Source of the DNA: Marsupella aquatica
Taxonomy: Eukaryota > Plantae > Marchantiophyta
NCBI GenBank assembly: GCA_973895155.1
Contig: OZ316897.1
Location: 9,819,832-9,883,831, forward strand
Direction: 5' to 3'
DNA: 64,000 nucleotides
Shown here: piece by piece, positions 1-64,000 of the stretch
How positions within the stretch are numbered: position 1 is the first letter of the stretch
Layout: every line of letters begins with the position of its first letter
Made by a program: the position numbers and the translations under genes
The notes under the pieces: generated by a model
The model's input: only the letters and a program-made list of their open reading frames with translations
The model's database searches: none
What the model was told of the DNA's origin: nothing

Positions 1-215
1 CCAGCCTTGCTCTTGTAAAAATGAATACTCTACAGTAAACTTTCTCAAGCATATCCTGGACGAACCCCAAACCTTGCATTTGTAAAAATGTATACTGTGG
101 ACTGAATTCTCTCTAAGTGCACACTCTCGAGAAGAACCCCCAACCATGCACTCATACTACTGTGAACTCTTGCTAAGTGTACACTCCTCGGAACAAACCC
201 CACCCTTGCAACTAT
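1..215. repeat. Degenerate tandem repeat, ~60-70 bp units
   Basis: Recurring blocks such as aacccc(c/a)aaccttgca, tgtaaaaatg and ctaagtg(c/t)acactc. Confidence 0.45.
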
Positions 216-769
216 AAGTGGTATGCAGTAAGTTATAAGTGAGAGATTTAAGGCCTTGCACTTATCATGCAAAAAGATCTAAGATCTTACACTTTCAATA
301 GCAACTGTACATAACCCTAAACCAAACCCTAGCATTACTCCACAAGTGCAACAATATACATTATTTTAAAAAAATTCTCAAACACTTATCAATAAGATGG
401 CAGGTAAGGTTAAATGGCAGTATATGTTTGTATTGATGTGTCTAGTATTGTGTTAGAGTGACTACCTGGAAATACTTAGAGAGACTGCTAAAAGGAAAAA
501 GAGGAAAAAGACCAACCAGCTTGGAGTATCCTAGATTTTTCAAATTAGTTCAAGGACCCCTTGGTTATGCAAGCTTGTTTTATTGGACCATTTGGAGCCA
601 TGAAGAGTTGCACATTGGAATAGATCAATGAGAGGACAAAGATTAAATGAAATATTCTAAATGAAGTGAATTTTAAAGACAACTTCACTAAAGACAAATA
701 AGAGTACATTCATGGTTTACCCTAACCCCTAAATTCTCCATGCAAAATGTTTCCCTTAGTACCTCTATG

Positions 770-1113
770 TGTTGAGCATAGACGACATTTGTAACGGCAA
801 GCCCATGAACCATCCAACGCACAAGAGTAGACATAGAGAGATACGTGGTTCACCTCCACATGAGGCTACGTCCACGGGAACACACAAGAGCTTTACTGCA
901 CGCTAGGCCGACCGGCCATACCAAGCATCCACAGCACAAACTCTCCCTATCTCTCAGCTAGCTCCGTAACAATGAGCCTAAGTTCCATCAGGGTCTGGCA
1001 TCAGCCCTGGCTATATACACAATAGCACTACCGCTAACATTAGCTAAGTCCTAACCTGAGTTAGCCTAACTGTAGTTAGCTAATGAGTCACAAGACTAGA
1101 GCAATATCTAACA
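770..1113 (-). repeat. Copia 3' LTR
   Basis: TGTTGAGC...TCTAACA; about 21 substitutions versus the other LTR by manual count. Confidence 0.96.
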
Positions 1114-1124
1114 AACTCCCCCTT
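1114..1124 (-). promoter_or_regulatory. Copia polypurine tract
   Basis: Minus strand reads AAGGGGGAGTT directly before the 3' LTR. Confidence 0.85.
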
Positions 1125-1309
1125 AACTCTTGTCTTGGGGACTGGACTAAATGCTACCATATGGAATTTTCAGCGGGAAATTCTAGACAATAACCAAACC
1201 AGGTCTCCCCCTAAAAACCACAAGGGTTAACTAGAACTAAGTTGTAGCCAAACTAGAATGAGTAATCCATATACAAATAGTCACACTTTGCTAAATAACT
1301 CTACTTGCA

Positions 1310-4300
1310 CTACAACTGCAAAACCTGCAAAGTAGCACGATGTCTTGAGAAACTCTCCAAAGGAATCACTTTGGTAAAGGCATCAATGGGATTGAGCTTT
1401 CCATCAATCTTGACTAGCTCAAAAGTTTTATCAGACACTGCTTGCCTGATAAAATGGTACCTGATATCAATGTGCTTCACCCTACTATCCATCACCTGGT
1501 TAGCAGCCAAGTGAAGAGCACTCTGACTATCATAGTTTAGAGTCATTTTGCCATGCTCTAAACCCATCTTCGCGATCAACTTCTCCAACCAAATTGTTTT
1601 CTTTGCTACTTATGCTGCTGCAACATACTCTGCTTCTGTAGTAGACTGAGATATGCACTTTTGCAAGGTAGATTTTCAACTGATACATCCTCCTCCAAGA
1701 GTGTATACAAACCCAGTTGTAGACCTCCTTGTATTCAGACAGCCTCCATAGTCAAAATCTACATAGTCAACTAACGTTCTATCTGATCTGACATCAAATA
1801 GTAATCCATAGTCCTGTATTCCCTTCAAATACATGAGAATCCACTTCACAGCTTCCCAATGTACCTTCCCTAGATTTGACATGAATCTGCTAACCTTGCC
1901 CATTGCTAGGGCCAAGTCAGGCCTAGTACAAGTCATCAAATACATCAGACTGCCTACTGCCTTCTCATAAGGAATCTTAGCCATCAGATCTTTCTCCACA
2001 GCATCCATAGGAGAGAAAGTCGATGATAACTTGAAATGTGAAGCTAAAGGAATACTCACTGGCTTACAGTTCTCCATGTTGAATCGTGCAAGTACTTTCC
2101 TCGCATACTGGCCTTGACTCAAGCACAATTGTCTAGTATCAAAGTTCCTAAAAATCTTCATCCATAAGATCTTCTTGGCCTTACTAAGATCCTTCATCCT
2201 GAATTCAGTACTCAATTTTGCCTTGAGACTGTCAACCTCAGATTGATCTTTAGCCACAATCTCGGGGGTCTCACTACATGGGGACCTCCCCATCACCTGC
2301 GACGTTCTTAGGCCTTGGACACCCTAAAATGCAAGATTTTTTTCAACCCCTATAAAGTTAGAATATTCTTCGAATATTCCAAAAATTGGATTAAAAAGGC
2401 CCTAATGTTCTTATAAGTCTCAAAATTGAATTTAAAAGACCCTATTGTTCTTCTACAAAAATTATTAAGTCTTCCTTTACAACCAATAAAATGACCCTAT
2501 CCTTCGTCGCACGTGATATGCCATTTTTGTGGAAGTGAAACCCCCGAGGCCACAATCAGCATGTCATCCACATAGATCACCAGAATGATGAAACCAAATA
2601 CATCATTCTTGACTGATTTTGTATACACACAAGGATCATACACCATCCTGGCTTGTAAAACCTTGAGCAAGCATGAAATCATCAAACCGCTTGTTCCACT
2701 GTCTGGGAGATTGCTTCAATCCATACAAGGACTTGAGCAATCTGCAAACTAAGTTCTCTTGGCCCTTCTTCATAAAGTCTAGTGGCTGTCTCATGAAGAT
2801 CAACTCTTCCAAGTTGCCATAGAGAAAAGCAGTAACAACATCCATCTGATCCATCACCAGACCAAAAAATACAACAAGCTGACACAATATCCGAATTGTG
2901 GAATACTTAGCCACCGGTGAAAAAACCTCATTATAATCCACTTCTTTCTCCTAAGTGAATCCCTTGGCAACAAGCCTTGTCTTGTAGATCTTATCTCCAC
3001 CCTCTAAAGGACTGTCCTTCAACTTGTAAATCCACTTGCTAACCTCTTGGAAGCTCCACCAGCTCCCATGTCTTGTTGTCACTCAAAGATTGCAACTCCC
3101 TTTACATTGTTGCATTTCACTCATGCTTCTGCTCTGAAGCACAAGCCTTACTATACGAAGAAGACTCTCCTTCTTCCAAGATCAAAGTCATGTCATCTTC
3201 ATCAGGTGCAATGTCACTATCATCTAGCTTACATGAGTCTGCCCATTGACCATACCTAGTAGGAGCTCTAGTAGAACAACTAAAAGTTCTTCTAGTAGAT
3301 GACTCAGGCTGATCTGCTGCTGCTGCTGGCTGATTATGAGGTACCCCAGCAACAATTTGCTCCTCTTGTTCCATCACAGAAACCAGCTCCAAGCCCGGAG
3401 CTTCTCCATCCCTCCTGTCATGAACAACATCATGACTAATCTCCCCCTCAACCCGGTCCGGAATGGGAGATTTCCCCTTGTCAATATGGGAGTCTTGAGA
3501 ACTCTCCCCCTCCTTTGATTATCTGGATTTATTAAATAATACATCTCTACTGATAATTAGTTTACAGGTTACTGGATCCCATAACCTATAACCCTTCACA
3601 CCTTTCTGATAGCCAAGGAAAATGCACTTCTTCGACTTGGACTCCAGCTTGGATCGAAGCTGGGAAGGTGTAAGCACATAAGCATCACATCCAAAAATCC
3701 TCAGATGTGAGTAATCTGCTGGACGCCCATACCTCATTTCAAATAGTATCTTGAATCCAATAGAACTGGATGGAGAAGAATTTACCAAATAAGCTGTAGT
3801 GTTGACAGCTTCAGCCCAAAACTCATGTGGTAAGCATGATTGACTCAACATACTCTTCGAGCGGTCCAATAGTGTTCGGTTGAGTCTGTCATAAATACCA
3901 TTCTGCTGAGGAGTATAACTTGTTATGAGATGGCGGGTAATCCCCTGCTCCTTACAATACGTTTCAAATTCCCCGGAACTGTATTCACCTTCGTTATCCG
4001 ATCGAAGATATCTCACCTTATTACTAGTCTGATTCTCAACTTGGGCTTTCCACTCCTTAAAAGTGGCAAAAACATCATACTTATTGTGTAGAAAGTATAT
4101 CCACACATACCTTGAGTAATCGTCTATGAACGTGACATAGTATAACCGTCCAGAATATGAGGGAGTAAGGCTGGACCCCACACATCACTATGTACATACT
4201 CAAGTATCTCCTTGCTGGTGTGAGTTCCAACTCCAAAGGGTTTCATGTGCTGCTTCCCTAGCACATAGTGCTCATAGAATTCCAACTTACAAGATTGCAA

Positions 4301-5868
4301 ATTAGAAAGTAATCTTTTCTTCTGAAGAATAACCAAACCTTTTTCACTTATGTGGCCCAAATGGAAGTGCTACAGCCGGGCCGTCTCCTCATGAGATAAG
4401 GTTATATTGGCTTCATCACAAACTACACTGCCCTCCAAAACGTATAGATTGTTATATCTCTTTCCCTTCAATACAACTTTAGTACCAGTTGAAACCTGAA
4501 GGACACCATTAGCAGAACTCCACTGATGGCCATTTGCCTCTAAAATTTCAAGTGAAATGAGATTTTTCATCATGTTGGGAATATGTCTCACATTCCTTAA
4601 CGTTCTTACAGCACCATCAAACATCTGAAATCTTACAGATCCAAGTCCAACAACTTGACATTTGATTTCATTTCCCATCAACACTGACCCATTGGAAATC
4701 GTGTAAGAACTGAAAAAATCTCTCCTAGAGCAAATGTGAAAAGTACATGCACTATCTAGAATCCAGTCATCACTACCTGGATTTGACACTACGTTGAGAG
4801 CATAATCTTGGCATCACAATATGTCATCATCATCGAGTAAATCTACCTCATGCGAGCTTGATGCCACGTTAGCAGATGCAGTAGGGACCTTTACTCGACA
4901 ATCCCTTTAAATGTGGTCTGACTTGCCACAATTCCAACATGCAAGAGGCTTCCTCTCTTGCAATTTCCCTCTAGATTTAGATCTCCCCATGATGTAGATC
5001 TAAACCTGTTTTGCCCATTCGTGCGCTGCGCTGCTCTTCCCCTGTTCACATATAGCGCAATGCCAGAAGAAGATGCTGCCTGTGATTGACCCAGCTTCTT
5101 CTGAGCATCATCAGACAGTAAAGAGCTCACCACCTCATTATACAAAATGGACTTCAGATCTATGTACAAGAGCACCTATTTCAAGCCCTAATATGACGGC
5201 GATAAGGAGCTTAGCAGAAGCAAGGCCTTATCCTCATCTTCAACTCCTTTTCCCAGGTTTGACAGATCCACCGCTAGACTGTCAAACTCATCCAGGTGAT
5301 CCTACATCTTGCTCCCTTCCTTGAGCCTGAGGCTCATCAAGAGAGACTTCTTGTACAGCCGGTCTGACACATCTTTCGGATAGTACTTCTCTCTAAGAGC
5401 CTTGAACAGTGACGCGCAATCCGCATAATCATCCAGCTGCTTGATGATGCGCGGCTTGAGATATAGCATCACTGCATTGATAGCAATCACCTGCTCCTAT
5501 CTCTACTGTCTCATAGAAATCTTCTCTTCTCCATCATACTGCTCTCGCAAAGAGAGCAGATGAGCTAAGCCCATGGCCCGAAGGACACCCTTCACTTGCT
5601 TCTCTCACAGCAAGTAATCAGTATGACCATCGTACTTTTCCACCTCAAACTTCACTCCTCCAAATCTAGCCATCTCCCTTTTCTTTCCAACTACCGACAG
5701 CTCTGGTAGTAATACAGCTTTCTCCATTGCATACCGCACCGGTGATCGTACCGGTGTTACAAGTTCCTCCTCAAATGGTAGCAGCTCCTCCTCAGACTCT
5801 CTGTCTGACCGTGGCAATCCTGAAGCTCCACCGACGCCAATTCTTCCAGTATCCTCCAAGTCACTCAT
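1310..5868 (-). pseudogene. Copia gag-pol, broken by stops, frameshifts and a MITE
   Basis: Fragments: gag (KFEVEKYDG), protease (WILDSAC), GAG-pre-integrase/integrase (HSDVWGP, FIDDYSR, LRSDN, WAEAVNT, CIFLGY), RT (QMDVVTAFL, LYGLKQSPRQW, YVDDML), RNase H (RRSTTG, KHIDIRYHFIR). Confidence 0.95.
2261..2548. mobile_element. MITE with 8-bp TSD (hAT-like), copy 1, inserted in the copia RT
   Basis: 15-bp TIR CTCGGGGGT(C/T)TCACT (14/15 match); perfect TSD GCCACAAT at 2253-2260 and 2549-2556; splits RT just after YVDDMLIV. Confidence 0.92.
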
Positions 5869-7474
5869 ATGAAATAATCACAAAAAAATGTATTTTTTCA
5901 AAACTTCTCATAAAACTCAAAACTCAACACCGCCACGTAGCCCACAAAGCTAGGAGTCCAATACTGAAAGCCGAAATCAAAATCAAAATTCAACGGAAAA
6001 ATTATTCAAATTTCGGTCGGGGTGGGTAAAACCTTGGGAAACTCCCCCGTTTTGACCACCTTGGAGAATAACCAAAATACCAAGTGTAACCCGTGTCGGA
6101 TTTGCAATGTGATCGGTGCACCGTGTTGCCAACTTCAATGGCTACGTCATCGCCAAAAAAGAACCAAAAAAGTTACCGTTTGGCGGACAAAATCTTTGTC
6201 GGACGGCCGAAAATAGCTCTCTATTTTTTGGGAATATTCCCGCATAGTCTGACAGGGCTCACAGGGGGCCGTTCCCCCTGTCCAAGCGGTTAAAACGGAG
6301 GGCGGCAGGTCCCGACACAAGGGACAACCAATTAAGGGGGAAAAAGGTAAAAATTGGGCCTTAAAGGGGGTGTTTAAGCCCCTTACTAAGAAATACAGGC
6401 TAGGCACCGTCAAGGGTCAAGGAGGGGGAAATACAGGGGAAATACGCAGGCAGGGTGCGAGCCGGTAGGAAGGGCGCGGGGGTTTGCGAGGGCAGGACCG
6501 ATTAAAGGGAGGGGGGCTGGCGCCGACAGGGCACGAGCCGGAAGGAGGGCGTAGGGGTTAAGGTCGGCCCGCAGCCAAAAAGGCTCGCCAAGAGCCAAGG
6601 GGCGCGCGGGGGTAAAGGGCAGGGCCGGTTGCAGGCGTCCGGTCGCGCTTAGTGCCACTAGTGTAATAACGGGAGTGCGGGGGGGAAGGGCAAATACACG
6701 AGGGAGGGGGGAGTATCGGGAGGGCAGGGTGTGTGTATACACACACCAAACCCAAAAAGACCCCCTTAATGGCAAAAAACTCCCCCGGGGAAAAGGTGAA
6801 TGTTTAACTCACCTAAAAACCGCGGTTTCTCATGAGTAAAGTGATCGCCGCCGACGGGAAAAGTTATCGCATTGCACCGGCACAGTCTGCAACTCCAGTA
6901 GTGTAAACAATTTCCGCCGCGTCGTCTTCACTCCGCATCAAGTGCCAATCCCGGGCTCAAAACGACCGCCTCGCCGCGATCAATCCGTTGAGCCGTAGCA
7001 AATTGTGTTTCTTCCACCGAGTTGGATGTCACAAAGAGAAACCCGGTTCAGATGGGAACAAGCTCCATAGCTTGTGGAAAAACCTGAACGCCTCCTTCAC
7101 TCGTCACGTCACACTTAGTAACAACTCGGCAGCAATTCAGCTACCAAAATGAGCAGCTTGCTTGAAGCTTCAACTTGAGCTATAATGTGCGATCTCTCCC
7201 GCACCGCACAGCTGACACCGTTGAAAAACGCAAACTCTGGTCTCTCCCCCAAAAACCGGTTGAACACGAATAAAACCTGAACGACGCAAGCTTCAAAATG
7301 TCCGCACCACAGATACCGATCAGCAAGTTCTAACCACTATTAGAAAGCCCTCTCACCAAGGTATCCACACAGCCACACACATTCAAGTTTCATGCGACAA
7401 AACTCCGAATGTACCATCGACAATGAACGCTAGAAAAAACCTGTCATGAAAAAACCTTGTCACCTCCTAGGCAT

Positions 7475-7486
7475 GCTCTGATACCA
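7475..7486 (-). promoter_or_regulatory. Copia primer-binding site (tRNA-iMet)
   Basis: Minus strand TGGTATCAGAGC, 2 nt inside the 5' LTR boundary. Confidence 0.93.
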
Positions 7487-7488
7487 CT

Positions 7489-7832
7489 TGTTGAGCATAG
7501 ACGACATCCGTAACGGCAAGCCCATGAACCATCCAACGCACAAGAGTTGACACAAAGAGATACGTGGTTCACCTCCACATGAGGCTACGTCTACTGGAAC
7601 ACATAAGAGCTTTACTGCACGCTAGGCCGATCGGCCATACCAAGCATCCACAGCACAAGTTCTCCCTATCTCTCAACTAGCTCCGTAACAATGAGCCTAA
7701 GTTCTACCAGGGTCTGGCATCAGCCTCGGCTATATACACAACAGCACTACCGCTAACATTAGCTAAGTCCTAACCCAAGTTAGTCTAACTGTAGTTAGCT
7801 CATGAGTCACAAGACTAGAGCAATATCTAACA
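7489..7832 (-). repeat. Copia 5' LTR
   Basis: Direct repeat of 770-1113, adjacent to the PBS. Confidence 0.96.
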
Positions 7833-8351
7833 CTATGGCTATATAATACATGTAACATTCCATATAGTTCATGGAAAATTTTATTTTGTGCATACTTAGT
7901 AGTTGAAAGGTCTTAGAGTCCCTTGGTATTCCTCTACCCATAGTAGTTATGATGTTTCTTATCTTTGCTTGCTACTCCTCTATCCATCGTAGCGAAAGGG
8001 TTTCTTAAGTTACTTTGGTAAATGTTAGAGAAGTTTTTCTTGGGTTTATGATGTAACCTTGGTAAATGTTAGAGCTAGTATTAATTTGAAGAGTTTTTTC
8101 TACTTGTCATTATCTAAAATATGTGGAAATTAAATAGAAAATTGAAACAAAGTACCAGAAAACATTGATATATCTATCAATCACAACTCATCCAAAGATT
8201 TTTTTCACCCCTATTTTACCATTTTCTTTGTTTACTTGAAATGTTATTTTTCAGTTTCCAATGTTTTTATAGTTGCAAGGTCTAATTGATTTTCTTTGCC
8301 TCACGAATAGTCAAATTTGGTTCTTTTTGCGTAACTTACGGTTCTTGTTTG

Positions 8352-8704
8352 TGTCATGCCGAGGGACAGTGCCTCTTGTGCACATCGGCATGTCCCTTGC
8401 ATGCCCGCTAGTATATAGTTAGGGCTAGTGTACTACTTGAGTTAGTGTCATGTTCTTGTAGCGAGTCTGGGCCGTTCTTGAAGCAAAGGTGTTTGTTAGT
8501 GTGACGCCTGGACCCGGTCCTACTTAGGGCATGTGTTTCTTTGCCATTTTTCAGTTCTTCTTGAATCGCTGTGAGACAGAGTTTTTCAGAGGCTGCTCGT
8601 CGGTTCCGTACACGGAATTCACACAGTGATTCGTTAGATGCTCCCGACCGATCTTGTCATCTCGCCGGTTTTCGATTCGATTTCAGTACGTTTGTTTCTA
8701 TCAC
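8352..8704 (+). repeat. Split repeat A1 (353 bp)
   Basis: Matches 16595-16945 with about 8 substitutions and one 2-bp indel. Confidence 0.95.
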
Positions 8705-9285
8705 GCCTTTTATTCAAGAAGAACTGCCGAGTTAGCGGTGATGGGAAGAAGATTGCTCGTGGCAGTTTCGACAATTCTAGGGAAGCCATTGCAATTTCTT
8801 CGACGGACATCGGAGTGACGAGTTAAAAGTTATGGGTTTATGTTGTTATGTGTATACTTAAGTGTATACACATATCAATGCTCCCGAGGAGGTCCGGGGT
8901 TCATTTTCTGGTTGCATCCGCTACCCCTTTGCTCCTTCTTATTGTCACTGCCGCTGGCTGCCTCGATTGCTTTTGGGGTCATTTTTGCATTCCCGGCCAC
9001 GACCGCCGGTGAGCATGCAGCATGTCAGTAGAGGAGCCAAGTCATAGCAGCTCATCACCACCGACACCCAGGTACCACTTGCGGAGTGATCCACAACCGT
9101 TGGTGCCAATTTCATTGGAGTCTCGACAATTTTGACGACGTCAGCAGACAGCAGCAGCACCCACACCACGCAATCCTTCTGCTACATTTGGCGGTCGCTT
9201 CACCACTACCCCGAAGCCTGCTATCGCTTCTCTGCCCTTTACTCCTTTTGCATCAGTGATTGTTCCAGCTTCACCAACATACAGC

Positions 9286-10872
9286 ATGGATGCCAGTCAC
9301 TCATTTGGCCGCATTGAGCGCTTCAGTGGGCGGCCAGGCACTGTTTCTTTGCGTGAGTTCAAATCCACTTTCTACACTATCGTTTACGAATTGGAGTTGA
9401 AGTATGGCAGCAACTTCACAAATGCTTTTGCATTTAAGCAGCTAGCCAGGTATGTGCACCACGAGGCTTTGGATGTGTATGAGTAGCATTCTCAATGGCT
9501 GCTTGTTGTCACACAATTGCCTAACCCTGCCTATGCCACTGCAATTGCGGCTGCCTCACAACTGGCATTACAGAATGCCATTGCAGCCCATGCTGCTACT
9601 CCTGCCACTTCCCCTCCTACTCCAATTCCCACCACTGCACCAGTTACTCCCACTATCTTGGCACAGGCTACATCAGGCATTTCTCCCACCATTGATTCCC
9701 CTGCCTTTGCTGATCCAGTGGCTGAGTTTTTCCAGGTTCTTGAATTGGAATTCCCAATCAAGAGTGCTGACAAAATCATGCAGTTGGCCACCTTTGTGAG
9801 GCAACGCGATGAAACATTGAAGATGCTGTATCGCCGGCTTCTCAAGCTGAAGGAAGACACCCAGAGCATCACTGACCTGGAAGCTGCTCATCGCTATCTT
9901 CGCGTATTGGAGGGCACACCAGCTCTCCATTCGCAAGTGTTGCAGCAAGTATTCTCAGATTTTGGAGACAACTACACCCTGCTCAATGTCTATGACACTG
10001 CTGAGAAACTTGAGTTGGCCCATGCATATTATGAGGCCAGTATTGCGCATCCACCGCGATCCAGGTACCAGGCTGCTGCCCCTACACTGACCACCCCTTC
10101 TCGTGTGCCACAGTATGGTTCCAAGACCAAGCCAGCACATGCTGCTTTCATGCTGCCATCTTGCAACTACTGTGGTAACCCCAATCACAAGGCTAATGAA
10201 TATGATATTGTTGCTGAGGACCTGTCTTGTGATTTTTGCAGAAAAGTGGGCCACTTGGTGGCAGTTTGTTTTGCCAAATTCCCAGAGAGGAAGCAGCTAC
10301 GACAGCAGAGCCTTCATCCTACTCCTGCTTCCACTCCCCCACCAGCTAGGAGGGCTCCTACTGCATCAATTGCTCCTCCTTCCAGTGGCAAAGCATCCAG
10401 TGCTAACAAATTGCCCAAGCAGCAACAGAAGCAACCAGCTCAGAAGGAGGCTCACAACGCACAGGCAACTCAACTCCAGTCTCTGACTCATGAGGTTGAG
10501 TCCTTACGTGCCCAACTTGCCAACATCAAAGGCAAGTCCACTGCCTCTGCTAGTCCTTCTCAACCGACTGGTCACGTGCAACCCATCCCTGGCCCAGGCA
10601 CCACTGACAGTTTAGCACCTCTACCCTGCTCTTTCTATGGCTTGCCATTTGATGATGCTCATATGGGTGAGTGTGTGCTGTCCTCTGCTACACAGCCTGG
10701 CCTTACAACAGAATTTTCAGATTCATTCTGCCCTTCCTATTTTGCTTACCAGCAGGCCAGTGCTGCCTCCCGTATTGCTCCCACACGCCGCATTGTACAG
10801 GCTAATGGTCTTGCTGCTGGTCCTATGACTAGAGCCAGGGGAGCTCGGGCTGTCATGCCCCAATCTTTTTAG
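9286..10872 (+). pseudogene. gag of the gypsy-type element
   Basis: ORFs 9256-9486 and 9517-10872 are in the same frame, separated by one TAG; two zinc knuckles, CNYCGNPNHKANEY (degenerate) and CDFCRKVGHLVAVC. Confidence 0.85.
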
Positions 10873-12125
10873 CCACTCACACTTGCTGAAGAGCGCACCT
10901 TGTTGGCGAGGGGGGAGCAAGCTGTAGCTTCCACCACCAGGTGCTGCTGACATTTCACAGGGAGTTGTTTTTCCTGAGCTGCTTGAGCATTTCACCTCCG
11001 GTATGGCACAAAGGATTCTTACCACTCCACTTTTCAGTTGCCATGATTTACAGCTGGATGCTAGAGCTGTCATCACAGCTAGAGGGCTCACTACATTCTT
11101 CATCAGCCCCTGTGACACCGGTTTTGGAGGTCCAATCTCATGTATATACTGGACCTTCTTCTTCTCCATTGCATGCTTCCACTGGTTTGGCTATCCCAGT
11201 ACCGATTTCCAGTGCTAGAGATGACAGTATTGCTGCAGATTGTGTGACCAGAGTTACACTTGATTCTGGTCATGCTGCTTCATCGTTCCTGGCTATGCTG
11301 TTGAGTGGGAAGACCGTGGACACTAACTCCCTTCACAAGGTACCTCATCATTTGCCAAAAGTGGTGCCTAGTGACAGGACTTTAGTTTCCACCACCATTG
11401 CCATTGTTGACAACAGGAATTCAGCAGTCAAGTTGGAGGGTCACACTCCTCAGGTGGTCATGCTAGACACAGGCGCTCAACCAGTAATCTTGGGCATTCA
11501 GTTTGCCAAGAAGATGGGACTGCTGACTGATCATTTACAGCAATCCAGGTGGCACATTCGGACTGCTAGTGGCACTGTGGAGGATGTGTTGGGTGAGAGT
11601 TCTACTTTACTCACTCTCACTTTTAATGGAGGTACAGATCAGGAACTGCATTTCCCAGTCAGATGTTTGGTTACCAATGCCACTACGTATGATGTGCTCA
11701 TTGGCCAGGAGGCTTTGTTCCCACCAGGTTTTACCATTGACAACTGGCATGAGCATGCATACTACAGAGTTGATTGGCATACGGATGGCTCACACTTGGG
11801 ATACATTCCACTTGATTTGCATGGTGCCCATACCCCTATGGCTCACCACTGTGTGTTGAAAGCAGTGCACACAGCTACCTATGTCAACCACCCATTGCAG
11901 GATTGGATTGAGGAGGATGATGATGAGGTGGCTATTGCACATGCTGCTGCACATATAGCAGCACTTTCCAGCAACGTGGATCATCAACCAGAGGTGGTAC
12001 AACGGCTCCAAGCAGCCCATGGACCTTTGGTGGCTGCATTGCACAAATTTGAGGACCTTGGGCAGCATAATGGACAACCAATAGCCCCAATCTTGAGCGC
12101 ACCAGTTACATGGACTCCTCCTTCA

Positions 12126-13050
12126 GATGGCCTTACATTGCTTGAGCTTTTTGGTGGCATTTCTACAGGCCTGGAAGCTCTTCTAAAGTCTGGCATGGTG
12201 GTGAAGCAGTACATCTATGTGGATATTGATCCAAGTGCAAGGCAAGTGGCTGAATCCCGTCTGCTGGAATTTTCAGAGCGATTTCCCCAGCAGTTTCCAC
12301 ATAGTGCATGGAAGTCTGCATTTTCTTTCTTCCCTCCAGATATCCAGCTTGTCCAGCACCGACACTTAACCCTTCTTGGCTTCCTTGATTTGATCATAGC
12401 TGGTTGGGAATGCCAAGGGTTTTCAGCTGCTGGTCACGGTGCTGGACTGCATGATTCTTGTTCTGGCCTTTTCACAGCATTGGTTCAGATTCTCACTTGG
12501 CCTCAATCCCTTTATCCTGCTGTTGGTTATATCATTGAGAATACTCCATCTCAGTTTGACCAGCGTCCACAGGTCAAAGAGGATTTCAGTGTGGTCCAGC
12601 ACTACTTGGGACCACCCCTTCTCATTGATGCAGTGCACTGTGGTTCTTATGCACATTGTCTTCGTAACTTTTGGACTAACCTTGCACCACCTTCCTTGCT
12701 GGAGATGGCTCTTCACCACACATCCAGGGACACTAACCTTACAGTGGACCAGATTTTGGATCCTGACAGTTCTTGCCAACTAGTTACACGGCAAGAGCCA
12801 GCCAATACCAAGGTGCTAGCTTGGCCTACATTTGTGTTCTTTCCAGGTGCACATGCTTTTCAGGGTGATGGTCCTGGCCTGGTTTATCGACATTCTACCG
12901 GTACATGGGATGAACCTAGTCCTGAGGAGAGAGAACGGGCTATGGGCTTCCAACCCGGTACTACAGGTCACACCAAAATCACCAAGCTGGCCAGGAATGC
13001 TTTACTTGGCAAGGTAATGGATCTCAATGCTCTCACTTGGCTTCTGGTCA
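12126..13050 (+). CDS. C5-cytosine DNA methyltransferase domain (DNMT3-like) inside pol
   Basis: Motifs in canonical order: I LELFGGIS, II YVDID, IV DLIIAGWECQGFS (Cys codon 12411), VI IIENT, VIII AH(C)LRNFWTNL, IX EERERAMGF, X RNALLGK. Confidence 0.92.
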
Positions 13051-16000
13051 CTTGCATCCTTTTTCAGATGTACATTCCTCCAGCATTAGGGGCTCCAGCC
13101 CTACCACTCCACAGTGCTGCTGCATGGCATCCAGACTAGGTGCACTTACCTCTATCCAACACTCACCACTTCAGTCCAAGTGTTGGGGGGGAGGAGGTCC
13201 CTTGTAATGCGGCTGACATTATTTCTGAGTTTCATGGTGTGGACCACTTCAGATCAGCAAGTACAACAGGCCTTGGAGAGGCCTCATCACCTTATCAGCA
13301 GCATGCTAGCAGCTTGGACAGTGGAGAGGCTGACACTTCTGGCTCTTCAAGCACGAGTACATCAGGTCCTATTCCTAGTGTTGCCAACTACACATTTATC
13401 ATGGGCAACCACCTGAGTAAAAGACAAAAGGACCAGCTGCTGAATTTGCTCCTCAAGCATGAGAATGTGTTTGCTTTCTCTATGAAGGACTTGGGTAAGT
13501 GCAAGACTATGCAGTTCTCCATTGAGTTGGCTGATGAAACACCTATCTTTAGGCGGAGACACTGTTTGAGTAAGCATGAGTGGCAGCTGGTGGATGAGAG
13601 GTGCCAAGAGCTTTATGAAGCTGGTCTTATTCAGCCATCTACATCAGATTTTGCGGCAGCTACAGTGATGCCAGCAAAGAAGGATTCCAGTGGATTGTGG
13701 ACAGAGAAGCGCATGTGTGGGGACTACAGGCCATTGAACCTGGTCACACCCCAAGACAGGTACCCCATCCCGCGGCCAAAGGAGCTATTTGACAGCATTG
13801 GAGACTCAGACATCTTCACTCTTGTGGATCTAAGGCAAGGCTTCAACCAGATTTTGCTGCTTGCAAAAGACTGCAAGAAAACAGCTTTCCATGGTAGTAA
13901 CCAACTATGGGAGTGGTTGGTGATGCCATTTGGCTTGAAGAATGCGCCCATATTCTTTCAAAGAGTCATGGACCAGGTTCTGCAAGGTGCTGAGTTTCTG
14001 AAATGCTACATTGATGATGTGTTGGTCCACAGCAAAGGATTTGACCAGCATCTACTTGACCTTGAGGAGCTATTCATGAGGCTTAAGAAGGTGAACCTAA
14101 AGATACACCCCAAGAAGTGTGAATTTGCTGTCAGATCAGTAGTATATCTTGGGCATCGCATTCTTCCAAATGGAACCATGGCTCACTGGGCCAAGGTGGT
14201 ATCCATCTTGGAAATGCCCACTCCTACCGATGTTCACACTTTGAGGAGTTTTATTGGGTTGTGCAATTACTACCGGATCTACATCAAAGATTTCAGTACC
14301 ATTGCACACCCATTGTATGCTTTGTTGAAAAAGAATGTGACTTGGACATGGAGTACAGATGCTGAGGCAGCATTTGCCACTTTGAAGGAGAAGCTCTCAG
14401 AATACCCGGTGCTGAGAAGACCTGATTTCAGCAAGGTCTTTGTGCTACACACAGATTGGAGTGCCCTTGGGATTGGTGCCATTCTGGGCCAGCATGATGA
14501 GGAAGGTAAAGAGTACGTCATTGCCTATGCATCCAGGAGCAACAATCAGGCAGAGAGTCATTATTCTTCTTATGAGGGTGAATGCCTTGCTGTTGTGTGG
14601 GCTGTAATACATTACAGGCCCTACCTCTTTGGGACCAGGTTTGTTCTCTACACTGACCACCAGCCCTTGAAGTGGTTGATGACCAACGACAAGCTTACTG
14701 GCAAGCTTGCTTGTTGGGCACTCATACTCCAGGAGTATGATTTTGAGGTAATTCATAGGCCTAGTGTGACACATCAAAATGCTGACACTATGTCCCGCAA
14801 CCCTTTGATTGCCTCTGATGATCCCTCAGATGCACGGCAGGATTTTGACCAGGTTTCCATCCTGCCTACATTTCATGCATCTACCTATCTTGCTTTGCTG
14901 CCATGCTACATCGTTGACCAACCTGTGGTGGACATATGGGAGGACAGTGACACTCTGAGATTTTTGCAGCATGGGGAGTACCCCATACATGTTACTGCAA
15001 CCCAGAGAGACCAAATTCAGCAAAGGTCCAAGCGTTACTTGTGGAAGGGAGATCATCTCGTGTGCTGCTTGCCAGACAGGGAAGTGGTGGTTCCACCCAT
15101 TCATGAGAGGGTTGGCCTTATCCGTAAGGTACATTCTGAGCTTGGTCATTTTGGCGTTAAGAGGACTTACAACCTCTTGGTCCCTCATTATCATTGGAGA
15201 GGCATGCATGGCCAGGTTCAAGATGTTATTGCCCGGTGTGAACAATGTGATAGGGTGAGGACTTCTTTCACATCTCGGCAACCCACACTTCATCCACTCC
15301 CTATTCAGGGCATGTTTTATCGTTGGTCATGTGATTTGGCTGGAGAATTACCCCTCACGTCTCGGGGTAATCTCTACATCATGATCATGATAGAGCATTT
15401 CTCCAAGTGGATAGAACTTGTGGCATTGCCGGATAAGACCTCCCGTAGCACCAGCCAGGCATTCCTACAACAAGTTCTCAGCCGCTTTGGAGCTTGTGCA
15501 AAATGTCTCACTGACCAGGGATCAGAGTTCAGAGGAGAGTTCCAGGAGCTGCTTGATCAGGCCCTCATTGATCATCGCTGAACGTCACGAGATCACCCAC
15601 AAGCAGATGCTTGGCAGAGCGCATGGTTCAGACATGCAAGAAGGGTCTCCGGAAGATCTGCCTCACCAAAAATAAGGAGGATTGGGACCTGGCCTTACCC
15701 TACATTGCCATGGGGTATAGGATGTCCAGACATGCATCACTGTCTAACTTTTCTCCCTACTTCTTGTTGTTTGGTCGTCACCCAGTTCCACCTTCTGCTA
15801 TTGCTGCTCACATGCTTCAGGTGGTGGACTTGGATTCAGCTGTGACTTGGTCTGATGTGATCTCTGAGAGGGCTGCCCTATTCAGGAGGGTTATGCCCAT
15901 GGCCATGGAGAATTTGGCCATTGCACAGCATAGGGACACACTACATTATGCACACACACGAGGGGGCACTTTTCAGCCCAAGGTCAGGAAGTTTGATGTA

Positions 16001-16225
16001 GGAGATTTTGTGTACTTGCAGCGGCAAGCTAACGACACCCTGGACACCTCTACTAGTCGTACTATTCTCAGGGTTAAAGCTATTCGACCGTCTGGAGTGC
16101 TAGAGTTACAAGGGGCAGATGGGCGCACAATTGCTGACAATGCCAAGAATTGCGCCCCTTGTCATCTGCCTAACCTGGATCCCACCATTGTGACTTCTAC
16201 CTGGATTCCACCTATGGACTACCCT

Positions 16226-16377
16226 TGCAAAGTGTGTTTGCGAATTGATGATGCTGACCAGATGCTGCTGTGTGATAATTGCAATGGAGGGTACCATCTT
16301 TCTGCCTTCGGCCTGAACTTACCCAGGTGCCAGAAGGGTTATGGTTTTGCCCTTCCTCTGCTCCACGTGCTACCTGA
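16226..16377 (+). CDS. PHD finger at the integrase C-terminus (frameshifted)
   Basis: CKVC-x4-DADQMLLCDNCNGGYH, then after a 1-nt shift FCLRPELTQVPEGLWFCPSS; C4HC3 pattern with the last Cys read as Ser (TCT). Confidence 0.88.
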
Positions 16378-16416
16378 CTTTTCTTCAGCCCTCCTTTTAG
16401 CTGTGGTCTGGGGGGG

Positions 16417-16592
16417 ATACAGAGGTTTACACCTCCACTACGTACATACCACCTCAGTTGCTTTTTCTTGGCACTTGTGAATGTGATTGGACTTTTTCTA
16501 AGGATGTTGGTTGCTAGCAGCTTGCACATATGCATTGTTGGTGACTTGTATGTTTTCGATACACTATGGCTACGATACTATATGTCACGACA
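16417..16592 (+). repeat. Split repeat B1 (176 bp), preceded by a G7 polypurine tract at 16410-16416
   Basis: Matches 16965-17140 with 3 substitutions. Confidence 0.95.
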
Positions 16593-16594
16593 GC

Positions 16595-16945
16595 TGTCAT
16601 GCTGAGGGACAGTGCCTCTTGTGCACATCGGCATGTCCCTCGCATGCCCGCTAGTATATAGTTAGGGCTAGTGTACTACTTGAGTTAGTGTCATGTTCTT
16701 GTAGCGAGTCTGGGCCGTTTGAAGCAAAGGTATTTGTTAGTGTGACGCCTGGACCCGGTCCTACTTAGGGCATGTTTTTCTTTGCCATTTTTCAGTTCTT
16801 CTTGAATCGCTGTGAGACAGAGTTTTTCAGAGGCTGCTCGTCGGTTTCATACACGGAATTCACACAGTGATTCGTTAGATGCTCCCGGCCGATCTTGGCA
16901 TCTCGCCGGTTTTCGATTCGATTTCAGTACGTTTGTTTCTATCAC
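16595..16945 (+). repeat. Split repeat A2 (351 bp)
   Basis: Copy of 8352-8704, separated from B1 by the dinucleotide GC. Confidence 0.95.
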
Positions 16946-16964
16946 CTCAAAAAAAATAAAAAAA

Positions 16965-17140
16965 ATATAGAGGTTTACACCTCCACTACGTACATACCAC
17001 CTCAGTTGCTTTTTCTTGGCACTTGTGAATGTGATTGGACTTTTTCTAAGGATGTTGGTTGCTAGCAGCTTGCACATATGCATTGCCGGTGACTTGTATG
17101 TTTTCGATACACTATGGCTACGATACTATATGTCACGACA
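16965..17140 (+). repeat. Split repeat B2 (176 bp), element 3' terminus
   Basis: Copy of B1; preceded by a CTC plus A-tract linker; followed by TSD TTTG. Confidence 0.95.
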
Positions 17141-18764
17141 TTTGTGACAAATCATGCTGATGTGGATGCATGTACAACTAGGAATTTTGGAAGGAACTTC
17201 CCATGAGGGTCCGTAATTACAAGTCATAAACCTAGCAAGAGCTGACTACACTCCATTAAGTTTTCTAGGAGTCACAAGCTTGGAAGTGTCTCCATCCACA
17301 CCTTTAAGCTTGGAAGGGATGCCAAAATGCTCTTCAATTGTATGAATGTGAAGACTTCCTTCCCTAACTCTTGTACGCTAGTTAAAATGCATGTTTTCCA
17401 TAGATCCCATGCAAGTTTAGGATCCTAACCAAGCAAAATATTTAGGATTGAGATCTGATCAGAGCTTCTGGCATGTTTCCATTGAGAGCACATAGATCTA
17501 ATGACAGCACCCTGTTTTCAAACTAGTGAGGGCTCTGGACACGCTGAAGTTCCATCCGGAGTCCCATCCATCATTTAGGGAAACATCTGCTGAATCTCTT
17601 TACAGTTTTCAATGGACTCTCATTGCAAAACCTTGTAACAAAAATAGTTGACAATTCCAGATTCTCAGGTAGGTGCTTTTTGTGGTGTTTTCATTCACCA
17701 AAACTGAGTAAAGGGGCATCATGATTTCAGCAGTTCAATTGTAAGTTGTTTCGTCTACCAACGAAGGGGCCAACAAATAGTTCCACAAAAGAATTGTCGA
17801 ATAAAGAATTGACTATTTGAACATCCTGGGCAACAGGTGAAACAGCCACAAGAAGGCTCATATTACCAAATGTCAAGCTCTTCAAGAATAAACAAAGGTG
17901 AAAGCACATCTGTAGATTTCAGATGCCAATATCAAAGCCCCATTCCCAGGCACCTTGCTCCCACTCATTCCTGCCCTGTGGTGAATAGTGTACTCACTAT
18001 AAAATGTGCAACCCAAACCCACTCCTAGTGCAGTTTATAATGAGCTATGGGTTATCCATAGCTGTTAGCGGACTGGTCAAGCTGTGGCTTAAGAGTAAAC
18101 AATAGGGTTTGTAAAAGCACAGCTGTAATTGGGTTGTGGCTCAAGACATAAAACTGTGTTGCGGCCAGGACAAAATCAGTATGGGCTACCAAATTACTTA
18201 CCCCATGAGGGTGATACATCCAAACAATTAACTCCTATAATACAAGGTTGTGCCAATTTTTACAGTGGTCGTCATTCAAATTTGCAGGGCACAAAAAATA
18301 AGAAATCTGGTAGAAGGAAAGAATAAAGACAAAATAAATTTTGCTTAGTGTGAATGAAAAAGAGGCACACCAATGTCCAAGTAGGAGAGAATCAAATGGG
18401 ATAAGCAAACAAAAAAAGGGGAGTCACTAACACAATGAACAAGGATCAAGGAGGATACTCACTCCATGACAAGCTAGGAGGATTGTACATACTGAATAAG
18501 GTATACATACTCACTAGAATGAAATAGTGCCTAATTTAGTGTAATATTGGTAGGAGTTAAATTTAAGATACTATTTCAGTCAATAAGGGACTACATACAC
18601 TAATCAAAATAAAACATTATTCTCCCAATATTTAGAGTGATTTTTTACATTCATTTTTTGTGCCATTTTCACTGCCCAAAAAACAAAAGTTATAAGGTCC
18701 AAAGACATAGTAAAGATCATGGCCCTGGCGTTGATGGCAAGGTGTCAAGCAAGGGGCACAATTT

Positions 18765-19335
18765 TACTTGATGACATCTTTTTACTTCACAATATTTTTC
18801 ACATAACGACGCATTTGGCACCACATCATATTTTTACTCGACTACATCTTTTATTCATGACATCTTTAGCAAAACGACTTCTTTTTTGTTAACGACAATT
18901 TTTTACTTGACAACAACTTTTTACTTGATAACAACTTTTTGTTTGACAACATGTTTGGCAAAATGACTTTTTTTTCTTAACGACAAATCTTTACTTGACA
19001 ACGCCTTTCACATAACTACATCTTTGGCGAAACAACTTCATCGTTCTTAACGACATCTTTTTACTTCACGACATCTTTCACAGAACGAAATCTAGGCGAC
19101 ACGACATCTTTTGTACAATGCATGGGTATTGAGCTATTTTGTACTTAACAACATTGTTATACTTACATTGTTATACTTAATAAAACCTTTGACATAACAA
19201 CATCATTGGCAACACGACCTCTATTTCTTCCACAACCTCTTGGCCAAGATGACATCTTTCTTCTCAACAACCTCTTGGCCGGCACGATCTCTTTTGTTCT
19301 CAACGACATCTTGGCCGACACTACATCTTTTGTGC
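18765..19335. repeat. Degenerate minisatellite
   Basis: Many ~18-20 bp variants of acgacatctttttacttg and acgacatcttggc. Confidence 0.7.
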
Positions 19336-20129
19336 AAACGGGTATTGAGCTAGTAAAGCCATAACACTTTGGTTATGGAAGAACTTTGACACGCCCTATT
19401 ACTCTCACAGCTACACCCCCACACTCATACCCTCCACACCCCTTGCTTGTGGAAGGGGGGAGTCTACCTTCAAATTAGTCTTCAGAATTTACATTTGGCC
19501 ATGTTTATAAAACCCTTTCCAAGGTATCACAATTAATTAGCATGGTGAACCTTTGGATTGACTTTGAAAAGATGACTGATGATTTCTCCTAGACAAGATT
19601 CTTTCTAAGCTATCAGCTTGGAATTGTGATCAGGCAGTCTCACGAGACTAACCATGGGAGCTTGGCACATAACTGAGCTATGACCTTAGGACACCACACT
19701 GGCGTCTTACACAGCAAATGGAAGAACTGCTCCACAACTCACCCATGGATTTGAGCTGCAAATCCCGCCCGTGAGAGAACCACGTTATGAAATTAAGATC
19801 GCAAAGCTAACGACTGATAGACGAATGGTGGCAGTTTTGTAGAAACTTCATGTTGGCATCCTCATGGGCGACCATGAAGGCGGAGATGAGAACAACGTGA
19901 TGAAAGCCCATCGGTTTATTCTCGAAACGCATTGTTGACAATCAGGATCAAAGTACTGAGTCGATTGGTGTAAAAGTTTGCCACTAGTGTATATTATCAA
20001 GAGAGATTTTTACTACTATGAGACTTTCTGTTTTCAGATTTTAGTTTCGGTATGATCCTTGTTCACGGATTGAAGGGATGTCTTGGAAAGAGCATGTAGG
20101 ATCTTCTTTTGATCTTTCTAATGTACGAT

Positions 20130-20205
20130 CGATGTTCTCACAAATGTTCAATGATCTTCGATGTTCTCACAACTGTTCAACAATCTTCGATGTCCTGTCA
20201 AATGC
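20130..20205. repeat. Short tandem repeat, ~29 bp
   Basis: cgatgttctcacaa(a/c)tgttcaa..atctt in about 2.5 copies. Confidence 0.6.
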
Positions 20206-21289
20206 TTTCCAATTGAATCGATCCTGTTACACTACCACGACATAGATCTAGACGAGACGAAACATTTGTTTGCCGCTGGTTCCCAAATCCTCTGCCGTCT
20301 AGACTGCTCTCCGATCCCATCCTTTTCATGAATCATAGCCGAACAGTATGAAGTCATATCCAATTGTAGGCAGCCGGTGTAATGATAGGTATCATGGAAA
20401 GAATTTCGTAGTTGGGAGTACGGTAAACGTTCCTGGCATGAAGATGATCGACCGACAGAGTCTTGGAACAATCAGTGTTGACAAAAAAGTGCAATACTGC
20501 CACATCGATTCCTGCCCGCCTGGATCGCTGCTCTCTACTCTCAAGCGAACCACAAAGGGCTCCGTCAGTCTGCAAAATGGGATAATGATGAATCCATCCC
20601 ACACTCTTGTGCACGATTGACTACGAGAGCATGTTGTCCTACTCCTCTCCATGGGAACGAAAGTCTGAATGAATTGACCGTTGAGTCAGAGAGTCAGCCC
20701 AATATATCATTGCAACTCATCAAGAACATGTTCTCCTACTCCTCTCCATGGGAAATGAATGTTGAGGTCAGAGTCGGAAAGTAGACCAGCGGTACAATCA
20801 GCCCATTTCATCTGATTCATACCTTCTTTCGGTTCTGTACAGAACATACAGTCTTCGAGACACTGGGGTGTCTACCCCAACTGACCGTCGCCCATACCTA
20901 GCCATCGATCGTACTCGAGCAGCACAGAAAGACTGGACGTACCTCACCGATGCACACGCTGCGCATGACTGGTCGGTCATGAAGCCGAGACGGCAGGAAT
21001 TGATTGTGAGCTAGCCATCGAGGCCGACCGAGCCGAGCAATGACAGGAAGAGGTCATCCTCTCACTCGCTTTGGAGCAGTAGACATAAATACTTACTCAC
21101 GAGCACTGACGAATCACTCAATTGAGAAACGGCGTTTCGGGATTGAGAAGTTCATTTAGATTCTGTGATCGAGAAGACAAGGAGCAGATCGATCGAGCAC
21201 TTTGGATTCTGTAATCGAGAAGAAGGAGCAGATCGAGCGAACACTTCGGAATTCACAATTCACAGAGTTCCGATTTCTTCCGAAGCAAC

Positions 21290-24200
21290 ATGGGGGCGGG
21301 GGGGCAAAGCAACATCGGGGCGGGTTCCATAGAGAAGCGCAATGGAGGCGGCGAAGAAGGGGGCGAAAGGAAAGCGAGGGGGCTGGTTTGCGTAACCGGA
21401 GGCACGGGTTACATTGCCTCGAACCTCATCTGCCGTCTACTGCAGCGCGGCTACACCGTCCGTGCCACCGTCCGCAACCCACGTACTGAGCTAATCATCT
21501 ATTTTTCAAAATCATTGATTCGTCTTCTTTTACATGTACATTTATTTATGTGCTTTCAGTCTGAAAAGAGGGATCTCGTCTGCCAATTTTGATGTAGATG
21601 TAAACAATATACACAAAATCTTCAGTAGCTAACCGCATCAGAAATCATCAGCTCATATTGACAAACACTACTATGCCCACATTCTTCTTACAGTACAAAG
21701 AGGCGTCATCCACAATGTCACTAGACATTGAGAGCATTGTTCGGATCTTAGACTGATTTAGTGACAAAGAATACACTTCTGTAGATTACTGAATTTCATT
21801 TTCTTTCGGCATGATGCTAACTTTTGTGATAAACATTCTTTGTTGACAGCCCTCTCTCCTGGTTTTAGTCTCTGTTGAATGACATGAATTCTTCGTTGAC
21901 AGTACTCAGCCCTTGTTTATAGCTTCTGTTGAACAAAATGCATCCTCGGTTGACAGTCCTCACCACAAGGCACTCCTTTCTTATGCAATTAAGCGAATGC
22001 ACTTGCATAATTATTATTTGAAGCTCAGTTTGCGACCCCAGTTGCGACAGTTAGTCATGAGACAATGCTTCTCTATTTATGTACAAGTTCTAATCTACTA
22101 TCCAGAAAATTGAAGCACGGACCCAAAGCTGGCCTCGTTCAGTATTAGAGATTTGTATGTAATTATCTATGCAGGACAGTAGTGTGGACCTCCCACAGAA
22201 GATTTTCTGAGCTAAAACTCAATTTGTTAAACGAGCTGCTGAACTATGGTACACATTCCTGGTTTGTACCTTTATTAGCAAAGACAGATACTATAAACCC
22301 ACCTTCACCTACTCAGTCAACCTTCAAATAAGAAATTTGGCCGAAATGCATGAAGAGTTGTTTATATTTTACTATTCGTCAAGAAGGGGCAAAAGACAAC
22401 GGTTTGCCAGGAAAAAGAACAAGGGAGGCAGCGAAAGAAAGAAGAGGCAAATGCATATATTCTTGAGCCCCAACGTGGAGTATCTGTGCATTGAAAGAAA
22501 GTTAACCTTCACATTCGTACCCAGACACATTTTGATGTTCGTTGTCTTCCTACCAGATTTCAAAACCTCGCAAGAGATTCTAAACATTTACATAAATTAA
22601 ACTACGAACTTACGAGGTGGCAAGGATGGGTGATTGCACCAAATCACAGCGTTGCATAATCCTCTGATTTGGACAAGCTTGCGTTTTATTCTAACATCAT
22701 GTCTTCCTCATAGTCGTCTGTTGGAAGCTGAGTTTTGACTTTAGATTGGGTTTGATACATGACCACGGGTGAATGGCTTTCAATTGATGGAGATCAGAAG
22801 ATGAGCAAAAGGTCGCATTTCTGCGGAAACTGGAAGGAGCCAACGAGAGGCTGAGCATAGTGGGAGCAGACCTGACGAAGGAGGGATCATTTGATGCAGC
22901 CTTGGAAGGAGTTGAGGGTGTTTTCCACAGTGCCGGCCCTATCGTCCCGGAAGATCCCAAGGATCCCCAGGTAAGGACTTTAACCTAAAGTGGTTATTAA
23001 AGCTGTTCGGGCTAGAATTGCAGAAGTCAGTCACAAGCTGAAGTTTGAATTGAAGAGATTTTCTCGAAATGGAGAACTGAAATGTGACAATTATTAAATG
23101 TAGGGGACCATGATCGATCCAACTGTAAACGGGGTCCTCAATTTGCTGAGATCCTGTACAAAGTCGTCCACACTGAGGAGAATTGTAATGACATCTTCAA
23201 GTGCAGCTGTCCGATATGACTACAATCAAACAGCAGACGATGGTCCCTTGGATGAATCAAGTTGGTCCAATCTTGATTACTGCAGAGAGCATCAGGTCCA
23301 CTTGCAGTACCCAAAGCTTTTTTGAAAAGATTCCTAATTCGCAGCTTCTGGTCTTTATGTTAGCATTGGGTTCTGAACAATGTGGATTCTTGTGATGAAT
23401 GAAATATCTGCAATAAATACATTTTGGAACGGTTGTTGACGGAGACGTGCATTGGAACTGGGGTGTATCAGCTGTGGTATGCGCTTGCAAAGACCAAGGG
23501 AGAGCAGGAGGCCTGGAAATTTTCCCAAGAGCACAATCTCAACTTGGTGGTGGTGAATCCAACATATATACTTGGACCATTCCTTGGAGACTTCCCAACG
23601 AGCACAGTTTCTCATCTCTACTACCTTCTCCATGGTCAGTGTTTCAAGTAAATAAAAGAAAGAATAATTTTTAGTTAGATTTTCGTTCTGTCACCCATTC
23701 CATCGATTTCTCTGCTAGTTACCTCTCTCAGTCACGATCAGCACGTAGACTGATAGTATCAAACTGTGAAAGCAAAATTGGCTTGTTTATGCCCTATTAA
23801 TTTCATACTGCAGGAAAAATAGTAGAGTATCCAAACGGAATCGTGGGATTTGTGCACATTGACGACGTGGTTACGACACATATCCTCGTGTACGAGACGG
23901 CTGAAGCGACTGGTCGTTACATCTGCTCATCTGTTGTGCTACACACCCAGCAGATGATAGACATGATCAGATCCAAGTATTCAACAGTACAACTCACAAT
24001 GAGGTACTAAACCCTGACCATCCTGGCTCCTTTCGGTCAAGCCTGTACCCTGTTCAGTCTCGTTTGTAGCTTTACAACAGAAATGTCAAAAAACCTATAT
24101 CAATGTTAGGTACTCTGTTCGGGTCACCTCTGCTACTATTGCATAAGTACTCAGACCTGACCTCAAATACTCACACGAACTTCGGGTGCCAAAATGCAGT

Positions 24201-24371
24201 TACAAGCAGAGAAGCACCGAAGGCAGACCTCACACCTTTAACACAAGAAAAGTTCAGCAACTAGGTCTGAAGTCATTCAAAGGTGCTGAAAGTATATTTT
24301 ATGACTGCTTACAAGACTTCGTGCGGAAAGGATTATTGCCACAGGAGCCCTCAAGCACCACCCAAGTATAG
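21290..24371 (+). CDS. TKPR2: Tetraketide alpha-pyrone reductase 2-like / CCR-DFR family NAD(P)-dependent reductase, 6 exons
   Basis: Exons 21290-21482, 22798-22970, 23104-23295, 23472-23634, 23814-24003 and 24200-24371, all GT-AG and in phase; [28 protein letters not shown] (YxxxK), GFVHIDDVV. The family call is firm; the TKPR2 subfamily call is by resemblance. Confidence 0.85.
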
Positions 24372-26242
24372 ATTGTCGATCGTAACGTGTAGAAGGGATT
24401 TATCAATAAAACTCCAAGGCATTGAGCTGCCAGAAATAGGAAAGCACATTCAAAATAAAAGTGCGTATGACATTGATCAGTTGATTCCGGGGTTGAATAG
24501 AGAACTACTGTCTGCATCCATACACAAGACAAGTAGTTTCAATCATGTGATCAATTCTATCAAATAATATCGAACTGTCGATCGAAGTACATATCGGAGC
24601 ACTCTTCCCCTGCTAATGTTAGGTGGCTCTCTTGTAAGATGTAGAGACCTGGAGTGATATGCATTCTTCATCATCAACTCAGACTGGGCGCTTTGCAGTG
24701 TTTCCTTGCTTTGCACATTTGCTACCCAGTACCTTGCAAAAAGTTCAACGAGGTTTTTATTAAGTATTAGTGACTCATTCATCAAAATCAACAGTCAGAT
24801 ATCCAGATCTGAAAGTATATAGATCCTATGGTTGTAATATGAATGTGCAAGTAAATTGCATAATTTTTGCTAAGGGGAGGCTTCTGAACTTGCCATAAAA
24901 GCCACCTGCCGGAAACTCTTCTGCGTAGTAGCACGGTTATCTCTTTACTGGCTTAGGCAATGATTTATCTTGGCATTATGCTAAACATGAAAGGTTTGAA
25001 TGGCAATCTTGATGGCCACAAATGAGACATTCAAATTTTCTTGGATGGTGCATTTTACAGTGTTGTCTCCAAGATGATGTGGAAACTTGAAGTTAACCAC
25101 TACTAAGGTTGATGCTTGAATGGACCAATAAACCCTGACTGACATAAATGAATTGTTTATTCACTTGCATAACATGTTTTACACTTCTGATCCCAAGATT
25201 AGACATTATCATGGATCTGACAGATAATAGAAGGTTTTCAGTGGATTTCTCTGATTGCTTTGGTATTCTGTTGATGTGAAAGCCTCTTTAGCTGAAGGAG
25301 TTGAGTTCTCTTGGTTATTGTGTATAGACTGTAAGAAACCGGACGTCTCACACTAGACAGCACATAAGCAGAACATGAGAGTGCACTCAATCACACACTA
25401 AATTGTCAAGACACCATGATAGAAACACTCTTGAAGGATCTATAGCATGAGAGAACACATGAATATGAAGAATGAGAAAGAGAAAGAGAATGTTTAGGAT
25501 GAGCTTTCTGCCTCAATCATTACAGGGTATGTGTAGAGACAATTGGGCATGTCAAAGCACTGGCATAAACAAGGTCTCATGGTTGTAATTAATTAGCCAT
25601 AAACCACAACTTAACTTGTCTTTACAAACATTCACTTTTTGGATGTCTCCACTTTATAGGGCACCTTTCTAGGTATCTTGTAATGTTTTTTTGCCCTGGC
25701 CAAAAAAGCATTTTATGTCCTTGGCCATAACTCACTTCCATAAGTCACTTACATCCCTGCTTTGACACACCCTAATGTCAATTAATGTAATGCATCCCAA
25801 CGGTTGTTGTCGCTGGACTATGGTTGTGCTCTGTTCTCAGCAAGAGGGCTTATCAACATATGACTACTCACATGGGCAATTGTCCTTTGGTCTCATTTCA
25901 AATATGAGTTCTATTGCTTGCCATCCAAAAGCGTTTCTATTTGTTGCAAGGTGAACATCAATGTTCCAATAGCTTCAGGTGACTTCTGTTTCAGCTCCTA
26001 TGACATAATTTTGATGCTTTCAACTGTTGAAAGATCAAGCCTGAGATAAACCCCCTTGAGACACATCATTACTTCCAAAAAGAGTCTTTGGTGAATTCCA
26101 ATTAGAGGCATGGGACAAGGATCACTGCTCAAACGCCTCTTTGCAGGTGGTGCTGATTACACACTTCGTGGTTCAATTAAAGTCTTCACACAATCTACTA
26201 GCTCTATGGATAATTGAATGGACCGACAACGCTTATGTCATA

Positions 26243-26697
26243 AATTTGTCCTCGTCAAACTTGATGCCTGGCAGCAAAGCAGCCTTAGAAATGTTCATAT
26301 AGCCGTGTACCTTAAAAGGATTGAAGATGTCCTGAGAAGGTAGCCTCAAATTTTTCGTCGTCAAACATGATGTCTGGAAGCAAAGCTGCCTTAGAAATGT
26401 TGGAGTTCATATAGCCGTGTACCTTAAAAGGAATGAAGATGTCCTGAGAATGTTGGCAGCCTCAAATTTTTCATCGTCACACATGATGCCTGGAAGCAAA
26501 GCTGCCTTCGAAATGTTGGAGTTCATATAGCCGTGTACCTTAAAAGGATTGAAGATGTCCTGAGAATGTTGGCAGCCTCAAATTTTTCATCGTCACACTT
26601 GATGCCTGGAAGCAAAGCGGCCTTAGAAATGTTGGAGTTCATATAGCCGTGTACCGTAAAGGTTTGAAGATGTCCTGAGAATGTTGGCAGCCTCAAA
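26243..26697. repeat. Tandem repeat, 4 copies of ~105-116 bp
   Basis: Units start near 26243, 26348, 26464 and 26580 (tgatgcctggaagcaaagc...atatagccgtgtacc...gaagatgtcctgagaa). Confidence 0.9.
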
Positions 26698-26743
26698 TTG
26701 AACGATCTATCTGAAGCTTCACCTCAACTGAGATGTACAGCAC

Positions 26744-27111
26744 TTCTCTGGGCCGTATCTGCGAAAAAGCTCTGATGCCTCAAAATGTCTACTCTTAGAG
26801 ACTTTGGTCTAGAGTCAAGCCTCTGACTCTGGGGTGGTAGCACGTTCTGGGTTGAGGCACAACAATCATGGGCTTGAGCATCTGGGGTGGCAGCACGTTG
26901 TGGGGTGAGGCACAAAAATTATGGGCTTGAGCATTCAGACTAGTGAATGTATTCTCTGGGCCTTATCTGGGAAAAGCTCTGATGCCTCAAAATGTATCCT
27001 CTCAGAGCCTTTGGTCTAGAGTTAAGCCTCTGACTCCTGGCCCCTGACTCGGGGGTGGCGCACGTCCTGGGGTGAGGCACAACAATCATGGGCTTGAGCA
27101 TTCAGGCTAGT
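26744..27111. repeat. Tandem duplication with internal ~52-bp subrepeats
   Basis: 26744-26944 versus 26952-27111; ggggtgg..gcacgt...gaggcacaa...atgggcttgagcat occurs 3 times. Confidence 0.85.
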
Positions 27112-29513
27112 ATATGAAAGAGGAATGCATTTACCTTGCAAACCGCTCGTTGATGAAATAATTCCATTTCAAGAAAACAAAAAATGAGGACATTATCTGC
27201 CTGAGTTGTACATGCCCAGTTTTCAACTTGGACTGCCCACAAGCAACATAATTCATATGATTCTGTACAACAGTGGTAGCTTTGAAGGCCATTCTCTTTG
27301 TTGTCTTGAAGGCAATATTTGCTAACGATCGACAATCTCAATCGTAGAGGGCAAGCTATGCACCTCGCATTTGGAACGCTTTTCCCATGAACGGCACCAA
27401 GACCCACGCCCATTGGCTTGGTATTTTGCCCATCTGCAAGCCTGGTAGAAATTGAAATCCCTATTTGAGCCCGCTTTCGATCCCTTCCTTCCCATGAAAT
27501 TACACCAAAACCGTCATCTCTGTCATTCCTTGGTGCACCATTTCAGCTACTAATTATTAGACTACTACATGAGGCAAGTGACTGGGTGTAATCTTTTGAC
27601 GCTTACTGAGAGATGCCTTAATTTGTGATGACGGACGAGAATTAGTCCTTCTCATCTGAGCTATCCGTAAACAGACATAATGTGTGGATACTCAGAGCTA
27701 TGGATACCAGTGAAATAAGTATGGATTCCAATTCGTAGTCGATCATCTACAGTAAAAGAATCTGTAAGGAATGAATCTTCTGCCCGAGAATGAATCCCTG
27801 CGAATGGCCACTATCATCACCCTAGCTCCAATCACCTTTTTATATGCCCTTCCCAAAGTCTTGCAGTCATGCTATAGTCCACTTCGGCGGATACTCGTAT
27901 GTGCATGTAATCGCTTACAACTTCATCTGAGAATTAAATTGTCAAAACACCACCTGGAAACCTCGAGCTATGCTGTCTTGCTGCCCCGAGTTGAAACTAT
28001 TCCCGAACGTTTCTTTACCCGTTTCCTATTAACTGTGCCGCATTGTCAAACAATGGCTGTGTGTACTGTAGTACTCTTACAGTGTCAAAACATTGTGCAT
28101 CCAATCACTGTGGACGTGGCCACTCGGTTAGTTACTTTAACGCGTTGCAAGCTTGCGTTGACTCGATATTTGTCCATTGAACACCTCACTGTCATTGCTC
28201 ATCTTAATTCTTACGGCCCACGCGGGACTCCTTGACGTTGGCGATGGACCGGCCATAGCAATGTTGTACTAAGTGCAGTGACTGCTGTAACGTCAGAACC
28301 TTAAATCTGTATATAGACTGTTGTACCACACCCCGTCGAGATAATGACTGAAAACCCGTTAGCAATGTTTTGTATCGGAAGCATTTGACTGGGAACCCGG
28401 TAATTTACTCGAGTGACCCAATATGAAGCTTCAATTTGTAAATTAATGTGAACAGTCCTGACTGACTCACGTTTCGCTGCCCGCTCTAAAGACAACTATA
28501 ATTTGGTACGTGGCAAGAGCCTGCCCATACAAGTCACCGGTCGAGAAACTGAGACTGAGGAAAGTCCAGTACAATTCGGCAGAACTTGAGCCAATGGCAA
28601 ATCGGTACATATAATTTTCCTTTAACACGCACAAGTACGCTTGACAGTTGTACATTCTCAAAAGTTTACGGAAGCGTCATAGACTCTCAACAAGTGGCAT
28701 TCAGTTAGCACAGCGACACAGTAATTTTACTACGGTATGTAACTCCTAGACATTGCAAAGACCAGCGAGAACATACTACCTAGACGCAGATCCACTTCAA
28801 TTTCAAAGTCAAGCGAGAACATGCAGCCAATCCGTGACGAAAAGCTGCTTCAGCCCCATCACCAAAGTAAAACCGACATTACCAAAAAGCTGACTTCTCG
28901 ATGCCCCAGCACTTTACAGCTCTCCAAACAGAACCTTGACTTAATAACTCGAACTCAGAAAACAATAGTTTACACTCCCAAGAAATGCAGATCAGGTACC
29001 TTCCCGCTCCGTGCCAGCATTGCACATACAACAAGCAAGGCAGATTAAAGTGCTCATAAGTCGCCACCACCGTGCACACTCAAGGTTCCCGACAACGAAA
29101 CTGATCTAGAGTCTGGAACAACTCTGGCCATCTGCCCACACAAACAAGTGCAAGGACGAGCAATATCTCTCTGAACCGCTGCCGTAGGCAAAGGCGAATA
29201 ATTTATTCGATTGAGTAGCTCAAATAATGACATCTACCTATGCTGGAAGTACTTCAATGGGCCACCGACAAAGAGAGAATGAACCTCTATAGATGAAACA
29301 AATCAGGGACTATGTACTTCTCTCTAATCCGGCAGCTGGCTTCACGGGGGAGAGGCTCTCAACTTCTCCCCGGCCGTGTAATTTCAACGGTCACGAAACG
29401 CAACAAACGTCTCAGACTTCGACTACTTACCTGTGGACCGCTGGTGACAGTTCCCCGTCCATTGCGCGGAAACGCCCCCTAATTACATCTTCAGCTACAC
29501 AGCTACGAGACTC

Positions 29514-31403
29514 TCAAGGCGTTCGCTTGCCAACCTTGGACGGGCCTAAATTTTCGCCGGCTTTGGCAGGCGAGTTGAGCTCACCCCACGCCTCGATCCA
29601 AGTAACCATCGACTCCGACAACTTCGTGAAATATGGGTCAACGCCATTGAGCTTCTCCTTCACCTGCTTGGAGAGCTCGATGTAACATAGCTCGACAGTC
29701 GTCGCCTCCTTGGGAAGTGCCACCGACTGGAAGAATGGGATGATCTCCTCCTGCCAGAAGATCCCTTTGTACTCCTTCTTCAGGTTGACAAACGGGTTGC
29801 TAGCCTTGCTGTGCCAGATGTAAGGCAGACCGGTCTTCACACCAAGCCCTAAATGATCGCAGATGACCTGCGTGAGGAAGATCCACCGCCAAAAGGTTAT
29901 TACGGGAAAACCACCAAAAGATTACGCCCTCCTCACAGTGACAATGCGAATGTGGTCCTCAGCCAAGAACTCCACTTTAACAAACTCAGATGACTACGTC
30001 ATAGACGTACAGCGAGAATGTGACGGGTTGAACCGACGGCCCTAATAATAGACCGAACATTCAATGCCAGATCGGCTCAAGAGCCAACTTGTAGTTGGAG
30101 TGATGTAAGCCACATTCGTAGTCAAGAGCAGCGCGATCAGAAATGGTATAGCGGCGCCCGAGAAGAGAGACAATGTCAACGAAAGCTTGAGGTTGGAACA
30201 CAAACCTTGCAGCACCATCCGGCCCACATGTCGTCGTATCGTCCGATCGGCTGGCCGTCTCCCATGAGGCCGAAGTACATAGCCGGGCCGATAAGGTCCC
30301 TGTTGAACCCAAGGTTCATCCCGCACATCGGGAAAAGAGCGCCCTTGGGAATCGTTTGCACCATATCAACATATCTGCCGCCAGACAGTTCACTTTAGAA
30401 GGCAAGGATCACTCGATCTGACAAAAGATTATGAGACAAGAAGAATAAGCTTTACCGACGCCCCATCGGAGAATGCAATTGACCACATCTTGCAAAGGAG
30501 ACGTCAGATGCGACGACCGACAAACTCAATCGAGAATGGTGGCTACCTGGTGTTCCTTTCAGCGGGCTTCACGAGCTGCGTGGGAGCGTCGTAATCGGGA
30601 ATGTTGAGCCACAGTCCGTGGGAAATGGCAGTCGGCACTCCCTCACGCAGACTGAAGGGGTAGCCTCGGACGAAGTCGGCTCCGTCACGGAACGGATCGT
30701 ACAACGTGTTGAAGAAGTAGGGAGTCGAGGGAGTCAGCAGGTTGGTAATGTGCTGCTGCAGTGCATTGATTTGCTGTCCTTTCGGGTCTTTCGCAACCTA
30801 AACAACAGATCACCAAGACCAAAGAAAATTACTAAATTGCAACTAATTTGGTCCGTCTCCAACCTCAAACTACACAAAACCTTCCGTCTTGCACTCTCCA
30901 CCAAACGAAGGATCAGGAAGAAAGACCCACAGCACTGATCTGCATCCCCCGTCGATCGATCCGGGGTGCCAACACGCGATCAGCAACTTGCTTCACTAAT
31001 CTCAGCACACTCAAAAGCCAATCTACCCCATATGAAGAGTGTGACACCACCAGAGGAAGAAGAAGCGGGAGCTTAGACTTACGAAGCAATCGTCATCTAT
31101 GGTGAAGATATATTTCTTCTTGGAGACCATGAACCCGAAGCAGCGGCACGCGCTATCCTTAAACGAGATGCACGACGCCTTGGGGCCGAGGATCCGGTTA
31201 ATGTCGTTCCGGTTGTAGAGCTCATAATCAAAACCTTCAGGCACCTTGATCACCTTCGTCGGATCGCCGTCCTGCACGATAATCAAGTGGTACTTCTCGA
31301 AGAACGGCCTCCACATCTCCAGAAAGTCCAAATTCCTGATCGTCGGAATCACAATGTCCAACTGATCGCTCAACGCCGGATCCACTGTCGACGGTTCCAC
31401 CAT
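29514..31403 (-). CDS. RGP: Reversibly glycosylated polypeptide / UDP-arabinopyranose mutase, 4 exons
   Basis: Exons 31403-31083, 30797-30547, 30374-30206 and 29867-29514; [67 protein letters not shown]. Confidence 0.97.
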
Positions 31404-32517
31404 CTTGACGGTCTTTTCTCCTCTTCTCTCTTCTCCTCTCCTCTCGTCTCCTTCAGTTCGCTTCAGAGATGGAGATCGAGATTGAGCTCAAATCCTGAAC
31501 AGCTCTCTCTCTCTGTCTGTCTCTGTCTCTCGCTCTCACTCTGCCTCTGAACAATGCTCTGTCTCTGAAGTGCACTCTGTCTCCTCCTTATGGTGCCGAT
31601 CGAAGGCGCGCCCGCTGTTCAAAACTCGCCCGTCGGAAAGACACTTACCGACCAAAGGAGAAGGGCCGGGAGACGGAAGACGGCAACGCCAGTGGACGAC
31701 ACCCAGAGGAGGACGGGGTCTCCCGGAGGGCCGGCAGGGCTGCCGGGGCACAGGCGAGAGGAGATGGATTCGAGTATTCGACGGTCGGATGGGGGGAGGG
31801 AGAACAGCTGGGTCCCCGGGGAAGTTTACCGGCCCCACCGACGCCGGTCAAGGGAGCGGGGCCTTCCGGTGGCGACCAATGATAGGGGCCAAGATGCAGG
31901 CAGATGCCGGTGCTTCGACGAGTGACCGGCTCAGCCCGTCGCCCCGCCTCTCGGAGGCCGTGAACGTGGGGAGGTGGTGAACGTGCGGAGGTGGCCGGGG
32001 GCCGGGGGAGGTGGCCGGGGGTTGGTGTTTTACCGTCCCCTGTTCACAGTCAGCTATGTTTTTTTATTTATTTTTTGTTTTTAAGGGGGGTAAGGTGAGC
32101 GTCCCCAGTGTGGGAGCAAGTTAGGAGCTAGCCTCTGTTAACCGTCAATTTTTCTAGTGCTCTGGTTGGCCTGATAAAGCATACAGCAACGAGTAGTAGA
32201 TCTGATTGGCTTTGGTGACTTTGGTGACTTGGGCCAATGCTGGTTTTCAGCCTAATCTGCGTGAAGTTATCAACACTAAATACAAGTCTAGGAATCTCCT
32301 ACTTTCTTTTGAAGTTCATAAGAGGCCCCAATAAACCAGGAGCCAACAAGTTGAACACCAGAATACCATGGAAGCAGAAATCTAAGCACTATCTCCCCAC
32401 CCCTGCCAAAAATTGTAAACAGCAAGAGACCTTGGGTCTTAAATTGGTCCTTGTGCGCAACAGCAAAGTGCTCATTGCATATATCCACAAGGATAGGAGT
32501 TCCCGACTAGTCTGCCA

Positions 32518-32870
32518 TTGTTGCTAGTGTGTTTGATGTGTTCTGGCAACGACATACATGAGAGACCAGCAAGCATGCACACATTGACACCACAGATATG
32601 TGGTTCGCCTTCGTCAAGGCTATGTCTAGAATATAATAGTTTTACTAAGTTTTGGCCACCATAGTTTCAGCAGACCTCCAAATAAAGTTCCAAGATTGCT
32701 AGTCTAGGTCCTACCTTGCTCCCTCACAAATGAGCATGAGTCTCACCAATGAGCTCTCCCTTGCTCCTCAGTCTATATGCTAGGCACTAGTTGCCTCTAA
32801 TCATCATTAAGTTCCTAATGTTGATTATGCTGAGAGGTTAACCCAAGACTAAGAGTTAACCCTATGGTGG
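32518..32870. mobile_element. Possible old copia-type solo LTR (boundaries uncertain)
   Basis: agatatgtggttcgccttcgtcaaggctatgtc resembles agatacgtggttcacctccacatgaggctacgtc in the LTRs at 770 and 7489; no TSD resolved. Confidence 0.35.
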
Positions 32871-35052
32871 TGGTCATTTTTTCTGGTCCCTTGGATTCAT
32901 TTATTTGCCTCCTGTTGGTTTTTGCCACAGTGGTGTTTGGATTCATTTGGTGCATCGCCGCCTTCACTTATAAAATCAAAACCATTTACTTAGGAGTAAG
33001 TTGGGAGATATTGCCTAGTTGTCCAGTCATGCATATTTTGGGTTTTTTATTTTAAACCACCCACACACTCTCCTGTTATATATACAAAAAGACCCCATGC
33101 CCTCAGTCCATTGGATTGACTTGTCTTGAGCACACTGACTTTGTGGTTATAAGCCTTGACTCCTGGTACAGCCTTTTTGCCTGTTAATTTATTTTTTTGT
33201 GACAGAGCACCAAGTGAATTCCAAGGCACTGTGACAAAGACCAATGGGCGAAAGAAACCCCAGCCAGGGGCAAGGGAAACTACCAACGGGACGCCACAGA
33301 GCAGCCGACCGACAGGCAAGGAACCCATGTGACATCAAGATAGGACCTTGGCTCAAGAATGAGCCAGAGTCATCCACCCATAAACCAACAGTGTTTAGGA
33401 ATAAATCTGGGAATGTGAGCCCCCAAATGTAAAGCTTTATTAGTGCTAATGCTATTGTCCCTGTCCTCAAGAATATGGACCAAACTGACCAAGAAACTGA
33501 CTTGTCCTTCAGTCTCTTTTTAAATTTGCTAGTGCTCCCCTTACCACCCCTGTTCTCAGAACTACTGTACCTATACCTCTGAGCCCAAAGCCAGAACTTG
33601 AAGTGATTGCATGTCATGTCCAGATCATGGTTACGCCCGGTCTGGTTTACTATCTTGGTTTCTCTCACTTTCCCTTAAAAGACAAGTAAGAAAAATCTCT
33701 TGTCATTTTCTTTAATTTGGTTGATTGTGCTGAGTGTAGCAAGCTCATGGTTATAAGCCTCTGCATAAGGGAGGTGGAAAGCCCTTTGGAAACTTCTCTG
33801 TTACAATGATGGTCTAAATATAAGTTACTAGAATTTCACACTAGATTGGCACATTCCATGCAAACCCCATAATTGCACCAAATTATTTATACCTATATTC
33901 CCAATATTTCACTAGGTTACCTGAATTTAAAATGAGGATTTGCTTTCAAGTTGCTTATTGAGACAAATCATTTAGTTTACTGTATGTGATCTCTCAACCA
34001 AATTTTAGGACAGGGTGTCAGCTCAATCTTGGGTTAAACAAAACAAACTGTATCTTTTTGCTTGACTCATAGTGACTTTTGATTGAGCATGGAGTGGCCA
34101 GGAGAATTAAAGAATATTGAGTACACCCTTTGCAGTCAACTATCCTGGAAAAATGTTGTTTCCTATCCAAAAGATCAATTGAGTTGACTTGAACAAGGAG
34201 ACAGATGGACAATATCCATGGCATTTTTGTAAACCATAAATCAGTGGGGAAAGATCATGAAATTCCACTTATTTTGCTTTGTATCAGTGGCATGCCCAAA
34301 CCTTGGGTGAGATACCGAAGACAAAATTGCCTGGGTCTTTCGTTTGGCTCAAAGAATAAATCAGAAAAACTCTTACAATCAAACTCCAAAGAACTTTGTG
34401 AGACTTTGGAGAAATGACTGTAGATAGATAGTGATAAACCTCATGTTTGGGCCTTTGTAGGCCCACCTCTATCTATTTGTTGTTCATCATTTGACACGAG
34501 TGTTCCAAAGTGCTCCAAGAGGATACTGGATATTGACTTTGATTTCACCAATTTTCCAAAAATAAGCTTACATGGATCACTACAGCAGACAAAGAACCTT
34601 AATAGACAAATAATCGTAAATGCAGAGCACAATCATGGAATATTATTTCTATATAAACTGTATGTTTCCTTTGTATGAATGCCTGGGTGTAATCCATCAT
34701 ACAGTCACAACAAGATCCTATGCATGAAAACTCAGACTTAGTTTATTGCCACTTGGTTTTGTCTTATTTCACTTTTTGTCATTCTTTTCAGTTTAATCCC
34801 CATGTTGTGTTTTTCCACTGTTACTTAGGAGTACTTTACAAGATGTCGGGGGCACTTGGGAGTTTTCTCACCAAAGCAAACTGGAGGGCCATTGCACTGT
34901 ACACTAAATATATAGTGTCCCGGGATAAAAGCATTTTTCGAGGCATTTTTTGAATCCTTTTATTGCCCCCAAGGTCTTGTAAAGCCAAGTGCAGCCAGTG
35001 GTGCCAGATTAATTTACTAAAAGGCAAATTGGGTACCCAATGTCACTTATTA

Positions 35053-35412
35053 GGGCCAACTCGCATGTCGACACTCCTTCACAATACGGCCCTTACCTCA
35101 TGCGCCACTTCAAGGAAAAGTGTGATCTGCTATACCAATCAGACAAACCAGTACAAGGTCATCGTTGATCATTCTGTCAGCCACAGTCCAGGACGTGCTA
35201 TGTATAGAAGTTTGAGGTTTGTTTTATGAGCAAAGTAGAGGTCAGGACCTGCAAGGGCCGGAAAGTTTCCGGACCTTGCCCTTGGGCCCCCGATCTGCAG
35301 TCAGGCCTGCCTAAGGAGGGGCTTACGGGATTGCACAATTATCAAGTCTCATCACGACATGTTGCAGTCTAAGGGCCGCATTGTGAAGGACTCTCGACAT
35401 GCGAGTTGGCCC
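35053..35412. mobile_element. Tourist-like (PIF/Harbinger) MITE
   Basis: ~43-bp TIR starting GGGCCAACTCGCATGTCGA (3 mismatches); TTA TSD at 35050-35052 and 35413-35415. Confidence 0.92.
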
Positions 35413-38322
35413 TTAGTCTTTGGCTAAAGTTTTTCTAGATGTGAGAAGAGGAGATCTTATGAATGACTTGTGGGTCCCTTTTCAATGTAAATGACTTAAA
35501 ATAGAAATGGACCAAAGGGCCAGAAGAAGAGACCCCGGAAGAGACATCCAAGAGAGGTGGTCTAAAATCTAGGACAAAAGAGTGCTCCACATAAGCAAAA
35601 AATGGACCCCACTACATTCCATGTAGGATTGGCAACAGGTTTGGTTGAAAGTGCCCCCAAGGTTTTGTAAAGTGAACAGCAACAATTTCTCCTAAATAGA
35701 TGGCTCTGATCAGATCTTGGAGACCAAACAAAAGTCTAAACTGCCCCCAACGTCTTGTAAAGCCACAACACGGGAATTAAACTGCCCCCAATGTCTTGTA
35801 AAGCAACGTAATTCTAGTTAGCCTGAAAGATCCAGCAGTCAACATCCTGCAAGTTTTCATCATCAAATAGCCGTCACCATCCTCAATTTAACCTCAATGA
35901 TTTCTCCCACCCTCGATGGGGCCGGGGAGTGGGGCAGCCAACCAAGTGGGACCACATTAGGTTGGGGCTTGGGCAAGTATGAGACCCAACCCAATGTTGA
36001 GGGTTGGATGGGGGATTGGAAAGGGTTTTAGAGTTCAGGATATGGAGGACCATCTTATGGTGAATCCTGACCAATGTTGATCATGGTTGGATTGTTTGTT
36101 TGGCTTCCCTTAACCACCAATCGAAAAAGATGGCAAAGTAGTAATTAAACTAGAAAAAATGGCAAAGTGGTAAACCTGAGTCCTTGAAATGGTTTGCAGG
36201 GCTTAACATTGACCACCCCTACCAGCTTACTTTATTGATGTAAATTTTGGACAGATCCATCTCCCCAAAACATTTTGGTCACTTTTTGGCAAAACTTTTG
36301 CTAGATTGTTTGTCTCCCTTAATTAGCAAGATTGCACCTAGTCACGCATCCCATTTGCCACAACCCAACGGCCATCCTTAAATCTGGGGAGATCTAATGG
36401 TCACTCAGGAACTAATTTACAAAAACCAGACGAGGATTATTCCTAGCATTTCTCCCTACAGAGAGGCTGGCATTTGCCACACTAGCAAAAAAGGAAAAAA
36501 ACCTTAAACCACAACTTGCCCTAAGTATATAAGGGGAAGTGTCCAAGACCTCCCCCTTTTTCCACATTTTAATCATTGTTTTCCTCTAGCATGCCAGTTT
36601 GCTCCACAATTTCAGAAAAAATCTCCTTTTAATGGTAACTACGCGTAACCCATAGTTTTTGAAGGGCAGTTGTGGTTTAAAGATTACCCTGCCCCTTACT
36701 CTACCTTAGCCTTGATGGTGGTCAAGATTGATTTGAAATACATTACTATAAAAACAATTGATAAAATTTGAAGGCCTTGATGTACGTTGGTCAAGATTGA
36801 TAATATTGTAAGATTACCCTGCCCCTTACTCTACCTTAGCCTTGATGTTTTTATATTTTCATTGTTACATGACACCGGTCTCAAATATGGTCCTGGCTAC
36901 CTTTGTGAACTTGTCATCCACGCTCGCATCCATGTGGGAAATGCTGACATATTTGTAAATACAAAAACATTTGTGGTAGTATTGTCAATTAAAACATGTT
37001 TAGTGACAATACTTAAAAATTTGTTTCATTAATTTTTAGAATGGGCACATTGACTGACTGGATATGGTGGCGGCCATGGAAGAGAACGGTACTAAACTGA
37101 TCAATCAAGAGACTTCTCATCGGCTGAGTTCACCAGTATACGGAAAAATTCACAGCAATTGGAGGAGTTTGAGTCCCGGGAAGCTGCGCACAAAATTGAT
37201 CTGAGCACCTCAATCATTAGTACAGTGACAGTGTCGTAGTGGGGTACTCCATTTTGAGTGGAGATTGTGTCTGCGTAGACTGTAGATGTTTAGGCAATGT
37301 GGAGGACTGGACCGATTGAGGCACCGCAATCTACTGTAGGGGACATTTTTATAATCAGCTCTGCAGAACATGATGTTGTGTGGTTTCTAGAGAATCTATT
37401 ATTTTGATGTCGTGAGTGGATGAGACCAAACTGTAGATTATGACTTTCCCATCATGAAATTATGGGGATGGTGTATTGCATTGCTTACCCAGAGGACTCT
37501 ACTGCCTCAGCCTCCTCCTGCTTCATGCAGTTTAAAGGTGGATTTGAAACCATTCACTTATCTTCTTGATCACATATGATACTTGATCAAGAACTTGGTT
37601 GTGTCACTTGTCCAATGAAGGTGAGTCAGCGAGATCATACAAGTTCCAACACCCCGTCCTAGCTCTTTGTACAGCTTTTTTACAAACTAATATAATGCCT
37701 TATTAAAATTGGGAAGGTGACACCAAAAGCTGCCAATGATTTGAGATCTGAGGTTGAGAGATTCTAGGCTGCTAGTTTCAGAAGATGTCATGAGGGAAAA
37801 CAAATCATAAACATTGGAATATAAGTCATTATCGGTGCATGTCAGTGGCCAATTCATAATTACTATAAGTCACCAAGTGTAGTGACTTACGGGGCAGGTC
37901 CGTTGAGCATGTGCTGCTGTCTACTGGTACTAACAATTTCAATTTCCAAGACTCACTGCATATCAAAGATGAGCTTCCACCAAAATCATTCAATCGTATA
38001 TAGGAGACCCACGATGAAGGCCACACGGAGGATGCTATCACTGCCAAAAATTCAATTCAATTCACATAGTACACTCAGGTTTAGGGTTGACACATGAATC
38101 GCCTCCTTAATTCAGCACCTTTTGAGTGGGGTCTCTTTCATAGTAAAGCAAAATGATTGACTGAATGGAGTCAACATGTAAAGTCATGACCCCAATGGGG
38201 ACTATGATTGAATGCGTGTATTTCTTCCATAGGTACACTTGGACTGGAGACTGGAGTTTTTCCGTAGACAAGTCAAATGAGCCTTTTGAGTCTTGTAAGA
38301 GAAACAAACAATTCAATGTATG

Positions 38323-38627
38323 CACGGGGTTTCAATTCCAAAGAATTGACACATCAGTTGTAACATGGAATAGAACAATTTGATTGGTTCTAATAGAAGA
38401 CTTAGAAATTTTTGTGAAAATATTTAGGGTATTTTAAATACAAGTTTGAGTCTTTTAAGAAACTTTAGTGTACTTTTTATCATACTTTAGAATATTTTAG
38501 GAATATTCTAACTTTACAGGGGTTAAATATTAATTTTTTCCTACATTTTAGGTGATCTACAGTAAGACTTAAAAAAGTTTCAGGTGAAGAGGGGGGGGGG
38601 GGGCTTCTATATAGTAAGACCCCTGAT
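38323..38627. mobile_element. 8-bp-TSD MITE, copy 2 (inverted, more diverged)
   Basis: Reverse-complement homology to 2261-2548 (cctaaaatg, aacccct.taaagttagaatattc); TSD AATGTATG / AATGTAAG (7/8). Confidence 0.75.
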
Positions 38628-38732
38628 AATGTAAGGTTTAGTCCTCCAAAAGTCCATGTCGGTCACAAGCACACACAACAGGGACCCTGTTGTGCATGCT
38701 CTGGAGTCTGAAGGAGTCTGGACTGCAGGTAC

Positions 38733-38888
38733 GAGCATACTAATTTACCGAAAGGCTGATTGAGCTAGAGGAGTGATATTGAGCCCAAGCACATTGCTGT
38801 TGAGAATTGGAGCATACTAATTTACAGAAAGGCTGATTGAGCTAGAGGAGTGAAATTGAGCCCAAGCACATTGCTGTTGAGGATTGGT
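38733..38888. repeat. Tandem duplication, ~78 bp x2
   Basis: gagcatactaattta..gaaaggctgattgagctagaggagtga.attgagcccaagcacattgctgttgag repeated. Confidence 0.85.
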
Positions 38889-41800
38889 TTTGTGTGAAAT
38901 TGACTCTGCGCAAAGGCAGTAGTAAAGAACTGTAGAGAGGTGGACCTACATCCTGTTAGGAGCCAAACAGGAAGGAAGAAAGACAATGATGATCTATCAA
39001 TGTAAAACATCCAATAAGACAGAACACTGAAGAAGAAGGAGGAACAATAGAGATTTACAAAAAATCACGGACAATAGGTTTAGAAAGATGACAGAAAAAT
39101 ATCACAATGACAAATGTAGACACAGGTGCAACAAAATGCCATTTAGAAAGCCTTGGAACCATGATAATGCAGGCAGGTCTGGTCTGGGTTACTAGCCTAT
39201 AACCCTATGACTAGAAAGTGAAGAAATTTCTGTGAGCTTTGTTGGAGCAAGGGTCAGGCTGGAACCCCTGCCCAGACATACAGTACATAATTTCAGTCCA
39301 GATTAATAAATTAATTAATTTTTAAATCAAGGACCCCATAGAAAGGGAGGCAAAAGAAATCAGTTACAATATTATTTGAATCCAAGGCCTATGAGTCCTT
39401 ACTCAAGTGAGCTACCACTCAACCATGCCACCTTTGGCTCTCCGGAAAAAAATTAATTCCAAGCAACAGATTATGGGAATAGCAAGGGCCTCCAAAAATG
39501 TTTACATGCCGGTAACCTGCCTTCCTAACACAAACTGTAACACCATCGAGAGGTCAAATGCCAGTAGGCCGAGTTATGCCCGAGTATGCAACTCTGATCC
39601 AAGCTCACAGAGTTGTAAACACTCTATGAATAATTTGTTTGCCTTGAAGCCTAAAGCTGACCCATCCAACAACACAAACTAGATGATCAACTCGAGAGCA
39701 TTAATTGTTCAAAGCTGACCCATCCAAGAGAGATAGAGGATGGACTCCCAAGCATTAATTAAATTGTTCATTGCACTCATCTGCGTTGGTGTATGAGTGC
39801 ATGAATTTGTTTTGCTGTGAGCTTGTCCGCATGTGCTTCCTTTCACCTAAAGCAAAAGGGGGAAACATGCTTTAGTATCCCAACAAACCCTAGGCATAGA
39901 TATTGTCCAGACCTTCTCCTGGGGGCAATCTACAGAGGATCTGTGGGATTCATTGAAGCAGACCAACAGCATGTCCCTGGATTTGAAAATGAACTAATAG
40001 GGAAAGAGTTGTTTGCAAGCGAACCACTGTAGAATTCTGGGTTTCAAAAAAGGAATCCCAGACAAATGCATGGAATGAACGAATCTTCAATTTGGATCCC
40101 AGAACTCCACCCTTTTCAACCAGAAACCCTTTCTTCCTTTCTTCCTTTCTTCCTTTTTTTATATACAGACAAACATCACCTAACAGTGCAGCAGTTGTGA
40201 TCTCCTGTCATTTATTATAACAATTGGTAGGCGGCGGGTTCGTGCTGGGAAGAGCTCCGCAAACTATGGATCTGGAAGGTGGGTTGTGGGCTGTGGGTTG
40301 TGGACAGGAGGAACAGAAAGAAATCACAGACGAACGCCCCTTCCAATCCTTCCATCCTTCTTCCTGGTCGCAAGGAGTTACATTCAAAGCTTTTTGCGCT
40401 CTCTCGTTCTGATACTGTCGTTACTGCTGTTGTTGCTCAGGCGTGTCAATCGAATCCTCTCCACTGTTGAACCCAATGCTTGGTACTTCATTGTCATTCC
40501 TGAAGAGAGGAGACTATTGGGATGGCCTCTCGACTGCTTCGCCCTCCTTGAATACGTGACATATTCTTTCGATTCCATGTACATGCTCCCACCAACTACC
40601 AAGCTTCCAGTGCTCTTGATTTACACCATGTGGGGATCCCAACAGCTCCGAATCGTGCTGAATGTGCTACTTTAAACAAAGGTTTTAACACCGCTCCAAC
40701 AGAGTTGCTGAAGTCACTCGCAGGAAATTGTCGAAGGCCAAGATTCTTGTGCTCCACTTCTCACGGAGACCTGGGAGATACCGGGAGTCTCCAGCAGAGC
40801 TCTGGAAGCTCCAATTCCGTCGTACTGCACCCTGGAGGACCCCCCTGTGAAACTCTACACGACCGAAAGAAGCTGCAAGTGACAAAATCGGCAGCTACGA
40901 GAGTCCAGATATCTCTTCTTTGCGGCAAGACTTCGTTTACTTCGCTATATTTCAAGTGAGGTACTACGATCGACTCAGGGTGTTACATAGAACCAATCTC
41001 CAGCGCTATGCGGTCCTCCGGTACAATGCCAATCGCCAGTAGATAGTTGGTTTCGAATGGATGTATACAGTCGAGGCGCGAGAGAGTGTTGAGGCGGAGT
41101 AGTCCTCGACAGCGCACAGGCCACGGGCGGTCATGTGTTTACAACGTACCGTCATCATATCCCCTCAGAGAAAACATCGGAGCCGAAAATGTTACTGCGC
41201 TGCGTCTTACAGTAGTTACTTCAGATCCAACCAGTCAAAACAATCGATCAGCTTACATCAATCACAAGCCATCTAAATCTAAACCGAAAATCTCTCTCCT
41301 CACTCTCTCTCTGGCCCCCCTTCTGCCGGGATTGTAGCTTTTTGCTGCGGCCAAAAAACAAATGGCAGAAAGTGGAGAGAACACAACTGGAAAGAAGGAA
41401 ACGACGAGCCCAAAAGGTGTATCCTGTCATGTTTTTTGCAATAAAATTACACAACAACAACAGAACATGGCTTCAATTGAGCGCTCCGCCAGACGGCTTC
41501 CAATTTCAACCGCTCCATCGTGAGAGTGATTGTGGGACCATCGCGGGATGAATCACGACTGGCTGGCATGGGCCAACTATGGTTCCACCCATGCCGGTGC
41601 CAAGGCTTTTGCCTATATGCAATAACTACGACGATTCCACCTCAGTAGCGGGCATCTCGAGCATTTAAGGGTGCTACGTCTCACAGTCAATCATTCTCCA
41701 GTCCTCATGAAGACCTCCTCGAACTCTAGATTCCTCACACCCCAGCTTCGTGGAATTGCTGGGAGACCACGCACGTTTCACAGGAAGGTGGACCAGTCTA

Positions 41801-42199
41801 ATCAAACAATCTACAGTACAGAGACTCAACGAGGTCTTAAAGTCAAGCACTCGGTCCACAAACACTCTACTGTAACAGCAGTCTTGTAGGTCCGCAACAA
41901 AAAGGGAGAATTGGAGAACTCAGGCCATTTCATCAGAGAGAAAGAGAGGACGCGTTTATGACTTGGAACATGGAAAGGAGTTTAAGCTCTGGTAGAATCT
42001 CTTTCGACTCCATAGATTGATATTCCCCTCTGATGCAGGTGCTTTGGCATGCGAAACAAACACTTTCCAGTATAGAAGAACCGTCGCATTGATTGTTAAA
42101 AAGGGCAGGACGAAATTTGGCGTTGTCTAGTCACTCTTTAGTCTTTAAACAACTTTTGTTATTATACAGTAAAGTATGGGATCCTGAAATGAAACACTA

Positions 42200-42530
42200 T
42201 AAAGGTTTAGGTCAGTTGGCTTGGGGATTAATGGTTAGGGGATTAGCCTGAACTCAAGGTCCCATGTTAGATGCCCCCTTCATTCACATAAACAGGTGTG
42301 GAGAGTTCTGATTATGGGATATGAGTTCTGATTATCTCCTTAACCCCTCGTTGCTCACTTTGTGGCCCTGAATTAATACTCTCTCTTTCCTGGTGCGGGT
42401 CCCTGTTGGATCTGTGGGGGCTAACCCTGAGATGGGTTCCCTACAAAAAATGTATGTCACTGCTGGGTGGGGAGAGTCTACTAAGTACTCTTACTCACTT
42501 CCTGTCACTGACAAAAAAATAAAAAATAAA
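42200..42530 (+). mobile_element. Candidate tRNA-derived SINE
   Basis: Degenerate A/B-box-like head (aatggttagg ... aggtcccatgttagatgcccc), A-rich tail at 42513-42530, possible TSD AAACACT. Confidence 0.35.
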
Positions 42531-44228
42531 CACTGGGATCCACCCCAAACGTTTAGGAAATAAGTTTTGAGTGACCAAGCCTGAGTTTGTATCACTACTA
42601 GATTTGCCAAAAAACCCCCTTGCCTGGCACTAAACTCAAGGACTCATTCTTGACAAAACTCTGACAATGACATGGCTGGGATGATCACATGGTCGCAATA
42701 ACACATCAAATGTCTCAACAACTTCCTTGACTGTCTTCCTTGCATTCTTTGTCTCATCTTGACATCTTTTGTGAAGCACACAGGCATTGGGCTAGTAACA
42801 GCCAGAATACCCGTGTTAAGCACAAGAAGAGCTCCTCGCAAGTTTAATTTTTGCTTGAGCTATGATGAATAGTTAACTCTCTCTAAGTGCATCTTTTGTG
42901 CACTAAATGGGGGTTTGCACTATATGATAAGTGCATGATAAGTACAAACCCATAGAATTCTGCAGTTATTGATATGATTGCACCCTCCACCTGTCACTGA
43001 ACAGTCTAAACTCAATGCATAGTCTACACATCAAAATTCTTTATTATTTACTGGATAAATTCTGGCCTGTGGTTTCACTCTATTCAAATTGAGCACTCCC
43101 TGACTGCCTAACTCACTGTTTGAATATAGTGGCTGAGCGTTGTGTTTAGTTAAAGATGCTAGCTTTTGCCTTCTACATCATCATAGCTGTGTTTCCAAGG
43201 AAATCATCATAGCTGTGTATATTATCCAACCTTTCTTGTCGTACCCATTCTTCCAGTGGTTGAAGCTTTTGAAATTTATAACTGGGACTTTCTTGAGAGG
43301 GTAACACCAAAGGAATGGAGCATTCAGGGGGAGCATTGCTTAAGGGATCTATTTAATAAGTTGCAAAGATAGTGTTCACCTAGCAATGGTAGGCCTACCC
43401 ATCTAAGAACAAGCTAGACAGATGAATCTTGTATCTAAAGGACTACCTCTTAACTTTTTATGTTTTGGATTTTTTATCAAGGTGGCAGGTGCCAATTTAC
43501 TCAAAGGTAGGGAGTGACGAAACCCAGCACCCGACATGGGGAACACCAATACCCAACCAAACAGGAAGATCCAAGACAACATGGGTCTTATGGTCCTAAC
43601 TTGGCTGACTGGGGTTCTGGGTGGCCATATTGAGTCTCCAATGGATCCTGGTCAGCCACTTACTGTATGCGATTATATGTGTTGTAGTTCTCTTGGTCGG
43701 AGGAGAAGTTCCTTATGGGATACTATATGGGTGTTAAAAATGTGGAAAAGTGTTAACCCAGACCTGCCCATATAAAAGCCCCATTCCTTCCCTCACTACT
43801 CCTTCCTGTCCTGTGGTGACAGTGTCTCACCATAAAATATGGAGCACAGTTTGCCAATAAAAGGTGGAGCATTCAGCACCTTTTGTGGAGCTCAAGCCCA
43901 TTCCTGAACTTGTGCACTTTATCATGAGAGCTACCTAACCCGTAGCTCCCTATAGGTGCAGTTGTGGTGTAACAAGTTAAAGCACTCTAATAATGAGGGG
44001 ATATCTTTTCTGGTCCTCAGCCTCGGAGGCTTTCTGAAGGTGAGTCATTAACAGAGACATAGAAACTTAGTTGACAATCTTGAAGGCACCAGCTCTCCAT
44101 CTCATTTACTTGGATTTTGACAGTGGGGGCGTGATTGACATTGTATGCTTTTTATTCTCCTACTAGTGAACTTCCCTTTGCCTCCTCAATAACTCCTTGA
44201 TATATGGATTGAATTCATGTTCTAATCG

Positions 44229-44313
44229 TCTCTACAACTTGAGGGTGAGAGTATCAAATGGAGGAGGTTCTAGTAGTCTCTACAACTTGAGGGTGAGAGT
44301 ATCAGATGGAGGA
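44229..44313. repeat. Tandem duplication, 48-bp period
   Basis: tctctacaacttgagggtgagagtatca(a/g)atggagga x2. Confidence 0.8.
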
Positions 44314-45611
44314 GATTTTATGCGTTCCTTATCACCTAGGTGTCTGAAGGAATTTGGAGATTCCATGTGGACCTTTTATTCTTGCTATCAGGTGTGTGGT
44401 GCACATCTAAGGTGACTAAATTCAGAACAATTCTGATGAGGAGCTGCACACGTTTATAATCCTCACCCTTGAATAATCATTTTGATGATTGTCAGTTGCA
44501 TTTGAGTTATCAAATGAAAATCCACATGAGACATCTTCTGAGCCTCTCTTAAAACAGGTGCTCGGAACAGGAAAGCATTTCCAAAGTGCTAGTGACATTC
44601 AAAACACCTAACATGCTTTCTTGTTGGCACACATCTGCCCATCTGCTGATGCACACTAGGCCACATTGTTGATGTACTCTGGGACCTGATTGCAACACCT
44701 CCAAAGACCCTGAACTTGGGCAGGATGCAGGGAGTGGAAGGAAGGTGGAAGCTGACCCATTGGATGATGTATCTTGGTATCAACCTTTATGCCTTAAAGC
44801 CCCACTGTCCCCAAAGCAAAACCTGGTGGATCCAGGTTACTAAAGTAACCCAAAAATGGGATCAAAACAGTAAAAAAGTGCTCTATTTGGTCCTCCCTAA
44901 ACCTGGTGGACAGTGGTGGTCTAACCAGAAAAGGGCCCACCATGGTCACTTTGCACCAAGGATTCTTTCATTCGATAACTGGGACTGCAGTTGGTAACAG
45001 ACAATGCCTTGGTCTGTCCAAGCTTGAAGTTGAGTTTTACTGGAGGGAAATTGGGCCTGAGAGAATGTTGACAGGAATGACTTGCTAGGGTGCTCAGATT
45101 GAGAGGTTTCACACTTCGCAACAATGGAACTGGGTAGAGGACAGGAACAGTTAAATTGACCTGCGATGGGGCTAAGATTGAAAGGTTTCACATATCACAA
45201 CACTGGAACTGGGTCGAGTACACCTATCAGCTTCTAGTAATGCAGGCATGCCTCCAACAGAGGGGAAATTTGGCTGTTGTGTCTGCCACAACCAACACTG
45301 AAGGACGGTAATGGCTGGCAAAATAAAACCTGCAGTGACGTGAGGATTGAGAATAACTCAATAAATCCAACGTCAAGAATTCGAGAAAACGGAAGCCATC
45401 TTAAATATTGCTGAATTCTGGGTGTTAAGCTCACCGTGAGACACCCGTATCAAATTGACAATGGCCTTTTCTTTGCCCTCTCTCTGCCGTTCCTTTGTCG
45501 ATTGTGAACATCAAGTGACGAAGTAATTGCTGGGTAATTTACTCTCTACATTGACGTGCTTCATACAAAACAAAGCACACCACTATCTCCTGCTTTAAAA
45601 ATAGCCAGTGG

Positions 45612-47971
45612 TCAAAATTTGGTTTTGTTTGAAGGTATTCCTTGAAATCTTTCCACTCGCTTCTTCATCTGCTCCTGTTTAGCTGTGGCAACTTTGTTGC
45701 TTGGGTCAAATTGCAGTGCTTCTTCATAAGCCTTCAAAGCCTTGACGTAGTCTTTTTGTGTCTCGTAAGCATCAGCCAAGTTATTCCATGCAGTAACATA
45801 CATAGGTTGAAGCTTGACTGCTTTTTCGTAATTCGTTATGGCGACCTCAATTTTCCCCTCGCTGTAGAAACTGTACCCAAGAGCATTGTAAACCTGCAAA
45901 AACAGGTTTCCTTTCGTGAGGCTACACGAGACTGATAATCCTGAAACACCAGCAACTAGGCCATAGAGAAGGAGAGGCCCTGTAAGCACAGCTCTAGGCA
46001 CAGTCTCTCATGCTTTCTTTCATTCTCGCCCGAGTTCGTTGGATCCTCCTAGACGTAGTTTCCTTTCGTTCAAGTTCTTGTACACTGAAAGACATAATGC
46101 CAAATAAGGTAATTACCATTCACATGGCAACTACACACCCTGTACAAAAAGGGTCGTTACCTGAGCCAAATCCTGCTCTGAACCATCCCATTTCTTTATG
46201 GCGTCGTTCAAATGCTTTCTTGCAACCTGATAGAACTTCTTTCTCAACATCACGGCACCAAGTTCAAAATACTCCAATGATGACGCCTCTCCACTCCGCA
46301 CGCGATCCTGACGTTTCCAGTTGCGATATAAATGTCCAACAAGTCATTTGAAACATGTATGACTTAGAGACTCTTGAGGACAAATATTCAGCGTTCTCAC
46401 AGAGAGATCAAGCTTTCCGTACTGGCAAAATGTATGGTAGACGTAACCAAACTTCCTCGAGATTGAGAAATAGTCTCACTAAAAGGATGTGCATTGTAAC
46501 GAACCTGAAGTTCCTTGGCCGCAGTTTCTAGCTCCCGCTTGATAAGAACTTGACGTACAACCAGATAACTCCCAACTCCAAGGAGGATCAACAATGCTCC
46601 TAGATAGAGCAGTTGTACTCCCACCTCCAGAACTACTCCGACATCTCCATAAACAGGATGAAGAGTCCTAATCTCGCTGGCGTAGACAGGTCCTGAGTAG
46701 AACAATAAAGCTGATAGGCACAATGAGCTTGACAGGCTTACTATCATCTCATTCCTCCGGTGAAATTGTCCTTCATTCTGATCTGCGAAGATGAACAAGA
46801 TTTCAGAACCAAATAACCGCGAAGTCCTCATAAGCCCCTGCAACGGGTGTAGTTAAGCAGCCTTGCGGCCATATACCTCCTGGACAGACAGAACTAATTC
46901 AAAAAATTACTTCGACTCACTGATAACATTTAAGAACAGTCACTTGAGTAACTGGTTTTCTAGAGCGTAAATTCTGGGAGATTGTTAAATAAGAGATGGA
47001 ATAAACTGACAAGTCATCCTGCACAGTACATCTAAAGATAACCGACAGAGTACTCATACGAGATGACATAGTTAAGGAAAAGTAGAAATGCACAGGATGC
47101 CGGGAGAAATCTGCTTTCATCTTTGAAGAACTTTGTGAGAGGAGATCCAAGGATTACTGTATCATTCATCACACTAATGCAAGTCTCGCTTCTTACGAAA
47201 GCCTTTCAATCTGATAGGATTTTACATCATTGAGTAATTTTTGACTCTGTAATCCATAGAGGTAAAATCTAAAGAGACGTGCATAAGCTCAACAGAGAAG
47301 CGGGAAACAAAAAAAGTACCAATTTCCAGCGAGCTGAAGTCTGAGTTGAATGTATTATCCAGCTTCAGGGTCGAGTTCAACTTGTCAAGGGAACTGGTAT
47401 CAGCTCCTTCCTCCCGCATTGTTCTCCTGTATAATCCGGGCCTTGAAAAATGACAGGTCTGAACGCCATCCAGAGACTATCGTCCTCCGCACGTACCCGC
47501 CAAAGGGTCATCAGAAGATAGATTTATAAGAAGAACACACTTTACAAGAGGGACAGCATAGATTTCATTGCCTCATAAATTCTAATTGATAACTCTTGAA
47601 TTTTCGTTATGGGCCCTTGTCCGTCACCATTTTGAACAGGTCATGGGCTTTTATCCCTCACAGCTATCCACCTGAGTGGATTGTGCACTCATTCATGACC
47701 TCCAGCTGAGTAAATCAAAACTATATTAACAAACGGGAGAGTAGTCTGTAACTCCTACTTTTCTCACCTCAGATCGATGACCAGTCCGGGAAGGAAGAGC
47801 CGCACTAGACACCTGCTGCTGCCACTTCTGTCCCATTTTCAACCCATCTCTCCCTACCAAGGAGCGGCATTTCCCAAGCTGAACTACGAGTCCATCCCGG
47901 CGAATCTGACAACCCTTTAGTACAGCGGGCGCTATGTTCCATCCCGTGACTCCCAATGCAATCGACTCCAT
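45612..47971 (-). CDS. PYG7: Chloroplast TPR protein, PYG7/Ycf37-like (photosystem I assembly)
   Basis: Exons ~47971-47768 (transit peptide-like), ~46837-46505 (acceptor uncertain), 46307-46161 and 45893-45612; [45 protein letters not shown]...DLAQ-VYNALG...[15 protein letters not shown]. Confidence 0.9.
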
Positions 47972-48494
47972 CGGGGGACACAGTCAAAGAAACCTAACCA
48001 AGAGCAATTCTGAACAGAGTCAATAATCAACTCCCAATCTTTCACCTTCCCCATAGCAGTAGCCATTCTTACATAATTTTTTTGTTGACCCAGAACCCAA
48101 GAAGAAAACACCAACGAATACAAACTTCTCTACAAAAATATCCAAAAAGCAGAGGCGAACGAGTGCACTTTAAGCGTCAATTGCAAGCTCTGGATGTGAA
48201 TGGCCAAAAGATATCATACGGGCGAATCCATGGGGAGAAAGAAGCTAAAATTCTGACACAACGTTATGCACTCGTTCCGCTATGAAGTTTAAGTTTTTAC
48301 TCACACGGAAATCTCCAGACTCTAGTCGGGAAGACTTCTTCTGTCTCGTGAGAAAGAAAACTCTTCTCCTGCCCCAGACGTTTTCTCCTGACCCAGACGT
48401 TTTCTCCTGACCAGACTTACGACTACGACACGGCAGAAGCAGAACCACCACCCTCCATGGAAGACAATGCGATCTGCCTGGTTGCAAGAAGCGC

Positions 48495-48822
48495 ACCCAA
48501 ATGACCGATGTGGATTCAGAGAGCAATCCAACTCTTTCCAGAAGAGACCAGTCGACGATTCAGCCTGACCCAACTCAACCAAATGAGGGAAGTGGATATC
48601 ACTTAGCGCAATCCAACTCTTCCGAACAGAACAGTCCACGATTCAGCCTGACCCAACTCAACCAAATGAGGAACATGGATGTGACTTAGCGCAATCCAGC
48701 TCTTCAGGCAGAAAAGGACACGATTCAGCCTGAACCAACTCAACTTTGAGGGGGATGGATGTGAACTTAGCGTAATTAAACTCTCGTCAGACCAGAACAG
48801 TCGACGATTCAGCCTGACCCAA
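48495..48822. repeat. Tandem repeat, ~83 bp, about 4 copies, upstream of the PYG7 CDS
   Basis: cgattcagcctga.ccaac at about 48556, 48639, 48721 and 48805. Confidence 0.85.
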
Positions 48823-51029
48823 CGAGGACCAATTGCAGTTACAAATGTGCAGACATGGTGGACTCACCTCCACCTCCTCCTCCACCTCCAAGCTTGGATG
48901 CAGCAGGATCAACCTCGTTGGAGAGAACTCCCATGTCCGTGGAGTGGGACCTTCATTGCATTGTTTCTCTAGTGTACAGTAGAGGTTTTGCGTTTTTGGT
49001 TCGGTGGTTCTGCTGATTTCCCTGCAGGTGGAAACGAGCCATAGCGAGAAGGGCGCTGGCTGGGAACTGGGAGCCTATCCCATTACGGTACCCAATCGGA
49101 TGACCCCCTAATAACCCTACCCTACCCTACCCAAGAGCGAAAGTGACCGACCCCCAGTCCTAAACCACCGTGGTTAGCATGTTACCATGGGTTAGCAAAG
49201 CTCATCACCTGGATGTATTTTTAGTTTCAGGTGCATTTTACTAAACTACCTCCTAAACTGTTCCTTATTACAAACCTGCCCCCCCCCCCGAAACTGGTCG
49301 TTAATTCAAACCTGCCCTCAAAACTACAATATATAGTATACTGCCCCCCAAATCTTATCCAGTTACTTTAAACCCAAATATTGACCAGGCTGTGTTCTTA
49401 TTGGCTGTCAAGTAACCAACATCAACAACCTAAGGTGAAGCTCACCTGCATCCACTTTCATGCAGTCCGTAGCCTTTGTTGGGGCCTAAGATGCAGCCAT
49501 GTCCAACATCTATTGGGCCTGAAGTGCAGCGCAACCATTGGGCCACTTGGACCCAACTCCTACCAGGGCCCAAGTCACAGCCCTGGTTTTCTTTGGGGAA
49601 ACAGCACCAGTGTTGGTATTTTTTTGAGCTGTAAGAGTTCAGGGCTGAACATCACATGTGAAGGGCAGAGAGAGGGATCCTGGTGACTATGGTTCCTTTA
49701 CAGCCAATGGGAACTCAGCCATGGTCCTTTGCAGCCCATCACCTGATTGCACACTAGAGGACCTCTGCTGTTCTGTATTTTACTAACAGGGAATGTACAA
49801 TTTACAAGACTTATGGAGGCCATTTCAACTCTGGTTTGCAAGGGATAATATAGTAATTAAATTAGTTGAGGGGGCAACTTAGTAATTTTTTTCAATTATG
49901 GGGGTGACATAGTAAAAGAACATAGCAAAGCCCAAAACACCTGATTGTGCACTAGTGCACTAATATAGGGAGTGACATGGAGATATAAACTGATTAGAGG
50001 ATTCTCACAAATAGGTTGGTTGCAAGTCGATAAGCACACATATATCTTCTTGCCAGAGAGTGCCTTAAACCACAACTGCACCTATAAAGGGTTACTGGTT
50101 ACCCATAGGTCTCATCATAAAGTGCATAGGTTCAGTTTCAGTAGAAATGGGCTTGAGCTCCACATTTATGGTGAGTATACTGTTCACCACTAGACAAGAA
50201 TGAGCACTGGAAGGCAGGGAAGGGGGCTTTTGTATGGAACCCACCCTCTCTTGTGCGCTTGAGCTTGGTTCTGCAGTCCCCCCAGTCTGCTGTCAATTTC
50301 AACAGCTTTCTTGAGAGTCCTAATCCTACCTTCTTAGTCTTCTTGAGAGTCCTAATCCTACCTGGAATTGTGTGGGACCCACCTCCTAAGTGTACAAGGT
50401 GGGAACTGTGCACATAAAGATTAGAGGAGGTCCAAAGTTTTAGATCTGATACACAATGGGCGACCAAAGCTCGAACAGGTTTCATCTGATAAAGTTTTCT
50501 GGTACCTAAAGGTGGTGCAGGTTAGGTTTGGAGACTTTGGCGCAAACTGTGGCCGTGGTTACACAAGTGTCTCTTACAACTACCTAACACCTTAATATAT
50601 GTTCCTTGCAATTTCAACCATCACCCTGACATTTAGTCCTTGCAAATTTGCATATTGATCTTGTCCTGCAAAGCTTTGCAATCCAAAACCAATGGGGAGG
50701 GCTGAAGTGGGTTCCTGAACCAAAGAGTGCTCCTAATCTATCGTTTGTTGGATGGTCTGCTCTGGGTCGTCTCTCCTCTGTTAAATGGGTCTGCTTTAGG
50801 TTTTCCAAGACACAAAAGAGTGCTTCATTACATGAGATTGGACAACGCTATACACTCAAGTGGAGAATTTGTTTTTCCTTCATCACATCTTTTGCCAATC
50901 ACCTTTGTCCATACCATTTTGCAAATTTTGAGGCCTATCATTGATACATTCTGGAATATATATTTTCCTTCACATAGAATTTTTTGTATTCCCAATCACC
51001 TTACACTACCACACATACTTGCATTGAAT

Positions 51030-51125
51030 ACCTAATCCACATTCATGCATTGAATTAACTAATCTACATTCATGCATTGAATTAACTAATCTACATTCAT
51101 GCATTGAATCACCTAATCCACATTA
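51030..51125. repeat. 27-bp tandem repeat, about 3.5 copies
   Basis: taatc(c/t)acattcatgcattgaatta(a)c. Confidence 0.85.
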
Positions 51126-51498
51126 ATCACTGTTTGTAGCTTAACTTTTCATTTCCAATTCAAAGTTGTACATTGGGATGAGTGCCCCTTAGTCATATCC
51201 CCTGCTGCAAAGTTCAGCTTACAGTACTGAGGAGGAGACTTGGCAGGTCAAACACTCAAGACCCAACAATCCATGAGCGTTTCAGTTTTTAGTTCAGAGA
51301 AGAAAACACAACTTTCTCAACCTGATTTGTACAGAGTGCTCATGAGACACAAATGCAAATCCAACCATTACAGGCAGCAAGTCCTGTGTATGAAGTGAAC
51401 CCTTGCCTGTTGGATTCGAAAGATTTACAAAAGGGAGCACATTTTCCACATAGTGTAGTGATGATCAATAATATTACAAGATGACGAGAACTAGATGA

Positions 51499-52587
51499 TC
51501 AACTTTGTGGAGCGACAGGAACTTCACCAGGCAATGGAGCAAGCTCATTTCGACCAAATCTGTCTTCGTCATAAAAACTGGCCCGCACAACTCTTCCTCC
51601 AAAAAAGCGCCCATCAAGATCAACAAGAGCCTTGGTTGTCTGCTCAGACCGTTCAAATTGCACAAATATTCTTACCGCCTCTGTAGCAGGAAAATCAGGC
51701 TCAGTTATCTCAAAAATGAGAACTCGAGTCACTGTGCCGTATTTGGTGCATTCTGATGCTACTTCATCTTCGAGCTCACCGTCAACTTCGCCAGGCCCAA
51801 CCTTCACAGAAAGTTGTGAAACCACAAGAAGCAAATCAGTCCTTAGCTGCCTACGAGCAAATGGGATAAATCACATCTAACACATATTTAGGGACCACAT
51901 TTATGAGGAAAATCTTCCCATTTCAATTTGTTATCCTGGGATAAGTCTGTCTACCACATCCACCACGGACACTCTTTCCCTTCTAGTGATAAGATTGGGA
52001 AGTAATGTCTCGTTCTATCCGGTTACGAGTCTCCACCGCGTTCCTCTGACACTCAAACTCATTCTGAGCTGTAGGGCTTAAATCGCTGCTTTGAAAGCTT
52101 GATACCGGCTTATCTTCAAATAAAGAAGGTAAAAATTCATGAATCATGCTCTTCACACGAACCTACCTGAAGATTTTTAGACATGTCCAATTCATAACCT
52201 AGCTTGTGAAACCTAGAGATAACAGAGGCATCTTGATCTGATGCTAGAAGAAACTTTAGAACACAACGAGTAACATATACCCCAAGCAAAAGCTAATTCG
52301 CTTGCATGTGGAGTCGATTAGAAAATTGAAAGTGAATAAGTAAAACACCACAGCTGCTTCAATGACATCGCGTAAGTGAGGGACCTACAGCCCATAAAAA
52401 AGTAACTTTAACAGACAAAAAGAAACCTAAAACCCCACAGAGTCCATCGACGACACACTCTAATTAACCACAGAAGATAGGTGAGGAAAAGACTGATAAA
52501 CCTACCATGTTACGGAGCAGAACAACACGAGTTGGTGTTCCAGAAATGGAGACGCCAATCTTGGGCTTCTTCTCAGGTTGTTGCACT

Positions 52588-52623
<36 letters not shown>

Positions 52624-53573
52624 AAGGTCTTTGCTTCACCAGCATTCACAATCACCCCAGCGCGCTTGTCAGTCTTCCGAGCCATGAGCGGGGTCGTTAT
52701 ACCTTGCTCCTGCTTACCCAATCCTTGACCTTCCTTCCATCCCATCCGAGCCATCATCCTCTGCGCTGCTGTCATGTTGCCACCGGCACCCACCCCTAAT
52801 CCCCCACTATTCTGCTTGCCCATACTAAAACCTTCTCCATTTCTCGGAGGAGATGGTGACCGTGGCCTTGCTGGAGTTGCATCCCCACCACCACCACCAC
52901 CACGGGCTGCGGCAGCTGCTGCGCTGAGCATTGCTCTCCTCTTCCATGCTTCTTCACCGCTGATGTGCAAGGCTGCCACCCTCTCAGGACCAGACTCCTT
53001 CTCCCTCTCATTCTCTCTCTCCCTCTCTAATTCCCGCTGCCGTTCTCTCTCCCTCTCTCGCTCTCTCTCCCTCTCCTCCTCCTCCACTCTGCGTCTCTCG
53101 ACCTCTCTCCTCATCTCCTCTTCAATCTTGCGCCGCCTGCGCTCTCTGCAGTACTCATCATAATCATTGGGTCTTGCAGGATCGTACTCTTCCATTACAG
53201 CTGCAGTCGCTGCCACAAGCTGTAATTGGGGTGGGGGCGACAGCTCCCTCTCCATCTCCCGGTCCATCGACGAAACTAGAGGGATATCGTCGGATCCCCA
53301 TTTCCCCACTTTCGTCACGGTGGCTGGCAGAGAGGCACCAGTCACAGCAGTGGTAGCAGCCTTAGGTTTTGCAGATTGATTCCTCAGAACTGACGGAGGA
53401 GGAGCAAAAAGAGAGGGTTTTCGAAGGGTTGGAGGCGCCATTTTGGTGCTGCTGCTTGACCACATCGAAGAAGAGCCCACCACTGGACCGCCGAAACCGC
53501 CATTCCCTCCATCTTCATCTTGTACAGCCGCTGAGGAGGGGGGCGGAAGATCCCCATACAAACCCCCCATCAT
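51499..53573 (-). CDS. DRT111: Splicing factor DRT111/SPF45 (G-patch + UHM/RRM), 2 coding exons
   Basis: Exons 53573-52506 and 51801-51499; GGLYGDLPPP, EEYDPARPNDY, G-patch AQRMMARMGWKEGQGLGKQEQGI, RVVLLRNM-VGPGEVD...DLDGRFFGGR. Confidence 0.96.
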
Positions 53574-55135
53574 TTTCGCAAGAGGCGTCCACACCCTCTT
53601 CTATTCACCAATTATGATTAATCCCAAGAATTGCTTCCTGAAGTCCGTTAGCACTCCAAACACAGTATGACCAGACACATGAAGGGGAAATTTTTTCACT
53701 CCACTGCATATGTTGCTCCCAATTCAGCTCACCGACAACCAGACTATTACCACGAAGTCTCACCAAGTCTCACAAAATAGGAATTAAAGAGAACCTCGGG
53801 ATTTGACTATCTCTGCGAAAAGAGTCCTCCATAGCTCGGCCCAGAACGGCTCGTGGGGGTCCTAACCCTAACAATAGCGTCTGGGAAGGAATTCTTGCCC
53901 TGCACTTGTTTCCTTGCCAGAATAATACCCCATCATTTTCCGCTAGCAGTCAATTACAACCTGCTCCAGGAAGGAATACTTTCGAAATTCAATCCAAATC
54001 CACAGATCCAAACCCAAAACCTAAAGCCCAGAACGAGAGGCAGTAAACAAACTATCGTGCTATCGTCTACTCCCTGGCATGAGAATTATCGACAAGTCAT
54101 TCACCTGCCATTGAACATACACGTAAGACAGAAAGCCAAGGATGAGTGAACATTCACACCAACCCATGAAATTCTGTGGATGTGTACCCCAAAACCCCTT
54201 GCGAACACACTTCACAGTCTCAATTTCACGAGACCTGGAGGTACGTCACTTATCCCATTCATGTCATTTCCCACTTATTAACTGGTGAGATTCCCACAGG
54301 AAAGAAGCTACGAAGGACGAATTTGGATGCGGAATCGAAACTAGATAGGATGGAACACGTGGGAAAAATATCAACAATAAGCACCTGCTCGGAAACGCAG
54401 CCCCCAAGGAAATTGTCATTCGGAAACGCAGCGCTCAAAAACATTGTCATTCAGAAATGCAGAGAACGTCAAACCTAATTTTCAGAGTTGTCACAGCAAG
54501 GAACACGAGAGAACCGGAGTTGTCCCAAAAAGTCGAAACCCAAATTCGCTAATGGTGGGAAAGACAACAGGAGCTCGGACATTCCTCAGAGGAACTCAAA
54601 GAAGTCAAACTCAAGATTCATTCCAAAGCAAAGGATCAAACAACAACCCACAAGACAGGACACAACATGAGCGAAAGAGAGAAACAACATGAGCTGGACG
54701 CATACATCAGGGAACTAGAATTGGATTGCAATGCAATGCAATGCAATGAACGACGGGTGAGGGGCCACCAAATCTAAGTGACATGGATATCAAGACAGGA
54801 ACAGAATACAATATACCTGACTCTGTTTGTCACCGCAAAATTGTGAAGAAAGAAGACAACAACAGCGTCTCTGCGGTGCCTGAAGAAGAGAACGAGAAAA
54901 CCAGAGGCCTGGTGAATGCGTGATGATGACGAAGAACAGAACTGGAAAACTTTAGTAGAAGCAGCGCATTTTATTGAACCTCCTGACCTACGTAAGTTCG
55001 GTTCATTGAACAAGCCCTGAGGATTCATAATATTTCTACCGACTTCCCCAACGAAGCCCCATGGCGCTATATTTGAAAAGTGTAGCCCACCTGTCTCCAA
55101 GAGGGGCTAATGGGCTCTAATCCCTAGGGGTTACG

Positions 55136-55330
55136 CCCATTATCCCCAAGTGAAAATGAATTATCTAAGATATCCCCAAGTGCATTGAATTTTTACACAG
55201 CATTCAGATTAGTTGCCCATTATCCCCAAGTGCATTGAATTTTTACACAGCATTCAGATTAGTTGCCCATTATCCCCAAGTGAAAATGAATTACTGAACT
55301 TATCCCCAAGTGCATTGAAATTTTACACAA
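55136..55330. repeat. Compound tandem repeat
   Basis: tatccccaagtg occurs 5 times, alternating with aaaatgaatta or cattgaa.ttttacaca. Confidence 0.8.
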
Positions 55331-55438
55331 CACATAAGTTTTACAGTGGAAAAGTTTGATGGGTGGGTGTGTCACTTGCACTTTACTCTATTTCTCATTC
55401 AAATTTCATAAATAATCCCAGGCCAGGTTGGCCTAGGG

Positions 55439-55743
55439 CTCGGGGGCCTCAATCCAAGGGGTGTCTCATATCACGCTTGAAATTTTGGGAGAATAAACAC
55501 CCTAAAAGTTAAATCAATAAAGTTTTTTTAGTAATTTTTTTACCCCTAACTTAATGGAATATTCTAAGAATATTTTCATATTTGATAATAAAAAATCCTA
55601 TGCTTCTTATAATTCTCAAAATTGGATTAAAATAACTCTAATGTTCTTAAACAAAAATTTAAAAGTATTTCACTAAACCCAATAAAAAACCCTATACTTA
55701 TTCGCGCATGATGGATCGGAAGAAAAGAAGTGAGGACCCCAGG
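55439..55743. mobile_element. 8-bp-TSD MITE, copy 3
   Basis: Starts CTCGGGGGCCTCA and ends AGTGAGGACCCCAGG; perfect TSD GCCTAGGG at 55431-55438 and 55744-55751; internal homology to copy 1. Confidence 0.85.
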
Positions 55744-58074
55744 GCCTAGGGCTTCCATGGCTTCACCCAAGGGTAATGCCTTATAACCTTGTACACACAT
55801 ACAAAGGAAAATTTTCACTTGAGTTTACGTGTGCCATAAGGCGCACTATTTGAACAGTGCTCTGGGTATTGTGTCTATCTTTTGACTATGAAATCAATAT
55901 AGAGGGGATTTATGACTTTTCCCTATCTGTTTCTTTCAATGAAACGAGAAATGATGACAAAATCAAATATCACCATTTTGAACATACATAATATTGGTGG
56001 GGCACATAGATTTTGGTGGCCCTAGTGTCACGGTCTAGAGATCTCACTCTAGAAGCTTAGACCCCATTACCACAATTCTAGCTTCTTGTTTGCAATTTAT
56101 TAGTAGCCTGAATGCCCATCTTGGAATAACAATAGAGTGATAACAAAAATAAGTATGCATGATCATCACTTTGACATACGATACATCTCATTTTGCTCTC
56201 CATTACATTTGGTGGGGCTTCACTCTAGAAGCCTAGACCCCAACTTTAGCTCATGTTTGTGTATTAGTAGTAACATTTGCAGCGTTGGGTTCAAAAGTTG
56301 ACATTGTGTTTGAGTTTAGCATTGTGAAATGAATTTAGGATGTGAAGAGAAAGATGGAACTGATATGTGTTAGAGAGCATAGTTCAAGTTCAACCTTCTT
56401 TGAACTTTCAAACAATATTATATCCCTAAAAGGACTGTGTAATCAATTCAAACATTGAAATTATACAAGTGGAGAGAATAAATTTGTGATATAAAACAAG
56501 ACCATTGTAGTTGCCTGTTCTGAGCTGCTTGTTTTGATCTGCCTGCAGTTATGAGGCTAGGAGTAGGTGTTGTTGTCATTTCATTCATGAAATTGGACCT
56601 TTTGTGCTGAATGTCAAACAAAGCACCCAAAGTTGTGTTAAAGTGAAGTACTTAGTGTTTGAGTTGAAAGGAACTTTCTTTTGAATACCAAAATTTTCAC
56701 ATTTTTGTACACAGCACCATGGCGTCATGTTCAGCCAACGCCCATTTGTGACACTAAGTGATGTTGCATAGTACTGTTGACAATAAGTGATGTTGAGCGA
56801 AAGTGTTATTGAGTGCAAGTGAGATGGTTAGGTAATCAGACAATTAGCAGAGTAATAGTGAGTGATGTCAAAGAGAAGACCCATTCTCAAGCACATCAAG
56901 ATGGTGAGGCAGTTGGACACTAGGGGGAGTGGGCTAGTTGGTTTGGCCATTGGATGTCAATGAGTATGCGAGCTGCACTGAGAATGATGGGTTTGGTGTG
57001 GGGAAGGTGCACACTTGCACCTTTACATTTATCTCATGGTTACAAGAAAAATGTCACCATATTTGGAAGGTAAGGGAGGCCATTCCATAAAGAGGCCACA
57101 AGACAGAAAGAGCAAGATTGCATATTATAGTGTTTGAATAATGGAGCTTTTAAGTATATGAGTTACACATTTGTTGACCCAATACAACATTAGATCATGA
57201 TGGCCAGAAAAGGGGGGACATAGTTCCTTTCTCATTGGCAAAATCCACCATGGATATGCCAACTTGAGCTCCTCCAATTCCATTTCAAAAAATAATAATT
57301 ATGCATCAAAATCATTAAAAAAAAAATTCAAAGAGGATTTATCCCAAGCAAGTGAGGCTTGCTCAAGGCGGACGATAAGTCAAATGTAAGTCCATCCGTA
57401 CATTGGGCTGCTGGGTTCAAAAATTAAAGGCAAGTGCAAGGCAAGCCACAATATAAATAGGAGGCATGATGGGTTAAACAGTAGTCGCAAAATGCAATCA
57501 TCCAATATCATGTGATTTTGTGTTTCTGGAGCAATACTGGGTTGTCAGATCATAGAAGTCTTTGTTGATTTACAGATATTAGGTTTTGAGATGACATTTC
57601 ACTAGTACATTTTCAGCGTTTTTCCGATGCTTTGATATCGCGCCTCATCACTCTTCCGATACTAATACCGTCGCACGGTTCCGATATTTTACCTTACGCA
57701 ATTTGCCATTATTTGTACATCGCATATTATTTGTCCGATACAAAAGCCATCGGTCCCTTTTCCGTTAGTTTTGGCATCGGAAGTGTTCCGATGCGGAGAG
57801 TATCGGAAATGTCTCCGATAACTTTCATGAGGGGTCCGATGCAGATTGAATCGGATATTTCCACAATTGTAAGGCACTATGTTTCCGAGTACTTTCCGTT
57901 GGTCACTACATCGGACAGAGTGTGGGAAAACCAACATTCATAAGTTTATTAAGAAATGTGGTCACTCTCATAGGAGAGGGTACATGAAATAAAACAATCA
58001 TATATAATGCCGGTAAAAGTAAACATTCAGAGGTGGTTCTCTCTGATTGGTCCCAAGGTACACTAGCAAGGACC

Positions 58075-61000
58075 TCAAGGCTCGGGGTCCAAATCTTCAA
58101 CTACAACTACATTGGGTCGCTCCTGGACTATGGATCGTGATCTTGGAATATAACTCATGACAATGGACCACTCAGGATCATCTGGATAGGGAAGATAGAA
58201 AGCCTGCTCAAGATGATGGGGGAATGCAAATGGATCAGAGGTTCTCCAAGTTGAGCTAATGACACTATTTGCACCTGTCTTCAACCGTGTGAACCCACAA
58301 GCATCTTCTTCGCAAGTTCGGTTTTGGCCAACAAGGTTCATCCGAAACCATTTGCACTTCAACACCACCTCCTCCAAAGTGGTGTGCGCATGGTACTTCA
58401 CACTCAATATCTCTTCAATCTTTCCGTAGTGGGCCACCATAGAGCGTATTGGATTCCTATCAGATATGCTACTTTGTGAATCTTGGGTGAACCAACCCAT
58501 GACCCCACAATCTTGTGTAGCTGCCCTCTTGTCATCAAGTCGTTGCACACGGAAATGTCTTCCCTTTGACCACATGGCTGTCCGAGTTGTCACCGTAAGT
58601 AATGGTCCATGAACCAAGGTGCGAAGACTGTCTGTAACCAAAGGGAAGTCTGACACACTCTCCCCTTGCTCCAACAAGGCATCGATCTTTGTCAACTTTG
58701 CCCTCATGTATGGGACAAACTTGGGGAAGTTGCGTGGCCGATGACTATTTGCCTTTTCCTCCTCATAAAAAGTTGTCCAATCTCCCACAATCTCAGGCGA
58801 GTTATACAACATAAATGTAGTAAGTTGGAGACGCTCAGTTGAGCCCATAAGTCGTTCTCCCTTTGCCCCTGTGAGACGGTCATCCTCAAAGTCTGCTTCC
58901 CTTGATGCCTCGTCTATCCAGCCCCTTGGAGCTCTGGGATCAAGTGTAGCTACAATGTTTGTACAATAAAACATACTCTCTGCTCCAAGATGACACTCAG
59001 TAATGCTACCTTCCACTCTCGCACGATTTGACACATATGACTTCATCACTCCCATATACCGCTCTACCCAGTACATCCAACGACAATGTACCGGCCCTGC
59101 AATCGCCACCTCACGCACTAGGTGGAGGAGGAAGTGAACTTGACCATCAAAGAACGAAGGAGGGAGTGCCCTCTCCAACTTGCACAATACCTCCACTCCA
59201 AAAAGGTCCATCGCTGCAATCTCATCCTCATTCACCTCTTTCTGACACACCCACCTCAAGAGCTTACCTAATGACCACAGGGCATCTCGAAGATCCTCAC
59301 TACCCAATCCAATAATCGCAACTGGAATGACATGTTTGAGTAACCGATGAAAATCATGTGTTTTCAGGTAAGATGGCCATTTTGGAGAATCATCACCCCC
59401 AAATGCCTTACGAAGATTGGCACCATAACCTGTGGGAAACCTCATTGACCCTATACGTTTGCGAAACTCAGTCCGTTCACCTCTGGTCAATACCCAAGGA
59501 GGGTGAATAGTAAGGGGGGCATTAGGAGGATCCATAGATGGCCAAAACCCATGAGGGCCATGCATCCCCATCTCCTCACAACTCTCTCTCCAGTTGTTGT
59601 CTTTCTCTCCATATAGATGGCGAATCAACGACCTCCCAACATTCCCCTCAATGTGCATAGGGTCAAACAAATGGTTAATTGGCATCTCAGCCCAATATGG
59701 CAGCTTTGACATTAATGCAGACAATCGAGTCATGCCACACCGGGCCAACTGTAATGGATCATCCGGGTCTGTCACTCTATCCCATACATCTTTCCAATAA
59801 CGTGGATCCCTTGGCACTGGTTGAGGGCGTGTGTCTGGTTGGCCATCATCTGTGTCATATAAGAATGGGTCACGCCTCCATTCATGCTCTGGGGGGAGAT
59901 ACTTTGTGTGACCAATGTAAACTATCTTCCGTAGGGTGGTAGACTTTGGGCGCGCCACTCCCTCCAAATCGGGCCCACAAGTTGGGCAAGCTCGGTATCC
60001 CGAGACCTGCAACCCAGAGATATATCCAAACCCTACAATGTTCACACCCACTGCATACATTAAACAATGGCCAGGGGTCCAATATATGATAAACCAAGGC
60101 ATAATTAATATGGGGTGAGGTATATTATCTAGAAATAACAAACCATGCATAATTTATATGGGGTGAGGTATATTTCCACATACCCAGAAGATCGTATATG
60201 GTCCACATACAGATGGCTTTCAATTTAAATTCACGAGGTAAACCACCCGTAAGCACTCGACCATCATAGCAATCCACTCCTCTCCATAGTTGTTGAAGCT
60301 CCTCCAACAATGGTTGCAAGTAAACATCAATCTTTTTTACTTGCTTGGGGCCTGGGATAATCATTGAGAGCATAAAATGACCCTTCTTCATGGCCATCCA
60401 TGGAGGGATGTTATAATTTGTAAGGACTACTGGCCAAACTGAGTATGGTTGGGCCTTCCCTACCAATGCAAAGGAGCTGATCCCATCTGATGCCAAACCT
60501 AGACGTACATGACATGGATCTGTCTTGAAGTCACCCCATTGGTCCTCCACAAACCTATTGGCAGGTGAGTCCACCATCATACGCATGGTGGGCGGATCTG
60601 AAGTCATATCTGACCGGTTCTTGGAATGCCACACCATATACTCAGCCAACTCCGCACATCGAAACTGGTGCCGTAATCTAGGGATAAGAGGAAAATACCT
60701 CATGACCTTCTGTGCTACTTTTCCAATGAGCATGTCCTCTCGATACCTCGGTTGGTCACATGTAGGACATGTAGTGGCATCTTTGTGTTCCCCCTAAAGA
60801 GAACACAATCATTCACACAAGCATGTATGACTTCGTATTTGAGACCTATGGATTTTAACACCTTTTTTGCTGCTTTCCAGGAACTAGGCAAATAGTTCCC
60901 TTCTGGCAAAATCCGACTATGCAAAGTCCTGAAAAGATCATCAAGAAGGAGATTGCTTGCACCATGTCTTTGTTGCAAGTTCAACAATAACATTATTCCT

Positions 61001-62781
61001 GATAGTCGAGACAGTTGTGACCCCTCAAAAATCCTTGTTTGTGCATGGTCACGAGCTTCCTCCCATTGTCTAGAGTGGGAACCTCGTGAAGGAATGTCAT
61101 GATGAGCATGTGTTGTGGTGTCAAATGCATCACCCATACCATGGTCACCATCCTCTACATCATAGAACTGGTGCATGAGATCATCCATGGCCCTCTCATC
61201 CTCAAGTCTGACATTGGTGGCATTAGATACTTGCTCAGGAGGGATATCTTCATTCGCTGAAGCTTGAGCCCTACGCCAATCTTCCATGGCCTCGACAAGG
61301 TGTTGCCGCATTGCTCGTGATAATACCCCCACATCTGGTTGAACATACACATTCTAGCAGTTCACAAACATACATAAATATTAGAAGAGACCCACAATGA
61401 GACAAGTGTTTTAGGGTTTAGGCTAGGGTTTAGGATTTATTTATACAAAGAACCAAATTTGTTTGGAAACCATTGTCATGTATTTATGTTCAACAAAAGA
61501 GGTGGTATATACATGTCTGCCCTACACAGGGCGAGAAAGCAATGCTTTCTTGGGAGCATCCCACTCATAGTCGCAAAACAACTCCTCGCCAGCCCTAATG
61601 GTTGTAACGGCTACAGTCATGACTTGGTCATCCATGTGTTTTACATAATAAGGCTCTCTAGGTGGACCAAATATTTGTATCCACTCGACATTAGGCCTAA
61701 GTCCTCTCCCTCTCCCACGAGTACTATTGATGTACCCGACTATGTTGTCGGAGCGAACAGGGTCCCCATCACTCATCCGAGAATGCCAAGGCCTCCGTAT
61801 GACCTCATCTGGATCAGAATCCATTTGCAATGCATAGACACCCCAAGATGGGTGTTGGCGCAATAGAATATTCCAACTTTTTGAAGTGTATACGGGACCA
61901 ATATATGGAAATAGGTGCTCCCCATCATAACCTCGGGGCCATGGCTTTGCAGGGACCAAAATGTCCTCCAAGGCAAATACGCCAAATCCTATGTCAAGAC
62001 CAAGGGAGGATGCCTTCACTATCCATTGGTGACCCCATATGTGGATACGAGTGTCAGTGGTTAGGCCAGGGGGTATTTTGAATCTCTCAGATGAGAAATC
62101 CTTGAAGACTGTCAATGCCTTCCCAGTGACATATGAAAGCCCCAACCTCCCTTCCACTTCCACATAGTCCTCTCCTGGCGGTACTCTATGAGTATGGTGC
62201 AGAACTTGGTCCTCGGTCTCATGCACACCCAAGGGTTCATAACGACGCCGTTGTCTTTGGGAATGTGCTCGGGTGCGACCAACCCTAGATGGAACTGGTA
62301 TAGTCTCCGGATCAACACAAGGGAGGCTACATTGAGGGGGATCTGATGATGCTGCTAACAACTCTCTTGCATCAGCCAAAAGTGTGTTTACCCATAAGTC
62401 ATTAGAGACCAATGGAGGAGGGGACCTACGAGGCACCTATTCAATCACAAAAAATACCAACAATTAATAAATGTATGGGTGCAATGTTACAACTTGTGCA
62501 TATCAATGTCTCCAAGCACAATAAATGATGCATACCTGGCGAGCAGAATATCCAGGTAAATCACCCTCATGTCGGCCATAGTTCTCAATGTGCTCAATGG
62601 CTTCCCAGGCTTGACGAACCACCATGCCTTTACATCTAACACACCAGCATGGAATAGGTCCTATAGGAGGAGGACATTGAGTCCGAGGAGGGGGAGGAGG
62701 AACGTCCCCCTCAGAAGATGACGAGGTTGAGTCTGAGTCCGACTCAGAACTCCCAGAACTGGACATCTGCCCATCATCCAT
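58075..62781 (-). pseudogene. CACTA TnpD-like transposase (one frameshift near 60790)
   Basis: Predicted exons 62781-62536, 61353-60184 and 60032-58075; IHACVNDC, RYFPLIPRL, RLGLASDG, SVWPV, YNIPPW, IDVYLQPL, DPMHIEGN, LKTHDFH, PPSFFD, GPVHCRWMYWVERYM, LKCKWF. Confidence 0.92.
61522..62436 (-). CDS. SET-domain (protein lysine methyltransferase-like) exon inside the CACTA element
   Basis: Open 304-codon frame with SSLGLDIGFGVFALEDI, PYIG, YAL, NIVGYINST...PN and AVTTIRAGEELFCDYEW; AG acceptor immediately before 62436. Confidence 0.85.
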   Translation of the reverse strand: MPRRSPPPLVSNDLWVNTLLADARELLAASSDPPQCSLPCVDPETIPVPSRVGRTRAHSQRQRRRYEPLGVHETEDQVLHHTHRVPPGEDYVEVEGRLGLSYVTGKALTVFKDFSSERFKIPPGLTTDTRIHIWGHQWIVKASSLGLDIGFGVFALEDILVPAKPWPRGYDGEHLFPYIGPVYTSKSWNILLRQHPSWGVYALQMDSDPDEVIRRPWHSRMSDGDPVRSDNIVGYINSTRGRGRGLRPNVEWIQIFGPPREPYYVKHMDDQVMTVAVTTIRAGEELFCDYEWDAPKKALLSRPV

Positions 62782-64000
62782 ACACAATGTCACTATATTT
62801 TAGAATCTGCACCATTGTGACAATTATTTACATATATATGTCTTAAGGCAAAACAAAAAAATGTTTAAATCAATAATACCTTAATGAGACCCGCGCTCTG
62901 CAGTGCCAACTAGGATCTTGGCCTTAGACTATATGCTAAGACAAGTCTGAAATTACTGCACAAGAACACTTCAACTTAATGAGTGTGTAACAAGATCAAT
63001 AATTAACCTCTGTATGACCATAATTATAGTTGGCTAGGGGGCCGACCTATGTCGGGCACCTCCCAACATTTTAGAGTGGTCCAACCATACCTTTCAGACG
63101 TGCGGGCTCTCACTGTGCATGATGCATTACAAAAATGGACCCCCCAAAAAGCTCAGCAAGCTAACCCTCCGCAAAAACCGAGTGACTTAACCCTCTGCAA
63201 AAAAGAACTGCAAAATTTGGCATGTCACTGTATGCATAAGGTTAGCTAGCTAGGTGAATCCATATTTTGCCCCCAAAATGTCACAATGTAAATACCAAAC
63301 AACTCTCAAATATAACTCGCAACATCTATACATACCAACCACCTCCAAACCACACAATGAGAAGGGACCGCGGCTCCAACGGTCCACCCTATCCCTAAAA
63401 CCCTACTTAAACACATAGAACCAACATACGGTCATCGAACATACAACCAAATTAATTGCCATAGTTATTATATCGGAAAAGACTTCGGACATGAGTAATA
63501 CAAGGAATTAACAAGAGGGGTCCGATGCTATAAGAATCGGACATCCACTATATTTCCGATAATTACAGCATCGCTTGTTCCGATGCAGTAAGAATCGGAT
63601 CCATAGTCGGACAGGTTTTAGGTTTCCCGACCAAAGTGCCACTCCTTAGTCGGGCTTTGCATCGAAAGAGCGTCGGGAGATGTTTTCTTTGGCAAAAGCC
63701 AGGGAAGTGCGTGGTCACGAACTGGAATTGAAGGCCGGGAGGAGCTTATGGCTATGGAGGGGAACAATGGAGGGGCAGGAGGTGGAGCCGGGGGAGCCGG
63801 AGCAGCCGGGAGAGCCGGAGGATCTGCAGGAGATGGAGCCGGGCCATCTCAAAACTTTGGGGACATTATGACAGCCATTTTTCAAACGCCAATAGGGCTC
63901 TCAATAGAAGTTGCGCAGCAGGTTGCTGCATTGACACAGGGATTGATTGACTCTTCAAAGGGCACAATTATTTCAGAAGCTGAGAAAGCATTCGAGGAAA

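What the first reader, a model, noticed from the sequence alone, without database searches (positions are those of the whole stretch)
8352..17140. DDE-integrase Ty3/gypsy element with split direct repeats instead of LTRs: candidate new retrotransposon replication type
Seen: the order is A1 (8352-8704) - gag/pol - G7 tract - B1 (16417-16592) - GC - A2 (16595-16945) - A-tract - B2 (16965-17140). The two ends of the element are different sequences, yet they form TG...CA termini and are flanked by a clean 4-bp TSD (TTTG). Known: A-...-B-A-B split direct repeats characterise Ngaro/PAT tyrosine-recombinase retrotransposons, which are thought to integrate circular cDNA, whereas Ty3/gypsy DDE elements have two equivalent LTRs. 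This element encodes an rve-type integrase and I see no tyrosine recombinase. Inference: it behaves like a two-repeat circle (repeat unit = B+A) opened at an attachment site inside one repeat, which would be a DIRS-like circular route finished by a DDE integrase. I do not know a described family with this combination, but I could not check the literature or databases.
Basis: partly seen in the sequence, partly recalled or inferred. Interest (0 to 1): 0.93.

Follow-up and report, generated by a model that had tools for sequence, protein, structure and literature searches.

The report
Ty3/gypsy retrotransposon with permuted LTRs
This is a dead bryophyte copy of a little-studied plant/algal Ty3/gypsy retrotransposon family (Gypsy-DNMT3) whose integrase cuts at a palindrome inside the long terminal repeat instead of at its ends, so every inserted copy carries a joined end-to-end LTR junction.

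Summary
It is a family trait, not a one-off. The same order occurs in about 30 independent copies from ten lineages (liverworts, a moss-like metagenome family, Klebsormidium, Closterium). Ten of 14 complete copies have perfect, different 4-bp duplications.

All verified members form one pol clade, and all nine related lineages tested carry a Dnmt3-like domain. Two outgroups have ordinary LTRs.

The combination is already in print, in one sentence: de Mendoza et al. 2018 (KnitGypsy-Dnmt3, "repeats as in DIRS, domains as in Gypsy"). No mechanism was given there.

My reading is that reverse transcription is ordinary LTR-type:
- The polypurine tract abuts B.
- A Tf1-like self-priming site abuts A and covaries between families.
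- The RT-defined LTR is therefore B-GC-A.

The integrase ends lie inside that LTR, at a conserved palindrome (GACA·GC·TGTC). A2|B2 is then the joined cDNA ends. That junction has indels in 12 of 23 copies, against 0 of 45 control boundaries.

A DIRS-like route is not supported. One fact is unexplained: the mirror form (A-B-A-int-B) was never seen (0 of 21). The window copy is dead, with two stops and two frameshifts.

The parts
8348..8351 (+). Left copy of the 4-bp target-site duplication (TTTG)
   Evidence: Relatives have different perfect 4-bp duplications at the same boundaries.
8352..8704 (+). A1: the 5' repeat, starting TGTCATG (left integrase end). Inferred make-up: the promoter-bearing part of U3 (positions 1-200) plus R-U5 (from 201).
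   Evidence: 97.2% identical to A2. The TGTC start is conserved in 10 lineages.
8552..8566 (+). CAGTTCTTCTTGAAT: putative self-primer, i.e. the start of R, inside A1 (the A2 copy lies at 16793-16807)
   Evidence: Perfect 15-nt reverse complement of 8712-8726. Equivalent pairs with different sequences occur in L002, L003, L004, L088 and many family-M copies.
8712..8726 (+). ATTCAAGAAGAACTG: putative Tf1-type self-priming PBS, 7 nt after A1
   Evidence: In relatives it directly abuts or overlaps the end of A. No TGG/tRNA-type PBS is visible.
9517..10872 (+). Gag-like ORF (451 aa, no Pfam match). The start codon is only the mechanical ORF start.
   Evidence: Its position matches the gag region upstream of protease in related loci.
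10941..13139 (+). Pol part 1: aspartic protease (about 11427-11717) and a Dnmt3-like cytosine methyltransferase (about 12129-13070). It ends at an in-frame stop at 13137-13139, where relatives read through.
   Evidence: Pfam PF13975 plus a weak PF00145 hit. DNMT3A chains are the only PDB matches. 66% identity to the DNMT part of P0006. Motifs read LFGGIS, ECQGFS, IENT and ERERAMGF.
13140..15581 (+). Pol part 2, same frame as part 1: RT (about 13701-14162), RNase H (about 14349-14738), integrase zinc domain (about 15096-15263) and the start of the rve core (from about 15318). It is cut by a stop at 15579-15581.
   Evidence: Pfam. 81% identity to Calypogeia fissa proteins. The stop is seen.
15611..16377 (+). 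Rest of the integrase core (including LAERM, which carries the third catalytic residue), the C-terminal region and a PHD finger. It is reached only through a frameshift near 15609, and a second frameshift lies near 16298 inside the PHD finger.
   Evidence: 84% identity to P0001 residues 675-904. PF00628. Sequence read.
16410..16416 (+). G7 run: the 3' end of the polypurine tract, directly abutting B1
   Evidence: A G-run abuts the first base of B1 in all 21 family-M copies and in every other lineage.
16417..16592 (+). B1: the first part of the RT-defined LTR (U3 start), ending CACGACA
   Evidence: 98.3% identical to B2.
16589..16598 (.). Internal att palindrome GACA-GC-TGTC. It is the right integrase end and the left integrase end placed back to back, with 2 nt (GC, 16593-16594) between CA and TG.
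   Evidence: It is conserved in all 10 lineages although A and B otherwise cannot be aligned. The spacer is 2 nt in every copy read; the one indel in this core (L071) is a 1-nt deletion inside the B end.
16595..16945 (+). A2: the second part of the 3' RT-defined LTR
16946..16964 (+). 19-nt A-rich filler (contains AATAAA) at the A2|B2 junction. The last 7 nt that precede the PBS in A1 (GCCTTTT) are missing here.
   Evidence: Relatives usually have a direct A|B junction, with small copy-specific indels.
16965..17140 (+). B2: terminal copy of B, supplying the right integrase end (…CACGACA)
17141..17144 (+). Right copy of the target-site duplication (TTTG)

Best explanation
The element is a dead bryophyte member of the streptophyte Gypsy-DNMT3 clade of Ty3/gypsy retrotransposons. 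Its 'split direct repeats' are a circularly permuted LTR.

Inferred cycle:
1. Transcription starts inside A1, near the self-primer site.
2. The minus strand is self-primed, as in Tf1, at the PBS next to A. The plus strand is primed at the G-run next to B.
3. The ordinary strand transfers give a linear cDNA with the LTR B-GC-A at both ends.
4. The integrase does not use these termini. Its two recognition ends (…CACGACA and TGTCATG…) lie back to back inside the LTR as the palindrome CA|GC|TG.
5. The two cDNA termini (end of A, start of B) become joined. This could be by ligation into a 2-LTR circle, by a further template switch, or by host end joining after strand transfer.
6. The integrase cuts the palindrome of the PBS-proximal LTR with a 2-nt stagger.
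7. The two CA-3'OH ends are inserted with a 4-bp stagger.

The result is A–internal–B-GC-A|B.

Shown here: the layout, the duplications, the positions of the primer sites, the conserved palindrome, the variable A|B junction and the clade distribution.

Inferred: the order of joining and cutting, who does the joining, and the transcript ends.
For: Family-wide layout:
- Canonical copies occur in L001-L007, L088 and L090 (the L006 and L007 copies are incomplete or rearranged, see Tried and rejected), and in 21 independent metagenome copies.
- Perfect 4-bp duplications, all different, are TTTG, GGTC, AGTG, GTCA, TTTA, ATGT, CCAA, TGTG, AATG and TCAT. The chance of this is about 1e-21.

RT-defined borders:
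- A G-run abuts the first base of B1 in every copy.
- The sequence right after A1 is the reverse complement of an internal A site. The pair covaries between families: 15 nt in the window, AATTCTAGAAAAACT in family M, CACTTCAGAACT in L003, CTTAGAGAACT in L004 and CATACAAGCAAAAAG in L088.
- The fresh Closterium copy L088 has A1=A2 at 511/511 and B1=B2 at 165/165. L003 and L004 have B1=B2 at 100%. Each repeat pair is therefore copied from one template per cycle.

A2|B2 behaves as joined cDNA ends:
- It is precise in about half of copies. Ten of 21 have indels of -3 to +6 nt exactly at the junction, and some are extra PBS bases.
- Two further copies have large deletions anchored at the junction (L014, L047).
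- Control boundaries show none: 0/21 at PPT|B1 and 0/24 at A1|PBS. Fisher p = 2e-7.
- The window's own junction lacks 7 nt and has gained 19 nt.

Internal att:
- (C)GACA-GC-TGTC is conserved in ten lineages, down to 40% pol identity.
- The spacer is always 2 nt.

Precedent: the PFV and HIV-1 integrases cleave the palindromic LTR-LTR junction of 2-LTR circles (PMC1180852, PMC1905944).

Clade: all eight verified pols that are in the tree fall in one clade with support 100. Outgroups L089 and L091-L093 have ordinary LTRs.
Against: - No extrachromosomal DNA or RNA ends were observed. The transcript start, the poly(A) site and the joined intermediate are all inferred.
- A symmetric 2-LTR circle should be opened at either palindrome. 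The mirror product A|B-GC-A-int-B was never seen: 0 of about 25 readable 5' ends, 0 against 21 canonical copies, p = 1e-6. An unexplained polarity must therefore exist.
- About 11-13 copies are 'minimal' A-int-B. They could be B1xB2 recombinants or direct products of another path.
- In the window the PBS lies 7 nt beyond the A1/A2 homology, and the filler carries AATAAA. This could mean that transcripts end in B2.
- Cleavage of an internal palindrome has not been shown for any Ty3/gypsy integrase.
- The junction sequence is AT-rich, so some of its indels could be ordinary slippage.
Confidence: 0.6

Rival explanations
1. DIRS/Ngaro-like route. Genomic RNA runs from inside A1 to inside B2. The internal B1-A2 junction serves as a template or bridge to rebuild the missing ends and close a circle with two B-A units. 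A DDE integrase then opens that circle.
For: - The repeat order is exactly that of Ngaro/PAT elements (PMC5890265 makes the same comparison).
- This route would explain the strict polarity, with no mirror forms seen.
- AATAAA in the window's filler just before B2 is compatible with transcripts ending in B2.
Against: - No tyrosine recombinase is present.
- RT, RNase H and integrase are Ty3/gypsy-type.
- The B border coincides with a polypurine tract and the A border with a covarying self-priming PBS. A bridging model gives no reason for either.
- The stretches that would be present twice in such an RNA are identical in fresh copies.
- The A2|B2 junction varies from copy to copy, whereas transcribed control borders do not.
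Confidence: 0.15
2. Same permuted-LTR logic, but no free circle. Either the integrase cuts the palindrome on the linear cDNA, inserts both half-sites and host end joining then seals the two distal cDNA termini. Or the plus strand makes a third, end-to-end template switch from the end of A onto the start of B before the integrase cuts.
For: - The junction spectrum (small deletions, 1-6 nt additions, a 19-nt filler, one microhomology deletion) fits plant-type end joining or non-templated addition by RT.
- An ordered process could give the observed polarity. The palindrome on the plus-strand strong-stop duplex, which ends up PBS-proximal, is the first to become double-stranded. This is inference.
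Against: Nothing in the sequences separates this from a circle intermediate, and the polarity argument is only kinetic reasoning. This is a variant of the best explanation, not a contradiction of it.
Confidence: 0.25
3. The locus is a one-off: a rearrangement, an autointegration product, a nested or tandem insertion, or a misassembly of an element with ordinary LTRs.
For: - Only one copy is present in the window.
- Such repeats do trouble assemblers: the Marchantia locus L006 has an N gap exactly between A2 and B2.
Against: - About 30 independent copies in ten lineages and several assemblies have the same order, each with its own 4-bp duplication.
- No copy with B-A at both ends or A-B at both ends was found.
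Confidence: 0.01

Closest known systems
KnitGypsy-Dnmt3 / streptophyte Gypsy-DNMT3 (de Mendoza et al. 2018, PMC5890265; named 'Gypsy-DNMT3' in bioRxiv 10.64898/2026.05.21.726589)
   Same: - Ty3/gypsy Pol with an embedded Dnmt3-like domain.
- A…B-A-B repeats, which the 2018 paper describes as 'the same as that of a DIRS retrotransposon'.
- The window pol is 45-51% identical to K. nitens proteins and lies in the same clade.
- The K. nitens locus L005 shows G-run-B-GC-A-B.
   Different: - The host is a bryophyte, not a charophyte alga.
- A C-terminal PHD finger is present.
- The published note gives no mechanism, termini, duplications, primer sites or distribution. Those are worked out here.
Ngaro / PAT / DIRS tyrosine-recombinase retrotransposons
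   Same: The order of split direct repeats is A1–internal–B1-A2-B2. Some of these families also carry a DNA methyltransferase.
   Different: - They encode a tyrosine recombinase and make no target duplication.
- Their RT belongs to another lineage.
- Here there is a DDE integrase, a 4-bp duplication, a polypurine tract and a PBS at the repeat borders.
Tf1 / sushi-type self-priming Ty3/gypsy elements
   Same: A PBS next to U5 is complementary to the start of R of the same RNA (11-15 nt here). No tRNA-type PBS is present. The comparison with Tf1 is from my own knowledge of that family.
   Different: Tf1 has two ordinary LTRs and integrates by its cDNA termini. Priming in the present clade is inferred from covariation only.
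Cleavage of the palindromic LTR-LTR junction of 2-LTR circles by retroviral integrases (PFV, HIV-1; PMC1180852, PMC1905944, PMC4372172)
   Same: A DDE integrase cuts both strands at CA within a palindrome formed by the two viral ends, and this yields 3'-processed ends.
   Different: - In retroviruses the palindrome is created by joining the cDNA termini, and the circle route is at most a side path.
- Here the palindrome is a fixed internal part of the LTR with a 2-nt spacer.
- Here the joined termini persist in every integrated copy as A2|B2.

Membership tests
Ty3/gypsy (Metaviridae) LTR retrotransposons | Pol order protease-RT-RNase H-integrase, with an H2C2 zinc domain and a DDE (rve) core | tested here: met
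   Pfam hits in that order. The third catalytic region LAERM lies after the frameshift. Homologues are Ty3/gypsy-type.
Ty3/gypsy (Metaviridae) LTR retrotransposons | TG…CA termini with a short inverted repeat, and a 4-6 bp target duplication | tested here: met
   TGTCATG…CACGACA with TTTG on both sides. Ten perfect 4-bp duplications across relatives.
Ty3/gypsy (Metaviridae) LTR retrotransposons | Two equivalent LTRs at the two ends of the integrated copy | tested here: not met
   The ends are A and B, which are unrelated sequences. The full unit occurs once internally (B1-GC-A2) and once in permuted form (A2|B2).
Ty3/gypsy (Metaviridae) LTR retrotransposons | A polypurine tract and a PBS flanking the repeat unit | tested here: met
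   A G-run abuts B1. A self-complementary PBS abuts or follows A1. Together they define the unit B-GC-A.
DIRS / Ngaro / PAT retrotransposons | Tyrosine recombinase ORF | tested here: not met
   No PF00589 or similar hit in any ORF of 80 aa or more on either strand.
DIRS / Ngaro / PAT retrotransposons | Split direct repeats A1…B1-A2-B2 | tested here: met
DIRS / Ngaro / PAT retrotransposons | Insertion without a target-site duplication | tested here: not met
   4-bp duplications are present in the window and in relatives.
Streptophyte Gypsy-DNMT3 (KnitGypsy-Dnmt3) | Dnmt3-like domain inside the Gypsy Pol | tested here: met
   Weak PF00145 hit. DNMT3A chains are the only PDB matches. 66% identity to the DNMT part of P0006. 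The domain is present in all 9 related ingroup loci tested and absent from both outgroups.
Streptophyte Gypsy-DNMT3 (KnitGypsy-Dnmt3) | DIRS-type repeat order combined with Gypsy domains | tested here: met
   Stated for K. nitens in the Fig. 4c legend of PMC5890265. Seen in K. nitens locus L005 and in the window.
Streptophyte Gypsy-DNMT3 (KnitGypsy-Dnmt3) | Pol in one clade with the K. nitens elements | tested here: met
   A 61-row clade with support 100 holds the window, the K. nitens proteins P0041/P0034/P0062, and the Closterium, Marchantia and Calypogeia proteins (FastTree only).
Tf1/sushi-type self-priming elements | PBS complementary to the 5' part of R of the same transcript | tested here: met
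   11-15 nt complements that covary between families. Shuffle p = 0.000 in 13 of the 24 loci listed, 11 of which have complements of 12-15 nt.
Tf1/sushi-type self-priming elements | RNase H cleavage of the folded 5' end, and priming from it | not testable with these tools
   This needs RNA and cDNA end mapping or biochemistry.

The most novel reading that the evidence does not exclude
A whole, ancient clade of DDE-integrase LTR retrotransposons obligatorily integrates from an end-joined (LTR-LTR junction-containing) cDNA. It does so by cutting a fixed internal CAGCTG palindrome, with a built-in polarity that always opens the PBS-proximal LTR.

This would be a natural system in which the old 'circle junction as att site' model is the normal route.

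The embedded Dnmt3 co-occurs with this architecture in all nine related lineages tested, and the palindrome is two overlapping CHG sites. The Dnmt3 might therefore take part, for example by marking or protecting one att copy. That link is pure speculation.
Probability: 0.45. Interest if true: 0.85.

Novelty: new member of a known kind. Interest (0 to 1): 0.66.

Why it matters
Textbook LTR retrotransposons and retroviruses integrate a linear cDNA by its termini. 2-LTR circles are treated as dead ends, and their use as integration precursors has been argued since the 1980s.

In this clade the integrated copy itself preserves a joined cDNA-end junction. The integrase ends sit inside the LTR. The end-joined route therefore appears to be the productive one, and has been for as long as Klebsormidium, Closterium and liverworts have shared the family.

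That makes the question testable in culturable algae that hold fresh copies.

There are also practical consequences:
- LTR finders that expect two equal terminal repeats will mis-annotate these elements.
- Assemblers can break at A|B, as in the Marchantia gap.
- The 'minimal' A-int-B and solo A-B derivatives will be missed or misclassified in bryophyte and charophyte genomes.

The window locus itself is an ordinary dead copy. Its value is as an entry point to the family.

Tried and rejected
- **tRNA-type PBS.** No TGG… follows A1 in the window or in relatives. It is replaced by the self-priming complement.
- **LTR = A+filler+B with a truncated 5' LTR.** Rejected. Nothing resembling B follows A1, and the PPT and PBS sit at the wrong borders for that reading.
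- **Integration by the RT-defined termini.** No copy has B-A upstream of pol.
- **Mirror form A|B-GC-A-int-B.** Searched for by motif scan and by BLAST with the L002 A and B pieces. None was found in about 25 readable 5' ends.
- **Windowed gap counts along the B-A-B alignment.** Not informative, because subfamily insertions dominate. Replaced by direct reading of three boundaries.
- **L045.** An apparent A-end/PBS-like stretch after B turned out to be chance. Its flanks are an unrelated local repeat.
- **L006 (Marchantia).** It cannot be used for the duplication or the junction because of an N gap.
- **L007 (Closterium).** Rearranged.
- **L005 (K. nitens).** It lacks A1.
- **TOC1 of Chlamydomonas.** It is now classed as a non-autonomous DIRS element (PMC9940879), so it is not a relative.
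- **Collections not used.** The phage, plasmid, E. coli and bacterial genome collections hold nothing relevant to a plant retrotransposon.

Full report
**1.

The repeat search and direct reading confirm the layout:
- A1 is at 8352-8704 and A2 at 16595-16945, 97.2% identical.
- B1 is at 16417-16592 and B2 at 16965-17140, 98.3% identical.
- A G7 run (16410-16416) abuts B1.
- Exactly GC lies between B1 and A2.
- A 19-nt A-rich filler (16946-16964) lies between A2 and B2.
- The termini are TGTCATG…CACGACA.
- TTTG flanks both sides (8348-8351 and 17141-17144).

A and B occur nowhere else in the window. The coding region carries a gag-like ORF, protease, RT, RNase H, integrase (H2C2 plus rve) and a PHD finger. 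No tyrosine recombinase appears in any ORF of 80 aa or more on either strand.

The evidence is a weak PF00145 hit, DNMT3A chains as the only PDB matches, and 66% identity to the DNMT part of P0006. The motifs are LFGGIS, ECQGFS, IENT and ERERAMGF.

The copy is dead. It has in-frame stops at 13137-13139 and 15579-15581 and frameshifts near 15609 and 16298.

**2. It is a family trait**

The pol piece is 81% identical to proteins of the liverwort Calypogeia fissa. It also matches Marchantia, Klebsormidium and Closterium proteins, many with DNA_methylase and PHD domains.

I fetched the DNA around such proteins and ran one metagenome scan. The same order (A – internal – G-run – B – 2 nt – A – B) appears in:
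- C. fissa: L001, L003, L004
- a bryophyte-like metagenome family, 'family M', with L002 plus 20 further independent copies after removing duplicates
- Klebsormidium nitens: L005
- Marchantia: L006, where an N gap lies between A2 and B2
- Closterium: L007 (rearranged) and L088
- partly in L090

L088 is a fresh copy, with A1=A2 at 511/511 and B1=B2 at 165/165.

Perfect 4-bp duplications flank TG…CA in ten complete copies: TTTG, GGTC, AGTG, GTCA, TTTA, ATGT, CCAA, TGTG, AATG and TCAT. Three more copies match at 3 of 4 positions. The chance probability is about 1e-21.

In a FastTree of 103 pol sequences, all eight verified split-repeat elements included in the tree fall in one 61-row clade with support 100. 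Two outgroup lineages have ordinary LTRs: L089 (194 bp, with a TGG-type PBS) and L091-L093 (1.1 kb).

The Dnmt3-like domain is present in all nine related ingroup loci tested and absent from both outgroups. The PHD finger is missing in Closterium.

**3. It is not undescribed**

de Mendoza et al. 2018 describe KnitGypsy-Dnmt3 of K. nitens. The legend of their Fig. [quoted passage not shown] A 2026 preprint refers to 'streptophytes (Gypsy-DNMT3)'.

In the searchable library, the element's name (KnitGypsy) occurs only in the 2018 paper, and my keyword searches turned up no study of termini, duplications, priming sites or mechanism.

**4. What the repeats are**

Two borders are set by reverse transcription.

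- *The start of B.* It lies directly after a G-run in every copy of every lineage. None of 21 family-M copies has an indel at that border.
- *The end of A.* It abuts a sequence that is the reverse complement of a site inside A. The pair changes together between families:
  - window: ATTCAAGAAGAACTG with CAGTTCTTCTTGAAT
  - family M: AATTCTAGAAAAACT with AGTTTTTCTAGAATT
  - L003: CACTTCAGAACT
  - L004: CTTAGAGAACT
  - L088: CATACAAGCAAAAAG

This is the signature of Tf1-type self-priming, as I know it from that family. Priming itself was not tested here.

The unit that ordinary strand transfers would place at both cDNA ends is therefore B-GC-A. Consistent with that, both repeat pairs are identical over their whole length in fresh copies.

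The other two borders, the start of A and the end of B, are the integrase ends. They carry TG and CA, form a 6/7 inverted repeat and are flanked by the duplication. Inside the unit they sit back to back as (C)GACA-GC-TGTC.

This palindrome is conserved in all ten lineages, although A and B otherwise cannot be aligned between them. The spacer is always 2 nt. Cutting after CA on both strands would leave 3'-OH ends with 2-nt 5' overhangs, which is the normal processed integrase substrate.

**5. A2|B2 is a joint of cDNA ends made anew at each insertion**

It joins the last base before the PBS to the first base after the polypurine tract. Among 21 independent family-M copies:
- about half are exact
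- ten have -3 to +6 nt exactly at the joint, including one or two extra bases that match the PBS (L041, L042, L008)
- two further copies have large deletions anchored at the joint: L014 keeps only the last 29 nt of B2 and still has a perfect duplication (CCAC), and L047 joins A position 78 to the start of B through a TACA microhomology

The same sequences at the A1|PBS border (0/24) and the PPT|B1 border (0/21) show no such indels. Fisher p = 2e-7.

The window's own joint lacks the 7 nt that precede the PBS in A1 and has a 19-nt A-rich filler.

This pattern is what circle junctions or end-joined DNA look like. It is not what an inherited, transcribed segment looks like.

**6. Most likely mechanism (inference)**

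Ordinary self-primed LTR-type reverse transcription yields B-GC-A … B-GC-A. The two termini become joined. The integrase cuts the palindrome of the PBS-proximal unit and inserts the ends. This gives A-int-B-GC-A|B.

PFV and HIV-1 integrases are known to cut the palindromic junction of 2-LTR circles (PMC1180852, PMC1905944).

I cannot tell who does the joining. It could be host ligation into a circle, host repair after strand transfer, or a further end-to-end template switch by RT. I also cannot tell whether joining or cutting comes first.

**7. What does not fit**

- *Polarity.* A symmetric circle could be opened at either palindrome, yet the mirror product A|B-GC-A-int-B was never seen. There were none among about 25 readable 5' ends and none against 21 canonical copies, p = 1e-6. 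One possible cause is that the palindrome on the plus-strand strong-stop duplex, which ends up PBS-proximal, becomes double-stranded long before the other. This is only reasoning.
- *Minimal forms.* About 11-13 copies are 'minimal' A-int-B. Some have a duplication: L037 has ATAT, and L020 and L051 match at 3 of 4 positions. They may be B1xB2 recombinants, or products of cutting both palindromes.
- *The window's AATAAA filler.* It leaves open that some transcripts end in B2.

**8. Rivals**

- The DIRS-like route explains the polarity. It does not explain why the repeat borders coincide with primer sites, why the repeats are identical in fresh copies, or why the junction varies.
- A one-off rearrangement or misassembly is excluded by the number of independent copies.

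**9. Verdict**

The locus is a dead copy of a known but barely characterised family, so it is a new member of a known kind. Its claim of an undescribed type and of a DIRS-like route is not.

The family deserves attention. Its integrated copies preserve an LTR-LTR joint, and its integrase sites are internal. That makes the long-debated use of end-joined retroviral-type DNA for integration directly testable.

**Surroundings**

The window is TE-rich plant DNA. It holds:
- a Ty1/copia element at 770-7832 on the minus strand
- a G-patch ORF
- CACTA-type transposase ORFs next to a SET-domain ORF
- two tandem-repeat arrays

The pol similarity (81% to Calypogeia fissa) suggests a bryophyte host, probably a liverwort; this was not tested with host genes. 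Nothing suggests human DNA.

Noticed in passing
window 770-7832 (minus strand): A Ty1/copia LTR retrotransposon with 344-bp LTRs (770-1113 and 7489-7832, 94% identical) and ORFs with RVT_2, rve and SH3_retrovirus domains. It ends about 520 bp upstream of the studied element.
   Followed up: partly
window 58078-62436 (minus strand): CACTA/EnSpm-type transposase ORFs (Transposase_21, DUF4218, DUF4216) lie next to an ORF with a SET domain (61525-62436). This may be a transposon that has captured a SET domain.
   Followed up: no
window 52467-53594 (minus strand): A 376-aa ORF with a G-patch domain. It is the only non-transposon protein domain found among the long ORFs of the window.
   Followed up: no
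window 26242-26699 and 48534-48699: Two tandem repeat arrays, with units of about 106-116 bp (several copies) and 83 bp (two copies). Their nature is unknown.
   Followed up: no
L013, L020, L023, L031, L033, L037, L045, L051, L065, L083 (also L012, L070): 'Minimal' copies A-internal-B with no A2 or B2. Some have a target duplication (L037 ATAT). They are either B1xB2 recombinants or direct products of cutting both palindromes.
   Followed up: partly
L014:13700-13760 and L047:4690-4800: Large deletions anchored exactly at the A2|B2 joint. L014 keeps only the last 29 nt of B2 yet has a perfect duplication (CCAC). L047 joins A position 78 to the start of B at a TACA microhomology.
   Followed up: yes
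L001:3805-4381 (reverse strand): A solo A-B unit, 99% identical to A2-B2 of the neighbouring element, but with no matching 4-bp duplication (GAGT versus ATTC). Solo A pieces with no B next to them also occur in L036, L041/L084 and L063.
   Followed up: partly
L006:16048-22037: The Marchantia polymorpha assembly has a run of N exactly between A2 and B2. This suggests that the A|B-repeat structure breaks assemblies.
   Followed up: no
window 12129-13070; L001-L007, L088, L090: The Dnmt3-like domain co-occurs with the split-repeat layout in all nine related ingroup loci tested and is absent from both outgroups. Its motif IV reads ECQ instead of PCQ. The att palindrome CAGCTG is two overlapping CHG sites. 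Any functional link is untested.
   Followed up: partly
L007:10715-17133: In this Closterium copy the 3' internal part, B and the first 55 nt of A are duplicated 4.8 kb apart. The sequences flanking the whole structure resemble each other (80%). It is a rearranged or nested locus that I did not resolve.
   Followed up: no
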